DNA of 64,000 nucleotides from the NCBI GenBank assembly GCA_000092065.1, contig CP000600.1; one strand, 5' to 3'. The position numbers and the translations under genes were made by a program. The DNA is from Ostreococcus lucimarinus. Its lineage: Eukaryota. The notes beneath the pieces are model-generated. The model searched no databases and was not told the origin of the DNA. It saw nothing but the letters and a program-made list of their open reading frames with translations. Below are positions 1-64,000 of this stretch, piece by piece; within the stretch, counting starts at the first letter, position 1; every line of letters starts with the position of its first letter.

Positions 1-84
1 AAGAAGGCGGCCAAGTCGCCGACCGCGGCCAAGGAGGCGCTCGCGAAGTGGTACGGTGCGTATCTTTTAAAGGCGATCGGATAG
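1..84 (+). CDS. Possible 3'-terminal coding fragment of an upstream gene. Frame 1 reads ...KKAAKSPTAAKEALAKWYGAYLLKAIG and then a stop.
   Basis: Open frame from the window edge to TAG near 82-84. There is no homology I can name and no start codon, because the gene begins upstream of the window. Confidence 0.12.
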   Translation, partial: KKAAKSPTAAKEALAKWYGAYLLKAIG

Positions 85-323
85 GATCGTTCGACGCGCG
101 CGACGACGCGCGGACGCGCACAGGACGCGCGCGCGCGATGGGAATCGATCGTTAAGTGCGCGTTCGCGCGAACGGGGCGACGCGGGACGCGCGCGCGGGA
201 GGACGCGTGGCGGAAATCGGAAGATATGGTTGCGATCGCGCGCGCGGGACGGAGGCGGGACGCGGGACGGACGCGCGCGAGGGACGATAGAGCGGGCGCG
301 AGGGACGCGCGGCACGCGGGGGG

Positions 324-1152
324 GTGAGAAGGGCGAAGGAAACGCGCGCGATGGGGAGACTGACGATGCGCGACGACGCGTTCGACGCAGGTCCGGACCG
401 TAAGTTGTACTTGCCGGGCGGCCTCTTGACCAAGGCGGATTTGCCGAGCTACCTCGACGGTACGCTCGCGGGTGATTACGGCTTCGACCCGCTCGGCCTC
501 GGCGCCGACGGTGCGATCAAGCAATACCGCGTCGCGGAAGTCATCCACGCTCGATGGGCGATGCTCGCGATCCCGGGTGTCGTCATCCCGGAGGCGCTCG
601 GCTTGCCGGGCGGCGTCTGGACGGAAACCGGCAAGGTGTTCCTCGACGGCGAAACCGGCCGTCCGTTCTTCCTCGAGAACCCGATCGTGTTCGCGGCCGT
701 CCAAGTTGCGCTCATGGCTGGTGTCGAGCAATTCCGCTCGAGCGGTGAAGGTCCGGCCGGTTTCGTGCCGTTCAAGGGCAAGTTCGACGAGTCGGCGTTC
801 AAGGGCCTCGACCCGATCAACCCGGGTGGCCCGCTCGACTTCTTCAACGTCGCCTCCAACCCGCAAGACTTGGCCCTCTTGAAGGTCAAGGAAATCAAGA
901 ACGGTCGCTTGGCGATGATCGCCATGTTGGGCGTCTTCGTGCAAGGTCTTACCACCGGTGAAGGTCCGGCTGCCAACTGGGGCAAGCACGTCGCCGATCC
1001 GTTCGGTACGTAACGCGCGCGCGCGCCTCGCCCATCGACGACCGCGTTCGCGTGTTTTCCACGAGCACTCACTGACCCCGCTATCTCTCGTCTCCCACGC
1101 AGGTTACAACTTCGTCACCCTTCAAGCCGTCGACCGCACGCCGGTTCTTTAA
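324..1152 (+). CDS. LHC: Light-harvesting chlorophyll a/b-binding protein (LHC superfamily, Lhcb-like). The main exon is 324 (first ATG at 351) to about 1005. A probable 97-nt intron spans about 1006-1102, followed by a 3' exon 1103-1152.
   Basis: The translation contains GPDRKLYLPGG...PSYLDGTLAGDYGFDPLGLG, the helix-1 motif YRVAEVIHARWAMLA and the helix-3 motif KNGRLAMIAMLG. These are the classic Chl a/b LHC signatures (ELEVIHSRWAML type) rather than the FCP type. The stop after ...ADPFGT sits inside a GGTACGT donor. A CACGCAG acceptor at about 1096-1102 lets the reading frame continue as YNFVTLQAVDRTPVL*, which gives a C-terminal tail of normal length after the ADP motif. No transit peptide is encoded in this ORF, so a missing 5' exon is possible. 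Confidence 0.85.
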
Positions 1153-1392
1153 GCGCGAGTTTGAAACAATTTTTCAAACTTTTGTGACGCGACCTGTTCA
1201 TGTATAGCCGCTCGACCGGCTCGCTCGTTCACTTGTAACGGAAGACCGTGATATTCAACCACGACGCGCTCGACGCGTCGGCGCGCGACGCGTCACATCA
1301 CCGATAGCTGCCGCCAGCGCGCATCTCTCTCCAGTCGTCGCCGCGTCGCCGCGCGCGCCGCGCCGCACTCGGCGCCTCCGCGCGGCGTCGTC

Positions 1393-2592
1393 ATGGCATC
1401 CATCGCCATCGCCCGCGCGTCGACGTCGTCCCGCGCCCGCGCGACGACGATCCGATCGAAGTCGCCTTCATCGACGCCTCCGCCGTCGCCGGCGCGTCGA
1501 ACGCGCGCGCGCGCGTCGATCGTCGACGACGCGCGCGCGGTCGCGTCCATCGGCAGCGCGACGCCGAAACGCCGTCGTCGCGCGCCGACGCGCGGCGACG
1601 TCGCGGCGGCGCATCGCGCGACGGCGGCAGAAGCGTCCGCGGCGACGCCGAGCTCGAACGAGACGTCGGCGACGTCGAGCATCGTCACGCTGCTCGTCGC
1701 GGGCGTGGCGAGCGTCGGTTGCATCGCGGCGACGCACGCGGCGCGAGGTCCGCACGCGCGCGCGATCGGATCGATGGCGCTGGGGTTGTTGCTCGCGCTC
1801 GTGGGGTACAAGAAAAAGTCGCTCGACGAAAGCGGGGCGCTCGCGGCGATCGGGGTGGGGTTCGGGAGTATTTACGCGGATGTTCGATTCGGCGCCGCGC
1901 TCGCGGCGTTCTTCTTCGCGTCGAGCGCGGTGACGCGCGTGCGGTCGGACGTGAAGAAGCGGGTGGATGAACACTTTAAAGTCGGTGGTGGGCGCGATTG
2001 GGTGCAAGTGTTCGCGAATGGGTTCGTGCCGACGGTCATCGCGCTCGCGTTCGCGTCGGGCGGTTTCGGCGCCGAGGCGACGAGCGCTTTGGCGAGCGCG
2101 TACCTCGGATATTACGCGTGCTGCGGCGGCGATACGTTTGCGAGTGAGCTCGGGGTTTTGTCAAAATCCAAGCCCAGGTTGATCATCGACTGGCGGCGCG
2201 AGGTCGCCGCGGGAACGAACGGCGGCGTCACCGCGTTGGGCTGGGTCGCGAGCGCGAGCGGCGGCGCCGTCGTCGGCGCGGCGTTCCATCTAGGTCAATC
2301 AGCCCTTCGCGCGGTCGCGACCGACGGCGGCGCGCTCGTCGCGCCCTCTAACGCCGCGTCAGTGATCGCATTCGGTGCCGTCGCCGGCGTCTTCGGCTCG
2401 CTCGTGGACAGCGTTCTCGGCGCCACGATTCAATACTCGGGCTTTTGCGAAGAGCGTCAAAAAGTCGTCAGCAAACCCGGGCCCACGGTGACCCGCATCA
2501 GTGGTTCAGAATTCCTCAGCAATAGCGCGGTGAATTTGGTGTCCGGCGTGATAACCGCCGTCGTCGCCGCGTGGCTGTCGCCTTTGTTGTAA
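1393..2592 (+). CDS. DUF92 family integral membrane protein (TMEM19 / plant VTE6 phytyl-phosphate kinase family), with an S/R/A-rich N-terminal organelle-targeting region.
   Basis: ATG at 1393. The translation has multiple TM helices and the conserved GGDTFASELG motif (YYACCGGDTFASELGVLSKSKPRLI) typical of DUF92/COG1836. The N-terminus is rich in R, S, A and T, as expected for a targeting peptide. Confidence 0.7.
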   Translation: MASIAIARASTSSRARATTIRSKSPSSTPPPSPARRTRARASIVDDARAVASIGSATPKRRRRAPTRGDVAAAHRATAAEASAATPSSNETSATSSIVTLLVAGVASVGCIAATHAARGPHARAIGSMALGLLLALVGYKKKSLDESGALAAIGVGFGSIYADVRFGAALAAFFFASSAVTRVRSDVKKRVDEHFKVGGGRDWVQVFANGFVPTVIALAFASGGFGAEATSALASAYLGYYACCGGDTFASELGVLSKSKPRLIIDWRREVAAGTNGGVTALGWVASASGGAVVGAAFHLGQSALRAVATDGGALVAPSNAASVIAFGAVAGVFGSLVDSVLGATIQYSGFCEERQKVVSKPGPTVTRISGSEFLSNSAVNLVSGVITAVVAAWLSPLL

Positions 2593-2654
2593 CGCATCGC
2601 GCCGCGGCGCCGTCGCGCGCGTCTTCCCGTCGCCTCACCTCGCGCCTCTCCCCG

Positions 2655-3041
2655 ATGTTCCCTCCCCGCGCCGGTCAGTGCGCGTGCGTCATCGACGGCG
2701 CGCACACCGAGTTCTTGATCACCGAGTACGCCGACCGCGTCCTCGTCGTCGCGACGCAGATCGGTAAACTCGGCACGGTGTTTCATCTCTCTCGCAGTCA
2801 ATCGGTCGAGCTCAGCGATCCCTCCTACGAGGACGACGGCGAGACGATGGACGACGCGACGGCGAGCATGGACACCGTCATCGCGCGCACGGTGATCGGC
2901 AGGCGCGACGACGACGCGCTGCGGGCGTGCGCGAGAAGGATAGCGGACGTGCTGTTCACCGAAGGTTTGGAAAAGTGCGTCGAGCGACGCCGCGACGAGA
3001 CGACGCGCGAACGCGACGACGACGCGCGAACGCCAGACTGA
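2655..3041 (+). CDS. PSMG3: Proteasome assembly chaperone 3 (PSMG3/PAC3)-like small protein.
   Basis: From the internal ATG at 2655 (the upstream part of the ORF overlaps the previous gene), the sequence AHTEFLITEYADRVLVVATQIGKLGTVFHLSRSQS aligns with human PSMG3 (QVVCTAFSSHILVVVTQFGKMGTLVSLEPSS). The length is about 128 aa, as for PSMG3. Confidence 0.55.
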   Translation: MFPPRAGQCACVIDGAHTEFLITEYADRVLVVATQIGKLGTVFHLSRSQSVELSDPSYEDDGETMDDATASMDTVIARTVIGRRDDDALRACARRIADVLFTEGLEKCVERRRDETTRERDDDARTPD

Positions 3042-3261
3042 CGCGAAAACGCCGGGCGCGCGATTTTTACGACGCGCAGGCCGATCGTGTGCGCGCTGGG
3101 GTTGCGGTCGGACGCGAGCTTGGAGGCGAAGCGGGCGGTGGCGCGAGTCGCCGTCGAACGCGGTCGCGAGTTGTTGGCGGCGTCGCGCGCCGCGGAGGGA
3201 AGCGGAAGTCGTAGTTTTGATTAGCGTGCGCAGTGCTGTGCAATACATAGATGTTGATAGG

Positions 3262-4341
3262 TTAGAGCTCGTCTTTGGTGGTGGGATCGAACGCGCACGA
3301 GCCGTCGCCGGCGTCGGAGGCGCACGCCTCTTTCGCTCGCGCCTCCGCCTCCGCCTTCAGCTTTGCCTGTGCGATCTTCTCTTCGAGATTGCGATAATCT
3401 TTCGTCTCATCGTGCGTCATTGTAGCGTTCGTGCCGTTGACGTTGACCACGACGTCGCCGCTTTGCGAGTTTTTGACGTTCAAGTCGTCCACCGTCGTAT
3501 TCAGCAATTTGTCGATATCTACGTCGATGCCTTGCGCCTCGACGTGTTCCTTGAATCGCTCCGCACCCTCCTTTTGCAGCCGGCGCTTCTTCTCCGCCCC
3601 GGTTTCCAATTCATCCGCGCCGGCATTCCTTAGTATCTCGGCGATCTCGCGTTCGCCCATCAGCATGGCGAGCTTTTGCGCCGATAGCCCCAAGTCCATC
3701 ATCGGTGTCTTTTGCACGTAATTGACCACAGCTCCGGCCTCGACCAAGATCCGTACGCACTCCGCGCACTTGGATAACACCGAACGCATGAGCACGGTGT
3801 ACCCGATCGCGTCAATCTCGTTTACGTTGGCGCCGTAATCGATCAACAAATCCATCGCTCGCGCGTTTCCTAAGAACGCCGCCTTCATGATCGGCACGTA
3901 ATGCCGCGTCTCTCCCAACTTTTGACACTTCTCTCTCAAATTCGGCTTCCATCTCAACAAATCTTCGAGCTCCTCCATATCGTCGTCATCGATCGCCTCG
4001 TGTATCGAACCGATCGCGCTCTCGCCTTCGCCGAGCTCGGGATCGTACGGCTTAAATTCCTCCTCCTCGACCGGCTTCTTCGCCGCCTTCTTCACCGACT
4101 TCTTCCGTCGCTTCTTTTCCTTGATCACCGATTCGACCGATTCCACGTCCACGGGCACCTCCTCCCTCTTCGCGTCCGCGACGACGTTCGCCGTCGCCGT
4201 CTCGCCGTCCGCCGCCGTCGCCGCGTCGCTCTCCCCGTTCCACCCGAAATTCGCCTCGCACGCGCGCGCGCGCACCGCGACGACGATCGCGCACGCGCAC
4301 GCCAGGACGATTTTCGCGCCGCGTCCGCGCGCGCGTCGTCG

Positions 4342-4373
<32 letters not shown>

Positions 4374-4395
4374 TCGATGATTCCGCGAGCACCAT
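3262..4395 (-). CDS. Ankyrin-repeat protein with an N-terminal hydrophobic signal/anchor and a C-terminal KDEL ER-retention motif.
   Basis: Start at the ATG at 4395 (MVLAESSTTTTTTTTATT...IVLACACAIVVAV, a hydrophobic segment). Ankyrin repeats appear in the segments PIMKAAFLGNARAMDLLIDYGANVNEIDAIGYTVLMRSV and CAECVRILVEAGAVVNYV. The protein ends ...DPTTKDEL*. The upstream R-rich part of the 642-aa ORF is a GC-bias artefact. Confidence 0.6.
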
Positions 4396-4542
4396 CTCGC
4401 GCGCGTCCGGCCGCGCGCGCGTCCCGCGTCCCGCGTCCGTCCCGCGCCGCGCGCCGCGTCCCGCGCGTCCGTCCTCGCGGCTCGCGTCGCGCGCGCGCGT
4501 CGCGCGCGGTCGTGTGTCGTCGCCACTCGTCGACGCGACGCG

Positions 4543-6207
4543 ATGGCGACGCGCGCCGCGCTGTCGACGCGGCCGGCGCCGGCGCGCGCGCGCGCGCGTC
4601 CCGCGCGGCGCGCGACGATCGCGCGCGCGCGCGACGCGGACGTCGTCGTCGTCGGCGCCGGTCTCGGCGGCCTGAGCGCGGCGGCGCTGCTCGCGTCGCG
4701 GGGACTGCGCGTGACCGTGCTCGAGGCGCACGTCGTCGCGGGCGGCGCCGCGCACGCGTGGACGCGCGGTGGATACACGTTCGAATCCGGACCGTCGCTG
4801 TACTCGGGGCTGGAGGCGCGACCGACGACGAACCCGATGGGACAGGTGCTGCACGCGATCGACGAACGCGTGGCGTGCGCGCGGTACAACACGTGGACGT
4901 GTCACCTGCCGGAGGGAACGTTCGTGACGGAGGTCGGGAACGATCAGTTCTTGGAGGTGCTGCGAGAGTACGTGGATGAGGAGGCGTGCGAGGAGTGGAC
5001 GCGGTTGAAGGCGCTGATGGAACCGCTGGCGACGGCGAGCGCGTCGCTGCCGCCGGCGGCGGTGCGAAGCGACGTCGGAGGGGCGTTCACGCTGGCGCGA
5101 TTCGTGCCGGGATTGGTGCGATCGGCGCCGTACATCGGGAAGATTATGGCGCCGTATAGCAAGTTTATGGCGGAGAACGACATCAAGCACCCGTTCATTC
5201 GTAATTACATGGAGATGCTCTGTTTTTTGCTCAGCGGGGCGCCCGCGAGCGGAACGATGGCGGCGGAGATCGGATACATGTTTGACGATTGGTACAAGCC
5301 AAACTCGATGCTCGAGTTTCCGATGGGCGGGAGCGGAGCGATCGTGGACGCGCTCGTGCGAGGGCTGAAGAAGTTTGGCGGCGAGCTAGAGCTCGGGACA
5401 CACGTCGAGGAAATCATCGTCGAAGGCGAAGGCAAGGAGAAGCGCGCGACGGGCGTGCGGACGAGAGACGGAAAGGTTTACAAGGCTAACAAGGCTGTGA
5501 TATCGAACGCAACGCTCTGGGACACGGTACCGATGCTACCACCGGATGCGATGCCTCGAGAGTGGATAGAAGAAGCGACATCGACGGCGATGTGCGAGTC
5601 GTTCATGCACTTGCATCTCGGCATCGACGCCGCCGGCCTTCCCGATGACTTAGAGATTCATCACATTTACGTCGAAGATTGGGATCGCGGCGTCACGGCG
5701 GAGCAAAACATGGTGCTCGTGAGCATTCCTTCCGTACTCGACCCCTCGATGGCGCCCGAGGGCAAGCACGTGATTCACGCGTACACGCCCGGAAACGAGC
5801 CCCTCGATATTTGGGACGGGCTCGACCGTAACTCGGACGAGTACAAAAAGTTGAAGGAGGAACGCTCGCAAGTGCTTTGGAAAGCTGTAGAAAAGATCAT
5901 CCCAGACGTGCGCAAACGCTGCGAAATCACGATGGTCGGCACGCCCGTGACGCAAAAGAGATTCTTGCGAAGGGCGAAGGGCACGTACGGGGGCACGGGT
6001 TGGATATCCGAGGATCAAGACAGCATTCCGATCACGAGCGCGTCGACGCCGCTTCCAGGCCTGCTTGTCGTCGGCGACTCTAACTTTCCCGGCCCTGGCG
6101 TCCCGGCCGTAGCCGCGGGCGGTTGGAGCGCGGCGAATGAATTGATTTCGCCGCTTCAAACCGCCGCTTTGCTCGACAAAGTGTGTCCTCCGGGGACGTC
6201 AAAGTGA
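4543..6207 (+). CDS. CRTISO-like: FAD-dependent carotenoid isomerase-like oxidoreductase (CRTISO / phytoene-desaturase superfamily), plastid-targeted.
   Basis: An R/A-rich N-terminal presequence is followed by the dinucleotide-binding motif DVVVVGAGLGGLSAAALLASRGLRVTVLEAHVVAGGAAH. The C-terminal GTYGGTGW...LLVVGDSNFPGPGVPAVAAGGWSAANEL matches the CRTISO terminus (GTYGP...[21 protein letters not shown]). Confidence 0.72.
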   Translation: MATRAALSTRPAPARARARPARRATIARARDADVVVVGAGLGGLSAAALLASRGLRVTVLEAHVVAGGAAHAWTRGGYTFESGPSLYSGLEARPTTNPMGQVLHAIDERVACARYNTWTCHLPEGTFVTEVGNDQFLEVLREYVDEEACEEWTRLKALMEPLATASASLPPAAVRSDVGGAFTLARFVPGLVRSAPYIGKIMAPYSKFMAENDIKHPFIRNYMEMLCFLLSGAPASGTMAAEIGYMFDDWYKPNSMLEFPMGGSGAIVDALVRGLKKFGGELELGTHVEEIIVEGEGKEKRATGVRTRDGKVYKANKAVISNATLWDTVPMLPPDAMPREWIEEATSTAMCESFMHLHLGIDAAGLPDDLEIHHIYVEDWDRGVTAEQNMVLVSIPSVLDPSMAPEGKHVIHAYTPGNEPLDIWDGLDRNSDEYKKLKEERSQVLWKAVEKIIPDVRKRCEITMVGTPVTQKRFLRRAKGTYGGTGWISEDQDSIPITSASTPLPGLLVVGDSNFPGPGVPAVAAGGWSAANELISPLQTAALLDKVCPPGTSK

Positions 6208-6354
6208 GGCTGTGATTCATTTTTAGAACTCATTTCGTTATATTAAGTAAAGAATTAAGAGTCGTAAGAGTTAATTTCAGAGCGCTGTAACGTGTAAGAC
6301 GCGCTCACTGCGGCTGAGCGGATTCGCCGCCGCGACGTTCTCGTCGTCGCGCGA

Positions 6355-6900
6355 TCAAGCCGCCGGAGGCACGTCGTCTCCGTCGTCGTCGTCAGCCATG
6401 AACGCATCCTTCGCCGACGCCTCGTGCGAGGCATGTCTCGATCCCTTTCCAGAGTGTTTTTCCTTGTGCTTTCGGATCGCTCTCGTCACGATATCCGCGC
6501 ACGAATCAATCGTCGCGTACAAGTTCTCTCCCGTCCCGTCGGCGTGCAGCGTCGTCCCTCGCGTCATCAAAACCGTCACCTCCGTCTTGTGTTCGTGCCC
6601 GCCTCGAGAATCCTCCCCGCCGCGCGCGCTGCATCGCACGTCCACCTCACGAATTTCCCTCGGATCCACGTGCGAGCACGCCTTCCCGATCTTCGCGCGG
6701 CAGTACTCGTCGATCGCCGGCGTGATCTCCAAATGCAGCCCTTGGACGAGCATCTTCACGTCCGATCCCGCGTTCGCCGCGCGCACGCGCACCGCGCCGC
6801 GCGCGCCCCCCCCCCGCGCGGAGCATTTTCGCGCGCGCGTCCACCGCGCGTCGCGCACCGCGCTCGCGCCGCACGACGTCCTCGGCACCGCGTTCGACAT
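6355..6900 (-). CDS. HPF/PSRP1: Ribosome hibernation promoting factor / plastid-specific ribosomal protein 1 (HPF/RaiA/S30EA family) with a transit peptide.
   Basis: ATG at 6900 on the minus strand. After an R-rich presequence of about 45 aa, the sequence MLVQGLHLEITPAIDEYCRAKIGKA...TEVTVLMTRGTTLHADGTGENLYATIDSCADIVTRAIRKHKEKH matches bacterial HPF (ITPALRDYVEKKL...MYAAIDLLIDKLERQLKKHKEK). The gene lies antisense within the N-terminal extension of the HisRS-frame ORF. Confidence 0.75.
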   Translation of the reverse strand: MSNAVPRTSCGASAVRDARWTRARKCSARGGGARGAVRVRAANAGSDVKMLVQGLHLEITPAIDEYCRAKIGKACSHVDPREIREVDVRCSARGGEDSRGGHEHKTEVTVLMTRGTTLHADGTGENLYATIDSCADIVTRAIRKHKEKHSGKGSRHASHEASAKDAFMADDDDGDDVPPAA

Positions 6901-6925
6901 CCTCGGTCGTTACGCGTCGTTCGCG
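6901..6925. promoter_or_regulatory. 25-bp spacer between the divergent start codons of the HPF gene (minus) and the HisRS gene (plus). A bidirectional promoter or overlapping 5' ends are implied.
   Basis: The ATG of HPF is at 6900 on the minus strand and the ATG of HisRS is at 6926 on the plus strand. Confidence 0.4.
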
Positions 6926-8776
6926 ATGTTTTCAAGATTACTTTCGCGCCCCTCTCGCGTCTCTTCCGGCGCGCGTCTCGCGCGCGCGACGCTCGACGCG
7001 GTGCGACGAGAATTCGTCCTCGCGTTCGCGCGCGCGTCGAGTCGATCGCGCGTTCGACGGCGCGGCGTTCGCGTCGTAATGTGCGATCGATCCGTCGATC
7101 GCGATCCACGTCAGATTTTCAGCGCGCGCGATCGCTCGCTCGATCGATCGATCGCGCGATCGGCGATCGAACCTCGCGAAGAGGTTTCGCGGCGTCGGTC
7201 GATCGACGATGCGAGTTTCGAGGCGCGCGCGCGCGATCGATCGAGCGGCACTGCGCGACGCGCGCGCGCGTCGTCGACGATGCGCGCGCGACTCGTCGCG
7301 TCGAGCGCGCGGTTGTGCGCGCGACGCGCGGTGAGGGCGCGACGGGAGTGCGCGCGGGCGTGCGCGACGACGCCGGGGGCGAGAGTCGCGCCGCGACGGG
7401 CGTGGGGGACGCGAACGCGCGCGACGTCGTCGCGAGGGGGCGACGGCGGACGGACGACGACGACGGTGGATCCGACGCGCGCGAGCGAGCGCGGGGCGAA
7501 GCGGGCGACGATCGATCTGCAGCCGCCGAAGGGGACGCGAGATTTCCCGCCGGAGGAGATGCGACAGCGGTCGTGGCTGTTTGGACACTTTCGAGAGTGC
7601 GCGAAGGTTTTCGGGTTCGACGAGTTCGACGCGCCGGTGCTGGAGAGCGAGGAACTGTTCACGAGGAAGGCTGGGGAAGAGATCACGACGCAGTTGTATA
7701 ACTTTTCGGATAAGGGCGATCGCAGGGTGGCGCTGAGGCCGGAGTTGACGCCGTCGTTCGCGCGGTTGATTTTGCAGCAAGGCAAGTCGTTGGCGTTGCC
7801 GGCGAAGTGGTTCGCGATCGGGCAGTGCTGGAGATACGAGCGCATGACGCGAGGAAGACGTCGGGAGCATTATCAGTGGAATATGGACATCGTCGGCGTG
7901 AGCGGGGTGGAGGCGGAGGCGGAGTTGTTGGCGGCCATTACGACGTTTTTCAAGAGGGTGGGGGTGACGAGCGCCGACGTAGGCATCAAGGTGAGCTCGC
8001 GAAAGCTGTTGCAGGAGGTGTTGACGCGGTTCGGGATCGACAGCGAATCTTTCGCGCCCGTGTGTGTGGTGGTGGATAAGATTGAAAAGCTCCCGCGCGA
8101 AAAGATTGAGGAAGAGCTCAGAGAGCTCGGCGTGAGCGACGAGGCGGTGGAGGGCATCTTGGCGGCGACGTCGATGCGCACGGTAGAAGAGCTCGAGGCC
8201 CTCATCGGCCCGGACGCGGAGGCGGTGAAGGACTTAAAGAAGCTTTTTGAGTACGCCGATGCGTACGGCTACCGAGATTGGCTCGTGTTCGACGCGTGCG
8301 TCGTTCGCGGTTTGGCGTACTACACGGGCATCGTCTTCGAAGGTTTCGATCGCGCGGGCGAACTTCGCGCCATCTGCGGTGGCGGGCGATACGACATGCT
8401 TCTTGGGGCGTTAGGCGGCGAGAATCAACCCATGGTCGGGTTCGGGTTCGGCGACGCCGTCATCGTGGAGCTGCTCAAGGATAAGGGTTTGATGCCCGAC
8501 TTTTCCAAGGGCGACGTCCAAGACTTGGTGTTCCCGCTCGGCGAGTCGCTGCGCCCGGCGGCGATGCGCGTCGCCGCCCAGCTTCGCGACGCCGGTCGCA
8601 CCGTTGATCTCATCCTCGAAGACAAGAAAGCGAAATGGGCGTTCAAGCAAGCCGAACGCGTCGGCGCCCAACGCGTCATTTTGCTCGGCGAAAAGGAATG
8701 GGAAGCGGGGAACGTTCGCGTCAAAGACTTAGCCAGCCGCGAAGAGGTCGACGTCAAATTGGAAGATCTCAAATAA
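6926..8776 (+). CDS. HARS: Histidyl-tRNA synthetase (class II aaRS) with a mitochondrial/plastid-type presequence.
   Basis: The first ATG after the HPF gene (MFSRLLSRPSRVSS..., an amphipathic presequence). The body contains LQPPKGTRDFPPEEM, FDAPVLE, LRPELTPSFARL and ALPAKWFAIGQCWRYERMTRGRRREHYQWNMDIVG (motif 2), the GGGRYD HisRS motif, and a C-terminal anticodon-binding domain (AQRVILLGEKEWEAGNVRVKDL). Confidence 0.88.
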   Translation: MFSRLLSRPSRVSSGARLARATLDAVRREFVLAFARASSRSRVRRRGVRVVMCDRSVDRDPRQIFSARDRSLDRSIARSAIEPREEVSRRRSIDDASFEARARDRSSGTARRARASSTMRARLVASSARLCARRAVRARRECARACATTPGARVAPRRAWGTRTRATSSRGGDGGRTTTTVDPTRASERGAKRATIDLQPPKGTRDFPPEEMRQRSWLFGHFRECAKVFGFDEFDAPVLESEELFTRKAGEEITTQLYNFSDKGDRRVALRPELTPSFARLILQQGKSLALPAKWFAIGQCWRYERMTRGRRREHYQWNMDIVGVSGVEAEAELLAAITTFFKRVGVTSADVGIKVSSRKLLQEVLTRFGIDSESFAPVCVVVDKIEKLPREKIEEELRELGVSDEAVEGILAATSMRTVEELEALIGPDAEAVKDLKKLFEYADAYGYRDWLVFDACVVRGLAYYTGIVFEGFDRAGELRAICGGGRYDMLLGALGGENQPMVGFGFGDAVIVELLKDKGLMPDFSKGDVQDLVFPLGESLRPAAMRVAAQLRDAGRTVDLILEDKKAKWAFKQAERVGAQRVILLGEKEWEAGNVRVKDLASREEVDVKLEDLK

Positions 8777-8886
8777 TTAATAAATGATGCATTATCACTT
8801 TCAAATTGGAAGGTCTAAAATAATTGATGCGTTCTCACTCTCGGCAAACATCCACGAATCCGTGAGACGCGCGCGCGCGACTTCTC

Positions 8887-9429
8887 TCAGTAACACTTTC
8901 CGCCCTCCGTCGGAATCGCGTTCGGCACGTATCCAAAGTGTAAAACCTGGTTCGCGAGCACTCCCAATCCGATCAACGCCACCAAGAACGAGATACCTTC
9001 CGCGCCACCGAGCACGCCTCCCGGGCCCGCCGGAAGCCCCGAGCCCGTCTTAATCTTCTTCGCCGTCGCCGCGACGACGAACGCCGTCACCACGAGATAA
9101 GAAACGCCCTCCAACGCGCCGAGGCTTCCGCCGGGCCCCGGCGGCAGCCCGCACCCGGTGTTGTACAGCACCCAGAGCGACCAGGACGTCACGCCGTTGG
9201 CGACGAGCCCGACCGCGCCCGCGATCGCTTGCGCGTCACCCGAAAGCAAACCACTCATCGTTTCGTCGCCGTCCACCGACTTTAAATCGTTCACCAGGTC
9301 CGCCTCGAAGAATCCTTTCTCGTCCTTCTTCGGCGCCGCGCGCGCGAGAACGCGCGCGCGTCCGTTCCGCGGCGCCGCGCGCGCGGCGACGCGCGCGCGC
9401 GGTCGCGCGGTCGCTCTCAAAGTCAACAT
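8887..9429 (-). CDS. Small membrane protein with a duplicated GLP[PA]GPGGxLGxxEG[VI]S[YF]L motif, each copy followed by a TM helix. It has an R/A-rich N-terminal targeting-like region. Family not recognised.
   Basis: ATG at 9429 (MLTLRATARPRARVAARAAP...KKDEKGFFEADL). The C-terminal half is GLPPGPGGSLGALEGVSYLVVTAFVVAATAKKIKTGSGLPAGPGGVLGGAEGISFLVALIGLGVL. The rest of the 361-aa ORF upstream is GC-bias read-through. Confidence 0.45.
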   Translation of the reverse strand: MLTLRATARPRARVAARAAPRNGRARVLARAAPKKDEKGFFEADLVNDLKSVDGDETMSGLLSGDAQAIAGAVGLVANGVTSWSLWVLYNTGCGLPPGPGGSLGALEGVSYLVVTAFVVAATAKKIKTGSGLPAGPGGVLGGAEGISFLVALIGLGVLANQVLHFGYVPNAIPTEGGKCY

Positions 9430-9472
9430 GTGTGCCTCTCGAGTCGCGCAGTGACGCCAAACGGCGTCGCTC
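9430..9472. promoter_or_regulatory. 43-bp spacer between the divergent starts of the small membrane protein gene (minus) and Pus10 (plus).
   Basis: The ATGs are at 9429 (minus) and 9473 (plus). Confidence 0.35.
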
Positions 9473-11089
9473 ATGCGCGTCTGCGCCGCGTGCGAGCTCC
9501 GCTTTCGCGCGTGCGTCGACCGCGACGCGTACGTCGAGGCGTGCGACGCCGAGACGGCGCCGATCGAGCGATCGGGCGACGCGAACGAGGCGTCGAGCGC
9601 GTCGAGCGCGTGTTCGGTGTGCCTGGGCATCTTACAAATCGCCGTCTCTCGCGCGCCGCGCGCGTCGAACGAGCGCGCGCGCGATGAAAGACCGAAAACC
9701 ATATTAGACATCGCGTCCGTCGACGCGTTCGCGACGCGCGCGGTCGCGCGTGGACACAGACCGGGGTCGTTTAAGCTTAACGTGATTTTACCGGCGGCGG
9801 TGCTCGCGCGCGAGAGAGCGACGCTTTTATCGCGCGCGATCGATCCCGCGACGACGCGCGTGACGCCGATCGACGATGCGTTGCGAATCATCGTCGCGCC
9901 GACGCTCACGGAGGCGCTCGGGTGCGAGGAGAACGCGAACGGGGCTGAGTACGCGCTGACGGCGAAGTACAAGTACGGCGACGACCAACGCGAGACGGAA
10001 TTTCTATCCGCGGTGAAGCTTCAGTTGAGCGCGAAAGAGCGAGAGGCGAGGCATAAGCGAGGAAAGAAGGGATGGGATAAGCAGCGATGGCAGGGGAAGC
10101 GCAAGCGAGGTGGTGGAGGTGGGAAGAAGGATGACTTTCTCGCGAAGCTGAGTTCGCCAGAGGATCCGTTCGCGGACGAATTCGAGACGGCGACGAGGGC
10201 GTACGAAGACGCGGCGCGGCGTCTCGCCGACGCGCGATTCAACGAGAGCGATGCATTCATGGAGGCTTTCGAGCTGACCGCACCGCGGTATCGCGTGCGG
10301 TGCGTGCTGGAAGCGTTTCACGCGCCCGTGCACGTCGGCGGTTGGTACGTCAAGCTCGATCGCGGCGTGCCCCAGTCGCAGTGGATCTCTCGCGAGACTG
10401 GCGCGCGAATAGGGCGCGGAAGCGTGGTCGAGGCGATCGAACGAGTGGTTCTGAAGGGACTAGGATCGAATGGGGCGAAATTCAACAGTTCTGGTCGCGA
10501 AGACATGGACGTGCGCATGCTGAGCGACGGACGTCCGTTCGCGTTGCAGGTGCACGACCCCAAGACGCCGCTCGCGAGCGCGGAGAACGTGGCCGCCATG
10601 GAGCGCGAAATCAACGCACAGTCCGATATCACGGGCGTGCGCGTTCGCGGTCTGTGCTTCACGACGAAGGAAAACTATCACGCGGTCGGGATGAGCTCAG
10701 AAGAACACGAAAAAGAAAAGAGTTACGTCGCCATCGTGCGCGTCTCGCGCGAGGCGACGCCCGAGGACCACGAAAAGATCGCCTCGACGTCGCGCTTGGT
10801 CGTGCAGCAATCCACCCCCACGCGCGTCGCGCACAGACGCGCGGACTTGGTGCGTCCGAGGACGATCGTCAGCATGTCCTCCGAGCCCATCCCTGGATCT
10901 CCAGACTCCTTCATCCTGCGTCTTCGCACGCAAGCGGGCACGTACGTCAAAGAGTTCGTGCACGGCGACGCCGGGCGCACCGCCCCCAGTCTGGGCGACT
11001 TACTCGGCTGCAGGGCCGAGATCATTCAACTCGACGTCATCGCGATCAACGACGACTGGAATCCCAGCGGCGCTCCTCGCGTCGCCTAG
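9473..11089 (+). CDS. PUS10: tRNA pseudouridine synthase Pus10.
   Basis: ATG at 9473. An N-terminal Cys cluster (CAACELRFRAC...C) is followed by the C-terminal catalytic region with TYVKEFVHGDAGRTAPSLGDLLG and ITGVRVRG, which is diagnostic of Pus10 (YIKEFVHGDFGRTKPN). Confidence 0.7.
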   Translation: MRVCAACELRFRACVDRDAYVEACDAETAPIERSGDANEASSASSACSVCLGILQIAVSRAPRASNERARDERPKTILDIASVDAFATRAVARGHRPGSFKLNVILPAAVLARERATLLSRAIDPATTRVTPIDDALRIIVAPTLTEALGCEENANGAEYALTAKYKYGDDQRETEFLSAVKLQLSAKEREARHKRGKKGWDKQRWQGKRKRGGGGGKKDDFLAKLSSPEDPFADEFETATRAYEDAARRLADARFNESDAFMEAFELTAPRYRVRCVLEAFHAPVHVGGWYVKLDRGVPQSQWISRETGARIGRGSVVEAIERVVLKGLGSNGAKFNSSGREDMDVRMLSDGRPFALQVHDPKTPLASAENVAAMEREINAQSDITGVRVRGLCFTTKENYHAVGMSSEEHEKEKSYVAIVRVSREATPEDHEKIASTSRLVVQQSTPTRVAHRRADLVRPRTIVSMSSEPIPGSPDSFILRLRTQAGTYVKEFVHGDAGRTAPSLGDLLGCRAEIIQLDVIAINDDWNPSGAPRVA

Positions 11090-11132
11090 AATAGCGTTGT
11101 AGAACGCCGCAGAGCGCGACGCGAGCGACGCC

Positions 11133-12131
11133 ATGCGTCGTCCGCGCGTGCTCTTTTGCGGTCTAGAATTCGAAGACGGCTACGCCCACACGCGCGCGTA
11201 CGTCGACGACAACGATCTCGACGTGGACGTCGCGCGATGCGCGCGCGAGGACGTCGCGCGCGAGATCTCGCGCTGCGATGTCGCCGTTCCGCTCATGACG
11301 AAACTCGACGCCGAGCTGTTGAAAATCGGCGCCGCCGGCGCGCTGACGCACGTCCTGCAGTTCGGCGTCGGGTTAGAGGGCGTGGACATCGAGTGCGCGA
11401 CCGCGCTGGGCGTCACCGTGGCGCGGATCCCTTCGGAGAAGACGGGGAACGCGACGAGCACGGCGGAGCTCGCGGTGTACTTGGTCCTGGCGGCGCTGCG
11501 ACGTCACGACGCCATGTCGGCGAGCGTGCGGAGTCGTAAACTCGGCGCGCCGACGGGGAACGCGCTGAGCGAGTGCGAGGTGATGATACTGGGATGGGGG
11601 GCGATCGGGGTGAAGATTGCGGCGCGATTGCGCGGATTTGAGTGCGCGTTGACGGCGGCGCGTAAATCAAAGTGGGCCGAGGACGAGAGCGATCGATGTG
11701 GGATACCGTTGCGAGCGGTGTGCGGGACGAGCGACCGGGATGGATTGCGTGCGCTGTTGCGCGCGGCGGACGTGGTGTGCGTCGCGTGCACGCAAGATCC
11801 GTCGAACGCCGGGATGATCGACGACGAGTTTTTGGCGGCGATGAAGCCGGGCGCGGCGTTGGTGAACATCGCGAGAGGGGGCTTGTTCGATCGCGACGCC
11901 GTGTTGAAAAGCTTGAAAAGTGGGCATTTGGGTTATTTAGCGAGCGATGTGGCGTGGAGTGAACCTGTCGATCCCGAGGATCCGATCGTTCGGCACGAGC
12001 ACACGTACTTCACGCCTCACATCGCCGGAGTGACGCACTCGAGCTATAGAATGATGGGGGAAATAGTCGCGACTAGCGCGTCTCGCTTGGTCGAGTTTAG
12101 GAAATTAACCGATATACAGGTTGTGAATTAA
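11133..12131 (+). CDS. D-isomer-specific 2-hydroxyacid dehydrogenase (NAD-binding; glyoxylate/hydroxypyruvate reductase or PGDH-like).
   Basis: Rossmann motif ILGWGAIGVKIAARL, then catalytic residues in VNIARGGLFDRDAVLKSLKSGHLGYLASDVAWSEP...HTYFTPHIAG. The start is only about 43 bp after the Pus10 stop codon. Confidence 0.8.
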   Translation: MRRPRVLFCGLEFEDGYAHTRAYVDDNDLDVDVARCAREDVAREISRCDVAVPLMTKLDAELLKIGAAGALTHVLQFGVGLEGVDIECATALGVTVARIPSEKTGNATSTAELAVYLVLAALRRHDAMSASVRSRKLGAPTGNALSECEVMILGWGAIGVKIAARLRGFECALTAARKSKWAEDESDRCGIPLRAVCGTSDRDGLRALLRAADVVCVACTQDPSNAGMIDDEFLAAMKPGAALVNIARGGLFDRDAVLKSLKSGHLGYLASDVAWSEPVDPEDPIVRHEHTYFTPHIAGVTHSSYRMMGEIVATSASRLVEFRKLTDIQVVN

Positions 12132-12158
12132 AACAACGTTCTATCTACAGCGTGGTTT

Positions 12159-14177
12159 CTACTCCTCCCCGAGCGCGCTTCGGTGCAGCGCCTGAACCGA
12201 CGCTGGCATGATGCCTCCCCGCTTCCCGACCAAAAATCCTTGTCCGCCGACCGCCGCGTTGACACCGGCGTCTTTGTACTTCACCCTCCCCTTTTCTTTT
12301 TTACCTTTCTTTTGATACTTGTGCTCAGCGCGTTGTCGCTCTTTGGTTCTGCCCGTTTGGATTCCGAGCGTCGCCATCATGTCATCCAAAACCGCGGCGG
12401 CGAGCGGGTCGTCAGGCACGCCGTCATCGTTTTTCGACTCATTGCGAGCGCTAGGCTCGATCGCACCGGCGCCGTACCCGGCGACCGCATCTTCGCCCAC
12501 GCGCGACGCCCCGAGCGGGCCGTCGTAGCCATCTGGGGCGACGCAATACAGCAGCTTTCCGCTGATGTAATCCTTGAGCACGGCGCGACCGGCGCGAACT
12601 TCGTCCGGTCTATTGCCTTGAACGGTGTACCCGCGCGCAGCGCAGTACGCCCGCAGGAATTCGCGAGCGGTTGCGTTTCTCCCTTGGTCTTCATGGAGCG
12701 CGGGTAATGGAAGCGTCAAGTTGTACACGTGTTCGATGGTGGACCTCGGAATACGTTCGGCGATGATTTCGATCGGCTTGGTGACATCCGTGAGACGATC
12801 GACGGGTATGACGCCGTTACACACCAAATGCGCCTTTGACGTTGAGAATGTCGGAAACACGAGACCTGGGCAGTCGGCCAGAAGCAAATCGTCGCCGAGC
12901 TCGAGGGTTTGAAAGTGCTTCGTTTTACCGGGCGTGGCGCTCACGCCCGTCTTCTTCGACGCCACGATGGCGTTCACCGTGCTCGACTTGCCGACGTTCG
13001 GGTAACCCACCATACCGACCACGACACGGTTCGCTTGTGGGCCTTTACGTTTCACTCGAGTCGAACCCATGGCCTCCACCGCCGCTTCCGCGCGCTTTTG
13101 TAGAATGTCTAAGAGCTCGGCGCGGGACCAAATGTGCGCTGGATCGGCGGCGTCGGCGCTATCGAATTGCATCTGATGGAGCGTCTCAGCGTGCGCATCC
13201 GCGGCTTCACGCGCAGCTTCCGCCTTCGCGCTAAGTTCCGCGGCGAGCTCCATGGCGTCATCGTCGATCTCGTCACCCGCGTGAAGGGTCAATCGCCTGT
13301 TTGTCTCCTCGAGCTCCTTCGCCGTCTGCGCCGCCTTGGCGGCGATTTGTTCAGCCTCAATCTCCTCGTACGCCGCCTTAGCGGACCAAAACAAGAATGA
13401 AATCCCTTTGGCGTTGAAATACTCCGCCCACGCCCGGCGAAGTTCTTTACTGAGTAAATCCGCCTTGTTCAACAGCAGCATCGTCGCCTTGCCCGGATTC
13501 AGCTCCTTGACGTACGCCTCCAAATCCTCGCATCTATAAAACAACGGATCTCGCGCGTCCACCACTTGCACGACGACGTCCGATCGCTCGCACACTCGCC
13601 ACAACTGTCGCCAAATCTCCAAGTTCTTCTCGAACGGCGTCAGCGAGCACCTCGAATCTTCCTCGACCGCCGCCAGCGCGCGCCGCCACTCCAAAAACCC
13701 GCGCCGTTCGTTTTCATCCACCTCCTCCGCTCGCATCTCGTGCGTCCACGCCGGTCGTCTCGGCACGCTCAGCGCGTCTTTATGTAGCGTTTCCGCCTCC
13801 CCCCGCGCTCGCGCGCGCGCCGCCGCATCCTCCATCGCCGTCTCGTTCGTCGCGCCGCCGCCGTCTCGTCCGTCGTCGCCCCCCGCCACCACCGCCGCCC
13901 GCTCCCGTCCGCGCGCCGTCGTGAAGTCTCGATTCGCCAGCGACGCCAGGTGAAAGAATTCATCCAGCTCGCTCCGCTCGAGCACCGATCCGCTGCCGTC
14001 CGCGCGATTTATGTCCGTCGTTCGCGAGTAGTTCATGAAATCGCCCGCCGTGGACTCGTGCGCGCCGTACGCCGTCTGTCCCGCGCCCGGCGCCTCGCCG
14101 CGGCGCTTGGACCTCGCGAGCGATCCTCCGAGCGCGCCCTGCCTGGGCGCGCGCCCGCCGTCGCGCGCGCCGCCCAT
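12159..14177 (-). CDS. LSG1: Large-subunit GTPase 1 (Lsg1; circularly permuted YlqF/RbgA-family GTPase).
   Basis: From the ATG at 14177 (MGGARDGG...GALGGSLARSKRR, which matches the Lsg1 N-terminus). The G4 motif LLNKADLL precedes the G1 motif VGMVGYPNVGKSSTVNAI and DCPGLVFP, the circularly permuted order. Other hits: DVVVQVVDARDPLFYR and the N-terminal DEFFHLASLANRDFT. Confidence 0.85.
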   Translation of the reverse strand: MGGARDGGRAPRQGALGGSLARSKRRGEAPGAGQTAYGAHESTAGDFMNYSRTTDINRADGSGSVLERSELDEFFHLASLANRDFTTARGRERAAVVAGGDDGRDGGGATNETAMEDAAARARARGEAETLHKDALSVPRRPAWTHEMRAEEVDENERRGFLEWRRALAAVEEDSRCSLTPFEKNLEIWRQLWRVCERSDVVVQVVDARDPLFYRCEDLEAYVKELNPGKATMLLLNKADLLSKELRRAWAEYFNAKGISFLFWSAKAAYEEIEAEQIAAKAAQTAKELEETNRRLTLHAGDEIDDDAMELAAELSAKAEAAREAADAHAETLHQMQFDSADAADPAHIWSRAELLDILQKRAEAAVEAMGSTRVKRKGPQANRVVVGMVGYPNVGKSSTVNAIVASKKTGVSATPGKTKHFQTLELGDDLLLADCPGLVFPTFSTSKAHLVCNGVIPVDRLTDVTKPIEIIAERIPRSTIEHVYNLTLPLPALHEDQGRNATAREFLRAYCAARGYTVQGNRPDEVRAGRAVLKDYISGKLLYCVAPDGYDGPLGASRVGEDAVAGYGAGAIEPSARNESKNDDGVPDDPLAAAVLDDMMATLGIQTGRTKERQRAEHKYQKKGKKEKGRVKYKDAGVNAAVGGQGFLVGKRGGIMPASVQALHRSALGEE

Positions 14178-14337
14178 GCTCGCGTTCGGCGACGCGGCGA
14201 TGTGGCGGCGGCGCCGCACTTCCGCGCGCGACGACGCGACCGCGCGACGCGACCGCGCGCGCGAACGCGCACGACCCGCGAGCTCACGAACGCGCGCGCG
14301 CGAGGACGACGCGCGACGCGCGCGAGTCCGAGGCGAG

Positions 14338-14857
14338 ATGGCGACCAAGGTGCAGCGCATCATGACCCAGCCGATCGTGCGTTTCGACGCGACGCGACGA
14401 CGCGCGCGACGACGCGACCGCGACGCGACCGCGACGCGCGACGCGACCGCGCCTCGACGCGACCGCGACGCGCGCCTCGACGCGAGCGCGACGTCGACGG
14501 GACGCGCGCGGACGCGAATTCGAGAATTCCTCTAGGGTAGCCGCGCCGCGCGTCGACGCGAATCGAACGAAATCGAGCCGACGCGACGGACCGAACGACT
14601 GACGACGGCGCGATGACGCGTCGCGCGGACAGAATTTGATCTTTCGGTTCCTGCAGACCAAGGCTCGGGTGCAGATTTGGATGTACGAGAATCCGGACAC
14701 GTGCGTCGAGGGACGAATCGTCGGCTTCGACGAGTACATGAACTTGGTGTTGGACGACGCGGAGGAGGTGACGGAGAAGAAGTCGCGTCGCGTCGGCGTG
14801 GGGAGGATTTTGTTGAAGGGGGATAACATCACGTTGATGCGAAACGTGAGCAAGTGA
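14338..14857 (+). CDS. SNRPE: Small nuclear ribonucleoprotein SmE, two exons: exon 1 14338-14376, a 256-nt intron 14377-14632, and exon 2 14633-14857.
   Basis: Exon 1 encodes [13 protein letters not shown] and ends at a GTGCGT donor. An acceptor ...GGACAG lies at 14631-14632. The spliced product, [59 protein letters not shown]...[17 protein letters not shown], aligns along its whole length with human SNRPE. The track ORF 14636-14857 is exon 2 starting at a TTG. Confidence 0.82.
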
Positions 14858-14999
14858 GCGCGCGCGCGCGCGACGCGGATGTAGCTTTGTTAATCGTAAA
14901 ATCACCGTAGGAAGGATTCGCCGGGCGCGGCGGACGCGCCGCGACGCCACACGACGACGCGCGTCTCGCGTCGCGTCGATCGCGTGGATTCGCGCGAAC

Positions 15000-17411
15000 A
15001 TGACGACGCCCTCGACGTCGCGGCACGCGCGCGAGCCGTCGATGTCGTCCACAGACGCGTTCGAGCACCAAAACTTTAACGCCGTGGATTTCATCAATCG
15101 AGTGCTCCCGGACGAACGCGCGCTCGCGGGCGTCGATAAGATGATCGCGAAGCTCCGCGCGCGCGTGAAACTGGTGGACGCGGAAATATTGGGCGCGCTG
15201 CGAGCGCAACACGGGAGCGAAGCGCGAGCGAGGGACGATTTCGAGGTGATCGTGAGCGGGATCGACGCGCTCGCGGAACGCGCGACGGAGACGGAGAGAA
15301 AGGCGGCGGCGACGGAGGCGAACGTGCGAGAGATATGCGCGGATATAGTGCGATTAGATAGGGCGAAGAATCACTTGACGAATTCCATCACGACGCTGCG
15401 ACGGTTGTCGATGTTCGTGAGCGGGATGGAACAGTTGGAGTTGTTCGCGTTGCGGAGGCAGTACGGGGACGCGGCGAATTTGTTGCAGGCGGCGTCGCAG
15501 TTGGCGACGCACTTCGAGGGGTACTCGCAGATTCCGAAGATTGCGGAGTTGCAGGAAAAGTATCGCGGGGTGAAGAATCAGTTGCGCGCGGCGGTGTTTG
15601 ATGATTTTCACACGACGTGGCTGCCGCACGTGATGGACGGCGACGCCGCGGCGCAGAAGAAATTACGCGACGCGTGCCTCGTCGTGAACGCGCTCGAACC
15701 GAGCGTGCGCGAAGAGTTAGTCGGCAACCTCACAAACAGAGAGCTGACCAACTACGCGTCAGTTTTCAGCGCGCACGAGAGTGGAGATTTCCTCGGTCGC
15801 ATCGCGAGACGGTATGATTGGATCACGCGACAGTTACAATCGAAGGAGTCCATGTGGGCGGTATTTCCAGCGCATTGGCGCGTGCCACAACTTTTAAGCG
15901 TGTCTCTTTGCAAGCTCACGCGCGCACAACTCGCGGAGGCGCTTGATGCCCGCGGGCCGCACGACGTACAAAAGCTCTTGCACGCGATGCACGTCACCAT
16001 AGAATTTGAGATGGAGTTAGACGAGCGTTTCGGCACTGGCGCGGGTGTGGAAGACGACGAGCTCGAAGGTGACAGTGCGTCGGCTTCGATGCTCCGGCAG
16101 AAACTCGAGCGCGCTGAGCGCGAGAAACAGACAGAAAACTTGCGCGGAGGGCGCGTCCTGCCCATGGATTCGGCCGCGGAAGCCGCGGCGACGTTCATGT
16201 TTCGGGGGAGCGTTGGATCGTGCTTCGAAGATCATCTCGCCGATTACGTCGCACTCGAGCGACGTCAATTATTTGAGCAGATCAACGAAAGTATTCGAAA
16301 CGAAACTTGGCAGGGTGACGAAACAAACCCACGAATTTTGGCGAGCGCGACGAGCGTGTTTTTGAACATAAAGAAAGTGTTCAAGCGATGCTCCAATTTG
16401 ACGCGCGGTAAGACGCTCTTCGCCGTGCACCAGGTGTTCGTACAAGTTCTCATCGCGTACGCCAAGGCTTTGAACGAACGCATCGACGTCGCAGCGTTGA
16501 ACGCGACGGACGCTCGCCGTCCCGAGGCGCAGCGAGCGGCGGAAATCAAGTGCATATGTCTCATCGTCAATACGGCTGAGTATTGCAACGAAACCGTCGG
16601 TCCACTCGGTGATTCTATGGTCAAATCGTTGGAAGACAATTTCAAGGAGAAAGTCGACATGATGGACGTCGAAGATGCGTTCAGCACGACACTGTCTGAG
16701 GCACTGAACAAACTCATCGGCGTGGTGGAGGCGAAATCAAACCTCGTCTCTGGGATGCTTCGCGTGAACTGGGGCGCGCTCGACGTCGTCGGCGACCAGA
16801 GCGAGTACGTAGACACGTTCGAACGCGCTATTGCGCACGCGATGCCTGTGCTTCGCGCTTCAGTGAGCGACATCCATCACACATTCTTTTGCGAGAAACT
16901 GGCGTCGTCAATCGCGCCGAAATTGTACATCGCAGTGTTCAAGTGCAAGCGCTTTTCGGAAATCGGCGGTCAGCAACTTTTGCTCGACATGCACGCGGTG
17001 AAAGCAATTTTACTGTCCTTGCCCGCCATAGCCGCTGCCGGTACGGACGTCACCGCCGAACCATCGGCGCCGCCGATGAGTTACGCGAAGATGATCGCTC
17101 GCGAGATGGGCAAAGTCGAAGCGCTCGTGAAAACTATCCTCTCCCCGAACGACGGATTGGCGGAAACGTTCAAAGCCCTCCTTCCCATGACAGCCAACGC
17201 CACGGATTTCAAAGCTATTTGCCTGCTCAAGGGCATGAAACCAAACGAAATCTCCGAGCCCCCGTTCGGGCTCTTCGCCTCGGTCGGCGCTCCCGCCAGC
17301 TCCAAGCCGCTCGAGGATTTACCCAACGTCCCGAACAGACCCAAGGCGCCGCGCATGGACAACGTCACCGCAAAAATGTCTGGCATGTTCAAGCAGGGCA
17401 CCAAACAATAG
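15000..17411 (+). CDS. VPS53: Vps53 (GARP/EARP tethering complex subunit).
   Basis: FNAVDFINRVLPDERALAGVDKMIAKL, LDRAKNHLTNSITTLRRLSMF, RRQYGDAANLLQ, LRDACLVVNALEP, RRYDWITRQL and the C-terminal DVVGDQSEYVDTF all align closely with human VPS53. Confidence 0.9.
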   Translation: MTTPSTSRHAREPSMSSTDAFEHQNFNAVDFINRVLPDERALAGVDKMIAKLRARVKLVDAEILGALRAQHGSEARARDDFEVIVSGIDALAERATETERKAAATEANVREICADIVRLDRAKNHLTNSITTLRRLSMFVSGMEQLELFALRRQYGDAANLLQAASQLATHFEGYSQIPKIAELQEKYRGVKNQLRAAVFDDFHTTWLPHVMDGDAAAQKKLRDACLVVNALEPSVREELVGNLTNRELTNYASVFSAHESGDFLGRIARRYDWITRQLQSKESMWAVFPAHWRVPQLLSVSLCKLTRAQLAEALDARGPHDVQKLLHAMHVTIEFEMELDERFGTGAGVEDDELEGDSASASMLRQKLERAEREKQTENLRGGRVLPMDSAAEAAATFMFRGSVGSCFEDHLADYVALERRQLFEQINESIRNETWQGDETNPRILASATSVFLNIKKVFKRCSNLTRGKTLFAVHQVFVQVLIAYAKALNERIDVAALNATDARRPEAQRAAEIKCICLIVNTAEYCNETVGPLGDSMVKSLEDNFKEKVDMMDVEDAFSTTLSEALNKLIGVVEAKSNLVSGMLRVNWGALDVVGDQSEYVDTFERAIAHAMPVLRASVSDIHHTFFCEKLASSIAPKLYIAVFKCKRFSEIGGQQLLLDMHAVKAILLSLPAIAAAGTDVTAEPSAPPMSYAKMIAREMGKVEALVKTILSPNDGLAETFKALLPMTANATDFKAICLLKGMKPNEISEPPFGLFASVGAPASSKPLEDLPNVPNRPKAPRMDNVTAKMSGMFKQGTKQ

Positions 17412-17467
17412 CTCGACCGTTCCTTAGCCGTCTGTACGCCGACGACTGCCCCAACCGTCGCCACACC

Positions 17468-19720
17468 ATGCCCGACGACGACCTCGCGTCTTCCGTCACC
17501 CAACGCTTCGAGGCGCGCCTGCGCGACGTCTTCCCGTCCACCGCGCTCGCCGACGCCCTCGAAAACGTCCGCGCCATCGCGCTCGACGCCGACGAAGACG
17601 CCGCCGACGGGGATTTCGAGAGCGCTTTTTCAACGCTCGACAGCGCGCTCAAAGCGCTCGCGTCGAGCGATGTTCCCGACTCGCACCTCGACGCGCACGC
17701 GCAACGACTGCGTTTGCGCGCGTTCGTCGCGCGCGGGCGCGCGGCGCTGGCTCTGGGCGACGCGGAGGCGGCGCTCTCGCTGAGCCACGAAGCATTCGGC
17801 GAGAGCGCGTTCGACGGCGGCGACGCGGCGACGACGACGGAAGTCCTTCGCGTGAACGCGATGGCGCACAGCGCGCTCGGGAATCGCGAAGCGAGCGTGT
17901 TGGTGTGCGTGGACGCGCTGGCGCGCGGGTGCGACGTGAGCGATGGGTTTCCGGAGGACGCGGCGACGGACGCGCGGCGGCGAAGAGAGGCGCCGTGCGA
18001 TACGCCGCTCGATCGGTTCGTCATGCTCGTCATGCGCTTGAATCGCACGGATGAGGACAGACAGAGGATCGCGGGGGCGTTGGAGATGCTAGAGCGAGGC
18101 TTCATCGTGGATTCGAGGGATGAGAGTGGGCATAACGTGCTTTGGGGAGCTTTGATGGGAGCCGCGGCCGTCGCCGCGGACGAAGGCGCCGCGGCGGGCG
18201 AGGAAACGGTGGCGGTCTTGCGCATGCTTCTCGAACGAGGCGCTCGAGCGAATCAAAGGTATGATTCCGGCGAAACGCCGTTGCACTTGGCGGCGTCGAG
18301 CGGGGTCTTGGGCGCCGTCGCGGCGGTGTTGGAACACGGAGGCGATCCAAACGCTCGCAACGACGACGGAAGAACGCCGCTGATGCTCGCGTGCGCGCGC
18401 AAATTGGAAGAAAGTGAGCGTCCGCACATCGTTGAAACGCTCGTGAGTTGTGGGACAAACGTTGAAGCTCGTGATTCGAATGGTTTGACGGCGCTGCACA
18501 TCGCGTGCAAGTGCGGCAACGACGTCGTCGTCGAAGCGTTGCTTCGATGCAAAGCTGACTGGCGCGCGCGAACGCCGAAGCTCGGTGAATCAGCGGTGAT
18601 GCTCGCGTACACTCACGCGCGTGCTTCAGGAGTGATTGCGGAGATTTTGAAGTACGTCGAATCTCTCGAGGGCGAAGCCGCGATGGTTGGCGAGACTGAA
18701 TTTTTTCGCGCGACGTCTCCGCTCTTTGCGACGACGACGGCGGCGGTGCGTTGCGTGAAGGAAGACATCGCTCTGGCGAAATGGTGCGAGCGCGAAAAAG
18801 AAATAAGTGCGTGCATCGCTAAAGTGAGTGGTGTTACAACCGGGAGTGTTGATTCGGGCAAAATCATACGCTTTCCCGAAGATGCGTCGTGGAGTCCCGA
18901 GGCACGACAAGAAGTCACCGCGCTTTATTTCCGGGCGTGCGACTTTGAACTCGACGACGACGATGACAAATCAAACGTCGCCGTTTCGCTGTATCGCAAG
19001 TACGGGGACGTTCTGTCCGCGTTCATTCGATTCAATCACGCCAATTTCCCCATGTCACTCGGCGAGTCGTACGCCGACGGAGGGGAAACCTTGCCCATCG
19101 ATTTCGTTGCTCGAGCGCTTTACGCCTCGAAACAAGCGAGCGGCTCGTCGACCTGCGTCGGCGTATCCTCGAGTCTGACGCCCACCAAACTACATTCACC
19201 GGTGTACGTCGCGTTCATGACCGTCATGTCGCTCAGCGTCGATCGCACGTTTCACTACGCCCCGTTCATCACCGACAACGCGAAGGCTTGGTTGATGGCT
19301 GAATCAGCGTTTATTTGCGTGAGTCGAGGCGGCGCGTACACCGCGGCGCGATTGCGAGACGCACTGAACGTCCCAACGACGGTCATATTGCTCAGGTCTG
19401 ACGACGACGCAACGCCGGCGTGTTTTGTGGAAGACGCGACGGTGATCGAGCAATCGAAGTTTCGCGAGACGCGACTCGATTCGCACTCTCACGCGACGTT
19501 GCTCGTCGAACTCGTCCCGGGCGACACCGAGTTGCTCGAACTCGCCATTGACAGCTATGGCGGGACCACCCTCACGCTCGTAAACGCGCGCAGTGACGAC
19601 GCCGAGTGTGGGGCCGTCGCGCGCGCGCGCGGTTTCAAAGAAGACGCTCGCAAACGCGCGCCTTCGTTCGTCGCCTCTGGCCGTCCGTTCGCGTTCTCGC
19701 GATGGACCAAATCTCCGTAG
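17468..19720 (+). CDS. Ankyrin-repeat protein with an N-terminal TPR-like/helical region and a conserved C-terminal domain of unknown function.
   Basis: First ATG after the Vps53 stop (MPDDDLASSV...). Clear ankyrin repeats appear at GETPLHLAASSGVLGAVAAVLEHGGDPNARNDDGRTPLMLACA... and NGLTALHIACKCGNDVVVEALL. The upstream part of the 943-aa track ORF overlaps Vps53 and is rejected. Confidence 0.6.
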   Translation: MPDDDLASSVTQRFEARLRDVFPSTALADALENVRAIALDADEDAADGDFESAFSTLDSALKALASSDVPDSHLDAHAQRLRLRAFVARGRAALALGDAEAALSLSHEAFGESAFDGGDAATTTEVLRVNAMAHSALGNREASVLVCVDALARGCDVSDGFPEDAATDARRRREAPCDTPLDRFVMLVMRLNRTDEDRQRIAGALEMLERGFIVDSRDESGHNVLWGALMGAAAVAADEGAAAGEETVAVLRMLLERGARANQRYDSGETPLHLAASSGVLGAVAAVLEHGGDPNARNDDGRTPLMLACARKLEESERPHIVETLVSCGTNVEARDSNGLTALHIACKCGNDVVVEALLRCKADWRARTPKLGESAVMLAYTHARASGVIAEILKYVESLEGEAAMVGETEFFRATSPLFATTTAAVRCVKEDIALAKWCEREKEISACIAKVSGVTTGSVDSGKIIRFPEDASWSPEARQEVTALYFRACDFELDDDDDKSNVAVSLYRKYGDVLSAFIRFNHANFPMSLGESYADGGETLPIDFVARALYASKQASGSSTCVGVSSSLTPTKLHSPVYVAFMTVMSLSVDRTFHYAPFITDNAKAWLMAESAFICVSRGGAYTAARLRDALNVPTTVILLRSDDDATPACFVEDATVIEQSKFRETRLDSHSHATLLVELVPGDTELLELAIDSYGGTTLTLVNARSDDAECGAVARARGFKEDARKRAPSFVASGRPFAFSRWTKSP

Positions 19721-19762
19721 CCCCCGTAGCCCCCGTAGCCCCCGTAGCCCCCGTAGCCCGGT
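19715..19762. repeat. Microsatellite (CCCCCGTAG)n, about 5 units, immediately 3' of the ankyrin gene stop codon.
   Basis: Direct reading: gtagcccccgtagcccccgtagcccccgtagcccccgtagcccgg. It creates a spurious minus-strand [12 protein letters not shown]. Confidence 0.9.
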
Positions 19763-19777
19763 AGTCCTAGCGGCGCG

Positions 19778-20320
19778 CTACACCCCAGGTTCATCGCAGC
19801 ACACCATGATGACGTCCGCGTCCACGGCGTCGCTCATCGCCGCCGGCACCGTCCTTCGCCGCATCGTGAAATCGTCGTCCCCGCTCGAGTACTCGTAAAT
19901 CGCCCCCTGCGCGTACTTCACCGCCAGCCCCACCATCGCGCGTCGCCCGTCGTCCGCGTCCTCCAAATCAAACCCCACGACGTACCCATCCTCTCGCCAT
20001 CCCTCCGAGAACCCGTACGACGCCCATCGTCGCCGCGCGTTCGCCGCCGCGAGCGCCGTCAGGTCCGCCTCCAGCCTCGCGTTCGCGCGCGCGTTCGCCT
20101 CCGCCGACGCGATCGCCCCCATCGGGTTGTGCGCCGTGATCGCGAACAGCGCGTGCGTCCGCACGATCGCCGGCACCGCCCGCGCGCCGTCGTCGTCGTC
20201 GTCGCGCGCGCGCGGCTTGAAAAACGTCGTGCTTCCGCGCGGCGTTCCCGGGACGTCGATCCACGCGTCGAACGAGCGCGCCCACAGCGCGCTAAGCGCG
20301 CCCTCGCGGTCGGTCGCCAT
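19778..20320 (-). CDS. DUF3293-family protein (a family otherwise mostly bacterial). The start is either the ATG at about 20320 or the upstream ATG at about 20374.
   Basis: [32 protein letters not shown]...[42 protein letters not shown] matches the DUF3293 pattern (ITAxNPxS..EN..R...L...G...G.GxDGxW.EPSxLVLGI...A..LGRxFGQNAIV). The R-rich region upstream in the ORF is ignored. Confidence 0.45.
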
Positions 20321-20509
20321 CGTCCGCGTCGACGCGCGACGCGGCGCGCGACACGGCGCGCGCGCGAGTCGCATCGTGCGGCGCGCGCGAACGCGAACGC
20401 GAACGCGCATCCAATCGATCGCCGCGTCGTCACACGCCGACGCGTCTACCGTCGCGGAGACCGCGGTCGCCGGCGCAGCGCCTCGCAACGCATCGCTCGA
20501 CGCCTCGCG

Positions 20510-22009
20510 ATGCCGCCGAAGAAGAAGCAGGACGCCGCGCCCGCGGAGGAGGAGGAGGAGGAGCTCTTGGATTACGACGACGTCGCGGACGCGGCGGAGA
20601 CCGCGGTCGCGCCGACGGACGACGGCGCGACGGACGGCAAGGACGCGGCGAAGAAGGGTTACGTCGGCATTCACAGCACCGGGTTTCGGGACTTTTTGCT
20701 CAAGCCGGAGCTGCTGCGGGCGATCGTGGATTGCGGATTCGAGCATCCGAGCGAAGGTGAGATCTCGGTTAAATTAATGGAATTAGAGCGCGCGAGAGTC
20801 GGCGAATCGCGCGCGAATCGGCGCGAATCGGCGACGAGGACGGCTCGCGGTGGGGCGAGGGCGCGAAGCGATCCCGAAGCGCGCGCGAGCGAACGTCGAG
20901 CGCGAGGACTGACTGCGAATTAACGTACGCGATTGGCAGTGCAACACGAATGCATTCCGCAAGCCATTCTCGGCATGGACGTGCTGTGCCAGGCGAAGTC
21001 TGGGATGGGGAAGACGGCCGTGTTCGTCATCACGGTTTTGCAGCAGCTCGATCCGGTGCCGGGCGAGGTCGGCGCGGTGGTGATGTGCCACACGCGCGAG
21101 CTGGCGTACCAAATTTCGCACGAGTTTGAGCGCTTTTCTACGTTTTTGGGCGACGTGACGACGGCGGTCGTTTTCGGCGGCATCCCCATCGCCCAGCAAA
21201 AGGAGCAACTTAAGTTGCAGCCTCCGAACATCGTCGTCGCGACGCCGGGTCGTTTGAAGGCGCTCGCGCAGGACGGTACCTTGAACCTCAAGAAGTGCGC
21301 GCACTTTGTGCTCGACGAGTGCGACAAGATGTTGGAAGCCGTCGACATGCGCGCCGACGTGCAGGAGATTTTCAAGATGACTCCCCACGACAAGCAGGTG
21401 ATGATGTTCACCGCGACGCTCTCCAAGGAGCTCCGCGCGCTGTGCAAGAAGTTTATGAACGATCCGATGGAGATTTTTGTCGACGACGAAACCAAACTCA
21501 CGCTGCACGGTTTGGTGCAGCACTACGTCAAGCTGGAAGAGGCGGAGAAGAACCGCAAGTTGAACGATTTGTTGGACTCTCTCATGTTCAATCAAGTCGT
21601 CATCTTCGTTTCCAGCGTGCAACGTTGCAAGGCTTTGGACAAGCTCTTGCAAGAGTGCAACTTTCCATCCATCGCCATTCACGGTTCGATGGGCCAAGAA
21701 GAGCGTTTAGCGCGCTACAAGTCGTTCAAAGATGGTGACAAGCGTATTCTTGTCGCCACCGATCTCGTCGCGCGCGGTATCGATATCGAGCGCGTGAACA
21801 TCGTCATCAACTACGACATGCCGTCCAGCGCGGATACGTATTTGCACCGCGTCGGTCGCGCCGGTCGCTTCGGCACCAAGGGTCTCGCCGTCACGTTCGT
21901 CGCCTCGTCCGAAGACACCGAGGTCTTAAGCTCTGTACACGAGCGCTTCGAAGTCGAGATCAAGGAGTTACCGGACGAGATCGATCAATCGACGTACATG
22001 CCGAGCTAA
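20510..22009 (+). CDS. UAP56: DEAD-box RNA helicase UAP56/Sub2 (DDX39B), two exons: exon 1 20510-20756, a phase-1 intron 20757-20939 (GTGAGA...CAG), and exon 2 20940-22009.
   Basis: Exon 1 encodes [24 protein letters not shown]...[33 protein letters not shown]. Exon 2 continues [30 protein letters not shown]...DECD...SAT...[13 protein letters not shown]...[14 protein letters not shown]. This is more than 70% identical to human DDX39B over the full length. Confidence 0.92.
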
Positions 22010-22246
22010 TACGCGACGCGAATCTCGTCGTCTCGAAGACGCTCGGCCCGAGCCGCCCTCGCCTTCGAGACGCCTCTCGTACGGCGCGTTGAAACAAAAA
22101 CAAAACAACTTACAGAAATTACAGAAAACTTTCACACCCGCGCGCGTTTGATCGATCCCCGCGCCCGCGCGAAGCAGTCGCCGATTCGCTTCGCCTCCGC
22201 TCCGTCTCAACACCCTGCGCCCTGCGCCACAGATCGCCTCGCCGCG

Positions 22247-23752
22247 ATGGCGCCCATCGACGCGCGCGACGCGCGCGACGACGTCGCCGCGCCGCACTCG
22301 ATCATTCGAAGAGTGCTCGCCGCCGCGTCGTCTCCCGCATCGCGCGCGCGCGACGACGAACGCGCGTCGTTTTCGACGTCGCGCCAACACCTAGGACTCG
22401 GCTACGGCGCTGAAGACGACGCGGACGACGGGGGAAGCGACGTCGACGGGTTCCACGACGCGAGCGACGTCGTGATGTTCGCGTCCGACGCGAGCGACGC
22501 CGAGCGCGGGTCCGGGACGGCGATGACGACGCGGGAACGCACGACGACGCGGGCGCGCGGGCCGAGCCGAGCGCTCAGAGCGGGCGCGGGCGCGGCGGTG
22601 GGATCAGTGCTCGTTCTCGCCGCGATCGTCGGCTCGCGCCCGCGAGGAACGACGAGTGAGGTTGCGCTTTCGGTGGCGGACGAGGCCGACGCGCGCGAGG
22701 GATGGGAGCGAAGCGACGCGAGCTCGAGGGCGTCGGCGCCGGGCGGTTGGCGTTTGCCTGCGAATTACGTGCGTTCAGAAGCCTGGCGCACGAGCGAGTA
22801 CGCGTCGTTAGAGACTCAAAGGGACTATGTCATGTCTTCGCTCGGACGGTTTTTCGGGTTGAGCGGGCGTTTAGGCTCGGATTCCGCGTCTTGGAATCCG
22901 ACGACTGTGATTCTGGCAGACGGCGCGACGCTGCCAAAGGATTTCGACGTTCGCGAAAAGTGGCCCAAGTGCGCGGCGCTCGTGAGCGAAGCACTGGATC
23001 AGGGCGAGTGCGGTAGCTGTTGGGCAGTCGCGCCGGCGAAAGTCATGGCCGACCGTTTGTGCATCGCGACGAACGGGGCGGTGGCGTCGCACCTGTCGGC
23101 GATGCAGTTGTTGTCGTGCGGCAAGCTCGAAAACGGAACCTTCGACGCGGGTTCGACTTACAGTGGTAGCTGTGACGGTGGATTCCCGAACGAAGCCTAC
23201 GAAAAGGCTCGAACGAGCGGTATCGTCTCGGGTGGTTTGTTCGGTGACGACAAGACGTGCATGCCATACGCGTTCGCGCCGTGCCAACATCCATGCAACC
23301 CGAACCACGTCGCGCAATGCCCGACGACGTGTCGAAATAAGAACGTGAATTTGAGCTCTCAGCGCTACGAGGTTACTTCGCTCGTGACGTGCGGCACGAA
23401 TGATTTCAATTGTATGGCGCTCGAATTGTTCTACCACGGTCCGGTGTCTTCGTACGTCGGGGACGTATTCGACGAATTTTACAAGTATAAATCGGGCGTG
23501 TACTCGCTGTCAAAGGACGTCGCCGCGCGAGGGGAAAACCACGGCGGGCACGTCATGGAGGTTATCGGCTGGGGAACGACGGAGAGCGGCACGCGGTATT
23601 GGAAAGTGTACAACTCGTGGTTGAATTGGGGTGATCAAGGGTACGGAAAAATCGCGGTCGGCGAATTAAGCATTGGCGAATCCATCGAAGCGGTGAGGAT
23701 GTCCACGACGTCGGGCGCGGCGGCGACGACGAGCGAAACGCGGAGTAGTTAG
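22247..23752 (+). CDS. Cathepsin B-like papain-family (C1) cysteine protease with a long N-terminal extension and a hydrophobic anchor/signal.
   Basis: The active-site Cys is in ECGSCWAVAPAKVMADRLCIATNG. There is an occluding-loop-like Cys-rich segment. The active-site His is in NHGGHVMEVIGWG and the Asn/Trp in YWKVYNSWLNWGDQGYGKIAVG. A hydrophobic segment, AAVGSVLVLAAIVG, lies about 140 aa upstream of the protease domain. Confidence 0.8.
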   Translation: MAPIDARDARDDVAAPHSIIRRVLAAASSPASRARDDERASFSTSRQHLGLGYGAEDDADDGGSDVDGFHDASDVVMFASDASDAERGSGTAMTTRERTTTRARGPSRALRAGAGAAVGSVLVLAAIVGSRPRGTTSEVALSVADEADAREGWERSDASSRASAPGGWRLPANYVRSEAWRTSEYASLETQRDYVMSSLGRFFGLSGRLGSDSASWNPTTVILADGATLPKDFDVREKWPKCAALVSEALDQGECGSCWAVAPAKVMADRLCIATNGAVASHLSAMQLLSCGKLENGTFDAGSTYSGSCDGGFPNEAYEKARTSGIVSGGLFGDDKTCMPYAFAPCQHPCNPNHVAQCPTTCRNKNVNLSSQRYEVTSLVTCGTNDFNCMALELFYHGPVSSYVGDVFDEFYKYKSGVYSLSKDVAARGENHGGHVMEVIGWGTTESGTRYWKVYNSWLNWGDQGYGKIAVGELSIGESIEAVRMSTTSGAAATTSETRSS

Positions 23753-23820
23753 CAGCATGTAACACTACTAGTACAGTAAAAGAATGACACTACGTAATGG
23801 TAGGCGCACCACGAAACCAA

Positions 23821-25131
23821 TTAAACCAAGAAGACGGTGTCCTTCAACTTTTGGACCTTGACGGAGAAGTTTTCCGCGTTGTTCAGTCGTTCCATCAAGA
23901 CGTGGCCCATGCACGCGCTCGGCGTGAAGCAACCACCGCTTCCCTCTTTCGCGAAATCCAAACGCGCGCGCTCTTCGGGAATGGCCAGGCAAAGCGCGGC
24001 TTCGCACGCGAGCGCCGCGGTGCCTTTATAACCCGGATCAGCCTTGATGAACTCGAACTCGCAGCAATACGAATCGACCGCCTCGCCCTTTGCGTCTCTA
24101 CCGTTCGCCACGACGTAGACGTGCGAAAATCCGTTCTCGCGCGTATCTTCGCTCGGACCTTCGCCTTGTTTCGGGAGTATCGTCTTTCGCATGAGCCAGC
24201 GCAGCGGAGGCACGACGAACGCCGCGCCGAACGCGCCCAACGTCAACGTGCCGAGAATCGCGTTCTTTTTCGACGCGCACAAATCGGATTCGTCGTACCT
24301 AAAGTTCTTCCCATAGCGCTCCGGATTCAGCGCGTACGACCGCGCGACGACTTTCGCGTTTATCCCCGCCATGATGCTCGGCATCGTCCATCGCTTCGTG
24401 TCCTCGTCGAACGCCCACGTCCCCTGCGGCGACGGCCATCGCTTCGCCGCTTCGACGTCCGGTTTATCCGCCCACCCCCCCGCGCACTTCGCGAAGAAAT
24501 GCGGATCCCCCATCCCGCGCGTCTCGCTCTTCGGCTTCGCCACGACGTTCGCCGCGCTCGCGATCGTCCCTCCCGACACGCCTCCCCTCGATCGTCCCGC
24601 GTGTCCTCTCGCGACGTCGATCTCCGCCGCGCCGCCGCGCTTCATCGTCGCCTCGCTCGCCAACGCCGTTCCCAGATCCCACGGCACGCTATCGTACCCC
24701 ACGCACGACACCAGCGCGCACCCCCTCGCCTTCGCCCTCTCGTGACACGTCTCCACCACGTCCCTGACGAACTGCGGCTCCCCCGTGATGTCGCAGTAAT
24801 CCGTCCCCGCGTCCGCGCAGCTCGCCGCGAGCGCGCGCGCCGCGTCCGCGTCGTACGGCCCCGCGAACGTCAGCACCGTCCGCGCGCGCCGCACCATCGC
24901 CTCGCGACTCGCCGCGTCGCGCGCGACGACGGTCGGGAACGTCACCCCGCGCGCATCGCGCGTCGCGTCCGCGCGCGCGCGTATTTTCGCCGCGTCGCGT
25001 CCCGCGATGGCGATCGACAGGTGCGGGTACTTGCGCGCGAGGTAATCCACCGCGAGCGCGCCCGTGAACCCGTTGGCGCCGTAGACGATCAGGTCGAACT
25101 CGCGCGTCGCGCGCGCCGCGACCGTCGCCAT
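23821..25131 (-). CDS. SCCPDH: Saccharopine dehydrogenase-like oxidoreductase (SCCPDH family).
   Basis: ATG at 25131 (MATVAARATREFDLIVYGANGFTGALAVDYLARKYP), matching the human SCCPDH N-terminus (FHLVVFGASGFTGQFV). Further matches: DYCDITGEPQF, SCVGYDSVPWDLG and the C-terminal GGCFTPSACMGHVLMERLNNAENFSV. The roughly 340 R-rich residues upstream in the track ORF are rejected. Confidence 0.8.
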   Translation of the reverse strand: MATVAARATREFDLIVYGANGFTGALAVDYLARKYPHLSIAIAGRDAAKIRARADATRDARGVTFPTVVARDAASREAMVRRARTVLTFAGPYDADAARALAASCADAGTDYCDITGEPQFVRDVVETCHERAKARGCALVSCVGYDSVPWDLGTALASEATMKRGGAAEIDVARGHAGRSRGGVSGGTIASAANVVAKPKSETRGMGDPHFFAKCAGGWADKPDVEAAKRWPSPQGTWAFDEDTKRWTMPSIMAGINAKVVARSYALNPERYGKNFRYDESDLCASKKNAILGTLTLGAFGAAFVVPPLRWLMRKTILPKQGEGPSEDTRENGFSHVYVVANGRDAKGEAVDSYCCEFEFIKADPGYKGTAALACEAALCLAIPEERARLDFAKEGSGGCFTPSACMGHVLMERLNNAENFSVKVQKLKDTVFLV

Positions 25132-25228
25132 CGAACGCGCCCGCGCGCGCGTCGTCGCGCGTCGATGAGTGCCGACGACGACGCACGCGCGGCGTCGCGC
25201 GACATCGCGACGCCGTCGTCGACGCGCG

Positions 25229-26533
25229 ATGGCGTCGAGCTTCGTGCGGCGCGGGCGCAGGTACAGGGACGCGCCCGCGTCGCGCGCGCGCGCGCCCGCG
25301 TCGAATGGCGACGGCGACGACGCGAATCGCGACGGCGACGACGCGAATCGCGACGAAAGGCGCGCGCGCGCGTCGAATCGCGACGGCGACGACGCGAATC
25401 GCGAGGGCGACGACGCGAATCGCGACGGCGCGGGCGTCGCGGGCGCGCGCGCGGGGCCGCACGGGCGCGCGCTCGTCTCGAGCGGGCACGGCGACGCGGA
25501 CGCGCTGCTGGGCGGCGGCCACGCGCTCGGGTCGCTCGCGGCGTGCGCGAGCGACGGCGCGAGCGCGCACGCGGAGGCGCTGTTCGGCGCGTGCTTCGTC
25601 GCGGAGGGCGCGGCGACGGCGCGGCATCGAACGTGCTGGGTGCGCGCGGGACGGGAGGGGCGGGCGGAGGCGACGCGGACGCTGCCGAGACGCGTCGTCG
25701 AGCGAGAGGGGGAGAGCGCGACGACGACGGACGATCGGGCGAGCGAGGCGAGCGAGGCGAGCGATGGGTTGCGAATCGCGTGGCAGTATCGACGATACCT
25801 GAGAGAGGGAAGGAACTTGGACGATTCCGGCGTCGGCGCGGCGCGCGCGACGACGACGGCGAGGACGACGAAGAAACGGAATTTGCGCGCGCCGGACGTG
25901 TGCCAGACGTACGATTGGACGAGGGAGGAGGATGAGGCGACGCTGCGGGACGCGGACGTTTCGTTCGAACGCTTCGGCGGCGATGAGGGCGACGGCGAGG
26001 GCGAGACGGACGCGTGGGCGCGATGTTTTGAGTTCGTGGAGACGTTCGTGCGCGGGTTGAGGGATGAGGAGGTCGGGCGCGTGTTGGTGCAGCCGGAGAC
26101 GCCGCGAGACGAAGGCGAGTGGGCCGCGTGCGCGAGGCTCGCGCGCGCGCTCAAGGGGTTGGTGCGCGAAACGAACGTCGCGTGCGTGATGATTCTTCCT
26201 CTCGCGCTCGCGCCGGCGCGATGGGGCGCGATGATTCGTCACGTCGCGGATTGCGCGATCGACGTGCAGCCGCTCGAAGGTCCGACGAGTGAGATCGAGT
26301 CGCTGTTACCCGAGCCGCACCTGTGCGTCGGGCTCGTCGCCGTTCGCAAACTTCAATTTCAAGGCGGCGTGGTGTCGCCGTTGACGCGCATGGATCGCGT
26401 GTATGCGTTACAGATGCGGAGAAAGCGCATGGCGATCAAACCGCTGCAGATTCGTCCGGAGGAGGAAAGGAAAAAGAGTGGCGGCGAGTCGGCGTGCGGC
26501 GCCGTCGAAGGCGTCGGTCTGGACGACTTTTAG
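25229..26533 (+). CDS. ELP4: Elongator complex protein 4 (ELP4/PAXNEB-like, RecA-fold).
   Basis: MASSFVRRGRR...GRALVSSGHGDADALLGGGHALGSLAA, IAWQYRRYL, GLVAVRKLQFQ and the terminus KKSGGESACGAVEGVGLDDF are collinear with human ELP4 (TSFQRRGPRA...[27 protein letters not shown]...IAWRYQ...GKKHLDF). The start is 98 bp from the divergent SCCPDH start. Confidence 0.7.
   Translation: MASSFVRRGRRYRDAPASRARAPASNGDGDDANRDGDDANRDERRARASNRDGDDANREGDDANRDGAGVAGARAGPHGRALVSSGHGDADALLGGGHALGSLAACASDGASAHAEALFGACFVAEGAATARHRTCWVRAGREGRAEATRTLPRRVVEREGESATTTDDRASEASEASDGLRIAWQYRRYLREGRNLDDSGVGAARATTTARTTKKRNLRAPDVCQTYDWTREEDEATLRDADVSFERFGGDEGDGEGETDAWARCFEFVETFVRGLRDEEVGRVLVQPETPRDEGEWAACARLARALKGLVRETNVACVMILPLALAPARWGAMIRHVADCAIDVQPLEGPTSEIESLLPEPHLCVGLVAVRKLQFQGGVVSPLTRMDRVYALQMRRKRMAIKPLQIRPEEERKKSGGESACGAVEGVGLDDF
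25308..25432 (+). repeat. In-frame 21-bp tandem repeat (GACGGCGACGACGCGAATCGC)n, about 5 units, inside the ELP4 N-terminal region. It encodes (DGDDANR)n.
   Basis: Direct reading of 25308-25432. The translation is NGDGDDANRDGDDANRDERRARASNRDGDDANREGDDANRDGAG. Confidence 0.85.
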
Positions 26534-26574
26534 CTCGTAGAATTAGTGTCTGTCATGATGGATCAGTGACATTA

Positions 26575-28722
26575 TTACAGTTTGGCTTCCATGTTCAACG
26601 ACTTGATGGACGAAGGCGTGATCGTCGCTTCCAGAGCGGCGATGATGAAAATATGGGCGACGAGAAACGAGGCGGCTGTCGCTAAACACGCCGCGGCGGT
26701 GTCGAGAACGCTCACGGGCGTCATCCAAAATTGCATGCTGCGGTAAAACGCCGTCATGATGCTCGGTCTAGAATACGTGATCATTCGCACGCTCGACCGT
26801 TTCGTCGTCGCGACTTCGACGATCTGTTCGTCTTCGTCGACTTCGTCTGCTTCTTCTTCGACCATTTCTTCGTCTTGCTCCGTCAAAACTTCCACTTCGT
26901 CGTCGTCATCGTCGTCGTCGATTTCCTCCTCCGACGTGTTCCCACTCGTCGGACTCGGAATATACGTGCGAAGTTCGAAACGCTTGGCGGGGGTAAAGTT
27001 CACCCCTTTCTTTTTCACAGATTTCGCCGCGGCGTGTCTCAGTGCGGATGGCGGCGGATTTTTCAGCGCCGATTGCAGCGCGCTTGCCGGCGACTGTCGT
27101 CGCACCTGCACTTTCGTGGGCGGCGTGACATTCTCCGTCTCTTCGATCGCCTTCGTACCTAAAATATCCAAAAGATACATCCGCGCATCGTCGTCGCAAA
27201 TGTACAGCACGTCGTCTCTGCCACCGTCGAGGAAGAGCTGAATCGTCGCGAATTCCGTCGACGTGATGCCCCACCGCGAGCCACCGTCGAGGATGCTCTC
27301 GTGAATCTCTTTCGCGCATTCCAAATTGATTCGACCGATGCGCTCCATGCAGTCATCTGCAATCTCACACGCCTTTTCGTCGTATCTCTGACGGTCGATG
27401 TAACGATAAAACTTGGGTCGAACGAGTTTCCTAACGTGCGCCAAAACTCCGCCGGCGGCGTTCCCGCGCGCTTCGCTTACAGCCGCGACCCGCTCGATTT
27501 CGGCGTCTTCTCGTTTACTCCGCTCATTCACGACTAAATCTTTGAGATACTTCATCGCCGCGGCGTCTGTGACGTATGAATAGTCAGCGCGACCGCCTTC
27601 GATGATCATCTCAATCGTGCGAAGCTCGATATCAGTGATGCCCCAATGCGAGCCGCCATCTTCGATGCTGGCGTGGATCGCTTTCGCGCACGCCAATCCG
27701 ATCTTGCCTTGAGTTTGCGTCGCGACATCGGCAATGTGACATGCGTTCTCGTCGTACTTGACCCCGTCAATCGTCCTATACTGCGCTTGGCGCGCGAAAT
27801 TACTCAGCCTCTGCAGTGCGGCGGCGACTTTTCGCCGCTTCACCGTCGGCAAGAGTATCTCTGGCCCGAGGCTCTCTTCGTCCGCAATCAACGCGCCCAG
27901 GTGCTTTCGCGCGGCTGCATCGACTTGGAACGTATAATGCCCATCCACGCCACCCTCTACGATCATTCGAAGCGTCTGCAATCCCGCAGGTGTGATTCCA
28001 TACCTCGACCCCGTCGCCTTGACACTCAGCTCCACAGCCCGCGCGCACATTGAATCTACCTTGCCCTTCTTCTTCAAGCTCTCATCCACGATCGCGCACG
28101 CCGCTCGATCATATGACACACCATCGATTACTCTCAACTCCTTCGACGTGCTCCGCGTGGTCGCCAAGGTCACGCGCCGCATCAGACGCTCCGTCACCGT
28201 CAATCGTCTTCGCTTCGCCGCGCGTTCGCCGCGCGGCGACGTCCCGCCCCGTCTCTCTCTCTCCTCCGACGCCGCTTCTTCCCCGTCCTCCACATCGCTC
28301 CCATCCTCAAATCGCGTCGACAAATTCCGTTTCGTGCCGCTCTTTCTCGCGCTACTTCGTTCTCCACCATCCTCGCCTTCGCCGAACGCGCTCGAAATTC
28401 GCGCCGTCAACCACCGCGCGGCGTCGTCCTCCACCTTCACCACGCCTCCAGCGCCCCTTCCGCCACCGTTCGCGATCGCCGTCAGCGTCGCCGCGACATT
28501 CGGTTCGCGGTTCGTTTTCGCGAGCTCCCACAGCGCCTCCGCGCGCTCGAGCGTGAGCGGGGACTTGGTTCTTTTCGATTTTTGTCCCGAAGTCAAGATT
28601 TGTAACAGACTCTGCACGACATCGTCGTTGTATTTCGGCGTCGACGGGCGTCCGCGCGCGGGCGACGCTTTGCGCGCGGGCGAGCGAGGGGTTTTACGCG
28701 TCGTCGGCGCGCGCGCGGGCAT
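26575..28722 (-). CDS. Protein with four tandem repeats of a roughly 88-aa module that I cannot place in a named family. It has a basic N-terminus, a poly-acidic tract and a C-terminal TM helix, suggesting a tail-anchored topology.
   Basis: ATG at 28722 (MPARAPTTRKTPRSPARK). Three well-conserved repeats and one degenerate copy follow. The repeat consensus is YRxIDGVxYDExACxIADxxxxxxGxIxLxCAKxIHxSIxDGGSxWGITxxELxTIxMIxEGGRxDxxYxxDxAAxxYLxDL. Then comes EEEIDDDDDDDEVEVLTEQDEEMVEEEADEVDEDE, and finally the hydrophobic stretch VLDTAAACLATAASFLVAHIFIIAAL. Confidence 0.55.
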   Translation of the reverse strand: MPARAPTTRKTPRSPARKASPARGRPSTPKYNDDVVQSLLQILTSGQKSKRTKSPLTLERAEALWELAKTNREPNVAATLTAIANGGGRGAGGVVKVEDDAARWLTARISSAFGEGEDGGERSSARKSGTKRNLSTRFEDGSDVEDGEEAASEERERRGGTSPRGERAAKRRRLTVTERLMRRVTLATTRSTSKELRVIDGVSYDRAACAIVDESLKKKGKVDSMCARAVELSVKATGSRYGITPAGLQTLRMIVEGGVDGHYTFQVDAAARKHLGALIADEESLGPEILLPTVKRRKVAAALQRLSNFARQAQYRTIDGVKYDENACHIADVATQTQGKIGLACAKAIHASIEDGGSHWGITDIELRTIEMIIEGGRADYSYVTDAAAMKYLKDLVVNERSKREDAEIERVAAVSEARGNAAGGVLAHVRKLVRPKFYRYIDRQRYDEKACEIADDCMERIGRINLECAKEIHESILDGGSRWGITSTEFATIQLFLDGGRDDVLYICDDDARMYLLDILGTKAIEETENVTPPTKVQVRRQSPASALQSALKNPPPSALRHAAAKSVKKKGVNFTPAKRFELRTYIPSPTSGNTSEEEIDDDDDDDEVEVLTEQDEEMVEEEADEVDEDEQIVEVATTKRSSVRMITYSRPSIMTAFYRSMQFWMTPVSVLDTAAACLATAASFLVAHIFIIAALEATITPSSIKSLNMEAKL

Positions 28723-28880
28723 GACGGCGCGCGCGGCGCGGTGTGCGGGCGCGGATGTCGGTTGTCTGGCGCAAACGGACGTTTGAAAATTTCAGAAACT
28801 TGGAACGACTGATGAAATGTTTGTTGTCTCTAATTACGCGCTAAGACTACGAGGGTGACCCGGGACGACCTGGGCGGGAT

Positions 28881-30509
28881 TCAATCCGATGGACGGTGCC
28901 GAGCGCGACGGCGGTTGCTTTTGCGTCGCGCGCGCGCGTCGTCCGTCTTGCGCTCGGCGGCGACTTTTTCGGCGGAGAGCTCGTCTTCGTCCTTCCGGCG
29001 CTTGCGATCGAACGCGTGTCCGAGCGCGCCGTCGTCTAAATCGTTGGAGAGCGTGCTCGACTTATCGCGCGATCTGCACGTCGGGTTGCACATCAGTTCC
29101 CGGCAATCGTCGATGAGACGGATCGGTTTGTTCTCGAACACCCACTCGGCGAGCGCCCTGTGATGGGAGATACCGTCGATGACGATGCCATCGAAATCGG
29201 TGTGCATGTAGCACGACGGCGCGAACACGCCGGCGGTGGCGTGTGACATCGCAGGTTCGAGAACGCGACGCATCTGCGACTGCCATTCGTGCGCGAACGT
29301 GACTTGCTTGTGTCGCGTAAAGTCGCCGCCAAAATTGTCGTGCAACCGCATTACGACGGAATCTAGAAGCGCTTGCGAAAAGAATAAGGGCGTTCGCGTG
29401 TGAGGGAAGGAATAGTCCGCCACCATACATCTCCACGGTGCGTCCTGATTCACCTCGACGCACGCCTTGGGAAGGCTCTCGCTCGCGTGCCAATAGTCTA
29501 CGTACTGCTTGAACGAAGCCTCGTCCCACGGTACGTACTTGAGCGAATCATCGGCGGCGCCCTCCGTATCGTTATGAAAGTAATGAAACCCAGCAAACGG
29601 CGCACCGACGATTTTCACCGTGCTCCGCGCTATGGCGCTGAACTTTGTGCGAAGTAGTTCCGCCCACTGGTCCACTTGCGCGATCAAACCGATCCCCCCC
29701 GCGCTTCGGCCCGCCAAGACGATGACGTCCGCGTCCTCTATGTTGTACGCCCGGACGAGCTCTTGTAAAACAGCCTCGACGATGTGTGCGCCCGAGTGCC
29801 ACATCCCACTCGCATCAGCCTCGTCAGATCGCCCCATGTACACATCACCCGAGCAATACCCCACGGTGACCATGTTGGCTCGCGAAAACGGCAAATCTTC
29901 GCCGTCGTCGTCCGCCGTCACCGCCTGGATGCCTCGATCAAACACGATCTCGTCCGGCAACAGTTCACTCGATCCTCTTTCCGTCCCAGAGCGTTCGGAG
30001 CACTCTGGGGCGTTCGTGCACTCGCCACCGCCTTGCAACATCACGACCCACGTCTTAGACGTCGCGAACTCGCGCGCGCTTCCCGATCCCCCGCTCGAAT
30101 CTCCCGCGCGCGCGACGCTCCCCCGCTTCGCCGACGGATACTCGTCGTCTACGTTTCGCACGCGTATGGGCGCGAGATTGACGTAATACGCCCCAGGAGT
30201 CCCATCCAAGCACCTCGCCTTTGGATATCGCTCCATGTCCAATTCCATCTTCTCCGCCGTCAATCGCCGCACGCCGCTCAACCCCGACGTCGCCTCCCGC
30301 TCGTGATCCCTCGCCGCGTGCCTAACGCTCACGACGTCAAACAACTTATTCCCGATCGACGCGCCCGCCATCACGCACAGCGCCGTGGCCACCGTCAGCA
30401 AACCGACGCCCGCGCCGACGCTCCTCGTCGACGCCGGCTTCAGCGTCCGCGCGCGCGCGCGCTCGCGAATCGCCACCAAGTCGCGCTCCGCGCGCGCGAA
30501 CCGCGACAT
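28881..30509 (-). CDS. Pectin acetylesterase / Notum-family carboxylesterase (PAE domain), with a signal anchor.
   Basis: ATG at 30509. A hydrophobic N-terminal segment is followed by ARCLDGTPGAYYV, VVMLQGGGECTN, TVGYCSGDVYMG and VIVLAGRSAGGIGL, the hallmark PAE/Notum motifs including the GxSxG-like nucleophile elbow. Confidence 0.75.
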   Translation of the reverse strand: MSRFARAERDLVAIRERARARTLKPASTRSVGAGVGLLTVATALCVMAGASIGNKLFDVVSVRHAARDHEREATSGLSGVRRLTAEKMELDMERYPKARCLDGTPGAYYVNLAPIRVRNVDDEYPSAKRGSVARAGDSSGGSGSAREFATSKTWVVMLQGGGECTNAPECSERSGTERGSSELLPDEIVFDRGIQAVTADDDGEDLPFSRANMVTVGYCSGDVYMGRSDEADASGMWHSGAHIVEAVLQELVRAYNIEDADVIVLAGRSAGGIGLIAQVDQWAELLRTKFSAIARSTVKIVGAPFAGFHYFHNDTEGAADDSLKYVPWDEASFKQYVDYWHASESLPKACVEVNQDAPWRCMVADYSFPHTRTPLFFSQALLDSVVMRLHDNFGGDFTRHKQVTFAHEWQSQMRRVLEPAMSHATAGVFAPSCYMHTDFDGIVIDGISHHRALAEWVFENKPIRLIDDCRELMCNPTCRSRDKSSTLSNDLDDGALGHAFDRKRRKDEDELSAEKVAAERKTDDARARRKSNRRRARHRPSD

Positions 30510-30772
30510 CGCGTCGATCGTCGCGTCGCGCGCGCGCGCTCGCGCCCGTTCGCTCGCGCGCGCGCGCGTCCACGAACGATCGTCGTCGCGCAACACCAAA
30601 CTTTAGTGTTGCGCCTTCGCTCGCGCGCGGCGCCGCGCGCGCGTCGACGCGGCGCGTCGCGCGCGACGCGCGCTGACTCGCGCGGCGCTCGCGACGCTCG
30701 CGCGCGGCGTCGGTCGCGCGCGTCGAGACGACGCGTCGCGCACTGGCGTCGCCACTCGCGGTCGCGCGTCGG

Positions 30773-31990
30773 ATGCCGAGCGAATCCTTCGCGAAGCGTT
30801 CGCACCGCGTCGTCGCGTCCTGGATCAAGACCTGCGCGCTCGCGTGCTTCCTGACGATCATGTCCGTCGTCGTCGGCGTCGCGAGCGCGCTCAGGGCGCC
30901 GCGCGTGCTGGACGAGGGGCGAACGCGTCGACCGTGGCGACATCGGCGCGGGATTCGAAGACACGAATTGCGCGCGCGCGTCGAGGCGGCGCGCGTCAGG
31001 GACGAAACGAACGAACAGAAGACGCATTTGTTCGTGTGCGTGCACGGATTGGCGGGAACGCCCGACGATCTGTGCGCGATGGAGGCGAGGTTGTTGTCGC
31101 AGCGAGGGGCGGCGACGCATCGAGTGACGTGCAACGCGCCGTTGAATTCGTTCGATGGCGTCGACGCGGGGGCGCGGAGGATCGTGGAAGAGCTGCGGGA
31201 GGTGAGGAAAAAGTACCCGGGGTTGCGGAGGTTGACGCTGTACGGGAACTCGTTGGGGGGGATTTATGCGAGGTACGTCGCGGGGTTGCTTTACGCGGAA
31301 TCGAAGGATGGAACGATGCTGGACGGGTTGACGCCGTGTACGTTTTTGACGACTGCGACGCCGCATTTGGGGGTGGGGCCGTGGGGGTACTTTAAGATCG
31401 TACCCGAAGGGGCGCGGAACTTGTGGGCACGGAATCTCGGGGCGAGCGTGGAGGAGTTGACGCTTCGAGACGGGCATCGACGCGCGAGCGGGCGGCCGCT
31501 GTTGGCGGACATGGCGGATCCAGAGACGAAGGATCCGGTGGACTTTATCGCCGCTTTAGGGGCGTTCGAGCGACGGTGCGCGTACGCAAACGCTGTGAAC
31601 GACTTTTTGGTGAGCTACGAGACCGCGGCGATTAGTCCGGAATATTTAGATTCCGAAACCGAACGACGATGGCGCACGCTCGAAAAGCCACAAATCGTCG
31701 AGGAGTACGTCGTCGAGGGTTCGCCGATGCCGCCGACGACGACGTCGACGTCGAGAGGGTGGAGAAAGGATAGTCTAGCGCTGCAGCGGCGCATGGCGAG
31801 TGGATTACGAACGTTGACGTGGAAGCACGTCAACGTGGCGTTTCCCGGGCCGACGCCGCTGGCGCACAACAAGATTTGCGCGTTGCAGCGAAGCGAAGTC
31901 ATCGAAAGGCTTTTCAAGGAGGGCGAGTTCATCGTCGATCATCAAGCGAGCTACCTACTCGAACCTCTTCGACGCCAGACTTCGAGTTGA
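30773..31990 (+). CDS. DUF676-type putative serine esterase/lipase (alpha/beta hydrolase), with an N-terminal TM segment.
   Basis: THLFVCVHGLAGTPDDL...LTLYGNSLGGIYARYVAG is the DUF676 HGxxG ... GHSxGG pattern. The N-terminal hydrophobic stretch is CALACFLTIMSVVVGVA. Confidence 0.7.
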   Translation: MPSESFAKRSHRVVASWIKTCALACFLTIMSVVVGVASALRAPRVLDEGRTRRPWRHRRGIRRHELRARVEAARVRDETNEQKTHLFVCVHGLAGTPDDLCAMEARLLSQRGAATHRVTCNAPLNSFDGVDAGARRIVEELREVRKKYPGLRRLTLYGNSLGGIYARYVAGLLYAESKDGTMLDGLTPCTFLTTATPHLGVGPWGYFKIVPEGARNLWARNLGASVEELTLRDGHRRASGRPLLADMADPETKDPVDFIAALGAFERRCAYANAVNDFLVSYETAAISPEYLDSETERRWRTLEKPQIVEEYVVEGSPMPPTTTSTSRGWRKDSLALQRRMASGLRTLTWKHVNVAFPGPTPLAHNKICALQRSEVIERLFKEGEFIVDHQASYLLEPLRRQTSS

Positions 31991-32048
31991 ATGCGTTCGC
32001 CGCGTTAGATGATGTTGTAGTCGTACATTTAGGGTTACAAGGTTGCTA

Positions 32049-33143
32049 CTACATGCGCGCTCGCGCGAAAAACGGCGTCGTGGTGTCAATCTTGACGGCG
32101 TCGCCTCCCTTTCGCGCGCGGCGATATTTCTTCAAAAACTTTTCAATCTCATCGGCGACGAATTCGTCTTCGCTCGAGTGTAGTCCACGCGCCAATACGT
32201 ACGATTTGACGCCGTGATGGAGCACGAGATTGCTCTGCGGAGCGCCGTTGACGTACGCGTACGTCTCCACCGCCGCCTTGCTCAAGTCGGCGACGTCGCC
32301 CTTCAGGTAAAACATTCGTCGGTCAAAAATCGTCTTTTCCAGGTAAAACTGATCCGTGGTGAGCAGTAGCTTGGTCGTTTCAAACGCGCTCGTGGCGCTC
32401 TGATGCACCATGTTCAGCCCGACGGCCCAAAAGGGGAGCGAAAAAGACGCGAAGAGCGGATTCGCGGCGTTCCACGCGCCGTAGGTCCACGTGCCCGTGA
32501 TCGCGAACCACGGCACGCTGAACAGCAACGCCGCCGTGTTCACGCTCTGCGCCGGCACGGTTATCTCCAAAGCCGGCGTTCCGCTCGACACTTTCCGCGC
32601 CCGCACTCTCGACCCCGCCGGCGCTCTCAACTCGACGGCGCGTCCGTATTCGTCGACGTTCGGCATCCTCGGCGTCCCGCGTCGCGCACCGACCGCGCCG
32701 AACCCCCACGTCCCTCCCTTCGCGCCACTCGCGCTCACCAACGCCGCGATCGCCAAAACCGTCAAAACCGCGCTCGCTTTGACCGCGCCGTTCGCCAATC
32801 CTCGTCCGCGCTCGCGCGCGTCGCCGTCGCCGTCGCTCCGCGGCGCCGGCACCGCGCGACTCGTCCACCCGCTCGGCACGTAATCCTCCGACCGCGCGTC
32901 CAGGTAGTCGCGCACTTCCCGTCGTTTGTCCCAGTTCGTGTACACGACCCGCGAGTTCGCGCGCGTCTCGACGTTCGTCAGCGGGTCCCGCGCGCGTCCC
33001 GGCGCGCTGGACCAAAACTTTTCCAACGCCTCGCGTTCGTACGTGTTCCCGCTGCACGGCACGAACACCGGGTCGCGAAACATCGCGCGCGTGATCGGAC
33101 ACAGCAAGTGCGCGGGCTCGTCGGGGGGCTCGTCGGTCGACAT
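32049..33143 (-). CDS. U-box (E3 ubiquitin ligase-type) domain protein with TM helices.
   Basis: The N-terminal LLCPITRAMFRDPVFVPCSGNTYEREALEKFW...DPLTN is a canonical U-box. It is followed by hydrophobic segments, VLTVLAIAALV and LLFSVPWFAITGTWTYGAW. Confidence 0.7.
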   Translation of the reverse strand: MSTDEPPDEPAHLLCPITRAMFRDPVFVPCSGNTYEREALEKFWSSAPGRARDPLTNVETRANSRVVYTNWDKRREVRDYLDARSEDYVPSGWTSRAVPAPRSDGDGDARERGRGLANGAVKASAVLTVLAIAALVSASGAKGGTWGFGAVGARRGTPRMPNVDEYGRAVELRAPAGSRVRARKVSSGTPALEITVPAQSVNTAALLFSVPWFAITGTWTYGAWNAANPLFASFSLPFWAVGLNMVHQSATSAFETTKLLLTTDQFYLEKTIFDRRMFYLKGDVADLSKAAVETYAYVNGAPQSNLVLHHGVKSYVLARGLHSSEDEFVADEIEKFLKKYRRARKGGDAVKIDTTTPFFARARM

Positions 33144-33227
33144 CGCGCGCGCGGAACGGTGAGGAAAGGTGAGAATGACGCGCGCGGTTGTTACAGTCGC
33201 GCGAGCGGGACGCGAGCGAACGCGCGA

Positions 33228-33815
33228 TCACGCGTCGTACACGTCCGTCATGTCCGGCATGTCGTCGTCGGAATCGTCGACGTCGGGAAAATAATACGAC
33301 TTGTCCTCGTAGTTGGAAATCTTCTCGAGCGAACTGAGATCGAATTTGAACGCGGCGTCGGCGGCGGCTTCGTCGTCCTCGTCCATCCACGCGTCGAAGT
33401 CGGTGGCGACGAAGCGAGACTTTTCCTTCGTCAGCGATAACCTCGGCCAGTGCGCGCCGGGCGTCGTCTTACGAAATACCACTGTAAACGCGCGCGCGGT
33501 TCGTTTGATCTCCGCCTTGCGCGCGGGCGCGACCGCGCCGTACAGCTCGAGCTCGCACTCGAACGCCGCGCTCGCGTCGCTCGCCGACCCATCCTCTTCG
33601 GGTTCGCCTTCGTCCCCCAGGCGCGCGACGTACGACACGCGCACGATCGATCGCCCCGCACCGACGCTGTCCGCGTCCTCGACCTCGATCTCGATCTCCC
33701 GCGCGTCGCGCGCGTCGAATCGCAGGCTCAGGCTCGCGCGTCGCTGCGCCCAAAACGCCTTCGCCCGTCGTCGTTCCGTCGCCACCGCGCCGTCGTCGCG
33801 CGCGTCGATCGTCAT
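33228..33815 (-). CDS. p23: Hsp90 co-chaperone p23 (CS domain; PTGES3/Sba1-like).
   Basis: ATG at 33815. AKAFWAQRRASLSLRFD...IEIEVE, WPRLSLTKEKSRFVATDFDAWMDEDD and the acidic tail DVDDSDDDMPDM align with human p23 (AKWYDRRDYVFIEF...WPRLTKERAKLNWLSVDFNNWKDWEDD...MPDL). Confidence 0.72.
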   Translation of the reverse strand: MTIDARDDGAVATERRRAKAFWAQRRASLSLRFDARDAREIEIEVEDADSVGAGRSIVRVSYVARLGDEGEPEEDGSASDASAAFECELELYGAVAPARKAEIKRTARAFTVVFRKTTPGAHWPRLSLTKEKSRFVATDFDAWMDEDDEAAADAAFKFDLSSLEKISNYEDKSYYFPDVDDSDDDMPDMTDVYDA

Positions 33816-33998
33816 CGCCCTCGCGCGTCGCGTCGCGCGATTTTTTTGTCGTCCGTCGCGCGCGTCGCGCGTCGCGTCGTCGCGTCGTCGCGCGCTCGAG
33901 TGTCGCGCGTCGTCGAGAAAACGCTCGCGTCGACCTCGAGCGTTTTCTTCGCGCCGTCGCCGCACTCCGCGCCCGCGCGCGCGCGTCGCCGTCTCGCC

Positions 33999-36383
33999 AT
34001 GGATCGCGCGCGCGAGCCCGCGGGCGACGCGGGCGGTCGCGCGCCGTCGCTCGACGCGCTCGACGCGCCCGATCGCGCGCGCGACGACGCGCGCGACGGC
34101 GCGAACGACGTCGAATGGCGAACGGTCAACGGACGCAAAAATGCGAAATCGTCGCGCGAGCGTCTCGCGCGGTCGTCGTCGTCGCAGTCGCGCGCGGAGG
34201 AGATCGCGGACGCGAGCGTCGCGAGGGTGAACGCGTACGAGGCGATCGCGCCGCCGGGAACGCCGACGCGAAGCGAGAGGGAAGGGGAGGGCGAGGGAAC
34301 GGAGGGACGAGACGCGAGACGACGCGCGAAGCGACGCGCGAGACGAGGCACGCGACGGACGAGCGCGGCGCTGCGCGTGCTGGGAGGCGCGAGCACGGGA
34401 GCGAGCGAGGATGAGTACTACGGAGAGGGCGCGGACGGCGGTTGGGGAATCGGAGGGATCGCGGCGCGAGCGGCGGCGTTGGCGGCGGCGACGGCGAGGG
34501 CGAGATTCGATACCGCGCGCGAAGCGACGACGACGCCGGATTCGGACGCGGCGGGGCGAGGGAAGGAAGAGGGCGAGGTGGTTCCGTTGATGATGCGGAC
34601 GTTTCCGCCGATCGGGGGGTCGAGACCGCCGTTGCCGGGACGAGCGACGGTGAGGGCGCCGATGTCGCCGCCGAGGCCGAGACCGCCGAAGACGCCGAAG
34701 ACGCCGAAATCGCCGACGACACTCGAGCGCACGAAAAGTGGGCGTCACGGAGGGGACGGGGAGGAGAGAGAGCATCAAAACGCGCTGGATTGGTTCTTTC
34801 ATCAGATGGATCTCGCCTTTGCGGGCGTCATGCTCGCCGTGTACGCGTTTTACGACACGGTGATGAAATTCATAGGTATCAAGGTTTTGCGCGTATCTCA
34901 GAGTTCTCGGAGCGTGCGACAGACGGAGGCTCGAGTGGCCGAAGAGCGCGCGGCCGTGGAGGAGTTTGAGGAGATTTTGTCGGCGCGGCAAACCGCGACC
35001 GAGGCGTCGTCGAGGTCGCCGTCGGCGAGCGACGTTGACGGCGCAAACCGCACGAGTCGACCTCGCACGCCTCCGAGCGCGTCGACGAGCGCGACGACGT
35101 CAAAACACGCGACGATACCTTCGGTTGAGCAGCGCGTGGTGGAAGAACGCGAGGAAGGTGAACTGACGCCGTCGCACGCTTTACGGCGACGACTAAGCTC
35201 GAGTCTCGGCGGCGCGTGGGGTGGCGGTGGCAACACGCCACCTTCGTTCCGAGTTGCGCGCGTCGACGAAGACGCGACGCACGCGCACAACGAGCTCGTC
35301 TCGTGCGTGGGCTCGCGCGGCGATGAATACATAACTGGAGGGTGGGACGGCACGCTGCGGACGTGGAAGTGGGATCCGACGAAAGGGCTGTCCGGAGGCT
35401 TGCCCATGACCGGACAGCACAACGACAACGTCGAGTTCCTGAGCGTCGACGCGAGAGAAGACCACGAGCGACTAGCGATTTCGGGTGGGCGCGATTGTAC
35501 GGTGCGCATTTGGGACGTCGCGAAGCGATCGCAGCGAAGTCGTATTTACGCGTTTGAAAACATCGCGAGCGGGTGCGTCGACTGGGAGTCGCAAACAGTC
35601 GCCGTGGGCTCACGAGGAGGCGCGGTGATGTTGTGGGACGCCGAAAAGGGATCCAAAAAGTGCACGCTTCGCGGGCACGATGGTGAAGTCACATCCATGT
35701 GCACGTACGATTGGTCCGAAGGTGGCGCCACGCTTTACGTCTCCGGCGGCGCTGACGGCACGGTTCGCGTGTGGGACGCTCGTCAGCATGTCGCCGTTGC
35801 GACGATGACGGAGCATCGTCGACGCGTGTACGCTGTGTGTCCGGGTCCAAAGGGTATCATCTTCGCCGGCGATTTTTCGTCGAACGTCAAGGTTCACTCT
35901 TTATCCAACCCGGGCGCGCTACCTCGCTTGCTGCCAAACGTGCCGAGCATGGACGGCTGCGAAGCCCCGATCGCGGGGTTGCAATACGTGAAACTCGACG
36001 GCATGAACGGTGGCGGCCTGTTGCTCTCAACCGCTGCTTACTTCCCGCTCAACGAAAACGGCGAGGAATCCGACGACGACGACGCTCCGCAAGGCTGCGT
36101 CCACGTTCGCGCCGTCGACGCCACGGGCGCCGGCGTCGGCCCGGTCTCCGACCAAGACGGCGACGGTTATATGTACACCCTGAAAGGCATCGAAGGGTTG
36201 CTCACGTGCGCGTCCCTCACCGCCACATCCGACGGTCATCGCATGCGTCTCGTCGTCGGCGCCGGATCTGGCGCGCTCGGCGCGTACGCCGAGGGCGGCG
36301 CGCTCAGCGGCCAAACCGCCGACGACGCCTACGCGTCCACCATCGAACGCGCCGACGACTTGGGCGTGGAATCTTTCGACTGA
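33999..36383 (+). CDS. WD40-repeat protein with a long low-complexity, basic and proline-rich N-terminal half.
   Basis: ATG at 33999 (MDRAREPAG), 184 bp from the divergent p23 start. The C-terminal half has at least five WD repeats (GGWDGTLRTWKWD; GGRDCTVRIWDV; GGAVMLWDA; GGADGTVRVWDA). The upstream part of the 977-aa track ORF overlaps the p23 gene and is rejected. Confidence 0.65.
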   Translation: MDRAREPAGDAGGRAPSLDALDAPDRARDDARDGANDVEWRTVNGRKNAKSSRERLARSSSSQSRAEEIADASVARVNAYEAIAPPGTPTRSEREGEGEGTEGRDARRRAKRRARRGTRRTSAALRVLGGASTGASEDEYYGEGADGGWGIGGIAARAAALAAATARARFDTAREATTTPDSDAAGRGKEEGEVVPLMMRTFPPIGGSRPPLPGRATVRAPMSPPRPRPPKTPKTPKSPTTLERTKSGRHGGDGEEREHQNALDWFFHQMDLAFAGVMLAVYAFYDTVMKFIGIKVLRVSQSSRSVRQTEARVAEERAAVEEFEEILSARQTATEASSRSPSASDVDGANRTSRPRTPPSASTSATTSKHATIPSVEQRVVEEREEGELTPSHALRRRLSSSLGGAWGGGGNTPPSFRVARVDEDATHAHNELVSCVGSRGDEYITGGWDGTLRTWKWDPTKGLSGGLPMTGQHNDNVEFLSVDAREDHERLAISGGRDCTVRIWDVAKRSQRSRIYAFENIASGCVDWESQTVAVGSRGGAVMLWDAEKGSKKCTLRGHDGEVTSMCTYDWSEGGATLYVSGGADGTVRVWDARQHVAVATMTEHRRRVYAVCPGPKGIIFAGDFSSNVKVHSLSNPGALPRLLPNVPSMDGCEAPIAGLQYVKLDGMNGGGLLLSTAAYFPLNENGEESDDDDAPQGCVHVRAVDATGAGVGPVSDQDGDGYMYTLKGIEGLLTCASLTATSDGHRMRLVVGAGSGALGAYAEGGALSGQTADDAYASTIERADDLGVESFD

Positions 36384-36515
36384 ACCGCGCGAAACGACCG
36401 AAATTAAACAATCATAGACCGACTATTTTTCTTCAATACGACGCGCCCGACATTCGTTCCGCCCGAGACGCCCGCCTTCGTCGCTCCGCGTCGTCACTTC
36501 GCGTCCCGCCTCATC

Positions 36516-37049
36516 ATGTTTCGCAAGTACCACGTCGACGGCGTGCAGCAGCTCAAATCCAGCGTCCAGCGCGGGATACGAGCGAAGATTTCCGACCAGT
36601 ATCCCGCCCTGGACGACGCCCTGGACGATTTGATGCCCAAGAAAGCCACCGTCGTCATCGGCAAGTGCGAACACAAAACCAACGTCGTGCTCGTCGACGA
36701 CGAGCCGCTGTTCTTCAATCAGCGCGATGGGCCGTACTTTCCGACGCTGCGCGTGTTACACAAGTACCCGGACATGATGCCCAAGCTCCGGGTGGACAAG
36801 GGAGCGATCAAGTTTGTGATTTCCGGCGCGAACATCATGTGCCCGGGGTTGACGTCGAGCGGGGCGACGATGCACGACGAATGCGAGGAAGACGAACCGG
36901 TGGCGATATACGCGGAAGGAAAGGAACACGCGCTGGCTGTGGGTATCACGAAGATGAGCACGGAGGCGATGCGGACGGTGAACAAAGGAATCGGGGTGGA
37001 TTTGGTGCACTATTTGAAGGATGGCTTGTGGGAAGCGACGGCGAAGTGA
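36516..37049 (+). CDS. MCTS1: MCTS1/Tma20 (translation re-initiation factor; DUF1947 + PUA domains).
   Basis: MFRKYHVDGVQQLKSSVQRGIRAKI...LFFNQRDGPYFPTLRVLHKYPDMMPKLRVDKGAIKFVISGANIMCPGLTS...GIGVDLVHYLKDGLW is collinear and highly similar to human MCTS1 over its full 177 aa. Confidence 0.92.
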   Translation: MFRKYHVDGVQQLKSSVQRGIRAKISDQYPALDDALDDLMPKKATVVIGKCEHKTNVVLVDDEPLFFNQRDGPYFPTLRVLHKYPDMMPKLRVDKGAIKFVISGANIMCPGLTSSGATMHDECEEDEPVAIYAEGKEHALAVGITKMSTEAMRTVNKGIGVDLVHYLKDGLWEATAK

Positions 37050-37227
37050 GAAAACGAGTCGGCGAGCGCGAACGCATTTGTAGAAACTAGATGAATATAT
37101 TTATAGAGACGAAACGTTCGTGTGAGAGTGTGTATCTAACTAATCGAGCCTCGAGTCGAGAGGACTCGTTCGCCGCCGTCGCCATCCCAAGCCGCTCCCG
37201 CGCGCCGCCTCGCAATCGACCGACCCG

Positions 37228-37848
37228 TCAGTCGTTATTCTTCAACCCGCCTGACCCGCCCGCGCTCGCGCCCGCAAACTTCGGCTTCCCCGTCGTGAAC
37301 GGCACGTATTTATGCTTAATCATGTGCTTCACCTGCTGTTTCATCGTCATGAAAAACAACATGATGAAGTACATTAACAAAATCGGCCAAAACACCGGTA
37401 TGTCGAACATCGGCATAAACGTCATCGCGAACGCCGTCCCGATCGACTTCAAGCTCATCCACCAAAACTTAAACTCCGGCAATCGCCGCACGAACGGTTT
37501 GAATTCTTGTTCGTTGCTCGTCGGCAGCGACGGTCCATCGTCGCCGTCGTTCGACGCGCGCAGCGATTCGGGATCGTTTCGCGGGCTCAGAAATCCAATC
37601 AACAGGTTCAGGTTATAGATCCCCAGCCCGTACGTCACGATGTAGTACCCCCGCAGAAAGTACGCGCGAATCGCGTACACCAGCGCGACGCACGCGTACG
37701 CGCTCCACCGTTCGGCGCGCTTCGGGACAGATTTATCGAGAAAGATTTGAAGACGCTGCGCGAGTTTCGCCTGCGCGCGCGCCAACGGCGAGGACGATTC
37801 GTCCGTCGGCGCGCTCGCGCCGTACGCGTACGATTCCCCCGGGTTCAT
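37228..37848 (-). CDS. RER1: RER1 (retrieval receptor for ER membrane proteins).
   Basis: ATG at 37848. YYIVTYGLGIYNLNLLIGFLSP, DGDDGPSLPT, FKPFVRRLPEFKFW and VFWPILLMYFIMLFFMTMKQQVKHMIKHKYVPF are nearly identical to the RER1 core motifs. Confidence 0.9.
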   Translation of the reverse strand: MNPGESYAYGASAPTDESSSPLARAQAKLAQRLQIFLDKSVPKRAERWSAYACVALVYAIRAYFLRGYYIVTYGLGIYNLNLLIGFLSPRNDPESLRASNDGDDGPSLPTSNEQEFKPFVRRLPEFKFWWMSLKSIGTAFAMTFMPMFDIPVFWPILLMYFIMLFFMTMKQQVKHMIKHKYVPFTTGKPKFAGASAGGSGGLKNND

Positions 37849-37933
37849 CGCGCGTCTCCCGGCGCGCACCGCGGCGCCGTGTGCCGCGCGGCGCGCTCGA
37901 ACGCGCTCGAACGTCCACTCGCGAATCGTCACG

Positions 37934-38704
37934 ATGCGACGCGCGCCGCCCGTCGCCGACGCGCCGCTGCGTCGCGCCGCGACCGGCGCGCTCGTCGTCG
38001 TCGATGACTTCCTGCCGCGCGCGACGGCGGCGCGCATGCGACGCGAGCTCGAGCGCGCGCCCGAAAGCGCGTGGGACCGCGCGGACGCGAACGACGACGA
38101 CGACGCGGAGGACGTCGCGCACGCGTTCGACGCCTCCACGGCGGTGCGCGCGGTGAGCGCGTTCACGAGCGTCGGGTTCGAGATGCAGCGCGCGGCCGAG
38201 GACGACGCGCGCGCGCGCGAGGACGACGACGACGAGGATTGGCGCGCGCTGGTGCCGAGCTTCACCGCGAGTCGATACGCGAACGGACATAAGATCGATC
38301 CGCACGACGACGCGGCGTACGCGCCCGTCGAGCTGGCGAACGGTGGATTCGAGATGCACCTGCGCGCGTACGCGGTGGCGTATTACTTGACCCCGGATGA
38401 TTGGGACGTCGAACGCGACGGCGGCGCGTTCGTCGACATGGACGACGAGACGGCGCCGGGAAAGACGATCGAGCCCAAGTTTAATCGATTGGTCGTGTTC
38501 AAGGTGCCTCGCGTGCACGCGGTGGCGCCGGTGACGTCCGAAAATCGGCGACGACACGCCATCTTCGGATGGTTTTATCGGCCCGCGCGCGAGGACGAGC
38601 TTCCGTCGAGCGACGCCGACGACGCGAGCGCGAGCGACGCGAGCGACGCGAGCGAGTCGCGCGCGCGGAAACGGAAACGGGCGCGTCGCGAGCGCGGTGA
38701 GTAG
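37934..38704 (+). CDS. 2OG-Fe(II) oxygenase (prolyl 4-hydroxylase-type double-stranded beta-helix) family protein. The stop codon lies inside a GTGAGT donor consensus, so a further 3' exon is possible.
   Basis: ATG at 37934, 86 bp from the divergent RER1 start. LVVVDDFLP, the HxD motif in YANGHKIDPHDD, the second His in KVPRVHAV and a C-terminal RxS-like RRHAIFGWFY. The sequence ends ...RRERGE with the stop TAG embedded in cggTGAGTAG. Confidence 0.6.
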   Translation: MRRAPPVADAPLRRAATGALVVVDDFLPRATAARMRRELERAPESAWDRADANDDDDAEDVAHAFDASTAVRAVSAFTSVGFEMQRAAEDDARAREDDDDEDWRALVPSFTASRYANGHKIDPHDDAAYAPVELANGGFEMHLRAYAVAYYLTPDDWDVERDGGAFVDMDDETAPGKTIEPKFNRLVVFKVPRVHAVAPVTSENRRRHAIFGWFYRPAREDELPSSDADDASASDASDASESRARKRKRARRERGE

Positions 38705-38830
38705 ATTCAGTAGTTTGGATTAGATGAGATTAGATGAGATTAGCTATTCGGTCGACGAGACGGCGCGTCCGGCGAAAAGTTCGAGCTCGCCGCGCTCGCG
38801 CTCGCCGCAGTCGTCGACTCGCGGCGACCG

Positions 38831-39916
38831 ATGCGTCGCGCGCTCGAGCGCGCGCTTCGCGAGCGCGCGCGCGATGCCGCGCGCGTCGACGCGCGCGCGG
38901 TGCTCGCGCGATGCGAGGCGTCGAGCGCGCGGGACGCGGCGTCGAGCGCGCGCGCGAGGCTCGCTCGGGCGACGACGACGACGCGCGCGATGGCGAGCGA
39001 CGCGCGCGGGCGCGACGCGGCGGTTCTGGCGTTCGCGCGCGTTCGTGGGTTCGCCGCGAGCGCGCGCGCGGAGACGGAGACGACGTCGACGCGCGACGAC
39101 GAAGGCGACGACGAAGGCGACGGCGACGACGAGACGACGGTGAACTCGAAACGAGAGCAGATGCGAGACGAAAGGAATTTCAACGCGCCCAACGCGCTGT
39201 GCGTGGGCAGAATTGTCGCCGGTCCCGCGCTGGCGTACGGCGTCGCGAGCGGCGCGTCGCCGGAACTCGTGCTCGGCGGCGTCGCGGCGGCGGCGTTTAC
39301 GGATTATTTGGATGGATTTCTCGCGAGACGGTGGAAGCAAGGGACGATTTTGGGGAGTTATCTCGACCCGATCGCGGATAAGGTGTTCGTTGGGTGCGTG
39401 GGGACGGCGTTGGCCTTGGAAGGGTCGCTTCCAGTGTGGCTCGTGGGGTTATTGGTGAGTCGCGACGCGATTCACGTCGTCGGCGGGGCGTGGCGACGCG
39501 CGGGCGCGTTGGGGTGGAAATGGAAAACCGTGGGAGAGTTTTTAGGATTTGACGATAAGCCCGTGAGTCGACCGCCGCCCACTGGAGCGGCCGCGCTCGC
39601 GGGGTTCGATTTTGACGAAGTCGAGCAGCTCGGGTCGAAGCGCGGGGCGCTGAGGCCGCTCTTCATCGGCAAGGTGAATACGGCGCTGCAAATGGCGCTC
39701 ATCACGTTCGCCGTGAGCGAACCAGTGTTCGCGGCGCATGCAGGATCGCCGATGATGGCGCCCGCGCTCGAGCTCGTAGCTGATAGAACAGTGCGCGTCA
39801 TTCTGGAATACGCCACGGCGGCGTCCGCCGTCGTCGCCACGGCTGAGTACACTCGCATCTTTCTCGCTCATCCCGGTTTCGACGCGGACGGGCAAATTAA
39901 AGTGAGGAAAAAGTAA
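38831..39916 (+). CDS. CRLS1-like: CDP-alcohol phosphatidyltransferase, cardiolipin synthase (CRLS1-type)-like, with an R/A-rich presequence.
   Basis: [19 protein letters not shown]...[33 protein letters not shown] contains the D(x2)DG(x2)AR(x8)G(x3)D(x3)D motif and aligns with eukaryotic cardiolipin synthase (TDLLDGFIARNW...GSALDPLADK). TM helices lie downstream. The N-terminal roughly 100 aa are low-complexity R/A-rich. Confidence 0.65.
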
Positions 39917-40031
39917 GAGCGACGCGGCGGCGAACAAGTAGTACAGAATTCTGTGGTATTAGTAATGTAAGAAGTGAATTAGATGTGTGTAAGCGGCGCA
40001 TCTATGATTCGTCGAACATGAATGGACTCTT

Positions 40032-42182
40032 CTAGCGTGAGTCGTCGATGTCTCTCATGAATCGGTGAGTGGCTTCTTCTAGCGGAGTTCGTACAACACG
40101 AACGGATTCTCGCGTGAGACGATTGCGGATGCGCATCTTGACGGCGCGCGCTCGAGGCGCGCTCCAATTGTAGCATAGCATATTAGCACAAACCAAAGAT
40201 TCGCCAGGTTGAAGGTTTCGTACGTCGCTCAAGTTGGCTTCCTGCAGTGCCGCGTTACGTGCAATGTGATCAAACCAGCGCGCAGAGTTGAACTGGTGCA
40301 AAACGTGCACCGTCGCGAGCTCGACGAGGGCCTCAGGAATCGCGAATGGGCTCGTCGTGCCGACGACGAGACGCGTGTTTGTCCGATGCATCGTTCGAGC
40401 GGCGTTCACAAGTTGACCAGCAAATCCCGCTCGCGAGCCGAGGCTGAGCAACAGATCCGCGTCATCGATTACGATGAGCTTTTTCGGTGGGGAGCGTCGG
40501 TTCCGTGCGGTCCGTTTCAACGGGAGATCCATTTTTTGAAACATGCTGAGAGCGACTTGGAAGATGGCGTCTACAAAATCCGGCTCGTACTCCGAATGCG
40601 TCACGTCGACGACGTTGAGCGCGTCGACGAGCACGGCTTGTTCGAACACGCGCATCACTACGCCCTCGACGTGAACATTTTCGTAGTTTTCGTAGATGAA
40701 TGATTTGACTTGCTGCGCGCGCGCAAGGAGTAACTGTCCACGACTTCCATCTCTCTGGGCTCTAAAGCTGTCGCACAATCCTTCAAAAAATTGTTTGAAC
40801 GAAGTCCGGTGACGAATCATCTTCAAAATCTGCTCGTCATCTTCTATGCCGAGCATAATGCACAAGTGCTCGCTCGTGAGCGAATTCCATCCGAAAAGTA
40901 GTGGCGAAACCATTCCGACGAAACCATTCCGATCGTACTCGTCGCAGATTTCTGGAGCGCGACTTTCGATATGTTTGGGCGCCGAGAGCACTTTGACATT
41001 AGGCGCGCGACAGTTGGAATTTTTGCCACAGAGCGTTTCCAAATGTAGACTCAAGACGGATAACCCGAGAAAATTCGCAAGCGATGCATCTTTAGAAAAG
41101 GCGTCGGTCGTCGAAGTGCTAAACGTAATCGCCGTCGTCCAGTCCTGTGGCGGGTCAACCATTCCCTGACGCATCAAACAGTTTTCGACGAGTACATCGA
41201 CGGTGTGAGACGTACTCGCCCCGGGTGCGCCGTACACCAGACCACAGAACGGAATGCCGACGTCCATGAACATTTCTCTCTTATCGACGAATTCGTTTTG
41301 CGCAAAATGCTTCGGAACGTCGAACAGCGTTCCCAAGACGGCCATGTCTCGAGCCGTCTCGTCGACTCTGTCGTGGCTCACAAGCGTCGGACGCGCGTCT
41401 CTCCACGCGCGGCCGACTGACCTATCGCACATGTACGCCAACACACTCGCGGCGCCGGCGGACTTGTCTAAAGCGATAGGAGAGGAGTCCGTCCCGTGCT
41501 TCGGCGAAATCTCCGCGCTGTCGTCGAAAACCGGCGCAGGCGACCCCGATCGCTCGCTCCCGGCACTTTCCAGCGCATCATACACATTCCGCACTCGCAC
41601 CGGCGGCGGCGCCTTCTGTTCCACCACGCTCGCAAATTTCGCCGCCTTCGCCGTTTCCTTCGCCGCGTGCGCCAGTTCCTGATGTCGTCTCGTCCGCGCG
41701 TGTTGCAACCAATTATTCGCCAAATTCGCCTCTCCGCTGCCCCGAATCGTCACCGCGCACGTCTCGCACGTCCTCGTCGGGAATTCCAACGCCGATTCCC
41801 CCACCGTCGCGCGCGCTCTCCCTCCCGGCTCCCTCTTCTCGAGCTTCGTCCTTCGTCGCCGCTCCGCGTTCAGCAAGTGTTCCTCCGAGTTCGCGTGTCG
41901 CCCCCACGCCGCGAAGAACTGCTTCTTATCGTCCTCGTTCACCTCGAAGTTCTCGCACAGCGTGCACTTGCGATGGTACTCCCGCTTCGGCGTCGTCTCG
42001 CGCGTCGCGCCGTCGCCGTCGCCGCGGACGCGCGCGCCGCACGCGCCGTCCCGATGTTTCGCGAGCGCTAAACTCGCGAGCGTTTCCGACGCCCCGAAGC
42101 ACACCTCGCCGCACCGCTCGCACGACGCGCACCACGCGTCGTCGTCGTCGCTTTCGTCCGACGTCTCGCTCGACGCGCGCAT
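40032..42182 (-). CDS. Protein with three N-terminal C2H2/U1-matrin-type zinc fingers followed by a large domain with a degenerate P-loop (Walker A lacking the Lys) and a Walker-B-like hhhhDD motif. Family unassigned.
   Basis: ATG at 42182 (MRASSETSDESDDDDAWCASCERCGE). CxxC...H...H units appear in CASCERCGE..HRDGAC, CTLCENFE...HANSEEH and CETCAV...HARTRRH. Downstream are GLVYGAPGASTSHTVDVLVENC (Walker-A-like) and PPKKLIVIDDADLLLS (Walker-B-like). The R-rich first 190 residues of the track ORF are rejected. Confidence 0.5.
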   Translation of the reverse strand: MRASSETSDESDDDDAWCASCERCGEVCFGASETLASLALAKHRDGACGARVRGDGDGATRETTPKREYHRKCTLCENFEVNEDDKKQFFAAWGRHANSEEHLLNAERRRRTKLEKREPGGRARATVGESALEFPTRTCETCAVTIRGSGEANLANNWLQHARTRRHQELAHAAKETAKAAKFASVVEQKAPPPVRVRNVYDALESAGSERSGSPAPVFDDSAEISPKHGTDSSPIALDKSAGAASVLAYMCDRSVGRAWRDARPTLVSHDRVDETARDMAVLGTLFDVPKHFAQNEFVDKREMFMDVGIPFCGLVYGAPGASTSHTVDVLVENCLMRQGMVDPPQDWTTAITFSTSTTDAFSKDASLANFLGLSVLSLHLETLCGKNSNCRAPNVKVLSAPKHIESRAPEICDEYDRNGFVGMVSPLLFGWNSLTSEHLCIMLGIEDDEQILKMIRHRTSFKQFFEGLCDSFRAQRDGSRGQLLLARAQQVKSFIYENYENVHVEGVVMRVFEQAVLVDALNVVDVTHSEYEPDFVDAIFQVALSMFQKMDLPLKRTARNRRSPPKKLIVIDDADLLLSLGSRAGFAGQLVNAARTMHRTNTRLVVGTTSPFAIPEALVELATVHVLHQFNSARWFDHIARNAALQEANLSDVRNLQPGESLVCANMLCYNWSAPRARAVKMRIRNRLTRESVRVVRTPLEEATHRFMRDIDDSR

Positions 42183-42248
42183 CGAGCGTCGCGTCGCGCG
42201 GAGAGAAGTGACGCGCGGGGTCGTTGACCGAGATCGACACGACGACAG

Positions 42249-42980
42249 ATGACGACGCCCGCGATCGACGAGCTCGACGCCGCGCTCGCGCTCGCGGACG
42301 ACGCGCGCGCGGCGGTGGGCGACGTTCAACGCGCGCTGCGCGCGAACGGACGCGACGCGAGGGACGGCGATGCGGTGGCGAACGCGATCCGACGGCTCGC
42401 GCGAACGGCGGAAAAGATCGACGTAACGTGGCGCGCCGTCGTCGCGAGCGATGGGTATCGATCCATGGCGCGCGAGGACGCGTTGGAAGACGGCGAGGCG
42501 CGCGAGGCGCGCGCGGGCGCGCGCGCGCGCGAAGGCGGTGATGGCGACGGGAAGGGCGCGAGCGGTTTGGCGGCGAGCGCGCGCGAGGCGAACGCGCGAG
42601 GCGGCGTGCGAGCGGAAACGTCCGCGGACGACGACGGAACCCTCGTGCGCGTGATCGCGCCCGGTGCGTTCGACGCGCGATGGCGCGCGAACGATCCCGC
42701 GAACGCGGCGACGACGACGGCGCGCGCCGTCGACGGCGGCGTCACCGCCGCGCACGCCGCGCTCTCCGACCGGTTACTCGAATTCGCCGCCGACGCGCTC
42801 GCGCGCGCGGGCGACGCCGAGGCGGCATCGATAGAAATACTCGCCTGGCTCGAGGATCTTCGCGACGTGTTCGTCGTCCCAGATTTCGCGAGCGGCGGCC
42901 GCGTGCTCGCGCCGGACCCGTCTCGCGGCGGCGTCCTCGTCCCCGGTCGCCTCCTCCCCGGTCGCGTCGCTCGCGCGTGA
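42249..42980 (+). CDS. Hypothetical protein (243 aa, Ala/Arg/Asp-rich), divergent from the zinc-finger gene (66 bp between start codons).
   Basis: ATG-initiated ORF with a non-repetitive segment ([30 protein letters not shown]...[23 protein letters not shown]). No homology recognised. It could be a GC-bias ORF. Confidence 0.3.
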
Positions 42981-43275
42981 CGTCGCGTGTAATCGACGCA
43001 TCGCGCCCCCTTTCCATCGCTCGCGCGCGCCGCCGTCTCGTCTCGCGTCGCGCGCCGCGTCGATCGACCCCCCTCGTCGACCGACTCATCGACCGTTAGT
43101 CGTCGGTGCGGTGCAAATCTCATCTCGTCGCGACGGTTCAGGACTCGTCGAACGGATTCGTCAACCGTTCACGGGCCGCGCCCTGTCGCACACCGCGCCG
43201 TCGCCGTCGACGACGACGGCGACGCGCGCGCGCGCGAGCCGCGGACTCTCGGACGGGACGCGTCGCCGTCGCGAG

Positions 43276-46200
43276 ATGGACGCGCGGACGCGCCGCGACG
43301 CCGCGACGCGCGCGCGACGCGAATGCATCGCCCGCGGCCGCGGCGACAACGGCCGCGCGCGCGCGCGCGATGACGCGCGAGGAAGGACGCGCGAGGCGAA
43401 GGGACGGCCGGCGGCGCGCGCGATGGGGGCGAGGCGAACGCGCGGATCGGGACGACGCGGGACGAATCGGCGCGGCGCGGCGCTGGCGACGGCGCTGGCG
43501 ATGGGTCTGACGCTCGCGGTCGAGGGGGCGACGTCGCCGTTTACGTCGCGCGGCGATTTAGATAACGCGATCATGGCGTGTCTGGCGGACGACGAAACGT
43601 TGGCGACGTGCAGGGACAGCGCCGCGACGCCGGTGCCGATTGGCTCGTGGGACGTCGCAGCCATCGTCGACATGTCGAGGTTGTTCGACTCCGGGTCCGT
43701 CGGACGCTTTGTGAACGTCGACATCGGTTTGTGGGACACGTCATCGGTGACCGACATGAACGCCATGTTCAAAGGTCAGACAAACTTCAACCAAGACCTC
43801 AGCACGTGGGACACGTCATCGGTGACGGACATGAGCGGTATGTTCCACGACGCGTCGAGTTTCAATCAGAACATCCCGACGTCGGGAGTACAATGGGACA
43901 CGTCACAAGTCGAGTTCTTTGATACGATGTTCAAAAACGCGGTGGCGTTCAATCAGGACATCAGCTCCTGGGTCGTCAGCGCCGCGGCAAACTTCAATTC
44001 CATGTTCTCTGGAGCGACGAGCTTCAACCAGGACATCACCGGATGGATTGGCGCCAGCGGTGCCTCCGCGGACAATATGTTCTCTGGAGCGACGGCGTGG
44101 CTCAACAACTACGGCCCGACCACAGCGGGCTCAACCACAACCGATGGTCCCGCGAGCGCGTGGGGCAAGTTATGCGCGGCGAACCAGCGCGTGGTTTCGA
44201 ACGCGTGCCAGGCGTGCCCCACCGGGAGCGTGCGCGCCGCGGGCGATAATGCAAAGGGAGTTGACACGGCGTGCGCGTGTCCCGCCAACCATTATTACGT
44301 CTCGGGCGGTGGGTGTTTGGCGTGCGCTAGCGGTCTGTTCCGTCTCGCGGGTGACGTTGCGCCCGGAGGACATACGGCGTGTACGTACGCGTCGCCGTTC
44401 ACGTTGAAGGCCGAACTCGTGAACACGATCGCGTCTTCGTACTGCCTGGGCGGCGCCGCCGCCCCCACCGGAGCTTCGTGTACGGACGGCAAGGGGTTGG
44501 GGATCGCGAATTGGGATGTCAGCGGTGTCAACGACATGGCGGGGTTGTTCCAAGCGTCCAGTTCTAGCTGGACCTCGACCACGTTCAACGCTGATTTGAG
44601 CCTGTGGGACACGTCGTCGGTGGTAGACATGAACAACATGTTCAACGGCGCGACGAGCTTTAACCAGGACATCAGCTCGTGGGACACGTCGTTGGTGGTG
44701 AACATGAACAACATGTTCAACGGCGCGACGAGCTTTAACCAGGACATCAGCTCGTGGGTGACGCAATCGGTGACGGACATGGGCGCGATGTTTGAAAACG
44801 CGGCGGCGTTCGACCAGCCCATCCCGAAGTCGGGATCACAGTGGGACACGACGTTGGTGAAGGACATGAGCAACATGTTCTTCGGCGCAGCGGCGTTTAA
44901 CCAAGACCTCAGCACGTGGGTGACGCAATCGGTGGTGGACATGAGCGCGATGTTTCAAAACGCGCCGCTCTTCAATTATAGTATGGTGACATCGGGTAGC
45001 GTTTGGGACACGTCGTCGGTGACAAACATGGACAACATGTTCAAAGACGCGGTGGCGTTCAACCAGGACATCAGCTCCTGGGTCGTCAGCGCCGTGGCAA
45101 ACTTCAATTCCATGTTCTCTGGAGCGAGGAGCTTCAACCAGGACATCACCAGATGGAATAGCGCCAGCGATGCCTCCGCGGACAATATGTTCTCTGGAGC
45201 GGTAGCGTGGATCACCGACTACGGCCCGATGACAGCGGGCTCAGTCGATGGTCCCGCGAGCGCGTGGGGCAAGATATGCGCGGCGAACCAGCGCATTGTT
45301 TCGAACGCGTGCCAGGCGTGCCCCACCGGGAGCGTGCGCGCCGCGGGCGATAATGCAAAGGGAGAGGACACGGCGTGCGCGTGTCCCGCCAACCATTATT
45401 ACGTCTCGGGCGATGGGTGTTTGGCGTGCGCTAGCGGTCTGTTCCGTCTCGCGGGTGACGTTGCGCCCGGAGGAGATACGGCGTGTACGTACGCGTCGCC
45501 GTTCACGTTGAAGGCCGAACTCGTGAACACGATCGCGTCTTCGTACTGCCTGGGCGCCGCCGCCGCCCCCTCCGGAGCTTCGTGTACGGACGGCAAGGGG
45601 TTGGGGATCGCGAATTGGGATGTCAGCGGTGTCAACGACATGGCGGGGCTGTTCCAAGCGTCCAGCTCTAGCTGGACCTCGACCACGTTCAACGCTGATT
45701 TGAGCTTGTGGAACACGTCGTCGGTGGTGAACATGAACAACATGTTCAACGGCGCGACGAGCTTTAACCAGGACATCAGCTCGTGGAACACGGCGTTGGT
45801 GACGGACATGAACAACATGTTCAACGGCGCGACGAGCTTTAACCAGGACATCAGCTCGTGGAACACGTCGTTGGTGGTGAACATGAACAACATGTTCAAC
45901 GGCGCGACGAGCTTTAACCAGGACATCCGCTCGTGGGTGACGTCGTCGGTGACGGACATGGGCGCGATGTTTGAAAACGCGGCGGCGTTCGACCAGCCCA
46001 TCCCGAAGTCGGGATCACAGTGGGACACGACGTTGGTGAAGGACATGAGCAACATGTTCTTCGGCGCAGCGGCGTTTAACCGAGACCTCAGCACGTGGGT
46101 GACGCAATCGGTGACGGACATGGGCGCGATGTTTCAAAACGCGCCGCTCTTCAATTATGGTATGGTGACATCGGGTAGCGTTTGGGACACGTCATCGGTG

Positions 46201-49200
46201 GCAAACTTCAATTCCATGTTCTCTGGAGCGACGAGCTTTAACCAGGACATCAGCTCGTGGAACACGGCGTTGGTGACGGACATGGACAACATGTTCAAAG
46301 ACGCGGTGGCGTTCAATCAGGACATCAGCTCCTGGGTCGTCAGCGCCGCGGCAAACTTCAATTCCATGTTCTCTGGAGCGACGAGCTTCAACCAGGACAT
46401 CACCGGATGGATTGGCGCCAGCGGTGCCTCCGCGGACAATATGTTCTCTGGAGCGACGGCGTGGCTCAACAACTACGGCCCGACCACAGCGGGCTCAACC
46501 ACAACCGATGGTCCCGCGAGCGCGTGGGGCAAGTTATGCGCGGCGAACCAGCGCGTGGTTTCGAACGCGTGCCAGGCGTGCCCCACCGGGAGCGTGCGCG
46601 CCGCGGGCGATAATGCAAAGGGAGTTGACACGGCGTGCGCGTGTCCCGCCAACCATTATTACGTCTCGGGCGGTGGGTGTTTGGCGTGCGCTAGCGGTCT
46701 GTTCCGTCTCGCGGGTGACGTTGCGCCCGGAGGAGATACGGCGTGTACGTACGCGTCGCCGTTCACGTTGAAGGCCGAACTCGTGAACACGATCGCGTCT
46801 TCGTACTGCCTGGGCGGCGCCGCCGCCCCCACCGGAGCTTCGTGTACGGACGGCAAGGGGTTGGGGATCGCGAATTGGGATGTCAGCGGTGTCAACGACA
46901 TGGCGGGGTTGTTCCAAGCGTCCAGTTCTAGCTGGACCTCGACCACGTTCAACGCTGATTTGAGCCTGTGGGACACGTCGTCGGTGGTAGACATGAGCAA
47001 CATGTTCAACGGCCAGATGGCGTTCAACCAACCCATCCCGACGTCGGGGTCACAATGGAACACGGCGTTGGTGACGGACATGAACAACATGTTCAACGGC
47101 GCGACGAGATTTAACCAGGACATCAGCTCGTGGGACACGTCGTTGGTGGTGAACATGAACAACATGTTCAACGGCGCGACGAGCTTTAACCAGGACATCA
47201 GCTCGTGGGTGACGCAATCGGTGACGGACATGGGCGCGATGTTTGAAAACGCGGCGGCGTTCGACCAGCCCATCCCGAAGTCGGGATCACAGTGGGACAC
47301 GACGTTGGTGAAGGACATGAGCAACATGTTCTTCGGCGCAGCGGCGTTTAACCAAGACCTCAGCACGTGGGTGACGCAATCGGTGGTGGACATGAGCGCG
47401 ATGTTTCAAAACGCGCCGCTCTTCAATTATAGTATGGTGACATCGGGTAGCGTTTGGGACACGGCGTTGGTGACGGACATGAACAACATGTTCAACGGCG
47501 CGACGAGATTTAACCAGGACATCAGCTCGTGGGACACGTCGTCGGTGGTGAACATGAACAACATGTTCAACGGCGCGACGAGCTTTAACCAGAACATCAG
47601 CTCGTGGAACACGGCGTTGGTGACGGACATGGGCGCGATGTTTCAAAGCGCGGTGGCGTTCAACCAACCCATCCCGAAGTCGGGATCACAGTGGGACACG
47701 TCGTTGGTGACAAACATGAACAACATGTTCGGCGGTGCCACGGCGTTCAACCAGGACATCGGCTCCTGGGTCGTCAGCGCCGTGGCAAACTTCGATTCCA
47801 TGTTCTCTGGAGCGACGAGCTTTAACAAGAACATCACCGGATGGATTGGCGCCGGCGGTGCCTCCGCAAACAACATGTTCTCTGGAGCGACGGCGTGGAT
47901 CGCGAGGTACGAGCACACGTCCAATCCTGGCAACAGCTTTCATGGTCCCGCGTCGGCTTGGACTGGTCCCGTTCCGTTTGCCAACTTGGCCGCTTTGCAA
48001 ACCGCCGTGACCAATTGCTTGAACAGCGCTCCGTCCGGCGCGTGCACGTGCTCGCCCAGTGTCGACTGCGGCGCCGCGCTGTACGAACCGATCACAAACT
48101 GGGACACGAGTCTGGTCGCCGACATGAATGCTTTGTTCCAAAGCGCCACTCTTTTCAACGCCAACATTGGATCGTGGAATACCGAGCAGGTGACGAGAAT
48201 GGACAACATGTTTAGCGGCGCGGCTGCGTTCAACCAGCCAATTGGCAGTTGGAACGTCACCGCGGTCACCGATGCGAGCCATATGTTTCAGGGCGCTACG
48301 GCTTTTGTTCACGACATCACCGGTTGGGTTTTATCGCAGACGCCCCAGGCGAATGTGACGTCAATGTTTGTCAATGCGATAGCATGGATAAACGAGCGTG
48401 ATCGTATAGACGGATCCGCGTCTCTCGACGGTCCACCCTCGGCGTGGTACACGCCGGCGCCGCCGCCGCCGCCGTCACCGCCGCCACCCCCGCCACCAAC
48501 GTGCGGTAACGGTGTCTACGATGCCGCTGGTACGAACCCAGATGGAACTCTTGGGGAGACGTGTGAACCGTACGGGAATTCCATCGATAACACCGTTCTC
48601 GTGCAGGGTTGCGATCCAGCCACGTGCGCGCCTTTTGAGAACTGGCAGTGCAACGATCCGTCTACGATCGGCACACCAGATTACAACTGTACGTGCAACA
48701 ATCCCGCAGGCACGTACGCGTTACCAGATGTCAATTTTTGCGCGCGCGTGAAATGCGTTTACGCAGATCGATGTCTCTCCGAAGGCCGCGGCTGCGCGCC
48801 TGGTGCTGGTGGCAACGCGTGCGACCGTTGCTACACGGCGCAAGACATCGTCGATCTCGGATTGGAAGCTTCTCTAGCCAAAGCGGGTTACTACAAAACG
48901 GGCCAAACGTGCACTGAGTGCCCTGGGACCTCGGCAGGTCAACTCTTCGCTGCCGCTACGCTTGTAGTCGTTCTGGCGTTCTTTGGTTTCAAAGCTTCGC
49001 AAGTCATGGGCCCTCAAGCGACAAACAACTTGAAGAAGATTATCGAATCTTTGCAGTTTTTTTCGCTTTCGCTGAGTATGGACATCAAATGGCCTGGCCC
49101 GGTACTTAACCTCGGCAAGTACTTGGAAGCTTTCACGTTCAGCGTCGACTTTCTGAGACCAGAGTGCGTGGCTACTGGTCTCAATTGGCTCAATATTTTC

Positions 49201-52200
49201 CTAGCGTCTGTGTTTGTTGTCCCTGCACTTATCTTTTTCATCATCGTCTTCAACAACTTCAGATCAAGGCGACGGTTCGAACGAACAGTGCGTTCAATTC
49301 ACTGCGAACGGCGCGATGGAGGTGCGATGGTATACTGGATTGAAAGACCGGGTCGTTTGTGGGGCATAAGGCGCACGTTCGAATCCAAAGGAGGAGATAA
49401 AATTGTCAAGGAATTGCAGAGGCAATACCGCTTCCGAGCCTCCCTCAGAAGCTTTGGCGTGTTGTCCATGACTGTGTTATACCTGCCCATAGTCCGTATG
49501 TGCCTCCAGGCTTTCGACTGTCTCGAAATAGACGGTATCGAGAGCACGCGTCTAGAACACGACATCGACATCGATTGCGAGAGTACTTCTCATGTGACAA
49601 TCCAGGCGGCGGCGGCGGTTATGTTGGCCATCGTCGGAATCGGTATGCCGATTTACGTCATCTCACAAGTGCGGAAACTTTCAAATACGGGGAAGTTAGA
49701 TGATCCACAAACCATCGACGCATACGGTCCATTCTACGATATATATCGTAGAGAAGATCTTACGTATTCGCACAAATTGGAGATTGCCAGACTTCGACAA
49801 ACGACGGTTCGCTCGAGATCTATTCCTCGCGGTAGCGACGATGAAGACGATCGCGAAGAAACGACGTTTGATACCGAAACTGAGCGTGTCGCTGATGAAA
49901 TTGAAAACGATATCAGACAAGATATTGAGGAACCAAACGAAGGCACTTCGTTGGAAACTACCGATGGACCCACTGACGACGTCGAGCAAGGTGAAGATTT
50001 CAACCCTGAACTCGGGAAGAAGAAAGTTTTTGGTAAAGGAAGAAAGTCAAAAGACGGGCGCTTAGCTCAAGTATTATCTATGAGTAAGTCAATGTTGCAG
50101 CGCACTCCGTCTGCGCAAGCGCGCGAGCGCGTGAAAAAGATGAGCTGGAAAGATCGGTTCTCAGTGTATTACCTCTCGGTGGAATTATGCCAGAAGAGCG
50201 GTGTCATTCTCATGACTTCGCCCTTCATCAGCGCTTCGCCTCTCAGTGGCTGGGGCCTTGTATTCATCCACTGGTTCCTCGGCATTTTCGTCTACATTTG
50301 TCAACCTTGGAGAATAATCACGTTGAGTTTCTTCGGTTTTAAGGTGTCAAATTGTCTGAACAAAGTCGAAACTATGGCGGCGTTCCTGCAAGGTGTGACG
50401 CCCGCCTTGGCGATGATATGGCCAGTTAAGCGAGACGCTGACGGCATCGTGCAGGAAAGTTTCACGCTCGAGATGATGACTGGTCTTATGACTGCCATCA
50501 TCACGGGTTTACTCGCTATTCGCATCATCGTATTCGTCGGGGAACGCGTCGCGGTCAAACGCGCAAAGATGGACATCGACAAGGAACCCGAAGCATGCAT
50601 TGAGATTGTTCGTGAACGACTCGTCGAGATGGCGAAGAAACGTGCGGTCGTGAGCTTGTTCGCGTTCAAGGCAGACTTTGATATAACACGGCGCAAAGCG
50701 CGGGCGAGAATAGAGATCACGCGTCAAGCTATGTTGACTAGAATCGACACTTTGAAGTCGGAGATGGCTAGCACCGAAGGTCAGGGTATCGATTACACGG
50801 AGCAAATCACGGCCTTGTATGAAGTGGCGAATCAGATGGCACATATCGTGAATACCGTTGTACCGATGCCTCCACCTGTTGGGCCTGCTGTAGAGGAGCG
50901 TATAGACGCTCTCGAGGCGCAGTTGTCGAAACTTTCCGTGGCCGAGGACGAACGCTACGTCGCCGCACGACAAGAGTCAGAGCCGTCGCCGAACGCTGCG
51001 GCAATGCACATAATTTTCAAGGTGCACATCGTCGATTGCATCGTTGCACAAGTCAACGAACAGCTTGAAGTATACGCGAGTGCAGAGTTAGTGAGCGATT
51101 TAGCCGTTCTTGGACGACGACATGCCGAGTTGTTGAGCGAGCAGAGCGCCATAACTTCTCAATTCGGCGACTCCGAGCTTCGTGCAACTTCAGACGAGTT
51201 ATCTTCATCAGCCGTTCCGTTACTAGAAGCGAACGAACGTGATGACTTCGAAAAGGTATCTTCCACGCTCCATCACTGTGCGAGCGTCATCGATGCGCAC
51301 GCGCAGTGGTGTATGACGCAGAGCGAGCTGTTCAGTGGCCTCAAGAGGGAGCACCCTACTTTCCTTCCGGACGAACCACCATTGACAACGGAGTGCTTCG
51401 AATCGTGCATCAAAGATCTGAAGACACATGAAAAGCAGATGGAGTTAGTTAGGACGCAGTGCATCAGCGACTGGCTTCCAATGTTCAAACATTTCGGTTG
51501 CGTCAAGTATCTCAGAGGGTTCGCCGAGCAGATTCGTAATCAACTCAGTCTCAATCTCAATGGAGAGATCACGCCAGAAGAAGCCAAGGTGGTGTATGAT
51601 GACACCGTTGCCTTCATGGATGGCTTCGCCTCGTGGTGTGCAGATTTGTGTGGCATAATCGAAACGTCAGACGTTTTCAATGAGTTTCAACCCATCGCCT
51701 CGGCCATGATGAAGAGCCTGAAGGTGATACAGATCGACGCTAAGAAGCAAAGCATGCTCGCTCAAAAAGTACTGTCGGCCGTCGACTATGCTTTGGCGCA
51801 GAAGTCCACCGCAGAGGCCGTGCGAAATAATTTGCAGCAGGCGTTGCGCGATTTAACGTCGAAAATGGAGGAGCATCTTGCCGTTCAGATGGATGAAATG
51901 AAGAATGAGAAGATCGCTCTCGAGAGAGCGTATGAAGAAGAAAAGGTGCAAACCGAGGAGGACATCAACGTCCTCGAGAAAACGTTCGCTGAGAGAAAGG
52001 CCACGATGGAGCGCGAATTTGCACTGCAGCGCGACATAGTCGAACGATTACTCGTCATGAAGCAAGAAGAGAAGGCCGCGGTCGCTCCGTCTTTGAACCC
52101 ATTCAGACGCGTACGCTTCGAGTACGAAAACGAGCTCGCGAGCGCCAATAAGGAGTGCCTCAGGATCTCACGAGCCTTGGAGAGAGAAGAGAACGTGAAA

Positions 52201-52683
52201 AATATGCAGTGTGAAAACTTGCTTCGAGCGATGCAGCAAACCGAGCGTCAGCTGCGAGCGCAGATTAAAATCCACGATTCACTCATGGCAAAGATGGAAG
52301 CCGATGTCTTGGATCACCTCAAAAAGCAAGGCAACGTGGCGCAAAAGCGAACGGCTCACGATATCGCGGCGAACAAGGCCGTGCTCGCGTCGCGAAAAGC
52401 CATCTATAAGCAGCAACGTATCGCTGCACAGCTGTACGTATCCGTAGAACGCGAGACTACGAGAGCTCAAGTCGGTCTCACGAGAACGAAACTTGCGGTG
52501 GCTAAACGTAAAGGGCTGCTTGTACGCACAACCTCGCGCCTGACGGGAAAATCCCTGCGGTCAAAATCGCGAAAGAAAGCGCACGACGAAAACGAGACGG
52601 TCAAAGACGATCAACAAGAAAAGGAGGTTGAAGATCAAACCGCGGTTGATGAAAAAAGCAACGTCACGGAGACGAAGACGTAA
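43276..52683 (+). CDS. Giant (about 3,100 aa) single-exon surface protein. Domain order: signal peptide, long arrays of DUF285 (PF03382-like, 'Mycoplasma' 26-aa) repeats interleaved with a Cys-rich module, a poly-Pro linker, an EGF/TNFR-like Cys-rich stalk, a multi-pass TM region, then a coiled-coil cytoplasmic tail of about 900 aa. Alternative start at the ATG at 43423.
   Basis: A signal-like segment, [20 protein letters not shown], is followed by more than 40 repeats of [MF]FxxAxxFNQDIS[ST]WDTSxVTDMxxMF. The Cys-rich module [59 protein letters not shown] recurs. [15 protein letters not shown] tract (about 48455-48500) precedes the Cys-rich stalk PTCGNGVYD...CTECPG. Hydrophobic helices follow, starting with [16 protein letters not shown], at about 48950-50560. 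A long E/K/Q/L-rich heptad region runs from about 50600 to 52680. The R-rich residues before 43276 are likely not coding. Confidence 0.8.
43700..47900 (+). repeat. Higher-order tandem repeat array inside the giant gene. The 78-bp DUF285 units are organised into three nearly identical segmental copies: about 44100-45200, 45200-46458 and 46458-47900.
   Basis: Long identical strings recur. 'ctacggcccgaccacagcgggctcaaccacaaccgatggtcccgcgagcgcgtggggcaagttatgcgcggcgaaccagcgcgtggtttcgaacgcgtgccaggcgtgccccaccgggagcgtgcgcgccgcgggcgataatgcaaagggag' occurs at about 44110 and 46470, with a near-identical copy at about 45210. The roughly 170-bp string beginning 'gcggtggcgttcaatcaggacatcagctcctgggtcgtcagcgccgcggcaaacttcaattccatgttctctggagcgacgagcttcaaccaggacatcaccggatgg' occurs at about 43935 and 46300. 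Confidence 0.9.
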
Positions 52684-52711
52684 ATTGAAATTTCTGTCAT
52701 AATACAGTAGT

Positions 52712-53581
52712 TTATTTCTTCGTGTCGTCAAGTTCGTCGTCGTATTCGTGAGCCGCGCGCCCGCTCCGTACGGCGTTTGCGACTTTCGAGCGGGCGCTCC
52801 CATCGGCGTATCGACCGATGTGTTCTAAATACGCGGCCCAATCGGGCAACGTTTTACGCACCTGTTCGCGAGCCAGCATCGCGTCCAACCACGCGTGATA
52901 TGAAGCCAGCGCGGCGGTTTTCGGAATCGCGTAGTCGGCTCCGCGATAGTGTTCAAATACCGGAAGCCGCCAAGCCCACGGGAACAACGCGTAATCCACC
53001 AATCCAGGAGCCTCGCCGGAGTAAAACGGTGATTTCTTATTCTCGTCGCACCACGACGCAAACCTCTCCAACCCTTCAATAATCGCCTCAAACGCCTCGC
53101 GCTGCTCTGCGGGATTCTGACGCACCAGCACGTGATAATACTTGCTGCATATCTGTTTATTCACCCAATCCGCGTCCACTCTCGCCCGCGCTCGCTCGTA
53201 CGGACAGCTACTCATGATCGGTGTCGTCCCTCCCCTCACGATTTCGTCGATAAACTGCACGCACACCAACGACTCCGTGACCACGTTCTTCGTCGCGTCG
53301 CCTCGCTTCGCGTTATACGTCTCCGGCGACACGAGCGTCGGCACCATCCCGAGTGGGTTGTGTTTCAGCAGCGTCGGTGATTTGTAGTGGTACCAGTTTT
53401 CGTGCGCAGTCTCGACGCTCGCGTCCGTGGCTCTGCGTTTCTCCCAGCCGAGCGCCTCTTCCCAGTCGTACGTCAGGTGACCGTGATGATGTTCCAACGC
53501 CAGCGTCGCGCGATGCGCGAAAGGACAGAACCAGGCGCTGAAGTAGTGGAGGTGTGGCACCGCCGCACCGCGAGCGGACAT
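52712..53581 (-). CDS. GST: Glutathione S-transferase (thioredoxin-fold N-terminal plus helical C-terminal domain).
   Basis: ATG at 53581. HLHYFSAWFCPFAHRATLAL...GMVPTL is the GST N-terminal betaalphabeta with a Cys/Ser active-site region. The C-terminal helical domain includes LVDYALFPWAWRL. Confidence 0.78.
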   Translation of the reverse strand: MSARGAAVPHLHYFSAWFCPFAHRATLALEHHHGHLTYDWEEALGWEKRRATDASVETAHENWYHYKSPTLLKHNPLGMVPTLVSPETYNAKRGDATKNVVTESLVCVQFIDEIVRGGTTPIMSSCPYERARARVDADWVNKQICSKYYHVLVRQNPAEQREAFEAIIEGLERFASWCDENKKSPFYSGEAPGLVDYALFPWAWRLPVFEHYRGADYAIPKTAALASYHAWLDAMLAREQVRKTLPDWAAYLEHIGRYADGSARSKVANAVRSGRAAHEYDDELDDTKK

Positions 53582-53733
53582 CGGGGCGAGTGTCGACGCG
53601 CGACGAGAAATGACGCTACGTTTGGGACTCGACGGGGGATAGACCCGCGGCGGCGCGGTACGCTACGTCGTTGAACGTTACATCGTGATTCGTGCGCGTC
53701 GATCGGTCGACGGTCGGTCGGTGAGGTGAGTCA

Positions 53734-54855
53734 CTAGGTGCGATCTTTTCGTCTGCGGTTCATGAACCAGATGCGTATGGAAGACGGCGAACTCGCGCCG
53801 ACGTCGGCGGCGATTTCGGCCAGGGCTGAAGACTTCGGCACGCGGGTGCCGGTTTGGAATAAACGCTCGAGCGTAGCCTTTTGTTCCGAGCTAAAGCGCG
53901 CTCTCGCGCGATGGCGTTTCTCCGCGGTGCCGTTATCGTTGCAGTTATCCTTCCGTCTCTTCTTGTCGCCCGTTTTCGGCGAAGAAGTCGCGGCGTTGGA
54001 GCCGACGTTTTTATTTTGCAGCGCCGCGAGCATCTCCGCCTTTGTCTTGTTGGACCTTTTCCATCCGAGCTCTTCGGCTTCGCCTTCGTAAGCCTCGTCG
54101 TCGCCGAACATGTCGCTGTTTAATTTGACGTAATCCACCTTAGTTCGCCGCCGCGGGCCTTCGATGATTAGATCGGACTCTGATTCGCTGCTCGACTCTT
54201 CGCTCGACGAGCGCGCGCTACCGCTCAGCGCCTCGTTTTCGTCATCACGCCCGTCGTCGCTCGCGCGTCCGTGATCGAAGTCTTCGTCCTCGCTTTCATC
54301 ACTCGGCCATGCCTCTTCATGCGCGTGCGCAAACTGCGCGGTTCCGGGAACGATGCCCTTCTCCTGCATCTCAGCCTCAGCCTTGAACACGTCCTCGGCG
54401 ACGCACTTTTGCCCCAAGTCTTGTTCGTATTCGTCGTTGAGAACGTAAATGACGTCCACTCGCGCGTCGCACAGCGGGCACAGCCAACCTTCGTCATCCG
54501 GTGGAATGTCTTCCGTCTTCACCGCAGGCACCACGCACGACTGATGGTACGCCCGATCGCAAAACCCATCGCAAAGCAAAATATCGTCCTCCTCCCTGTC
54601 GTCCGCCATCGCGCACTTGCTACAAAATATATCCGCCGCGTCCGTCTCCCCGAGCTCATCCTCCACCGTCGTGATCTCGCGCTCGTTCGGATCGAACTCT
54701 AACCCCTTAAACAACTCTCTGATCTTCACTTTACCCTTAAAAATCTTTTCTCGCGCCAACGCCAGCTCGCCGAGCGGTTTCGGTTTCTGCGAAGCCGCCC
54801 CGCGCCACCCGTCGCCGGCGTACGCGTCCAACAGCGACTGATGTCTTCGAATCAT
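53734..54855 (-). CDS. PHD-finger homeodomain protein (plant PHD-HD type, HAT3.1/PRHA-like).
   Basis: First ATG at 54855 (MIRRHQ...); the track start at 54885 is a GTG. The PHD is CSKCAMADDREEDDILLCDGFCDRAYHQSCVVP...WLCPLCD. The C-terminal homeobox is ARFSSEQKATLERLFQTGTRVPKSSALAEIAADVGASSPSSIRIWFMNRRRKDR. Confidence 0.75.
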   Translation of the reverse strand: MIRRHQSLLDAYAGDGWRGAASQKPKPLGELALAREKIFKGKVKIRELFKGLEFDPNEREITTVEDELGETDAADIFCSKCAMADDREEDDILLCDGFCDRAYHQSCVVPAVKTEDIPPDDEGWLCPLCDARVDVIYVLNDEYEQDLGQKCVAEDVFKAEAEMQEKGIVPGTAQFAHAHEEAWPSDESEDEDFDHGRASDDGRDDENEALSGSARSSSEESSSESESDLIIEGPRRRTKVDYVKLNSDMFGDDEAYEGEAEELGWKRSNKTKAEMLAALQNKNVGSNAATSSPKTGDKKRRKDNCNDNGTAEKRHRARARFSSEQKATLERLFQTGTRVPKSSALAEIAADVGASSPSSIRIWFMNRRRKDRT

Positions 54856-54985
54856 CGCAAACTGCGACTGAATCCGCGAGCGCACCGTCGCATACGGCGA
54901 CTATCCGCGCGCGCATCGCGCGTCATCGTCAGTCTTCGCGCGGCGTCCACCTCTCTCTCGCGCGTTCGCGTCCGCCGTCGATTTC

Positions 54986-55021
54986 GAATTCCAAATTCCA
55001 AATTCCAAATTCCAAATTCCA
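54986..55021. repeat. Microsatellite (AAATTCC)n, about 5 units, in the roughly 520-bp divergent promoter region between the PHD-homeodomain gene and the E(z) gene. The sequence is GGAAT-containing.
   Basis: Direct reading: gaattccaaattccaaattccaaattccaaattccacg. It is the only AT-containing simple repeat in an otherwise CGCG-dominated spacer. Confidence 0.9.
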
Positions 55022-55407
55022 CGCTCCGCGTTCGAGCTCGCGTCTCTCGCGCCTCGTTCGCCTCTTCCGCGCGTCGCCGTCGCCGTTCGCGCACCTCGTT
55101 CGCTCGCGCGCGTCCGTCGTCGTCCTTCCTCGGTCGTCCGCGCCGTCGCGTCGTCTCGTCTCTCGTTCGCGCGCCGCCTCGCGCGCGTCCTCCCGTCGCG
55201 CGCGCGCGCGCGCCGCGCCCCGATCCGCGCGCGCCGCGCGCGCCGTCGTCGTCGTCGCTCGCGGTCGGGTCGTAGCGCCGCGTCGGCGCGCGCGCGCGAC
55301 CGCGTCGGCGCCGCATCGACGAACGCGACGCGGCGCACACTGCCGCGCGTCGCCGCGTCGCCGTCGCGTCGCGGTCGCGCGCGCGTCGCCGTCGCGCGGC
55401 GCGCGCG

Positions 55408-58350
55408 ATGACGACGCGCGCCGCGCGCGCGCCGCGCGCGGCGTCGCCGCGCGGCGCGGACGCGACGCGACGGCGCGACGGCGCGATCGACGCCGACGAC
55501 GCCGACGCGACGGCGACCGCGCGCGCGCGCGCGAGCGCGAACGACGCGCGCGCGCGATCGGCGGCGGTGCTGGACGTCGTCGATCTCACGCTCGACGTCG
55601 AGGCGCCGCGCGCGGCGACGGCGACGGCGACGGCGACGGCGGACGCGCGAGGCGACGCGACGCGCGGCGACGACGCCGAGGCGGTGAAGATCCTCGACGA
55701 CGGTTTGCCGACGTCGAAGCCGAAGGCGAGGGATGGAAAGCCGACGGCGCGATCGGGTGAGAATGGAAAGTCGCGCGCGTCGGGGTCGGGGCGGATCGAA
55801 CGCGTGGCGGAGGTGCTGCAGTCGCCCGAGAAGGCGTGGCCGCGAGAGGAGGCGGCGGCGGAGGACGACGACGACGCGAAGGTTTCGGTGAGTTTTGAAC
55901 TCGAGTTCTGCGCGGCGATGCGAGAGGGGTTGGAGGGAAGACGGACGGAGGCGATGGAGGCGATGGAGACGCTCGAAGCGACGGTGGGATCGAGGGTGTT
56001 TCAGAACGCGGACGCGGCGGCGGCGGAGGCGCGGACGAGGACGAGGAGCGCGGCGAAGCGCGCGCGTAGGATTTTTCGGGAGGAAACTAAGCTTTGGGCG
56101 GCGGCGGTGGTGAAAGCGCAGCAACTGACGATAGACGATGACGTGCCGTCGACGTCGGAACCCGTCGCGATGGAGTTGCCGTTTTGGCAGCGCATCTCGA
56201 GCGAGCACCTGGGCGCGTCGAGCGCGAGGAATACGAAGATTTTCACGCAGCGCACCGAACGGCCGTATTCGAGTGATCCGACCGATGTAAGCGGCTGGAA
56301 GCTGCAAACAATAGTAGGGCGACAATCTGTACCTCGAATAGACATCGGTAGCGCCAAGGCGGTGCCGCCCTACGCTTACTTTGCGTACTCGACGCACTGC
56401 AACTCGTACGAGGCGGAAGGAAACGTCTCGCGCCTACTCTTCAGGGACGACGATGGAGAGTTCTTAGAATCAGATCCCGTCGATCGGCGCGAAGACGAGA
56501 GTAATGAGCTCACTCGCGAGCAGGAAATCATCATGTGCGCGATATGCGCGGAGTTTAGCGAGTTCATTTTGACAGAAAAAGAAGTCGTGCGAGGGGTGAA
56601 TCGCGAAGACGGCGTGAAAGCCGTCGTGGTACAAACAGCCGAATATTTGAACTTGGACGAAAACCAAGTCAAGGATTGGTTTGATGAGACGCGCACGAAG
56701 CACAGCACGAGCCGTGCATGGTGTATGTTTCTCGAAGTTGCCTCGCACGTACGCAAGTTGATGGGCTTCTCCTCGGCGCATTGGCGCGCGAAGATGGCAA
56801 ACACATTCAGCGTTCTCGAAACTCTCGGGATCAGCGAATTGTTCTGGCGGAAGTTTTCGCGAATCATCATCAATTGTCCGACGCTCGCTCCGTTGAAAAA
56901 GCCTGTCATCGTGTTTGACAATCTCAACGAAGCCATGGATCAGCTCGCCGGCATGTTTTGTCCGCGATGCTTCATCTTTGATTGCAGAACGCACGGGTCG
57001 TTGCAGCCCAAGTCGGAAGGCAGGAAGCTTGATGCGGAAAGAAAGCTTGCATGGCGCGAGCGCATGGCAAAGAGCGGCATGTCTGCGGAAAAGCCGTTAG
57101 CTGAGCGACGATGTTCGACAGATTGCTGGTATCAAACAGAAGAGTACAAGTACTACTCTGCGCAGACAACCTGCGCACCATGCGATCCCACAGAAACTCT
57201 CAATCGTCCGTCGACGAAAGATCCGTTCATCGAGACGACGAGGAAATGGCGCAACGCGATGGATATTGAAGTCTTGAAGAAGGCTGTCAAAATAATCGGT
57301 GAGAAAACCACGGCGTGCGAGGCAGCGTTGTTCTTTGGCCGTCGTCGCACGTGCGCCGAAGTCGGGAAGCAAATGCACTGTTTGGATCTCATCAACCTTG
57401 GAACTGTGGTGAAGGAAGAAGAGCGCGACGCGATGGATGAAGATACCGACGAATTGAGTAATCCGAAGAAGCGCAAACGCGCGCCGACGGGGGTCAAAAA
57501 TCCAACAATTGCGCGACGATTGAAGATGCAAAAGGATGCCGATTTTCTGGAAACGCAATACTCCCCGTGCGAATGCGTCGGCGCTTGTGACGCTAACACG
57601 TGCTCCTGCATTAAGAATGGTACCTTTTGTGAGAGATTTTGCAACTGTGGACCGAAGTGTCACAACGAGTTCGAGGGTTGCAAGTGCGACAGTACGAAGC
57701 GCGCAACGTGCGGCACAAGAACGTGTCCGTGCTACGCCGCCGGTCGCGAATGCACGCCAGATAAATGTAAACGGTGTTGCAAGACCGCTGATGCGTACTC
57801 TTTGCCCGCTCGTAAAAGGTATGGCCTCGTCGATCCGAACATGCAACTGCCCATGCCGGCGTTTCCGTGTGAGAACATGAAGCTACAACTTCGACAGAAG
57901 GAGCACATTTGTTTGGGTCGAAGCGGTGTTGCCGGTTGGGGTGCGTTCGTGTTGAAAGGCGCTCGGAAAGGAGAGTTCATCGGCGAATACGTCGGCGAAC
58001 TCGTGACTCAGGACGAAGCCGAACGTCGAGGAACGGTGTACGATGTCAACAACTGCTCGTACTTGTTCAATCTCAACAGCGAATGGTGCGTCGACGCTCA
58101 ATACAGAGGGAACAAACTGCGCTTTGCCAATCACTCGAAGAACCCGAATTGCGTGCCTCGCGTTCTCGCGGTGAATGGTGATCATCGACTGGCGCTGATA
58201 TCAGACAAAGACATCAAACCAGGCGATGAATTACTGTTCGACTACAATTACAAGGACGAAGTCGCACCCGACTGGCACGAGAAAAACGCATCGACGTTGC
58301 CCAAGTCGAAGCACCTTCCAACGAAAAGCGCGAAGAAATCATCGAACTGA
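55408..58350 (+). CDS. EZH: Enhancer-of-zeste-type SET-domain histone-lysine N-methyltransferase (PRC2 catalytic subunit homologue), with a CXC pre-SET domain.
   Basis: ATG at 55408. The C-terminal CXC domain is CSCIKNGTFCERFCNCGPKCHNEFEGCKC...CGTRTCPCYAAGRECTPDKC. The SET domain follows: GWGAFVLKGARKGEFIGEYVGELV...NNCSYLFNL...RFANHSKNPNCVPRVLAVNGDHRLALISDKDIKPGDELLFDYNY. The N-terminal third is low-complexity R/A/D-rich. Confidence 0.85.
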   Translation: MTTRAARAPRAASPRGADATRRRDGAIDADDADATATARARASANDARARSAAVLDVVDLTLDVEAPRAATATATATADARGDATRGDDAEAVKILDDGLPTSKPKARDGKPTARSGENGKSRASGSGRIERVAEVLQSPEKAWPREEAAAEDDDDAKVSVSFELEFCAAMREGLEGRRTEAMEAMETLEATVGSRVFQNADAAAAEARTRTRSAAKRARRIFREETKLWAAAVVKAQQLTIDDDVPSTSEPVAMELPFWQRISSEHLGASSARNTKIFTQRTERPYSSDPTDVSGWKLQTIVGRQSVPRIDIGSAKAVPPYAYFAYSTHCNSYEAEGNVSRLLFRDDDGEFLESDPVDRREDESNELTREQEIIMCAICAEFSEFILTEKEVVRGVNREDGVKAVVVQTAEYLNLDENQVKDWFDETRTKHSTSRAWCMFLEVASHVRKLMGFSSAHWRAKMANTFSVLETLGISELFWRKFSRIIINCPTLAPLKKPVIVFDNLNEAMDQLAGMFCPRCFIFDCRTHGSLQPKSEGRKLDAERKLAWRERMAKSGMSAEKPLAERRCSTDCWYQTEEYKYYSAQTTCAPCDPTETLNRPSTKDPFIETTRKWRNAMDIEVLKKAVKIIGEKTTACEAALFFGRRRTCAEVGKQMHCLDLINLGTVVKEEERDAMDEDTDELSNPKKRKRAPTGVKNPTIARRLKMQKDADFLETQYSPCECVGACDANTCSCIKNGTFCERFCNCGPKCHNEFEGCKCDSTKRATCGTRTCPCYAAGRECTPDKCKRCCKTADAYSLPARKRYGLVDPNMQLPMPAFPCENMKLQLRQKEHICLGRSGVAGWGAFVLKGARKGEFIGEYVGELVTQDEAERRGTVYDVNNCSYLFNLNSEWCVDAQYRGNKLRFANHSKNPNCVPRVLAVNGDHRLALISDKDIKPGDELLFDYNYKDEVAPDWHEKNASTLPKSKHLPTKSAKKSSN

Positions 58351-58432
58351 TCGAACAAAGATGTATAGTCAATGTAAGTACATACAAACTACCGAATCTA
58401 ACGATTGCGCGTACGCACCACTGCGTTGCACT

Positions 58433-61237
58433 TCAATTTCTATCTTCGCTCGATTCGCGCAAGAATTCTCCTCGACCTCGACCGCGGCCTCGCCCACGGC
58501 CGCGACCTCGACCTCGACCTGCACCCGCCACCCAGGGCGGAGGTCGAGCACCGCGAACGCTACGAATCTTTTTTTGGCCTTGCGAGGTTTTCACATTCGT
58601 AAACTGTGAATCTGTCGGCAGCTCGATGGGCATGCCTTTTTCATCCGCGACGACGGCGGCTTTGCCGAGCGCGTGCGTTTGGAGCCGCTCACGAGCAACT
58701 TCCATAACTCCAAGGGCAGATATAGGTACAAAGACAACCTGTGCGCGATCACGAGACGCGATGGCTTCAAAAGCGGTTTCGACCGCCTTGCGAGCATCAT
58801 CTGTGTGCATATCAATCAGATCAAGCATGACGAGACCACCGATGTCGCGTAGGCGCAGCGTCCTTGCCACCAACTCAGCAGCGGCGATGTTTACCCGCAA
58901 GGCGACTTCTTCACCATCCTCTCCAGCGCCCATCGCCGTTCTGCCGGCATTGACGTCGATCGCTGTGAGTGCTTCCGTGTGCTGAATGACGATGTGAGCT
59001 CCAGAAAGTTCCGGCCCAAGGAAGATGCGTTCGGTCCCCATCATCGTCTCGATAACCTTGTCGACTTCGAGCGCCTTGAACACTGGCTCGGCGCCTTGGT
59101 GCAACACCACGCGATTTATTATTTCTTGCGAAGCACCCGTACGAAGCAAATCGTCTACGATGGTTTTGTACGATTCTTCAGTGTCCACGGTGAGCTTCGC
59201 TACGCGCTCACCGAACAAGTCGCGCACGAGAACTTGCTCGCGCGACGCGGCTTGTAACAAACGCCGAGGCGGAGGAGGTCTCAGCGTCAACTCGGCATGC
59301 CGTATAGCGCGCTCGGACTCTTCGACGATTGTATCCCAGTCCTCGGCGAGGCAACCGATATCGAGCTTGAGCGTGTCTTGATTCACGCCCGCGGCTTCCG
59401 TGCGCATAATCAACGCACTCCCTTTCGGACACACCGTCGCGCCGACGTCTTTCACATACTTTCGCGCTCGCCCCATGAGCTTACGGGACACGTACACGCC
59501 TTCACCATCCGGACAAAGTACAACATTTCGCCCCGGTAGCGTCGGACGCGCCGTTACTCGCGGACCTTTGTACCCACTACCAAGTCGTGTAACTTGCACG
59601 ACGACGGGCTGTCCAGGTTGCCACATCGAGTAGCACTCTTCTCGAAGACGTCGACGCGTCGACTTTGCGGTGACGACCTCGGCCTCTTCGTCGGTTTCGT
59701 CGTCGTCAATTTGTGCGCCGTCCTCGCTTTCGTCGTCTTCAGACGTCGCGTTTGAGTCTTCATCCGAGGACTCGGTCGCCGACGCCAAGTGCGGATCCTC
59801 ACACACGTCGGGCGTCCATCGGATCCATTTAGGGCGATTTTCCAGCCTCGACGATCGCTGCGATCGACCACCGGCACCGCGCCAAACTCCGCCCGTCGCT
59901 CCAGCCGTGGTGCTCTTCGCAGTTAATCTTCGGCTATAACTGCGACCTCCCGTCGCCGCGCCGGCGTCGTCGCTCGAGGCGAGCGTCGCGACCTTCTCCG
60001 CGCCTTCGATTCCTCCCCATGACACGTTCGCCGCGTCGTCGACGGGGCTGTTCAATCGCCACGCAAGCGCGGGGTTTTCGATGCCCTTTTGCATTAACGC
60101 GTACGGTGGTCCGTTACCCGTGAGATCCACGAGCACGCCCTGCATTCCGCTGATGACCTTGCTCACGGTGCCCATGTAAATGTCTCCCACCCGCATACCC
60201 TTACCGGGCTCTGTGCCGTGTTCGTGCCACAGCTCCACGAGCTCGCCTTCCTCTAAAATCGCGATCCTCACGCCAAAGTCTTCTTCGTTCGCCGCGTTGT
60301 ACACGATTTCCGTGTCTAAACCGCCCGTCATGTCCGCCACGTGGTCGCCCGGTTGGTACGAGTCGCGATCCGCCGAGTTCCAACCGCCGCGAGTCCCGGT
60401 CTCGACTTCATCGTCGCCCTCATCCACGCTCCGATCGATCGACGCATCCAACACGTCGTCGAAATCGCCGTCATCGTCTTCATCCGCGTTTTCGTCCGCT
60501 CGATCGTCCGCGCTCTCCGAAGTCGCCGCCGCCGCGCCGCCGTCCCGCCGCGCCGATTTCCCATCCCGAGCATCCTCCCTCCCGTTCCCGTACGCCAACC
60601 ACGCCCCCCCGGTTTCCACTTTATTTTCACTCACGCTCATATCCGTCACCATGGATATCGACACCTGAAACCGCGCGTCGTCGCTCGGCCACTCGCACCG
60701 CACCTCCGCGTTCGCGCACCGCCTCGGCGGCGTAAATCGCACCCCCTCTCCATCGCTCCATCGCACCACCTCCCCCTCCTCGTCCACGGTGACCAATTTA
60801 AATATTATCTCTTCCTCCAGCTCGCACCTCACCGTGCACGCGTGTCGATTTCGATCGCCCGACCCTCCCGCTCGCAACCGCGCCCTCGTCTCGCTCGCGT
60901 CCCACCGCCCCAACCCCTCCGCCGTCCCGCACGCCCTTACGCCGCGCTCGCCCGCGCGTTCGTCCAGCGCGCGATCGACGACGAACGTCACCGCGACGTC
61001 CTCGCGCAGGTTCGGCGCGACGTGTCCCCGCGCGCGTCGGTGCGGCCCTTTGCTCCGCGCGGCCGCCGTCGAGACCTCGCGTCGGCCGCGCGCGCGCGTC
61101 GCGCGTCGCGGTCGCGCCGCGGCGCGCGACGCCATCGCCGCGCGCGTCGAACGCGGCGTCGCGCGTCGGCGCGACGTCCCGCGGCGCGCTCTGCCGCTGC
61201 CGAGACGTCGCGCGGGACTCTTGGCGCCGCACTGCAT
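58433..61237 (-). CDS. RNE: Ribonuclease E/G family endoribonuclease (plastid RNase E-like), with an N-terminal CBM20-like beta-sandwich region and a C-terminal RG-repeat tail.
   Basis: The catalytic core (S1 plus DNase I-like) contains EALTAIDVNAG and VNIAAAELVARTLRLRDIGGLVMLDLIDM, matching EALTAIDINSG and ...RLRDLGGLIVIDFIDM of RNase E/G. An N-terminal segment, VTFVVDRAL...LGRWDASETRARLRAGG...FKLVTVDEEGEVVRWSDGEGVRF, resembles a starch-binding-type fold. The C-terminus is GRGRGRGRGRGRGRGRGEFL. Confidence 0.8.
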   Translation of the reverse strand: MQCGAKSPARRLGSGRARRGTSRRRATPRSTRAAMASRAAARPRRATRARGRREVSTAAARSKGPHRRARGHVAPNLREDVAVTFVVDRALDERAGERGVRACGTAEGLGRWDASETRARLRAGGSGDRNRHACTVRCELEEEIIFKLVTVDEEGEVVRWSDGEGVRFTPPRRCANAEVRCEWPSDDARFQVSISMVTDMSVSENKVETGGAWLAYGNGREDARDGKSARRDGGAAAATSESADDRADENADEDDDGDFDDVLDASIDRSVDEGDDEVETGTRGGWNSADRDSYQPGDHVADMTGGLDTEIVYNAANEEDFGVRIAILEEGELVELWHEHGTEPGKGMRVGDIYMGTVSKVISGMQGVLVDLTGNGPPYALMQKGIENPALAWRLNSPVDDAANVSWGGIEGAEKVATLASSDDAGAATGGRSYSRRLTAKSTTAGATGGVWRGAGGRSQRSSRLENRPKWIRWTPDVCEDPHLASATESSDEDSNATSEDDESEDGAQIDDDETDEEAEVVTAKSTRRRLREECYSMWQPGQPVVVQVTRLGSGYKGPRVTARPTLPGRNVVLCPDGEGVYVSRKLMGRARKYVKDVGATVCPKGSALIMRTEAAGVNQDTLKLDIGCLAEDWDTIVEESERAIRHAELTLRPPPPRRLLQAASREQVLVRDLFGERVAKLTVDTEESYKTIVDDLLRTGASQEIINRVVLHQGAEPVFKALEVDKVIETMMGTERIFLGPELSGAHIVIQHTEALTAIDVNAGRTAMGAGEDGEEVALRVNIAAAELVARTLRLRDIGGLVMLDLIDMHTDDARKAVETAFEAIASRDRAQVVFVPISALGVMEVARERLQTHALGKAAVVADEKGMPIELPTDSQFTNVKTSQGQKKIRSVRGARPPPWVAGAGRGRGRGRGRGRGRGRGEFLRESSEDRN
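58465..58545 (-). repeat. Coding (RG)n repeat, (GGTCGAGGTCGCGGCCGTGGGCGAGGCC-like)n, at the 3' end of the RNase E/G gene.
   Basis: Direct reading: cgacctcgaccgcggcctcgcccacggccgcgacctcgacctcgacc. It is translated on the minus strand as GRGRGRGRGRGRGRGRG. Confidence 0.8.
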
Positions 61238-61403
61238 CGCGCGCGCGATGCAACAAAGAGCGCGACCGGGCGGCGCGACGCGCGACCTGGGCGTCGCGTG
61301 CGCGTTCGTGCTGTGCGTGTTCGTCGCGTGCCTGGCGCTCGCGCGACGCGCGGCGAGGCAGCCGCCGATTAAGCTCGCGAAGCGGGACTAGCGCGCGTGC
61401 GAA

Positions 61404-62762
61404 ATGCCGCGCGCGGTCGTCGACGCGCGCGCGACGACGCGAATCGGACGCGCGACGGAGTACCGGACGCGACGCGCGACGGCGCGCGCGACGACGGAGG
61501 CGACGCGCGTGGCGGTGGTCGGCGGCGGGTTCGCGGGCGTCGCCGCGGCGTTTCGGACGCTCGAGGAGGCGAACGCGCGGGGACGCGCGGTCGAGCTGAC
61601 GCTGATCGACGGCGCGGGCGTCGGGGGCGGGGCGTCCGGCGTCGCGGCGGGACTGCTGCATCCGTACACGCCGCGAGGGAAGACGATCTGGCGAGGCGAG
61701 GAGGGCGCGGCGAGGGCGAGGCGGTTGCTCGACGCGGCGGCGCGCGCGGAGGACGCGATGGACGCGATGGGCGCCGAAAGGAGCGATGACGCGGACGGGG
61801 GGTGGCGGGACGACGCGGGGAGGAACACGGGGGAGCGGCGGGGCGAGCGCGTGGCGAGCGCGCCGGGAATCGTGCGACCGGCGAGGTCGGCGAAGCAGGG
61901 GAGGGATTTCGCGGCGAACGCGGGACGCGGGGACGACGACGACGACGCGGCGTTCGCGGTGAAGCGCGTGACGACGGACGAGGTCGTCGCGATGTGTCCG
62001 GGGTTGGAGTTCACGAGCGACGTCATCGAGGCGGAGAGGAACGGCGAGGCGTGCGCCGGCGGGATGTTCGTTCCGAACGGCGTCGTCGTGGACGCGCCGA
62101 GATATTTAACCGCGCTCTGGGACGCGTGCGGCATACTCGCGTCGCGCGGCGCGGCGGGCACGCGCGCGACGTTGCGCATCGCCGAGGTCGACGATGTGAA
62201 GGCGCTGTTGGATGAATTCGATCAAGTGGCGCTGTGTTGCGGCGCCGGCGTCGCCGCGCTCTTTGACTTTGAAACGATCCCGGTGTCGTTGCAAGGCGGG
62301 CACGTGCTCGAGCTCAAGCCCGAGGGCCTGAGCGTGGGCATTTTAGGCACCACGTACGTCGCACCGCTCGGCGACGATCGCGCCATGATCGGTCCGACGA
62401 AAGAGTACGACGCCACGCCCGAGGATTGCGCTCGCTCTGGCGTCGTGGACGACGTCGACGACGAACGATCCGCGCGCGCGATTTCAGAGCTTCGCGAGCT
62501 CGGCGCGCGCGCGTACCCGCCGTGCGCGAATTGGGAATTCTTGCGTCTCAAGTACGGCGTGCGCGCCAATCCACCGCGCACGCACGCCGGCGCGCTTCCG
62601 CTCGCGGGATCCGTCCACGTGGACGGCCGCCGATGTTGGTTCGCCGCCGGCCTCGGCGCGCGCGGTCTCATCTACCACGGCCTTCTCGCCGACTGGCTCT
62701 CGAGCGCGATTCTAGACGACGACATAAACGCCATACCCGTAGACGTCCGTCGGACGTGTTAG
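61404..62762 (+). CDS. FAD-dependent oxidoreductase (DAO/glycine-oxidase-like Rossmann protein).
   Basis: ATG at 61404. The N-terminal dinucleotide-binding motif is RVAVVGGGFAGVAAAF...TLIDGAGVGGGASGVAAGLLHPY. The C-terminus, WFAAGLGARGLIYHGLLADWL, is typical of DAO-family enzymes. Confidence 0.6.
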   Translation: MPRAVVDARATTRIGRATEYRTRRATARATTEATRVAVVGGGFAGVAAAFRTLEEANARGRAVELTLIDGAGVGGGASGVAAGLLHPYTPRGKTIWRGEEGAARARRLLDAAARAEDAMDAMGAERSDDADGGWRDDAGRNTGERRGERVASAPGIVRPARSAKQGRDFAANAGRGDDDDDAAFAVKRVTTDEVVAMCPGLEFTSDVIEAERNGEACAGGMFVPNGVVVDAPRYLTALWDACGILASRGAAGTRATLRIAEVDDVKALLDEFDQVALCCGAGVAALFDFETIPVSLQGGHVLELKPEGLSVGILGTTYVAPLGDDRAMIGPTKEYDATPEDCARSGVVDDVDDERSARAISELRELGARAYPPCANWEFLRLKYGVRANPPRTHAGALPLAGSVHVDGRRCWFAAGLGARGLIYHGLLADWLSSAILDDDINAIPVDVRRTC

Positions 62763-62835
62763 CGACGTGTGATTCACCGCAGTCGAACCGCGTCCCGCTC
62801 GCGCTCGCCGCACTTCGCGTCCCGCGTCCCCGATC

Positions 62836-63507
62836 ATGCGCGTCCACGCCGTGCGCCTCGACCCCGGTCAGGACTTGAAGCGGTCCCTGTTGGAGTACTG
62901 CAGCGCGCAGAACCTCGCCAGCGCGTGGATTCTCACCGCCGTCGGCTCTCTGCGCGCCGCCAACATCCGCTTGGCCCACCACGACAAGTTTCTCGGCGCC
63001 GGCGCGAACGCCGTCCTGGCGCTTCCCGATCAAAAGTTTGAGATCTGCTCGCTCGTCGGAACGATATCGCGCGCGGGCGCGAGCTGTCACCTGCACGTCT
63101 CGCTCGCGGACAGGCGAGGGGACTGCGTCGGGGGACACGTGCTGGAGGGCAACGTCGTGTTCACGACGTGCGAAATCGTGCTCGGAAGCTCGTCGACGAT
63201 GGCGTTCGATCGCGAGCTGGACGAGAGGACCGGATTCGATGAGCTCGTGGTGCGAGAGGCGGGCGCGGGGGCGGAGACGGGGGCGGGAGAGACGAGAGGA
63301 AAGACGGCGCGAAGAGCGCGACAGTTACGAGCGGAGGCTCGCGAACGCGAGCTTCGCGCGGCGGCGGGGGAACGCGAGCGGGCGCGAGGGTTGTTCGAGT
63401 GGTTAGTGAAGGTCATCGTGCCGAAACCTGGTGCGAGGCGCGCGGAGTCTGATGAAGAAGAGGAGGGGGAGGAGGAGGAAGGCGCGGCGGCGGACGCGCC
63501 GCGATGA
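62836..63507 (+). CDS. PPC/DUF296-domain protein (the 'plants and prokaryotes conserved' domain found in AHL proteins) with an acidic/charged C-terminal tail.
   Basis: MRVHAVRLDPGQDLKRSLLEYCSAQNLASAWILTAVGSLRAANIRLA...FEICSLVGTISRAGASCHLHVSLADRRGDCVGGHVLEGNVVFTTCEIVLG matches the PPC fold pattern (H.....G.D....L.......A.IL...G......L......EI.SL.G.......HLH.SL....G...GGHL......V..T.E). Confidence 0.6.
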   Translation: MRVHAVRLDPGQDLKRSLLEYCSAQNLASAWILTAVGSLRAANIRLAHHDKFLGAGANAVLALPDQKFEICSLVGTISRAGASCHLHVSLADRRGDCVGGHVLEGNVVFTTCEIVLGSSSTMAFDRELDERTGFDELVVREAGAGAETGAGETRGKTARRARQLRAEARERELRAAAGERERARGLFEWLVKVIVPKPGARRAESDEEEEGEEEEGAAADAPR

Positions 63508-63610
63508 AAAAGTTGTAACAGTGAATGAAATGTGATGATGCTTACACGGTGGTGACCTCTATTGGTACAATCGAAATCTCTTCTACTAAACAATCCGTTC
63601 CTTTCGTTCT

Positions 63611-64000
63611 TTAAGTCGCGAGTGGAAACGCCGGACTGGGCTCGTCGTCCTCCGGCTCGTCCGTATCCGCGGGTTCGTCCTCTGGCGCCGTTGCCGTCTT
63701 CGGATAGTGCATTTTGAAGCCTTCGTTCAAAATATCAATGTTTTGCGGGTTTTCAGACACGAAGGGTCGATCGCCGAGAAGTTTAACTAAATCGTGGCGC
63801 TGCAAAACCTCCTTGTCGAGTAAGCCTTGCGCCATGGCTTCGACGAGGTGCTTCTTCTCCTTCACGAGCGCCAACGTGCGCTTGTACGCGGTGTCGACGA
63901 GCAGGCGAACCTCTTCATCGATCATTCTCGCCGTGTCCTCAGAATACGGCGACTTCAAGCTTTGCTCGTCTTTGGGGAACGAAAGCAACCCGATCTTCTC
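63611..64000 (-). CDS. FTSH: C-terminal end of an FtsH/AFG3L2-type AAA metalloprotease. The gene continues beyond the window edge, so this is partial.
   Basis: YSEDTARMIDEEVRLLVDTAYKRTLALVKEKKHLVEAMAQGLLDKEVLQRHDLVKLLGDRPF matches the m-AAA/FtsH C-terminal helical region ([23 protein letters not shown]...[21 protein letters not shown]). An acidic tail follows. Confidence 0.7.
   Translation of the reverse strand, partial: EKIGLLSFPKDEQSLKSPYSEDTARMIDEEVRLLVDTAYKRTLALVKEKKHLVEAMAQGLLDKEVLQRHDLVKLLGDRPFVSENPQNIDILNEGFKMHYPKTATAPEDEPADTDEPEDDEPSPAFPLAT

Follow-up and report, generated by a model that had tools for sequence, protein, structure and literature searches.

The product of the single-exon gene analysed here most probably (at a probability of about 0.7) resides in the lumen of the ER; it is built on an ankyrin-repeat scaffold and would be retrieved through a C-terminal KDEL. 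A first-pass annotation of the same DNA had proposed an ER-lumenal ankyrin-repeat protein, and this placement is supported in silico by a conserved N-terminal signal segment, a KDEL-type tail, an N-x-T sequon and a pair of cysteines.

Results

Gene model and organisation of the protein

The ORF is located on the minus strand of the window (the whole stretch of 64,000 nucleotides of Ostreococcus lucimarinus contig CP000600.1 that was analysed) and runs from an ATG at 4395-4393 to a TAA at 3264-3262. Its translation of 377 amino acids matches without any difference XP_001422681.1 (A4SAX7), which is listed for O. lucimarinus CCE9901 as a "predicted protein" and is uncharacterised. The N-terminus reads MVLAESS-T8-ATT-RRRARGRGAK-IVLACACAIVVAV-RARA-CEA and is followed, beyond the hydrophobic core and an A-x-A motif, by a disordered spacer, four ankyrin repeats, a helix-hairpin-helix region and a disordered tail, the protein ending in DPTTKDEL. 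As had been claimed, the KDEL lies directly before the stop codon. The coordinates of these features are collected in Table 1.

The ATG at 4395 is the first one in frame, and the next in-frame ATG, at 3978 (residue 140), is located within an invariant block. Residues 96-139, upstream of this second ATG, are also invariant, so translation must begin at 4395. A transcript start downstream of the hydrophobic segment, which the first-pass annotation had listed among the findings that would count against its reading, thus appears untenable.

Table 1. Features of the ankyrin-repeat gene and its product, with their positions in the window.
Feature	Position	Strand	Basis or remark
Complete CDS (377 codons + TAA), ankyrin-repeat protein	3262..4395	-	Identical to annotated single-exon model
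Start codon and n-region, residues 1-28, with basic cluster RRRARGRGAK	4312..4395	-	First in-frame ATG
Poly-Thr tract, (ACG)8, residues 8-15, in n-region	4351..4374	-	Length-polymorphic microsatellite
Hydrophobic core (h-region) IVLACACAIVVAV, residues 29-41, 13 aa	4273..4311	-	Mean Kyte-Doolittle 3.2
c-region RARA, residues 42-45	4261..4272	-	(-3,-1) rule
Spacer, residues 46-124, presumably disordered	4024..4260	-	Low-confidence AF2 region
Basic cluster KEKKRRKKSVKKAAKK in spacer, residues 92-107	4075-4122	-	R96, K98, K99 invariant
Ankyrin-repeat domain, four repeats, residues ~125-258	3622..4023	-	Pfam, AF2, Foldseek, phmmer
Invariant loop WKPNLREKCQKLGETR, residues 149-164, with sole invariant cysteine C157	3904-3951	-	Orthologue alignment
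C-terminal helix / beta-hairpin / helix region, residues 266-359, family-specific	3319..3600	-	Profile search, AF2
N-glycosylation sequon N323-A-T325, in hairpin	3421..3429	-	Invariant in alignment
Acidic tail, with Cys pair C358, C367; residues 361-377 at pLDDT < 50	3265..3324	-	AF2, alignment
C-terminal KDEL, residues 374-377	3265-3276	-	Translation

The N-terminal segment

The hydrophobic stretch reported after the poly-Thr tract was indeed found in the ORF. Its 13 uncharged residues are bounded by K28 and R42, with a net charge of +6 in the 15 residues that precede them and of 0 in the C flank, and the AF2 model shows residues 24-47 as one long helix spanning the core. The number of threonines varied from 7 to 11 among environmental variants, and the tract was absent from the orthologues. 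A signal-like segment was kept in all of the approximately 15 orthologous lineages; when orthologues were searched for loss of the hydrophobic N-terminus, which would have spoken against ER targeting, every full-length one was found to have an equivalent segment. In all of these full-length sequences, the n-region carries a charge of +3 to +10, the uncharged core has 11-19 residues and sites conforming to the (-3,-1) rule are located 2-10 residues past it, the C-flank charge ranging from -2 to +1. Some of the orthologues have h-regions of 17-19 residues that might serve as uncleaved anchors.

The rule-based features expected of a cleavable signal peptide (a basic n-region, an h-region between 7 and 15 residues long, and small amino acids at positions -3 and -1) are present in the window protein and in orthologues. 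By the (-3,-1) rule only, signal peptidase could cut after A43, A45 or A48, and the Bathycoccus-like sequences show a textbook A-x-A↓WSFF site, with A-x-A↓W conserved in the group. The first-pass annotation had described the segment as a signal anchor; as the h-region of the window protein has just 13 residues, with an A-x-A site behind it, a cleaved signal peptide seems the likelier of the two. A match to Pfam DUF6550 along residues 28-126 (25.6 bits versus a cut-off of 27) was discarded as compositional, as these residues combine a hydrophobic segment with a charged stretch of low complexity behind it.

Spacer, ankyrin domain and C-terminal region

The presence of ankyrin repeats was borne out by Pfam Ank_2 (PF12796; residues 132-225, E = 3.6e-17, 63.1 bits versus a cut-off of 27.3) and Ank (PF00023; E = 2.2e-7, 31.2 bits versus 21.1), and by the AF2 model, in which four helix-pair repeats are stacked along residues 127-257 with pLDDT values of 82-92 in the best blocks. 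Foldseek and phmmer searches against the PDB recruited DARPins and ankyrin-1/2 as the best matches to residues ~127-261, at 1.6e-31 to 1e-11 in phmmer and, in Foldseek, at TM-scores of 0.65-0.80 relative to the target, the top Foldseek matches being DARPins with an rmsd of ~3 Å over ~140 columns. The domain is a near-consensus ankyrin stack. DARPins and ankyrin-1/2 match this domain only and contain nothing that corresponds to the N-terminal signal, to the spacer, to the C-terminal region or to the KDEL. The repeat domain is by far the best conserved part of the protein. The conserved basic clusters RRKKS and EKKRRL look like the nuclear localisation or basophilic-kinase motifs of cytosolic and nuclear proteins.

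The C-terminal region reached a pLDDT of 55 when it was modelled alone by AF2, a value too low to support a fold search, and the model of the whole protein recruited generic DARPin matches only. A profile of this region alone matched only fragments of the same family. The residues G321, N323 and T325 were invariant in 16 sequences, and this sequon was the only one common to all lineages. The invariant G and N-x-T could also be structural, as part of a hairpin turn, instead of a glycan site. The tail that follows is otherwise unalignable, and contains a cysteine pair (C-x8-13-C) kept outside the Bathycoccus-like lineages.

Conservation of the KDEL-type terminus

The tail being modelled as disordered, the KDEL is predicted to be accessible. 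The check on its conservation proposed in the first-pass annotation came out largely in favour of the ER reading: KDEL, RDEL or KEEL closes the protein in 12 of 15 lineage representatives, and one subclade ends in QEP. A [KR][DE]EL terminus was found in 115 of the 128 family sequences retrieved. The O. tauri orthologue XP_003082931.2 has an RDEL tail. All three variants fit the PROSITE pattern PS00014 ER_TARGET, [KRHQSA]-[DENQ]-E-L, and KEEL is found on an ER-localised human protein. Of the stop-to-stop segments in the six frames of the window that reach 100 amino acids, 292 in total, a single one, corresponding to this ORF, ends in an ER_TARGET motif. Identity between lineages amounts to 86% for the last four residues compared with 13% for the preceding 12, and no ER_TARGET terminus was present in any of 142 unrelated ankyrin proteins. 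These values, together with the 12 lineages, argue that the motif is under selection and not fortuitous.

One Ostreococcus-like subclade (P0004, P0008, P0011) ends in PTQEP at a real stop codon and in a syntenic locus. It has lost the KDEL secondarily, and thus ER retrieval would be dispensable in this subclade.

Distribution of the family

The orthologous lineages, of 47-72% identity, come from O. tauri, O. mediterraneus and marine metagenomes, among them a low-GC group with KEEL tails that we infer to be Bathycoccus-like. A search with the full-length profile against 1.84 billion representatives gave, among the best 150 matches, full-length matches only to the family's own clusters, the remaining ones being giant multi-ankyrin proteins aligned through the repeats alone. 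As orthologues of at least ~35% identity should score within these best 150, the family looks restricted to the picoprasinophyte clade. In addition, no relative was detected in the viral contigs searched, which gave no sign of exchange with prasinoviruses.

Two kinds of apparent exceptions were set aside. Sequence P0003, a TPR-ankyrin "fusion" without a signal peptide, could have been taken as an orthologue lacking the N-terminus; as its identity to the window ends exactly at the low-complexity run GACGCGGCGACGGCGGCGG (window position 4228), its contig has a coverage of 3.9x and the upstream genes are non-syntenic, it seems to be an assembly chimera. Likewise, the long N-terminal extensions of P0002, P0006, P0007 and P0199 are not real, the ORF-callers having run upstream through stop-free GC-rich DNA.

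Discussion

Proposed pathway

In the pathway that we propose, the basic n-region, the 13-residue h-region and the A-x-A c-region would act as a co-translational ER signal peptide, with cleavage most likely around A45. The mature protein, from the spacer with its basic cluster through the ankyrin repeats and the helix-hairpin-helix region to the Cys-bridged acidic tail and the KDEL, would then be wholly lumenal, where N-glycosylation at N323 and a C358-C367 disulfide are probable. ERD2 would recognise the exposed KDEL of molecules that escape to the cis-Golgi, and bring them back or keep them from moving on. With respect to the receptor, the ERD2 orthologue of O. lucimarinus was cloned and, with 11 others, assayed in protoplasts on Amy-HDEL/KDEL; only those of T. 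brucei, K. lactis and S. cerevisiae were named weak or inactive (PMC10036638). It is thus reported as functional on K/HDEL cargo, in the sense that the text of that study does not list it as weak or inactive.

Alternative placements

Instead of being cleaved, the N-terminal segment could remain as a type II signal anchor in the ER membrane, with a cytosolic N-terminus and with the ankyrin domain and the KDEL in the lumen, an arrangement that we consider unlikely. It would agree with the h-regions of 17-19 residues in P0013, P0015, P0017 and P0025, with the long helix of the AF2 model and with the strongly basic N flank, which fixes an N-in orientation, and H/KDEL signals are present on some type II membrane proteins too. 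However, the 13-residue core between K28 and R42 is too short for a bilayer, which takes about 18 or more residues (a few orthologues, in a range of 11-19, are borderline), small-residue (-3,-1) sites lie just past the core in every orthologue, including the A-x-A↓W of the Bathycoccus-like group, and h-regions of up to about 17 residues are reportedly cleaved as a rule. The first-pass annotation had offered as its own alternative a type II protein facing the cytosol with a fortuitous KDEL, which was mis-stated, as a type II anchor also puts the repeats in the lumen, and the charge bias (+6 versus 0) opposes a cytosolic orientation. For a protein that does face the cytosol, whether because its N-terminus anchors it to the ER or to the outer membrane of an organelle, or because translation begins at a downstream Met, one could invoke the usual location of ankyrin repeats, the resemblance of the basic clusters to nuclear localisation signals and one transcriptome-derived O. 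mediterraneus entry that begins at an internal Met. We regard this as highly improbable: the latter entry is probably a 5' truncation, the internal Met (residue 140) is replaced by L or F in other lineages and sits inside the invariant first repeat, the flanking charges of the orthologues predict an N-in/C-out topology, a fortuitous KDEL would not persist as KDEL, RDEL or KEEL in so many lineages, and nothing would account for the conservation of the sequon and of the Cys pair.

Two further readings keep the protein extracytosolic but outside the ER. It could work beyond the ER, as a secreted or vacuolar protein or in an ER-derived compartment, the KDEL providing a transient or leaky retention as in the plant KDEL-tailed cysteine endopeptidases. 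That a whole subclade functions with QEP instead of KDEL would fit, as would the conserved dibasic cluster RRKK if it were a kexin-type processing site; nevertheless, there is little chance of this being so, given that [KR][DE]EL is kept in all the other lineages down to 47% identity while the neighbouring residues drift, and that no other feature of the sequence suggests a post-ER sorting signal. Finally, the succession of poly-Thr, RRR, hydrophobic core and ARA superficially resembles a bipartite transit peptide to the thylakoid lumen, in which a twin-arginine signal comes after a stromal part rich in Ser and Thr. The chances of this are practically nil, as the h-region begins at residue 1-8 in P0013 and P0018, too near the N-terminus for a stromal transit peptide to precede it, the twin arginine is not conserved (it is lacking in P0013, P0021 and P0025), the poly-Thr is a variable microsatellite absent from the orthologues, and neither the conserved KDEL nor the N-glycosylation sequon would have a role in the thylakoid. 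Residence in the ER lumen after signal peptide cleavage remains the preferred reading.

Comparison with known systems and possible function

Like the canonical soluble ER residents retrieved by ERD2, such as BiP, PDI and calreticulin (PS00014), A4SAX7 has a putative N-terminal signal and an exposed C-terminal [KR][DE]EL, and a receptor reported as active on K/HDEL cargo is present in the species. In contrast to them, A4SAX7 has the fold of an ankyrin array and not that of a chaperone, oxidoreductase or lectin, and belongs to a family confined to one picoalgal clade, with one subclade devoid of the retrieval signal. Helical-repeat cofactors are known in the ER lumen, including SIL1 (armadillo-like repeats and a KDEL-like tail), p58IPK/ERdj6 (TPR) and SEL1L/Hrd3 (Sel1 repeats). 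As alpha-solenoid scaffolds of a "cytosolic type" that work in the lumen, these are the closest functional parallel to a lumenal adaptor, although the repeat type is different, there is no sequence relationship, and nothing hints at a link with BiP or ERAD.

Signal peptides combined with ankyrin repeats are also found in secreted effectors of eukaryotic pathogens, for example PbPE1 and PbPE17 of Plasmodiophora brassicae, which indicates that ankyrin repeats can traverse a eukaryotic ER. These effectors have no H/KDEL, their site of action after export is the cytoplasm of the host, and their homology to A4SAX7 does not go beyond the generic repeat; the study that described P. brassicae effectors deliberately left out candidates bearing ER-retention signals. 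AnkB of Pseudomonas aeruginosa is a periplasmic ankyrin-like protein reportedly needed for the activity of the catalase KatB (Howell et al. 2000), so that here, too, ankyrin repeats serve to bind a partner in a compartment that is oxidising and lies outside the cytoplasm, the topological equivalent of the ER lumen. It differs in being bacterial and exported through Sec, with no retrieval signal and no specific similarity to A4SAX7. Our literature search found neither a characterisation of A4SAX7 (XP_001422681.1) nor a description, in any eukaryote, of an ankyrin protein that resides in the ER.

Ankyrin repeats are protein-binding modules, overwhelmingly cytosolic or nuclear. As they bind proteins and the repeat domain is the most conserved part of A4SAX7, by analogy with other helical-repeat cofactors bearing a KDEL tail and with ER escorts dedicated to particular clients, the protein may be, with low confidence, a lineage-specific lumenal adaptor or escort for one or a few client proteins. 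A more detailed scenario, which we put forward tentatively, is that this is the first natural family of ankyrin-repeat proteins resident in the ER lumen, arisen in picoprasinophytes of the Ostreococcus/Bathycoccus type, in which the near-invariant repeat face and the WKPNL[RK]E.C..G.T loop with its lone cysteine would capture a secretory client, possibly by a reversible mixed disulfide as in the thiol retention by ERp44; ERD2 would return the complex, and the QEP subclade would have been rewired by loss of the KDEL.

Significance

The presence of ankyrin repeats is taken to mark a protein as cytosolic or nuclear, and it is often used so when reasoning on topology and localisation. The targeting logic proposed here is that of textbooks and implies no new cellular mechanism, the interest lying in the unusual pairing of domain and compartment and in the client that the protein may bind. 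If the ER-lumenal reading is true, this conserved family, in which a signal peptide and a KDEL-type tail go together with a glycosylation site and a likely disulfide, would show that an ankyrin scaffold was recruited to reside in the ER lumen. The clade that lost the KDEL provides a natural comparison for the weight of retrieval in the function of the protein, and this small single-exon candidate, testable in the genetically tractable O. tauri, raises the question of what needs a lineage-specific lumenal adaptor in a minimal eukaryotic cell.

Gene Model and Genomic Context

The ankyrin gene was located on the minus strand, from an ATG at 4395–4393 to a TAA at 3264–3262, as a 377-residue ORF identical over its full length to XP_001422681.1/UniProt A4SAX7 ("predicted protein", Ostreococcus lucimarinus CCE9901). 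The public gene model is a single exon and coincides with the ORF of the first-pass annotation, whose coordinates and description were right, as the hydrophobic N-terminus, the Pfam ankyrin repeats and the KDEL end are all present. The protein starts with MVLAESS, eight Thr and ATT-RRRARGRGAK-IVLACACAIVVAV-RARA-CEANFGW, and ends in ...CAFDPTTKDEL. The gene thus already has a database entry as an uncharacterised predicted protein, and no characterisation of it was found in full-text literature searches.

The first in-frame ATG is that at 4395 and the next lies at 3978 (residue 140); the frame stays open 5' of the former because the DNA there is stop-poor, GC-rich and overlaps a neighbour gene. 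Within residues 96–139, 16 columns are invariant in 16 sequences (R96, K98, K99, G124, E125, G129, H132–D139), so this region is translated and, from the alignment, the start must be at 4395, with the hydrophobic segment included. The Met at residue 140 is not conserved, being L or F in other lineages. A 252 aa transcriptome model from O. mediterraneus (A0A7S0PPY0, P0253) starts at the equivalent Met and so omits both the signal peptide and a stretch of repeat 1; since this start cuts the invariant first repeat, a contig truncated at its 5' end is the most likely explanation.

The full-length identity places the window in O. lucimarinus, and the neighbouring genes fit that origin. The ankyrin and amine-oxidase/FAD genes are divergent, and the 147 bp between them (84% G+C) presumably act as a very compact bidirectional promoter. 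In addition, a plus-strand ORF containing histidyl-tRNA synthetase (HisRS; 6398–8776) overlaps the opposite-strand S30AE-type gene; as the HisRS Pfam match begins only at ORF residue 379, translation of HisRS probably begins well downstream, which would make the overlap an artefact of ORF calling.

Positions of protein segments, motifs and neighbouring genes
Feature	Residues	Window	Strand	Remark
Helix, signal segment	24–47			AF2
Low-confidence spacer with conserved basic cluster KEKKRRKKSVKKAAKK	49–124			AF2
Four ankyrin repeats	127–257			AF2; best blocks pLDDT 82–92
Helix	266–288			AF2
Hairpin with sequon	314–327			AF2
Helix	334–359			AF2
Flexible tail	361–377			AF2
(ACG)8 microsatellite		4351–4374	−	poly-Thr tract
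Basic cluster KEKKRRKKSVKKAAKK		4075–4122	−	R96, K98, K99 invariant
Invariant cysteine	C157	3925–3927	−	
EKKRRL		3577–3594	−	conserved basic cluster
C-x8-13-C-A-[FY]	C358, C367	3295–3324	−	
Divergent spacer		4396–4542		
Chlorophyll a/b-binding protein		324–1013	+	neighbour gene
DUF92 membrane protein		1393–2592	+	neighbour gene
PAC3		within 2571–3041	+	neighbour gene
Amine-oxidase/FAD protein		4543–6207	+	neighbour gene
S30AE-type ribosomal factor		6355–6900	−	neighbour gene
Histidyl-tRNA synthetase		ends 8776	+	neighbour gene

A Restricted Family with a Conserved Repeat Domain

A search of 5.8 billion proteins recovered 26 relatives (47–100% identity), with a sharp fall in score from the family (E = 5.4e-61) to generic ankyrin matches (3.5e-9). 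Named members come from O. lucimarinus, O. tauri (XP_003082931.2, "Ankyrin repeat") and O. mediterraneus, the others being marine metagenome sequences, among which low-GC, Asn/Glu/Lys-rich relatives are probably Bathycoccus-like. At the metagenome locus L001, the order HisRS, S30AE, oxidase, ankyrin gene, PAC3 is that of the window, which confirms orthology there. No relative outside this clade was detected with a full HMMER profile against 1.84 billion representatives or with a second profile built from just the C-terminal region, nor was any found in the viral contigs scanned.

Two kinds of deviating database model were discarded. A signal-less "TPR-ankyrin fusion" of 510 aa (P0003, at 5001–6533 of L002) is probably, and best explained as, an assembly chimera, because its 99.8% identity to the window ends at 4228, exactly where the low-complexity run GACGCGGCGACGGCGGCGG starts, the contig coverage is 3.9x and the genes upstream are not syntenic. 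Long N-terminal extensions in several other models were attributed to ORF-caller run-through in stop-poor DNA.

The repeats matched Pfam Ank_2 (E = 3.6e-17, residues 132–225) and Ank (2.2e-7); AF2, run on the protein with a 16-sequence alignment, gave a mean pLDDT of 62.8. The repeat domain, the best conserved region of the protein, is near-consensus, with DARPins and ankyrin-1/2 as top PDB matches. An invariant loop, WKPNL[RK]E.C..[LI]G.T, joins repeats 1 and 2 and holds the sole invariant cysteine, C157; a C-x-x-C (C210, C213) appears in repeat 3 of some lineages only. The two conserved basic clusters resemble signals for nuclear localisation or sites of dibasic processing. Modelled alone, the C-terminal region reached a pLDDT of 55, too uncertain for searching.

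Conserved Putative Targeting Signals at Both Ends

Although the N-terminal segments cannot be aligned in sequence, every full-length orthologue has a basic n-region (net charge +3 to +10 over the 15 residues preceding the core, except in models whose chosen start leaves this region out), a hydrophobic core of 11–19 uncharged residues and (−3,−1)-rule sites 2–10 residues past it, so that the hydrophobic N-terminus noted at first pass is kept across the family. In the Bathycoccus-like group, REA[STH]A|WSFF is by rule a textbook cleavage site. The poly-Thr tract lies in the n-region, numbers 7, 8, 9 or 11 Thr among environmental O. lucimarinus-like sequences and is absent from orthologues.

At the other end, KDEL, RDEL (O. 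tauri) or KEEL (Bathycoccus-like) is terminal in 12 of the 15 lineage representatives, and in 115 of the 128 family sequences that were fetched; fragments or broken models account for most of the remaining endings. All three match the PROSITE pattern [KRHQSA]-[DENQ]-E-L, and an ER-localised human protein bears KEEL (PMC2140024). Among the 12, pairwise identity is 86% over the last four residues versus 13% over the preceding 12, which also vary in length, a signature of selection acting on the tetrapeptide itself. As a gauge of chance, six-frame translation of the window yields 292 stop-to-stop segments that are 100 aa or longer; only one, the ankyrin ORF, ends in the pattern, and among 142 unrelated ankyrin proteins there is no such case. 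In an older O. tauri model (UPI0000E4C0BD, P0220) the C-terminus differs, being longer and lacking the RDEL with which the current RefSeq model (XP_003082931.2, P0218) ends; localisation predictions based on the older model would have overlooked the signal.

Conservation of the KDEL end broke down in one Ostreococcus-like subclade (P0004, P0008, P0011), which ends in ...CAFDP[TK]QEP (L001 5018–5029). At L001 this ending is followed by a genuine stop codon, with no KDEL encoded 3' of it in any frame. The subclade, L001 included, retains the signal-like N-terminus, as well as the sequon, cysteine pair and synteny, and in a neighbour-joining tree is nested within Ostreococcus-like sequences, beside O. 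tauri, a position that marks the QEP ending as a secondary loss of the putative retrieval signal.

Further features point to the lumen. The only sequon common to all 15 lineages, N-x-T at N323, lies in a modelled beta-hairpin where G321, N323 and T325 are invariant. C358 and C367, within an otherwise unalignable, variable acidic tail, are kept in all lineages outside the Bathycoccus-like group; this is what a disulfide-linked loop should show in an oxidising compartment, whereas in a cytosolic disordered tail it would be odd. The last 17 residues have a modelled pLDDT below 50, so the tail would be flexible and the KDEL exposed. The O. lucimarinus ERD2 orthologue was one of 12 assayed on Amy-HDEL/KDEL in protoplasts, and the only weak or inactive orthologues named in that text are those of T. 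brucei, K. lactis and S. cerevisiae (PMC10036638).

Topology and Possible Role

The signals and their conservation are directly legible in the sequences, and from them we consider the protein to be soluble and ER-lumenal with a probability of about 0.7; lumenal topology as such, including a post-ER variant, is very probable. The signal anchor first proposed would, if uncleaved, make a type II protein, its repeats lumenal there too, but this is rather unlikely, since the core has only 13 residues between K28 and R42 and is followed by A-R-A, which by rule fits a cleaved signal peptide. The first-pass alternative of a cytosol-facing type II protein with a fortuitous KDEL is highly improbable: in orthologues the charge of the flank C-terminal to the core ranges from −2 to +1 (acidic to neutral), so the positive-inside rule predicts a cytosolic N-terminus and everything downstream in the lumen, cleaved or not. 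A thylakoid/Tat protein is scarcely credible.

As a soluble lumenal protein, it would be translocated into the ER, with the signal peptide probably cleaved near A45, N323 glycosylated and the tail cysteines oxidised after entry; ERD2 would then retrieve or retain it via KDEL. The ankyrin face might bind a specific lumenal or secretory client, tentatively suggesting a lineage-specific adaptor or escort. Alpha-solenoid ER cofactors (SIL1, p58IPK, SEL1L) and KDEL-type client escorts are known, and are comparable in logic to such a role.

Full-text literature searches found no description of a eukaryotic ER-lumen-resident ankyrin protein. The nearest precedents come from Plasmodiophora, whose secreted ankyrin effectors bear a signal peptide, lack H/KDEL and exert their action in the cytoplasm of the host, and from Pseudomonas, whose AnkB is reported to be periplasmic (Howell et al. 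2000). The protein shares the textbook targeting logic of soluble ER residents, the unusual part being the cargo. In conclusion, it would involve no new mechanism, and its interest is that of a clear exception, both conserved and testable, to the rule that ankyrin means cytosolic.

Follow-up and report, generated by a model that had tools for sequence, protein, structure and literature searches.

A giant, probably surface-exposed polytopic protein of Ostreococcus lucimarinus with a PARCEL/DUF285 repeat ectodomain and a putative TRP-like core

The locus and its repeat ectodomain

The window, that is, the whole stretch of 64,000 nucleotides of Ostreococcus lucimarinus CCE9901 DNA analysed here, contains one open reading frame that is by far its longest, located on the plus strand at positions 43276–52683 and encoding 3135 aa from the first ATG, the stop codon (52681–52683) being included in these coordinates. 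The frame is stop-free from 43111 (a GTG), the first ATG is that at 43276, and a second ATG stands at the head of a segment that reads like a signal peptide (43423–43530, plus strand, aa 50–85), with an h-region of mean hydropathy 1.46. Because this signal-peptide-like stretch follows it directly, the ATG at 43423 is, judging from the sequence, the more plausible true start. Genes beside it match exactly the CCE9901 proteins XP_001422691, XP_001422533 and XP_001422519, and Micromonas or a pelagophyte as the source is rejected on this ground. The gene is surrounded by housekeeping genes and its composition is typical of the window, with no visible outlier region; within the frame GC3 drops sharply from 0.81 to about 0.58, the half encoding the transmembrane (TM) region and tail being the low-GC3 part. 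Exact look-ups of the 3135-aa and 3086-aa products matched no public record, and the N-terminal 371 aa, used as a query, had no identical counterpart among public models and matched only metagenome fragments (77–94% identity) and bacterial DUF285 proteins. Metagenome assemblies of the locus encode products of 1311–2347 aa. The gene is real and 9.4 kb long.

Read from the outside inwards, the putative signal peptide is followed by an ectodomain about 1600 aa long, in which Cys-rich modules separate five blocks of PARCEL/DUF285 (BspA-type) repeats. The earlier note, made from the sequence without database searches, had recognised the repeats as DUF285, and this call was correct: PF03382 reaches 1099.1 bits (cut-off 25) over 14 stretches, TIGR02167 (PARCEL) 169.3 bits (cut-off 30) and NF045896 675.7 bits (cut-off 500). 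An HMM built from the protein's own units detects 42 of them in the five blocks, about 37 of them strong, which bears out the more than 40 copies claimed; the unit length has to be corrected from the 26 aa then given to a period of 25 aa (75 nt by TRF), the distance at which most HMM-detected units are spaced. On the plus strand, block 1 (43648–44097, aa 125–274) holds about 6 units, block 2 (44512–45207, aa 413–644) about 9, block 3 (45616–46461, aa 781–1062) about 11 and block 4 (46876–47895, aa 1201–1540) about 13, after which the segment at 47944–48375 (also plus) consists of a four-Cys cap or linker (aa 1557–1608) and block 5 (aa 1609–1700, 3–4 units; by the HMM, aa 1609–1681). All PARCEL units lie N-terminal to the first TM helix (TM1).

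Three Cys-rich modules, all on the plus strand, separate the first four blocks. Module 1 (44146–44481, aa 291–402) carries the pattern CxACPxG...CACPANHYY...GCLAC, and modules 2 (45250–45585, aa 659–770) and 3 (46510–46845, aa 1079–1190), both placed in repeat family D4, are respectively 98% identical to it in DNA and 100% identical over 300 nt. The Cys-rich module noted earlier therefore stands, in three near-identical copies, but its supposed likeness to TNFR and ephrin-receptor repeats is found only below threshold, the modules' sole Pfam match being TNFR_ELAPOR1_6th with 13.6 bits against a cut-off of 33.2; when modules and stalk were compared with PF00020, PF07699 and PF23091, none rose above the gathering score. 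The modules are contained in super-repeats of about 1.1–1.26 kb with 94–100% DNA identity, and the nearest matches of the ectodomain outside its own family are bacterial and archaeal, with 40–50% identity. The ectodomain evolves fast, by duplication and shuffling of repeats, and this fits a surface exposed to encounters with bacteria, viruses or other cells.

Stalk, transmembrane core and cytosolic tail

A poly-proline hinge (48454–48498, plus strand, aa 1727–1741) links the repeats to a Cys-rich stalk with 15 Cys (48502–48933, plus strand, aa 1743–1886), which ends in GYYKxGxxCxxCP right before TM1; the poly-proline linker and the stalk, then called EGF-like, that had been placed ahead of the TM helices are both present. 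The hinge occupies the same position in family members P0013, P0015, P0020 and P0024, and the stretch equivalent to the stalk in relatives matches DUF7630 and Ephrin_rec_like.

The TM core, also on the plus strand, is divided in two. Its first half (48934–49689, aa 1887–2138), where WPGP, FLRPEC, FDC...C and GxP are the conserved motifs, comprises TM1, then an amphipathic helix, and TM3 to TM5; its second half (50146–50562, aa 2291–2429) comprises TM6 to TM9. Between them lies a charged, acid-rich cytosolic loop (49690–50145, plus strand, aa 2139–2290; 35 D/E and 26 K/R). In the AlphaFold model this loop is mostly of low confidence or disordered, and in comparison with the wider superfamily described below it is an insertion. 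At least six hydrophobic helices instead of a single-pass anchor had been proposed, and the six hydropathy peaks indeed resolve to 8–9 helices in this model, whose quality for the TM part is moderate (mean pLDDT 61.6, with 75–90 in the core). By the positive-inside count, the loops that follow TM3 and TM5, rich in Arg and Lys, face inward, and the TM4–TM5 loop, acidic and with two Cys, faces outward, as does the conserved Cys of the PEC motif; because of these features the core is predicted to have its N-terminus outside, nine TM segments and its C-terminus inside. It is the most conserved part of the protein, and a large number of the polar, charged, Pro and Gly residues in or beside its helices are invariant.

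Scanned directly against Pfam and NCBIfam, the TM region and tail could be assigned to no family (DUF7228 appeared at chance level only), no solved structure matches the core or tail, and a PDB search with the family profile, a PARCEL block and the stalk returned weak coiled-coil noise alone. Neither a Pfam match nor fold similarity to canonical 6-TM TRP/polycystin channels (PKD_channel, Ion_trans) was found. A scan of IMG/VR viral contigs contained no relative of the core, which leaves a viral origin for it unsupported.

The tail after the last TM helix measures 710 aa, not the roughly 900 aa first estimated, and is predicted by AlphaFold to be all-alpha (mean pLDDT 84.4). Its first half is a conserved cytosolic multi-helix domain (50563–51687, plus strand, aa 2430–2804; motifs RRKARARLE, ALYEVANEMA and WC; pLDDT about 90) in which Trp and Cys residues are conserved, and not a low-complexity coiled coil; no result of this analysis connects the tail with the cytoskeleton. 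Three very long predicted helices rich in E/K/R/Q/A/L follow (51688–52542, plus strand; aa 2805–2935, 2951–3023 and 3027–3089, that is, 131, 73 and 63 residues), and a charged, probably disordered C-terminus (52543–52680, plus strand, aa 3090–3135; pLDDT below 40) completes the protein. Of the E/K/Q-rich coiled coil initially described, the all-helical character holds, the E/K/R/Q richness is limited to the last 285 aa or so, and the term coiled coil itself is not established because the heptad signal, by a crude score of a/d positions, lies within 2 sd of shuffled sequence; the PDB profile search gave weak coiled-coil matches only (E ≥ 0.15).

The gene family and its remote relatives

The multi-pass domain is no orphan but the conserved core of a gene family, and this core recurs in several protist phyla in combination with ectodomains and tails that are unrelated to one another. 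Thirty homologues of aa 1851–3135 share 36–100% identity with it, some of them carrying DUF285 and others a different N-terminal domain or Cys-rich repeats, and sequence comparison indicates that stalk, core and tail form a conserved cassette (36–86% identity) which carries different ectodomains in different lineages. The ortholog P0107 (3091 aa), which repeats the cap motif of the block-5 linker, clusters with the representative P0004, 86% identical in the TM core and tail, whereas the ectodomain of P0107 itself is only 45% identical and does not include the TNFR-like modules. The order DUF285, stalk, TM core and tail occurs in single open reading frames in P0107, P0004, P0007, P0197 and P0200. 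The order of domains as first listed is essentially right, as is the proposal of a receptor or adhesin at the surface whose multi-pass anchor is unusual.

More distant relatives were found with the family profile, which retrieves 613 proteins at E ≤ 1e-3 among 1.84 billion representatives. Among 38 distant matches, PF06011 is present in 10, Ephrin_rec_like (PF07699) in 19 and DUF7630 in 14. One of these proteins, P0261, is found by the family profile at E 1.2e-11 and itself scores 32.3 bits on PF06011, above the cut-off of 28.5 bits that Symbiodinium P0477 (28.7) also passes. In hhalign, the family and the distant group align with a probability of 100% and E 4.5e-48 over 356 colinear columns, the alignment running through TM1–5, skipping the charged loop and continuing through TM6–8. 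Against PF06011 the distant group's consensus reaches 44 bits, and the family consensus without the loop has this domain as its top Pfam match, although below threshold (12 bits, E 0.094). When aa 1701–2475 of the protein itself were compared with PF06011 there was no match at E ≤ 10 (gathering score 28.5), nor did Pfam detect an ML-like/TRP_N lipid-binding N-terminal domain. On these alignments the TM core appears homologous to a wider protist superfamily and would be a remote relative of PF06011, by a transitive link and one sub-threshold consensus match.

Proteins with PF06011 are TRP-like by name and are putative channels; a lipid-binding N-terminal domain is typical of the fungal members, and the Flc proteins of budding yeast reside in internal membranes (ER). 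The fungal proteins compared here were Pkd2, Trp663 and Trp1322 of S. pombe, Flc1–3 of S. cerevisiae and TrpR of A. nidulans. For S. pombe Pkd2 the predicted parts are a signal peptide, a domain outside the cell, nine TM helices and a tail in the cytoplasm on which the clustering of the protein depends (bioRxiv 10.1101/2022.08.11.503631), and its calcium permeability is reported to be activated by membrane stretching (PMC9727806); Flc1–3 of budding yeast and their Cryptococcus counterparts are described as regulators of calcium homeostasis and flavin transport (PMC9600462). The O. lucimarinus protein, with its putative signal peptide, its ectodomain, its predicted nine or so TM helices and its C-terminal domain on the cytoplasmic side, resembles the layout predicted for Pkd2, but differs from the fungal proteins in having no direct PF06011 match, in the replacement of the fungal Ig/ML-like lipid-binding domain by about 1600 aa of PARCEL repeats and a Cys-rich stalk, in an insertion between TM5 and TM6, the charged loop, which is about 150 aa long, and in its tail, which is ordered, conserved and helical over 710 aa as against 135 mostly disordered aa in Pkd2.

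A second group for comparison is a set of protist proteins that includes Symbiodinium 'GABBR2' (P0477), Triparma laevis TL16_g06118 (P0476) and the EukProt transcript P0261, for which no experimentally characterised member was found. Their order is an ectodomain, an Ephrin_rec_like/DUF7630 stalk and a PF06011-like TM domain, and they share with the present protein the GYY..C..CP stalk motif, the TM core and the loop motifs WPP, PEC, FDC...C, G.P and G.LY..Y, as well as the modular swapping of ectodomains seen in its family. They differ in their ectodomains (FG-GAP, Kelch, TIG, ANF_receptor or CUB) and in tails that bear an SH3 or START domain, and they have neither the charged loop nor the helical tail of the O. 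lucimarinus family.

The DUF285 part is not new, since DUF285 was already known in Ostreococcus: PARCEL/DUF285 proteins of Ostreococcus and Micromonas, polytopic ones included, were catalogued in 2010, the polytopic examples as a category only and without a description of the TM core or tail (PMC2996958). Compared with mycoplasma LppQ and LppC, the 'BspA family LRR surface proteins' and the Ostreococcus/Micromonas ORFs (Roske et al. 2010), the protein has the 25-residue tandem repeat in common, far above threshold, in a group where repeat number and order vary, but most PARCEL surface proteins are lipoproteins or single-pass, whereas the repeats of this protein are joined to a cassette that is conserved, eukaryotic and channel-like. 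What appears to be new, from sequence comparison, is the conserved family of stalk, core and tail and the homology of its core to a protist superfamily with members above the PF06011 threshold.

Possible functions of the protein

It is very likely that the gene encodes a giant polytopic surface protein of O. lucimarinus composed of a signal peptide, repeat ectodomain, hinge, stalk, nine-helix core and helical tail, an architecture that rests, as do the family and the remote homology, on the results of the tools used. As to what the protein does, we tentatively favour a surface sensor of contact or tension with a TRP-like, putatively cation-conducting core; here we infer the topology, the channel activity, the way in which the ectodomain gates the core and what the tail does. 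The trigger would be binding to, or pulling on, the long variable outer array, or else membrane stretch; the signal would pass through the rigid stalk to the core, which would open to cations (Ca2+), and the helical tail may oligomerise the protein or tether and cluster it at the cytosolic side.

A possible, though rather unlikely, alternative is that the protein serves passively, as a coat of the cell surface or an adhesin. Its PARCEL array would then provide adhesion or shield the naked cell, its nine-helix domain would be a sturdy anchor or trafficking module that conducts no ions, and its tail, long and helical as it is, would tie the protein to cortical structures. Bacterial PARCEL/DUF285 proteins are annotated as surface proteins or adhesins (PMC2996958), NCBI names them 'BspA family leucine-rich repeat surface protein', and a search of the core for a pore or channel motif gave none. 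One helix would suffice as an anchor, however, and the pattern of conservation of the core, with its invariant residues in or next to the helices and its persistence across protist phyla irrespective of ectodomain and tail, argues for an activity of its own. It is also improbable that the protein is an Flc-like channel or carrier of endomembranes (ER, Golgi or vacuole), with luminal repeats and a part in Ca2+ or cofactor homeostasis or glycoprotein processing. Luminal and extracellular exposure amount to the same topology, and Flc1–3 are described as having the roles given above (PMC9600462); but a 1600-aa, disulfide-rich, fast-diversifying ectodomain of bacterial-type repeats on a poly-proline hinge is typical of exposed proteins, and Pkd2, of the same PF06011 family, is located at the plasma membrane.

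There is a similarly small chance that the protein serves mainly as a variable surface determinant facing viruses or grazers, a receptor or decoy in an arms race with prasinoviruses that core and tail merely present. The divergence of orthologue ectodomains against the clustering of TM region and tail at about 86%, the near-identical super-repeats, the varied lengths of the locus products in metagenome assemblies and the nakedness of Ostreococcus cells are all in keeping with it; on the other hand, none of the IMG/VR viral contigs encodes the core, the neighbours are housekeeping genes in a window-typical composition, and length variation in short-read assemblies may represent repeat collapse. 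Such a virus-facing role is compatible with the sensor model. Least credible by far is an artefact, whether a chance fusion of two neighbouring genes, a fusion created by mis-assembled repeats, or a pseudogene in decay. The GC3 shift inside the frame, the failure of look-ups to find a public protein model with the same sequence and the assembly-prone nature of repeats could be read in this way, but 9408 nt are stop-free in a genome of about 60% GC, the same one-frame order recurs in independent assemblies and in the diverged relatives listed above (P0107 to P0200), the predicted N-out topology of the core requires an N-terminal signal and ectodomain, and core and tail are clearly constrained, as the 86% identity of P0004 indicates.

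Ostreococcus is the smallest free-living eukaryote and has neither wall nor scales. The gene is a concrete candidate for an Ostreococcus surface protein that senses contact, tension, bacteria or the abundant viruses, combining a hypervariable outer array with a channel-like core that dinoflagellates, stramenopiles and other protists share beneath other ectodomains. If the core conducts Ca2+, as the sensor model supposes, the fungal Pkd2/Flc group would be widened to a broad eukaryotic class of receptor-channels, and experiments would have a tractable way to connect recognition at the cell surface with signalling in marine picoplankton. A more speculative extension, to which we assign a low probability, is a hitherto unrecognised protist class of modular 'adhesion TRP-like channels' with a nine-helix cation-channel core and swappable ectodomains, in which the Mamiellophyceae would have combined a horizontally acquired, fast-reshuffled bacterial PARCEL array with a lineage-specific helical tail to convert picoalgal contact into a Ca2+ signal. 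If so, a wall-less picoalga would turn contact with bacteria, viruses or other cells directly into such a signal, and the protein would be an independently evolved functional analogue of polycystin-1 and adhesion GPCRs, which follow the same logic of a long modular ectodomain, stalk, multi-pass core and tail with long helices; the likeness would be one of functional analogy only. Finally, short-read assemblies end the gene early at the repeats, and surveys based on such assemblies are therefore likely to under-count genes of this kind.

Gene structure and the repeat ectodomain

The giant plus-strand ORF runs from a first ATG at 43276 to a stop codon ending at 52683, comprises 3135 codons in a stop-free frame that is open from 43111 and, in the ORF listing of the window, is the longest present, three times any other; the long single ORF reported in the earlier note is thus confirmed. 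A second ATG is found at 43423 and, since a signal-peptide-like stretch immediately follows it and an Arg/Ala-rich segment of 49 residues precedes it, we think that this is the true start.

The N-terminal part of the product had been read as an array of DUF285 repeats, and this assignment holds, with Pfam DUF285 scoring 1099 bits over 14 stretches and the NCBIfam PARCEL model TIGR02167 scoring 169 bits. With an HMM trained on the repeats of the protein itself, 42 PARCEL units were resolved, about 37 of them strong, in five blocks; the period is 25 aa (75 nt in the DNA) and not 26 aa. Between blocks 1 to 4 lie three copies of a Cys-rich module, roughly 110 aa long and containing ten Cys, so interleaved Cys-rich modules are indeed present, while the likeness to TNFR/ephrin repeats claimed for them was only sub-threshold in Pfam. 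These modules sit inside super-repeats of 1.1–1.26 kb which, being 94–100% identical in DNA, suggest that duplication or gene conversion took place very recently. Outside the family, the ectodomain is closest to "BspA family LRR surface proteins" of bacteria and archaea (40–50% identity), and a sequence search of a PARCEL block against solved structures gave no match. A catalogue published in 2010 already lists PARCEL/DUF285 ORFs of O. lucimarinus, O. tauri and Micromonas, with polytopic proteins as one category (PMC2996958).

Membrane core, tail and remote relatives

A poly-Pro run (aa 1727–1741) is followed by a 15-Cys stalk (aa 1743–1882) that leads into the hydrophobic region. An AlphaFold model of the membrane part, for which 25 homologues were used, reaches 61.6 in mean pLDDT, with values of 75–90 across the helices, and its helices, taken together with the distribution of charges, predict the order TM1, amphipathic helix, TM3, an inside Arg-rich loop, TM4, an outside acidic loop with two Cys and TM5, then a charged, acid-rich inside loop of about 150 aa, TM6 to TM9 and an inside tail. 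The predicted topology is N-out and C-in with nine spans, which retains the multi-pass character proposed earlier but corrects its count of at least six hydrophobic helices to nine. The tail, previously described as a coiled coil of about 900 aa, is better regarded as a helical domain: AlphaFold predicts an all-alpha structure for the 710 residues that follow TM9 (mean pLDDT 84.4), the first 370 or so forming packed helices of 20–40 residues with conserved motifs and the rest helices of 131, 73 and 63 residues before a disordered end. For this tail, neither Pfam and NCBIfam nor the solved structures gave a match.

The stalk and TM region of nine family members were made into a profile, which in a search of 1.84 billion cluster representatives returned 613 proteins at E ≤ 1e-3, 26 of them below 1e-30, the distant hits (E 1e-25 to 1e-8) covering profile positions of roughly 47–410. 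Among 38 distant hits, Pfam found Ephrin_rec_like in 19, DUF7630 in 14 and the TRP-like family PF06011 in 10 (best E 6.7e-10). These relatives come from dinoflagellates, stramenopiles and other protists, with ectodomains that include FG-GAP, Kelch, TIG, ANF_receptor and CUB and tails that include SH3 or START. When the family was aligned by hhalign with a 30-protein distant alignment, 356 colinear columns were obtained (probability 100%, E 4.5e-48), spanning TM1–5 and TM6–8 and leaving the charged loop as a family-specific insertion. On sequence comparison, the core is a member of a broad protist superfamily overlapping PF06011. The distant-group consensus exceeds the PF06011 cut-off of 28.5 bits (44 bits), but the family consensus without the charged loop has PF06011 as top Pfam hit at only 12 bits and the giant protein alone gives no hit, so that direct membership in PF06011 is not demonstrated. 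Nothing similar to the core was found among solved structures, and none of the viral contigs in an IMG/VR scan encodes it. In precomputed Pfam assignments several distant relatives carry a newer accession, PF26010, which may already describe a portion of their sequence, perhaps the TM domain.

The reading offered in the earlier note is, overall, partly supported. Nothing in the protein falls outside known categories; what is new is the fusion of a known repeat family to a remote TRP-like core and a lineage-specific tail lacking matches in those same family and structure collections.

A conserved cassette and a proposed function of the protein

A search with aa 1851–3135 yielded 30 proteins at 36–100% identity, all metagenomic, every one of which has the stalk, TM core and tail, while the N-terminal parts vary. 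DUF285 arrays occupy this position in P0004–8, P0028–30, P0197, P0200 and P0204 (in P0007 as Cys-rich repeats with a few DUF285 units), and P0013, P0015 and P0024 have an unrelated domain and poly-Pro. The ortholog P0107, from an independent assembly, reaches 3091 aa with an ectodomain just 45% identical and devoid of Cys-rich modules, while P0004, which represents its cluster, shows 86% identity in TM core and tail. The giant size is therefore real, and turnover is much faster in the ectodomain than elsewhere in the protein. At the same locus in short-read metagenome assemblies (L006–L014) the product measures 1311–2347 aa, compared with 3135 aa in the window, which is either real repeat copy-number variation or, as we read it, repeat collapse or breakage in short-read assembly. 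In three assemblies (L003, L004, L005) the contigs bearing P0009, which begins within the stalk, have only about 700 nt of sequence upstream of this gene, probably through an assembly break at ectodomain repeats.

The single-ORF architecture is conserved in independent assemblies, which makes it very improbable that the ORF is an artefact of fused genes or a pseudogene. For function, an analogy can be drawn with S. pombe Pkd2, a PF06011 protein that is predicted to start with a signal peptide and extracellular domain, to cross the membrane in nine TM helices and to end in a cytoplasmic tail controlling clustering (bioRxiv 10.1101/2022.08.11.503631), and whose Ca2+ permeability is reported to be activated by membrane stretching (PMC9727806). 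By this analogy we tentatively propose for the Ostreococcus protein a role as a sensor of surface contact or tension, with a TRP-like core that passes cations. The long PARCEL array would bind or be pulled, the disulfide-rich stalk and conserved outer loops would pass the force to the core, cations would enter through it, and the helical tail would oligomerise or tether the complex. Of this scheme the architecture, the family and the remote homology are shown by the data, and ion conduction, its gating and what the tail does are inferred.

It is also conceivable, if somewhat doubtful, that the protein serves passively, as an adhesin or coat, and that its anchor is over-engineered. An endomembrane Flc-like protein appears unlikely, and there is a similarly small chance that it is a variable determinant facing viruses, a role which would be compatible with a sensor. 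As a putative sensor, the protein is a promising choice for experiments on how a model picoalga senses at its surface.

Genomic surroundings

The neighbouring ORFs encode ordinary housekeeping proteins of eukaryotes: HisRS, Vps53, an E(z)-type SET protein, a papain-type protease and an RNase E/G that carries a starch-binding domain. Four neighbours match O. lucimarinus CCE9901 proteins without a single difference (XP_001422691, XP_001422533 and XP_001422519 among them), which places the window on a chromosome of this prasinophyte and rules out Micromonas or a pelagophyte. Neighbouring genes have a GC3 of 0.68–0.86, and within the giant ORF it falls from 0.81 in the ectodomain part (43276–48400) to about 0.58 over the stalk, TM region and tail (48400–52683), the family gene being likewise depressed in homologous loci L001, L003 and L016; the drop may reflect weak codon bias, repeat gene conversion raising GC, or history. 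At E ≤ 0.001, Pfam gave no family for two long minus-strand ORFs: 40032–42755 (907 aa), which lies immediately upstream of the giant gene in divergent orientation, and 26575–28722 (715 aa).

In the region 1537–14298 of L002, a 1.24-Mb metagenome contig, three separate DUF285 ORFs precede P0006 and may be a broken ectodomain; the Prim-Pol and D5-like (DUF5906) genes that follow P0006 suggest an integrated viral or mobile element beside it. On L015 (1–6665), P0007 adjoins a second giant ORF of >3500 aa, inside which the contig ends, with TSP1_ADAMTS repeats, and giant surface-protein genes may cluster. A cardiolipin-synthase gene is present both near the P0009 locus and near the giant gene (38831–39916), which hints at a conserved neighbourhood. 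The highest-GC stretch of the window (23797–26242, 0.71) has long ORFs overlapping on both strands (23797–25935 on the plus strand, 23821–26154 and 24689–26242 on the minus strand), the plus-strand one having a GC1 of 0.85, yet a GC3 of just 0.63.

Follow-up and report, generated by a model that had tools for sequence, protein, structure and literature searches.

The window, which is the whole stretch of DNA analyzed (64,000 nucleotides), contains a single-exon gene of about 9.5 kb encoding a giant membrane protein of about 3100 amino acids, in which three in-frame blocks of 1.1-1.4 kb follow one another (Table 1). Each duplicated block begins in the C-terminal part of one repeat domain, runs through a cysteine-rich linker, and ends in the N-terminal part of the domain that follows. 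We consider it probable that these blocks are ectodomain modules of a receptor-like membrane protein that were duplicated by recombination. The block repeats are confirmed as real and far beyond chance, since they include the longest exact direct repeat of the entire window (434 bp), when ten shuffles gave 15-18 bp.

The genes near the giant open reading frame (SET, PHD-homeodomain, WD40, ankyrin, and RNase E/G with CBM20) are eukaryotic and green-lineage-like, and the host is most likely a green picoalga, a eukaryote with a compact, GC-rich genome. The real start of the gene is probably the ATG at 43423; metagenome gene callers chose the ATG at 43276. The N-terminus of the protein resembles a signal peptide and is followed by five PARCEL/DUF285 domains, the first four of which are separated by three linkers of 70 residues each, with no linker after the end of D4. 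The stalk comes next, then the multi-pass membrane module, and last a coiled-coil tail that is presumed to be cytoplasmic. This topology comes from reading the translation by eye and from a hydropathy scan, and a putative surface or membrane location is supported by two features, the signal-peptide-like N-terminus and the downstream hydrophobic helices. No relative of the membrane module was found in Pfam or the PDB. Relatives exist that share the membrane and tail chassis but lack PARCEL repeats, and in more distant relatives the membrane module is joined to other ectodomains (FG-GAP, Kelch, ephrin-receptor-like, periplasmic-binding-protein-like).

Table 1. Features of the giant gene and its repeat array (positions in the window).
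Feature	Position	Strand	Composition or basis
Giant single-exon open reading frame	43111..52683	+	3190 codons; orthologue gene models compared
Signal-peptide-like N-terminus	43423..43521	+	read from translation by eye
PARCEL/DUF285 domain D1	43516..44172	+	repeat types A B C D E, N-cap and C-cap
Cysteine-rich linker 1	44173..44382	+	70 aa, 8 Cys, two CxnCxxC half-units
PARCEL domain D2	44383..45276	+	N-cap and repeat types F G H I J K L M; AlphaFold2 model
Cysteine-rich linker 2 (diverged, beta-type copy)	45277..45486	+	translation/alignment
PARCEL domain D3	45487..46536	+	N-cap and F N G H I J O P D E
Cysteine-rich linker 3	46537..46746	+	alignment with linker 1
PARCEL domain D4	46747..47970	+	N-cap and Q N G H I J N R S T U V
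PARCEL domain D5	47971..48435	+	W X Y Z; single copy in window
Proline-rich hinge and cysteine-rich juxtamembrane stalk	48436..48930	+	
Multi-pass membrane module	48934..50550	+	~6-7 hydrophobic helices (hydropathy scan)
C-terminal tail	50551..52680	+	long, mostly helical, charged
Higher-order block 1 (1110 bp)	43927..45036	+	C D E, linker 1, N-cap, F G H I J
Higher-order block 2 (1254 bp)	45037..46290	+	K L M, linker 2, N-cap, F N G H I J O
Higher-order block 3 (1434 bp)	46291..47724	+	P D E, linker 3, N-cap, Q N G H I J N R S
Degenerate partial fourth block	47725..47991	+	T U V and C-cap, no linker
Near-identical tract	43937..45012	+	partner 46301..47463

The repeats match the Pfam family PF03382 (DUF285) with 1098 bits against a cut-off of 25 (14 stretches, E = 0) and the NCBIfam PARCEL model TIGR02167 with 168 bits against a cut-off of 30. 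There are 39 anchored repeats, spaced by 25 or 29 residues apart from one pair in domain D5 (27 residues), with the consensus V.DM..MF..A..FNQDIS.W. PARCEL/DUF285 proteins have been catalogued in Micromonas and Ostreococcus, in a paper that describes their occurrence in marine green picoalgae, their membrane association, and tracts split by spacers (Roske et al. 2010, PMC2996958). The giant protein is like them in these respects, in its tandem repeats of 25 residues bearing the MF..A..FNQDIS.W signature, and in its strong HMM matches, but it differs in that whole domains together with a cysteine-rich linker are duplicated as in-frame blocks and in having its repeats carried by a large multi-pass membrane chassis of a eukaryote. 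The namesake of PARCEL is a long DNA dyad symmetry. A scan of 44600-45100 for inverted repeats of at least 14 nt within 80 nt, with a tool that may miss short self-overlapping palindromes, found none. The only dyad symmetry visible in the repeats is the self-complementary AACATGTT core of the N-M-F codons. The profile of the Mbov_0838 family PARCEL surface lipoprotein (NF045896) scored 675 bits, above its cut-off of 500, but we rejected this assignment. The score is the sum of 13 repeat stretches confined to profile positions ~265-363, when the family needs full-length similarity over ~433 aa, and Mbov_0838 is a Mycoplasma lipoprotein with a lipobox, which the far larger eukaryotic protein lacks. 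The linkers gave no significant match to Ephrin-receptor-like/GCC2_GCC3 (PF07699) or TNFR-type models, the only hits being sub-threshold ones to a CC domain (E = 0.067) and to TNFR_ELAPOR1_6th (E = 0.099), and these assignments were also discarded. Among distant relatives of the chassis, PF07699 is present.

The AlphaFold2 model of D2 and its linker (pLDDT 81.8, pTM 0.80, with the linker itself below 50) was compared with the PDB using Foldseek. All six matches at E <= 0.001 were to one leucine-rich repeat (LRR) protein, the Nogo receptor (best E 2e-4), and nearly all weaker matches were LRR proteins, including TLR9 and TpLRR. Each PARCEL domain is predicted to form an LRR-like solenoid whose repeats measure 25 or 29 residues and which is closed by an N-cap and a C-cap. 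DUF285 is, we assume, within the Pfam LRR clan. The repeats are not canonical LRRs: the Pfam search gave DUF285 only, with no LRR_x family, and the LxxLxLxxN/C motif is absent. The predicted curved solenoid and caps resemble known LRR ectodomains (Nogo receptor, Toll-like receptors, BspA-type TpLRR), but identities are 8-14%, TM-scores are low (0.2-0.5), and curvature and repeat geometry differ.

At the DNA level, the array has two nested periods. The sub-repeat measures 75 bp (25 codons) with 87-bp variants, and TRF reported 75 and 162 bp, the latter being 75+87. A k-mer diagonal search of 43000-53000 found exact repeats of 434 bp (43937 and 46301), 261 bp (44372 and 46736), 354 bp (44659 and 47110), 143 bp (45414 and 46674), and 136 bp (44767, 45946, and 47218), the first three linking 43937-45012 to 46301-47463. 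Repeat family D4 of the DNA search starts at 43894, 45004, 46258, and 47692, i.e., with spacings of 1110, 1254, and 1434 bp, which are all multiples of 3, and the reading frame stays open across every block junction over the 9.5 kb. The last start belongs to a fourth partial copy (family match at 47692-47991) with 69-74% identity. In the repeat-type map, the core G H I J is present in D2, D3, and D4, which hold 8, 10, and 12 repeats, and the D-E-linker-N-cap segment is identical at the D1/D2 and D3/D4 junctions. The array thereby shows the nested periods and the long diagonals of near-identity expected of a recombination-driven higher-order tandem repeat. Most of what the initial annotation had described is recovered here: the long direct repeats inside the giant gene (at most 18 bp in shuffles); the copies near 44110, 45210, and 46470, found as DNA repeat family D5 at 44142-44441, 45246-45545 (98% identity), and 46506-46805 (100%); the unit lengths of about 1100, 1258, and 1440 bp; and the unequal numbers of sub-repeats. 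Its sub-repeat of 78 bp was incorrect, and its three nearly identical copies are in fact two, as copies 1 and 3 are ~99.9% identical while copy 2 is ~5% different.

Over 711 aligned bp, copies 1 and 3 (U1 and U3) have a single substitution within a 696-bp tract. The longer tract of Table 1 and its partner show 1 substitution in 1050 matched bp and the indel of one 87-bp repeat unit, and the sole difference between linkers 1 and 3 is 44371 C vs 46735 G (His/Asp). For comparison, copy 2 (U2) differs from both at ~36 of the 711 aligned sites, a 6-bp indel included, or ~5% over the linker core, and whole-block blastn identities are 90-96%. The tract both starts (ATGTTCAAA) and ends (TGGGACACG) within conserved 75-bp repeat cores, which fits unequal homologous recombination and gene conversion. 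One tandem duplication or triplication is insufficient because copies 1 and 3 are identical, copy 2 is different, and identity spans only 1.1 kb of the 2.36-kb offset. To produce the pattern, two or more events must have occurred, or blocks that are not adjacent must have undergone gene conversion, or alleles must have recombined. We propose that the near-identical 75/87-bp units that compose every domain would give homologous recombination its substrate. Units of different domains could misalign, and unequal crossing-over or misaligned-template repair would then duplicate or delete whole blocks while keeping the reading frame, after which gene conversion may copy tracts from block to block. 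Blocks 1 and 3 would have exchanged sequence very recently (~0.1% divergence), and block 2 would be older or derived from a diverged allele.

An old triplication homogenized by ongoing gene conversion, rather than a recent duplication, is a possible account of the same data, although we lean away from it. Conversion between non-adjacent blocks suits the arrangement of copies 1 and 3 around copy 2, and the 1.1-kb extent of their identity, better than one tandem duplication does. U1 and U2 diverge unevenly, by 8.0% to the left of position 261 and by 2.7% to its right (permutation p = 0.035), and same-species units are alpha/beta mosaics, which could also stem from assembly path switching. Against it, the syntenic sister lineage L004 has amplified another block, the one corresponding to domain D5, with at least 4 such modules vs 1 in the window, and therefore block number shifts on a species timescale. 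Such concerted evolution and recombinational block duplication are compatible and not mutually exclusive.

We compared the gene with same-species metagenome contigs, and the number of blocks given here is that of the assembly. The contigs are ~99.8% identical to the window (~0.2% divergent) in flanking DNA, vs 3-7% divergent across the ectodomain, an apparent divergence that paralogous mis-pairing or chimeric short-read contigs could inflate. This peak, more than ten-fold over the surrounding genome, makes the ectodomain the most strain-variable stretch of ~22 kb of otherwise ~99.8% identical genome. The U1/U3 divergence (~0.1%) is below the same-species background and far below that of the locus. 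Block and repeat numbers also vary between same-species contigs, in part confounded by short-read collapse. Among other lineages, the family member L006 has three modules of 4, 6, and 8 repeats, and L004 and L006 amplified different blocks independently of the window lineage. Breakpoints in shared sequence go along with copy-number differences between lineages, the same-species part of which is confounded by assembly. The sequence of L004 upstream of its first linker is missing, and a triplication shared with that lineage is possible. These results agree with the recent unequal crossing-over or homogenization put forward by the initial annotation. Its copy-number hotspot stands as far as the divergence peak and the differing block and repeat content are concerned, but short-read collapse may explain part of it. 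The trouble it foresaw for assembly is evident, as L004, L006, L007, and the contigs with P0001 and P0002 all stop within the array.

These difficulties raise the question of whether the three blocks, or the near-identity of blocks 1 and 3, come from mis-joining or over-expansion in an assembly whose true gene has fewer blocks. We regard this as very unlikely. Three same-species contigs (L001-L003) have a single linker each, which means either that the window is unusual or that these short-read assemblies are collapsed, and the array is evidently hard to assemble, with many contigs stopping inside it. However, the blocks are not identical, each having private variants and a distinct repeat composition, and all junctions are in frame and respect domain boundaries. 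L007, from an independent sample and 99.77% identical downstream, has G H I J K D E before its linker, i.e., a non-first block, and 11 repeats in D4 vs 12 in the window. D3-like sequence exists in the strains of L001 and L002, which hold the D3-specific repeat types O, G2, H2, F2, and N1 at 98-100% identity. Judging from their names, the single-linker contigs are MEGAHIT k141 or SPAdes assemblies, for which collapse is expected at exact matches of at least 143 bp, and long exact protein repeats are confined to long contiguous assemblies.

Duplication of ectodomain modules by recombination could also be a neutral by-product, with repeats expanding and contracting without functional effect and with the high divergence reflecting relaxed constraint and paralogous conversion; we find this rather unlikely. 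Small counts (7-45 differences), too few to decide between neutrality and selection, give a dN/dS near 1, as neutrality predicts, between U1 and U2 (~1.07) and in two of the three strain comparisons of the N-terminal ectodomain (0.73-0.88), but 1.86 in the other. In addition, synonymous divergence is some five-fold higher in the ectodomain (dS ~0.025) than in the part of the gene that encodes the membrane module and tail (dS ~0.005), each block keeps its reading frame, cap structures, and all cysteines, and the same architecture is found in three lineages.

In-frame higher-order repeats of surface proteins are a well-known general phenomenon. In yeast FLO/ALS proteins and Mycoplasma variable lipoproteins, in-frame repeat recombination alters the length of surface proteins and produces strain variability. 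Same-species contigs of the present gene likewise differ in length and sequence, but those repeats are mostly short, low-complexity, and Ser/Thr-rich, whereas here a folded domain block of several repeats forms the unit. Plant LRR resistance genes and satellite higher-order repeats are alike in their two nested levels (here 75 bp and ~1.2 kb), conserved-core breakpoints, mosaic tracts, and lineage-specific expansions. Unlike resistance gene clusters and non-coding satellites, the array described here lies wholly within one coding exon.

The ectodomain is length-variable and sequence-hypervariable between strains. The usual role of LRR-type ectodomains is extracellular ligand binding, and we infer that this variability alters how many ligand-binding solenoids the cell displays and what surface they present, and that the function would be variable surface recognition. 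An effect on recognition by viruses, bacteria, grazers, or mating partners is speculative. Going further, and in our opinion this is unlikely, the protein could be a hypervariable picoalgal recognition receptor whose ectodomain works as a recombination accordion under diversifying or balancing selection, on a conserved chassis that would carry the signal and has no known fold, within a modular and undescribed receptor family. Prasinovirus attachment, bacterial partners, and gamete recognition would be examples of sources of such selection; if so, block and repeat number and surface residues would turn over faster than the remaining genome.

Naked marine picoalgae encounter viruses, bacteria, and mates via very few surface proteins, almost none of which, to our knowledge, has been characterized. 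In short-read metagenome assemblies this gene seems to be collapsed or broken, and catalogues built from such assemblies probably under-report its length and diversity. The gain and loss of whole domains at the most strain-variable stretch of this region make the gene a concrete candidate for variation in host range or recognition.

The repeated region lies in a single ORF encoding a PARCEL-repeat protein, putatively of the cell surface, with higher-order, in-frame repeats probably driven by recombination. Its likely start is the ATG at 43423, followed in the translation by a putative signal-peptide-like segment. The giant protein is matched by the PARCEL repeat models of NCBIfam and, over 14 stretches, by DUF285 of Pfam (PF03382, E = 0); PARCEL ORFs are on record in Micromonas and Ostreococcus (PMC2996958). 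With the MF.....FN motif as an anchor, the array resolves into 39 repeats, almost every one of which has 25 or 29 residues; they group into five domains (D1-D5), each with an N-cap and a C-cap. Downstream of D5 come a proline-rich hinge, a cysteine-rich stalk, and around 6-7 hydrophobic helices; the protein ends in a long, charged, helical tail. The 75/87-bp units were clustered into repeat types (A-Z) at a nucleotide identity of at least 95%. From the resulting map, the higher-order block runs from the C-terminal part of a domain through the linker and an N-cap into the N-terminal part of the domain that follows.

Table. Features of the giant gene and its surroundings (window coordinates)
Feature	Position (nt)	Strand	Description
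ORF holding the repeat region	43111-52683	+	single ORF
Domain D1			ABCDE
Linker after D1	44173		70 residues, eight cysteines
Domain D2			FGHIJKLM
Linker after D2	45277		70 residues, eight cysteines
Domain D3			FNGHIJOPDE
Linker after D3	46537		70 residues, eight cysteines
Domain D4			QNGHIJNRSTUV
Domain D5			WXYZ
Aligned core U1	43927-44637		block 1
Aligned core U2	45037-45741		block 2
Aligned core U3	46291-47001		block 3
C-terminal chassis	48934-52680		~1250 aa
Upstream ORF	40032-42755	-	907 aa
RNase E/G family protein	58433-61237	-	N-terminal CBM20 domain
(CG)n-like tract	38837-39019		TRF period 2, 87 copies
(CG)n-like tract	55197-55556		TRF period 2, 177 copies

The basic period given by Tandem Repeats Finder is 75 bp, together with 162 bp (75+87), which corrects the 78-bp sub-repeat proposed in the initial annotation. 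The repeats themselves were found where that annotation had placed them. A repeat search recovered one family at 44142, 45246, and 46506 (98-100% identity) and a second one at 43894, 45004, 46258, and 47692 (spacings of 1110, 1254, and 1434). Long identical diagonals, the proposed self-comparison check, are also present: the exact-match search of 43-53 kb gave identities of 434 bp (43937 vs 46301), 261 bp (44372 vs 46736), and 354 bp (44659 vs 47110), as well as many of 60-143 bp at offsets of 1104, 1260, 1179, and 1272 bp. The 434-mer is the longest exact direct repeat of the entire 64-kb window, and shuffled sequences (n=10) gave 15-18 bp. Whole blocks are 90-96% identical to one another (blastn); their lengths are all multiples of three, and they are unequal in number of basic repeats.

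The blocks had been described as three nearly identical copies. This holds for the linker-centred cores of blocks 1 and 3 (U1 and U3), which differ by one substitution (44371 C vs 46735 G) across a shared tract of 696 bp, but not for that of block 2 (U2), which differs from both at around 36 positions, including a 6-bp indel. Past an indel of 87 bp, i.e., one repeat unit, the identity between U1 and U3 resumes for 354 bp, so that the near-identical tract covers 43937-45012 and 46301-47463. Both of its ends fall within conserved 75-bp repeat cores. Divergence along the block is uneven (8.0% vs 2.7%, permutation p = 0.035), and dN/dS between U1 and U2 is 1.07, a value based on small counts. Blocks 1 and 3 have undergone a very young exchange with each other, with a divergence of around 0.1% that is below the strain background, and block 2 is older or imported.

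We considered whether a double block of 2364 bp had been duplicated in tandem just once. This is excluded because identity spans just 1.1 kb of the 2.36-kb offset, and because the rest of the offset differs in architecture. The origin by unequal crossing-over or concerted evolution put forward in the initial annotation is supported, by the breakpoints in repeat cores and by the lineage-specific blocks described below, with the refinement that one tandem duplication alone does not account for the pattern. The periodicity is nested and in frame, and the breakpoints sit in the repeat cores. The 75/87-bp units probably misalign in homologous recombination, which would duplicate and delete domain blocks, and gene conversion would carry tracts from block to block.

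With the C-terminal 1427 aa of the protein as a query, we found 57 protein clusters. Four metagenome contigs belong to the same species: downstream of 47530, identity to the window is 99.5-99.7% for L001, L002, and L003 and 99.77% for L007. The gene order on both flanks of the giant gene is kept in L001 and L003, and L002 and L007 have in common with the window only the downstream GST gene. Over around 22 kb, the background divergence of same-species contigs is around 0.2% per 500 bp; it climbs to 3-7% at 43000-45000 and is 1.3-4.3% at 47500-48000. The ectodomain is hypervariable between strains, by more than ten-fold. Comparisons with L002 and L003 put synonymous divergence at around 0.025 for the N-terminal ectodomain and at around 0.005 for the membrane and tail part; ectodomain dN/dS between strains ranges from 0.73 to 1.86 (small counts).

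L001-L003 carry one linker each, and their middle domains are hybrids of the D3 and D4 repeat types of the window. In the one unit that they have, U1/U3-like sequence predominates and short tracts are U2-like, a mix that could reflect either assembly collapse or real recombinant alleles. Judging from the contig names, the assemblers were MEGAHIT k141 and SPAdes, in which repeats with exact matches of 143 bp or longer in common would be expected to collapse. L007 begins within the gene and reads ...G H I J K D E, linker, N-cap, Q N G H I J R S T U V, D5. Its linker comes after a non-first domain, hence multi-block alleles exist beyond the window's own assembly. Scans of metagenome DNA for a degenerate pattern of the block-2-specific C-cap peptide and for a 42-nt stretch invariant across all blocks were both empty and gave no population support for block 2.

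The syntenic orthologue of a sister lineage (L004, around 92% nucleotide identity) carries at least four tandem copies, of around 1 kb each, of another block that lacks the linker and corresponds to window 47455-48237. Its contig name, and its frameshifts of a kind typical of uncorrected long reads, point to assembly from long reads. A family member with around 54% protein identity (L006), on a 300-kb polished contig, has three tandem modules made of an N-cap, 4/6/8 repeats, a C-cap, and a linker, with 92-93% DNA identity. Separate lineages amplified separate blocks. The suggested copy-number hotspot is supported by L004 and by D4 of L007 (11 repeats vs 12 in the window), but the difference seen in L001-L003 may be due to collapse.

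The suspicion that the array is a site of assembly trouble proved right. Its interior is the end point of many contigs, including ones from independent assemblies, and the locus is a general break point for assemblies. Contigs start or end in the PARCEL array at L004 1-2672, L006 1-660, and L007 1-44. Across the whole set of retrieved proteins, exact repeats of 90 aa or longer are confined to those of the window, L004, and L006; on short-read contigs, such repeats reach 21 aa at most. This is evidence that short-read assemblies misrepresent the giant gene.

Other observations concern the neighbourhood. The window is tightly packed with genes, has a GC content of around 0.62, and includes ORFs for a SET-domain protein, a PHD-homeodomain protein, WD40 and ankyrin proteins, and a GST. 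Together with the RNase E/G described below, this gene content and packing indicate a green-lineage eukaryote with a compact genome, probably a picoalga of Mamiellophyceae type. Over 48000-52000, the 3' half of the giant gene, GC is down at 0.51-0.53, vs 0.62-0.71 across most of the window. The 907-aa ORF just upstream is without Pfam match; its synteny is kept in L001 and L003, and at 40000-41000 it diverges by 1.6-2.8% from L001, above the 0.2% background. The (CG)n-like low-complexity tracts are long, imperfect, and near gene starts, and the bin 39000-39500 shows a small strain-divergence peak (3.6% vs L001). The RNase E/G family protein bears a CBM20 starch-binding domain, a pairing shared by the majority of its metagenomic homologues. 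Neither an Rfam nor a tRNA scan matched anything in the window, and a bacterial promoter/terminator scan, of a type not applicable to eukaryotes, was empty.

The structure of D2 with its linker was predicted with AlphaFold2 from an alignment of 14 sequences (mean pLDDT 81.8, pTM 0.80), with high confidence in the repeat part and poor confidence in the linker. A PDB sequence search with the block had zero matches. With Foldseek, the six PDB matches at E <= 0.001 were all to the Nogo receptor, which is an LRR protein; those below this level were also almost all to LRR proteins (TLR9, TLR13, LGR4/5, TpLRR). Sequence identity was 8-14%, with low TM-scores. The domain is PARCEL/DUF285 by sequence, and the model indicates that it would work like an LRR-type binding solenoid.

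The C-terminal chassis, which combines a multi-pass membrane module with a long helical tail, had zero Pfam or PDB sequence matches, as had the 1427-aa query in the PDB. Its model is of moderate confidence (pLDDT 71.6), and a fold search gave nothing informative. When the membrane module (636-aa query) was run with HMMER against the complete set of 1.84 billion representative proteins, just 195 relatives were found at E <= 0.001. Distant relatives have ephrin-receptor-like, FG-GAP, Kelch, or periplasmic-binding-protein-like ectodomains, with a DUF7630 module directly upstream of the stretch matching the membrane module, and closer relatives have the chassis without PARCEL repeats. These architectures suggest a modular receptor-like family.

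A search for viral sequences closely homologous to the block recovered only generic PARCEL domains, on giant-virus contigs of IMG/VR GVMAG (L008 856-2259, L009 77-1024), with 43-46% identity to the D2 block. This agrees with the abundance of DUF285 genes reported for some algal giant viruses (PMC10720644).

The interest of the locus rests on its strain hypervariability, on the recurrent independent amplification of blocks, and on the apparent misrepresentation of the gene in short-read assemblies. A link of ectodomain variation with viruses or mating would be speculation. On the cell surface, the array may serve to vary how many LRR-like binding domains are displayed and which surface they present.
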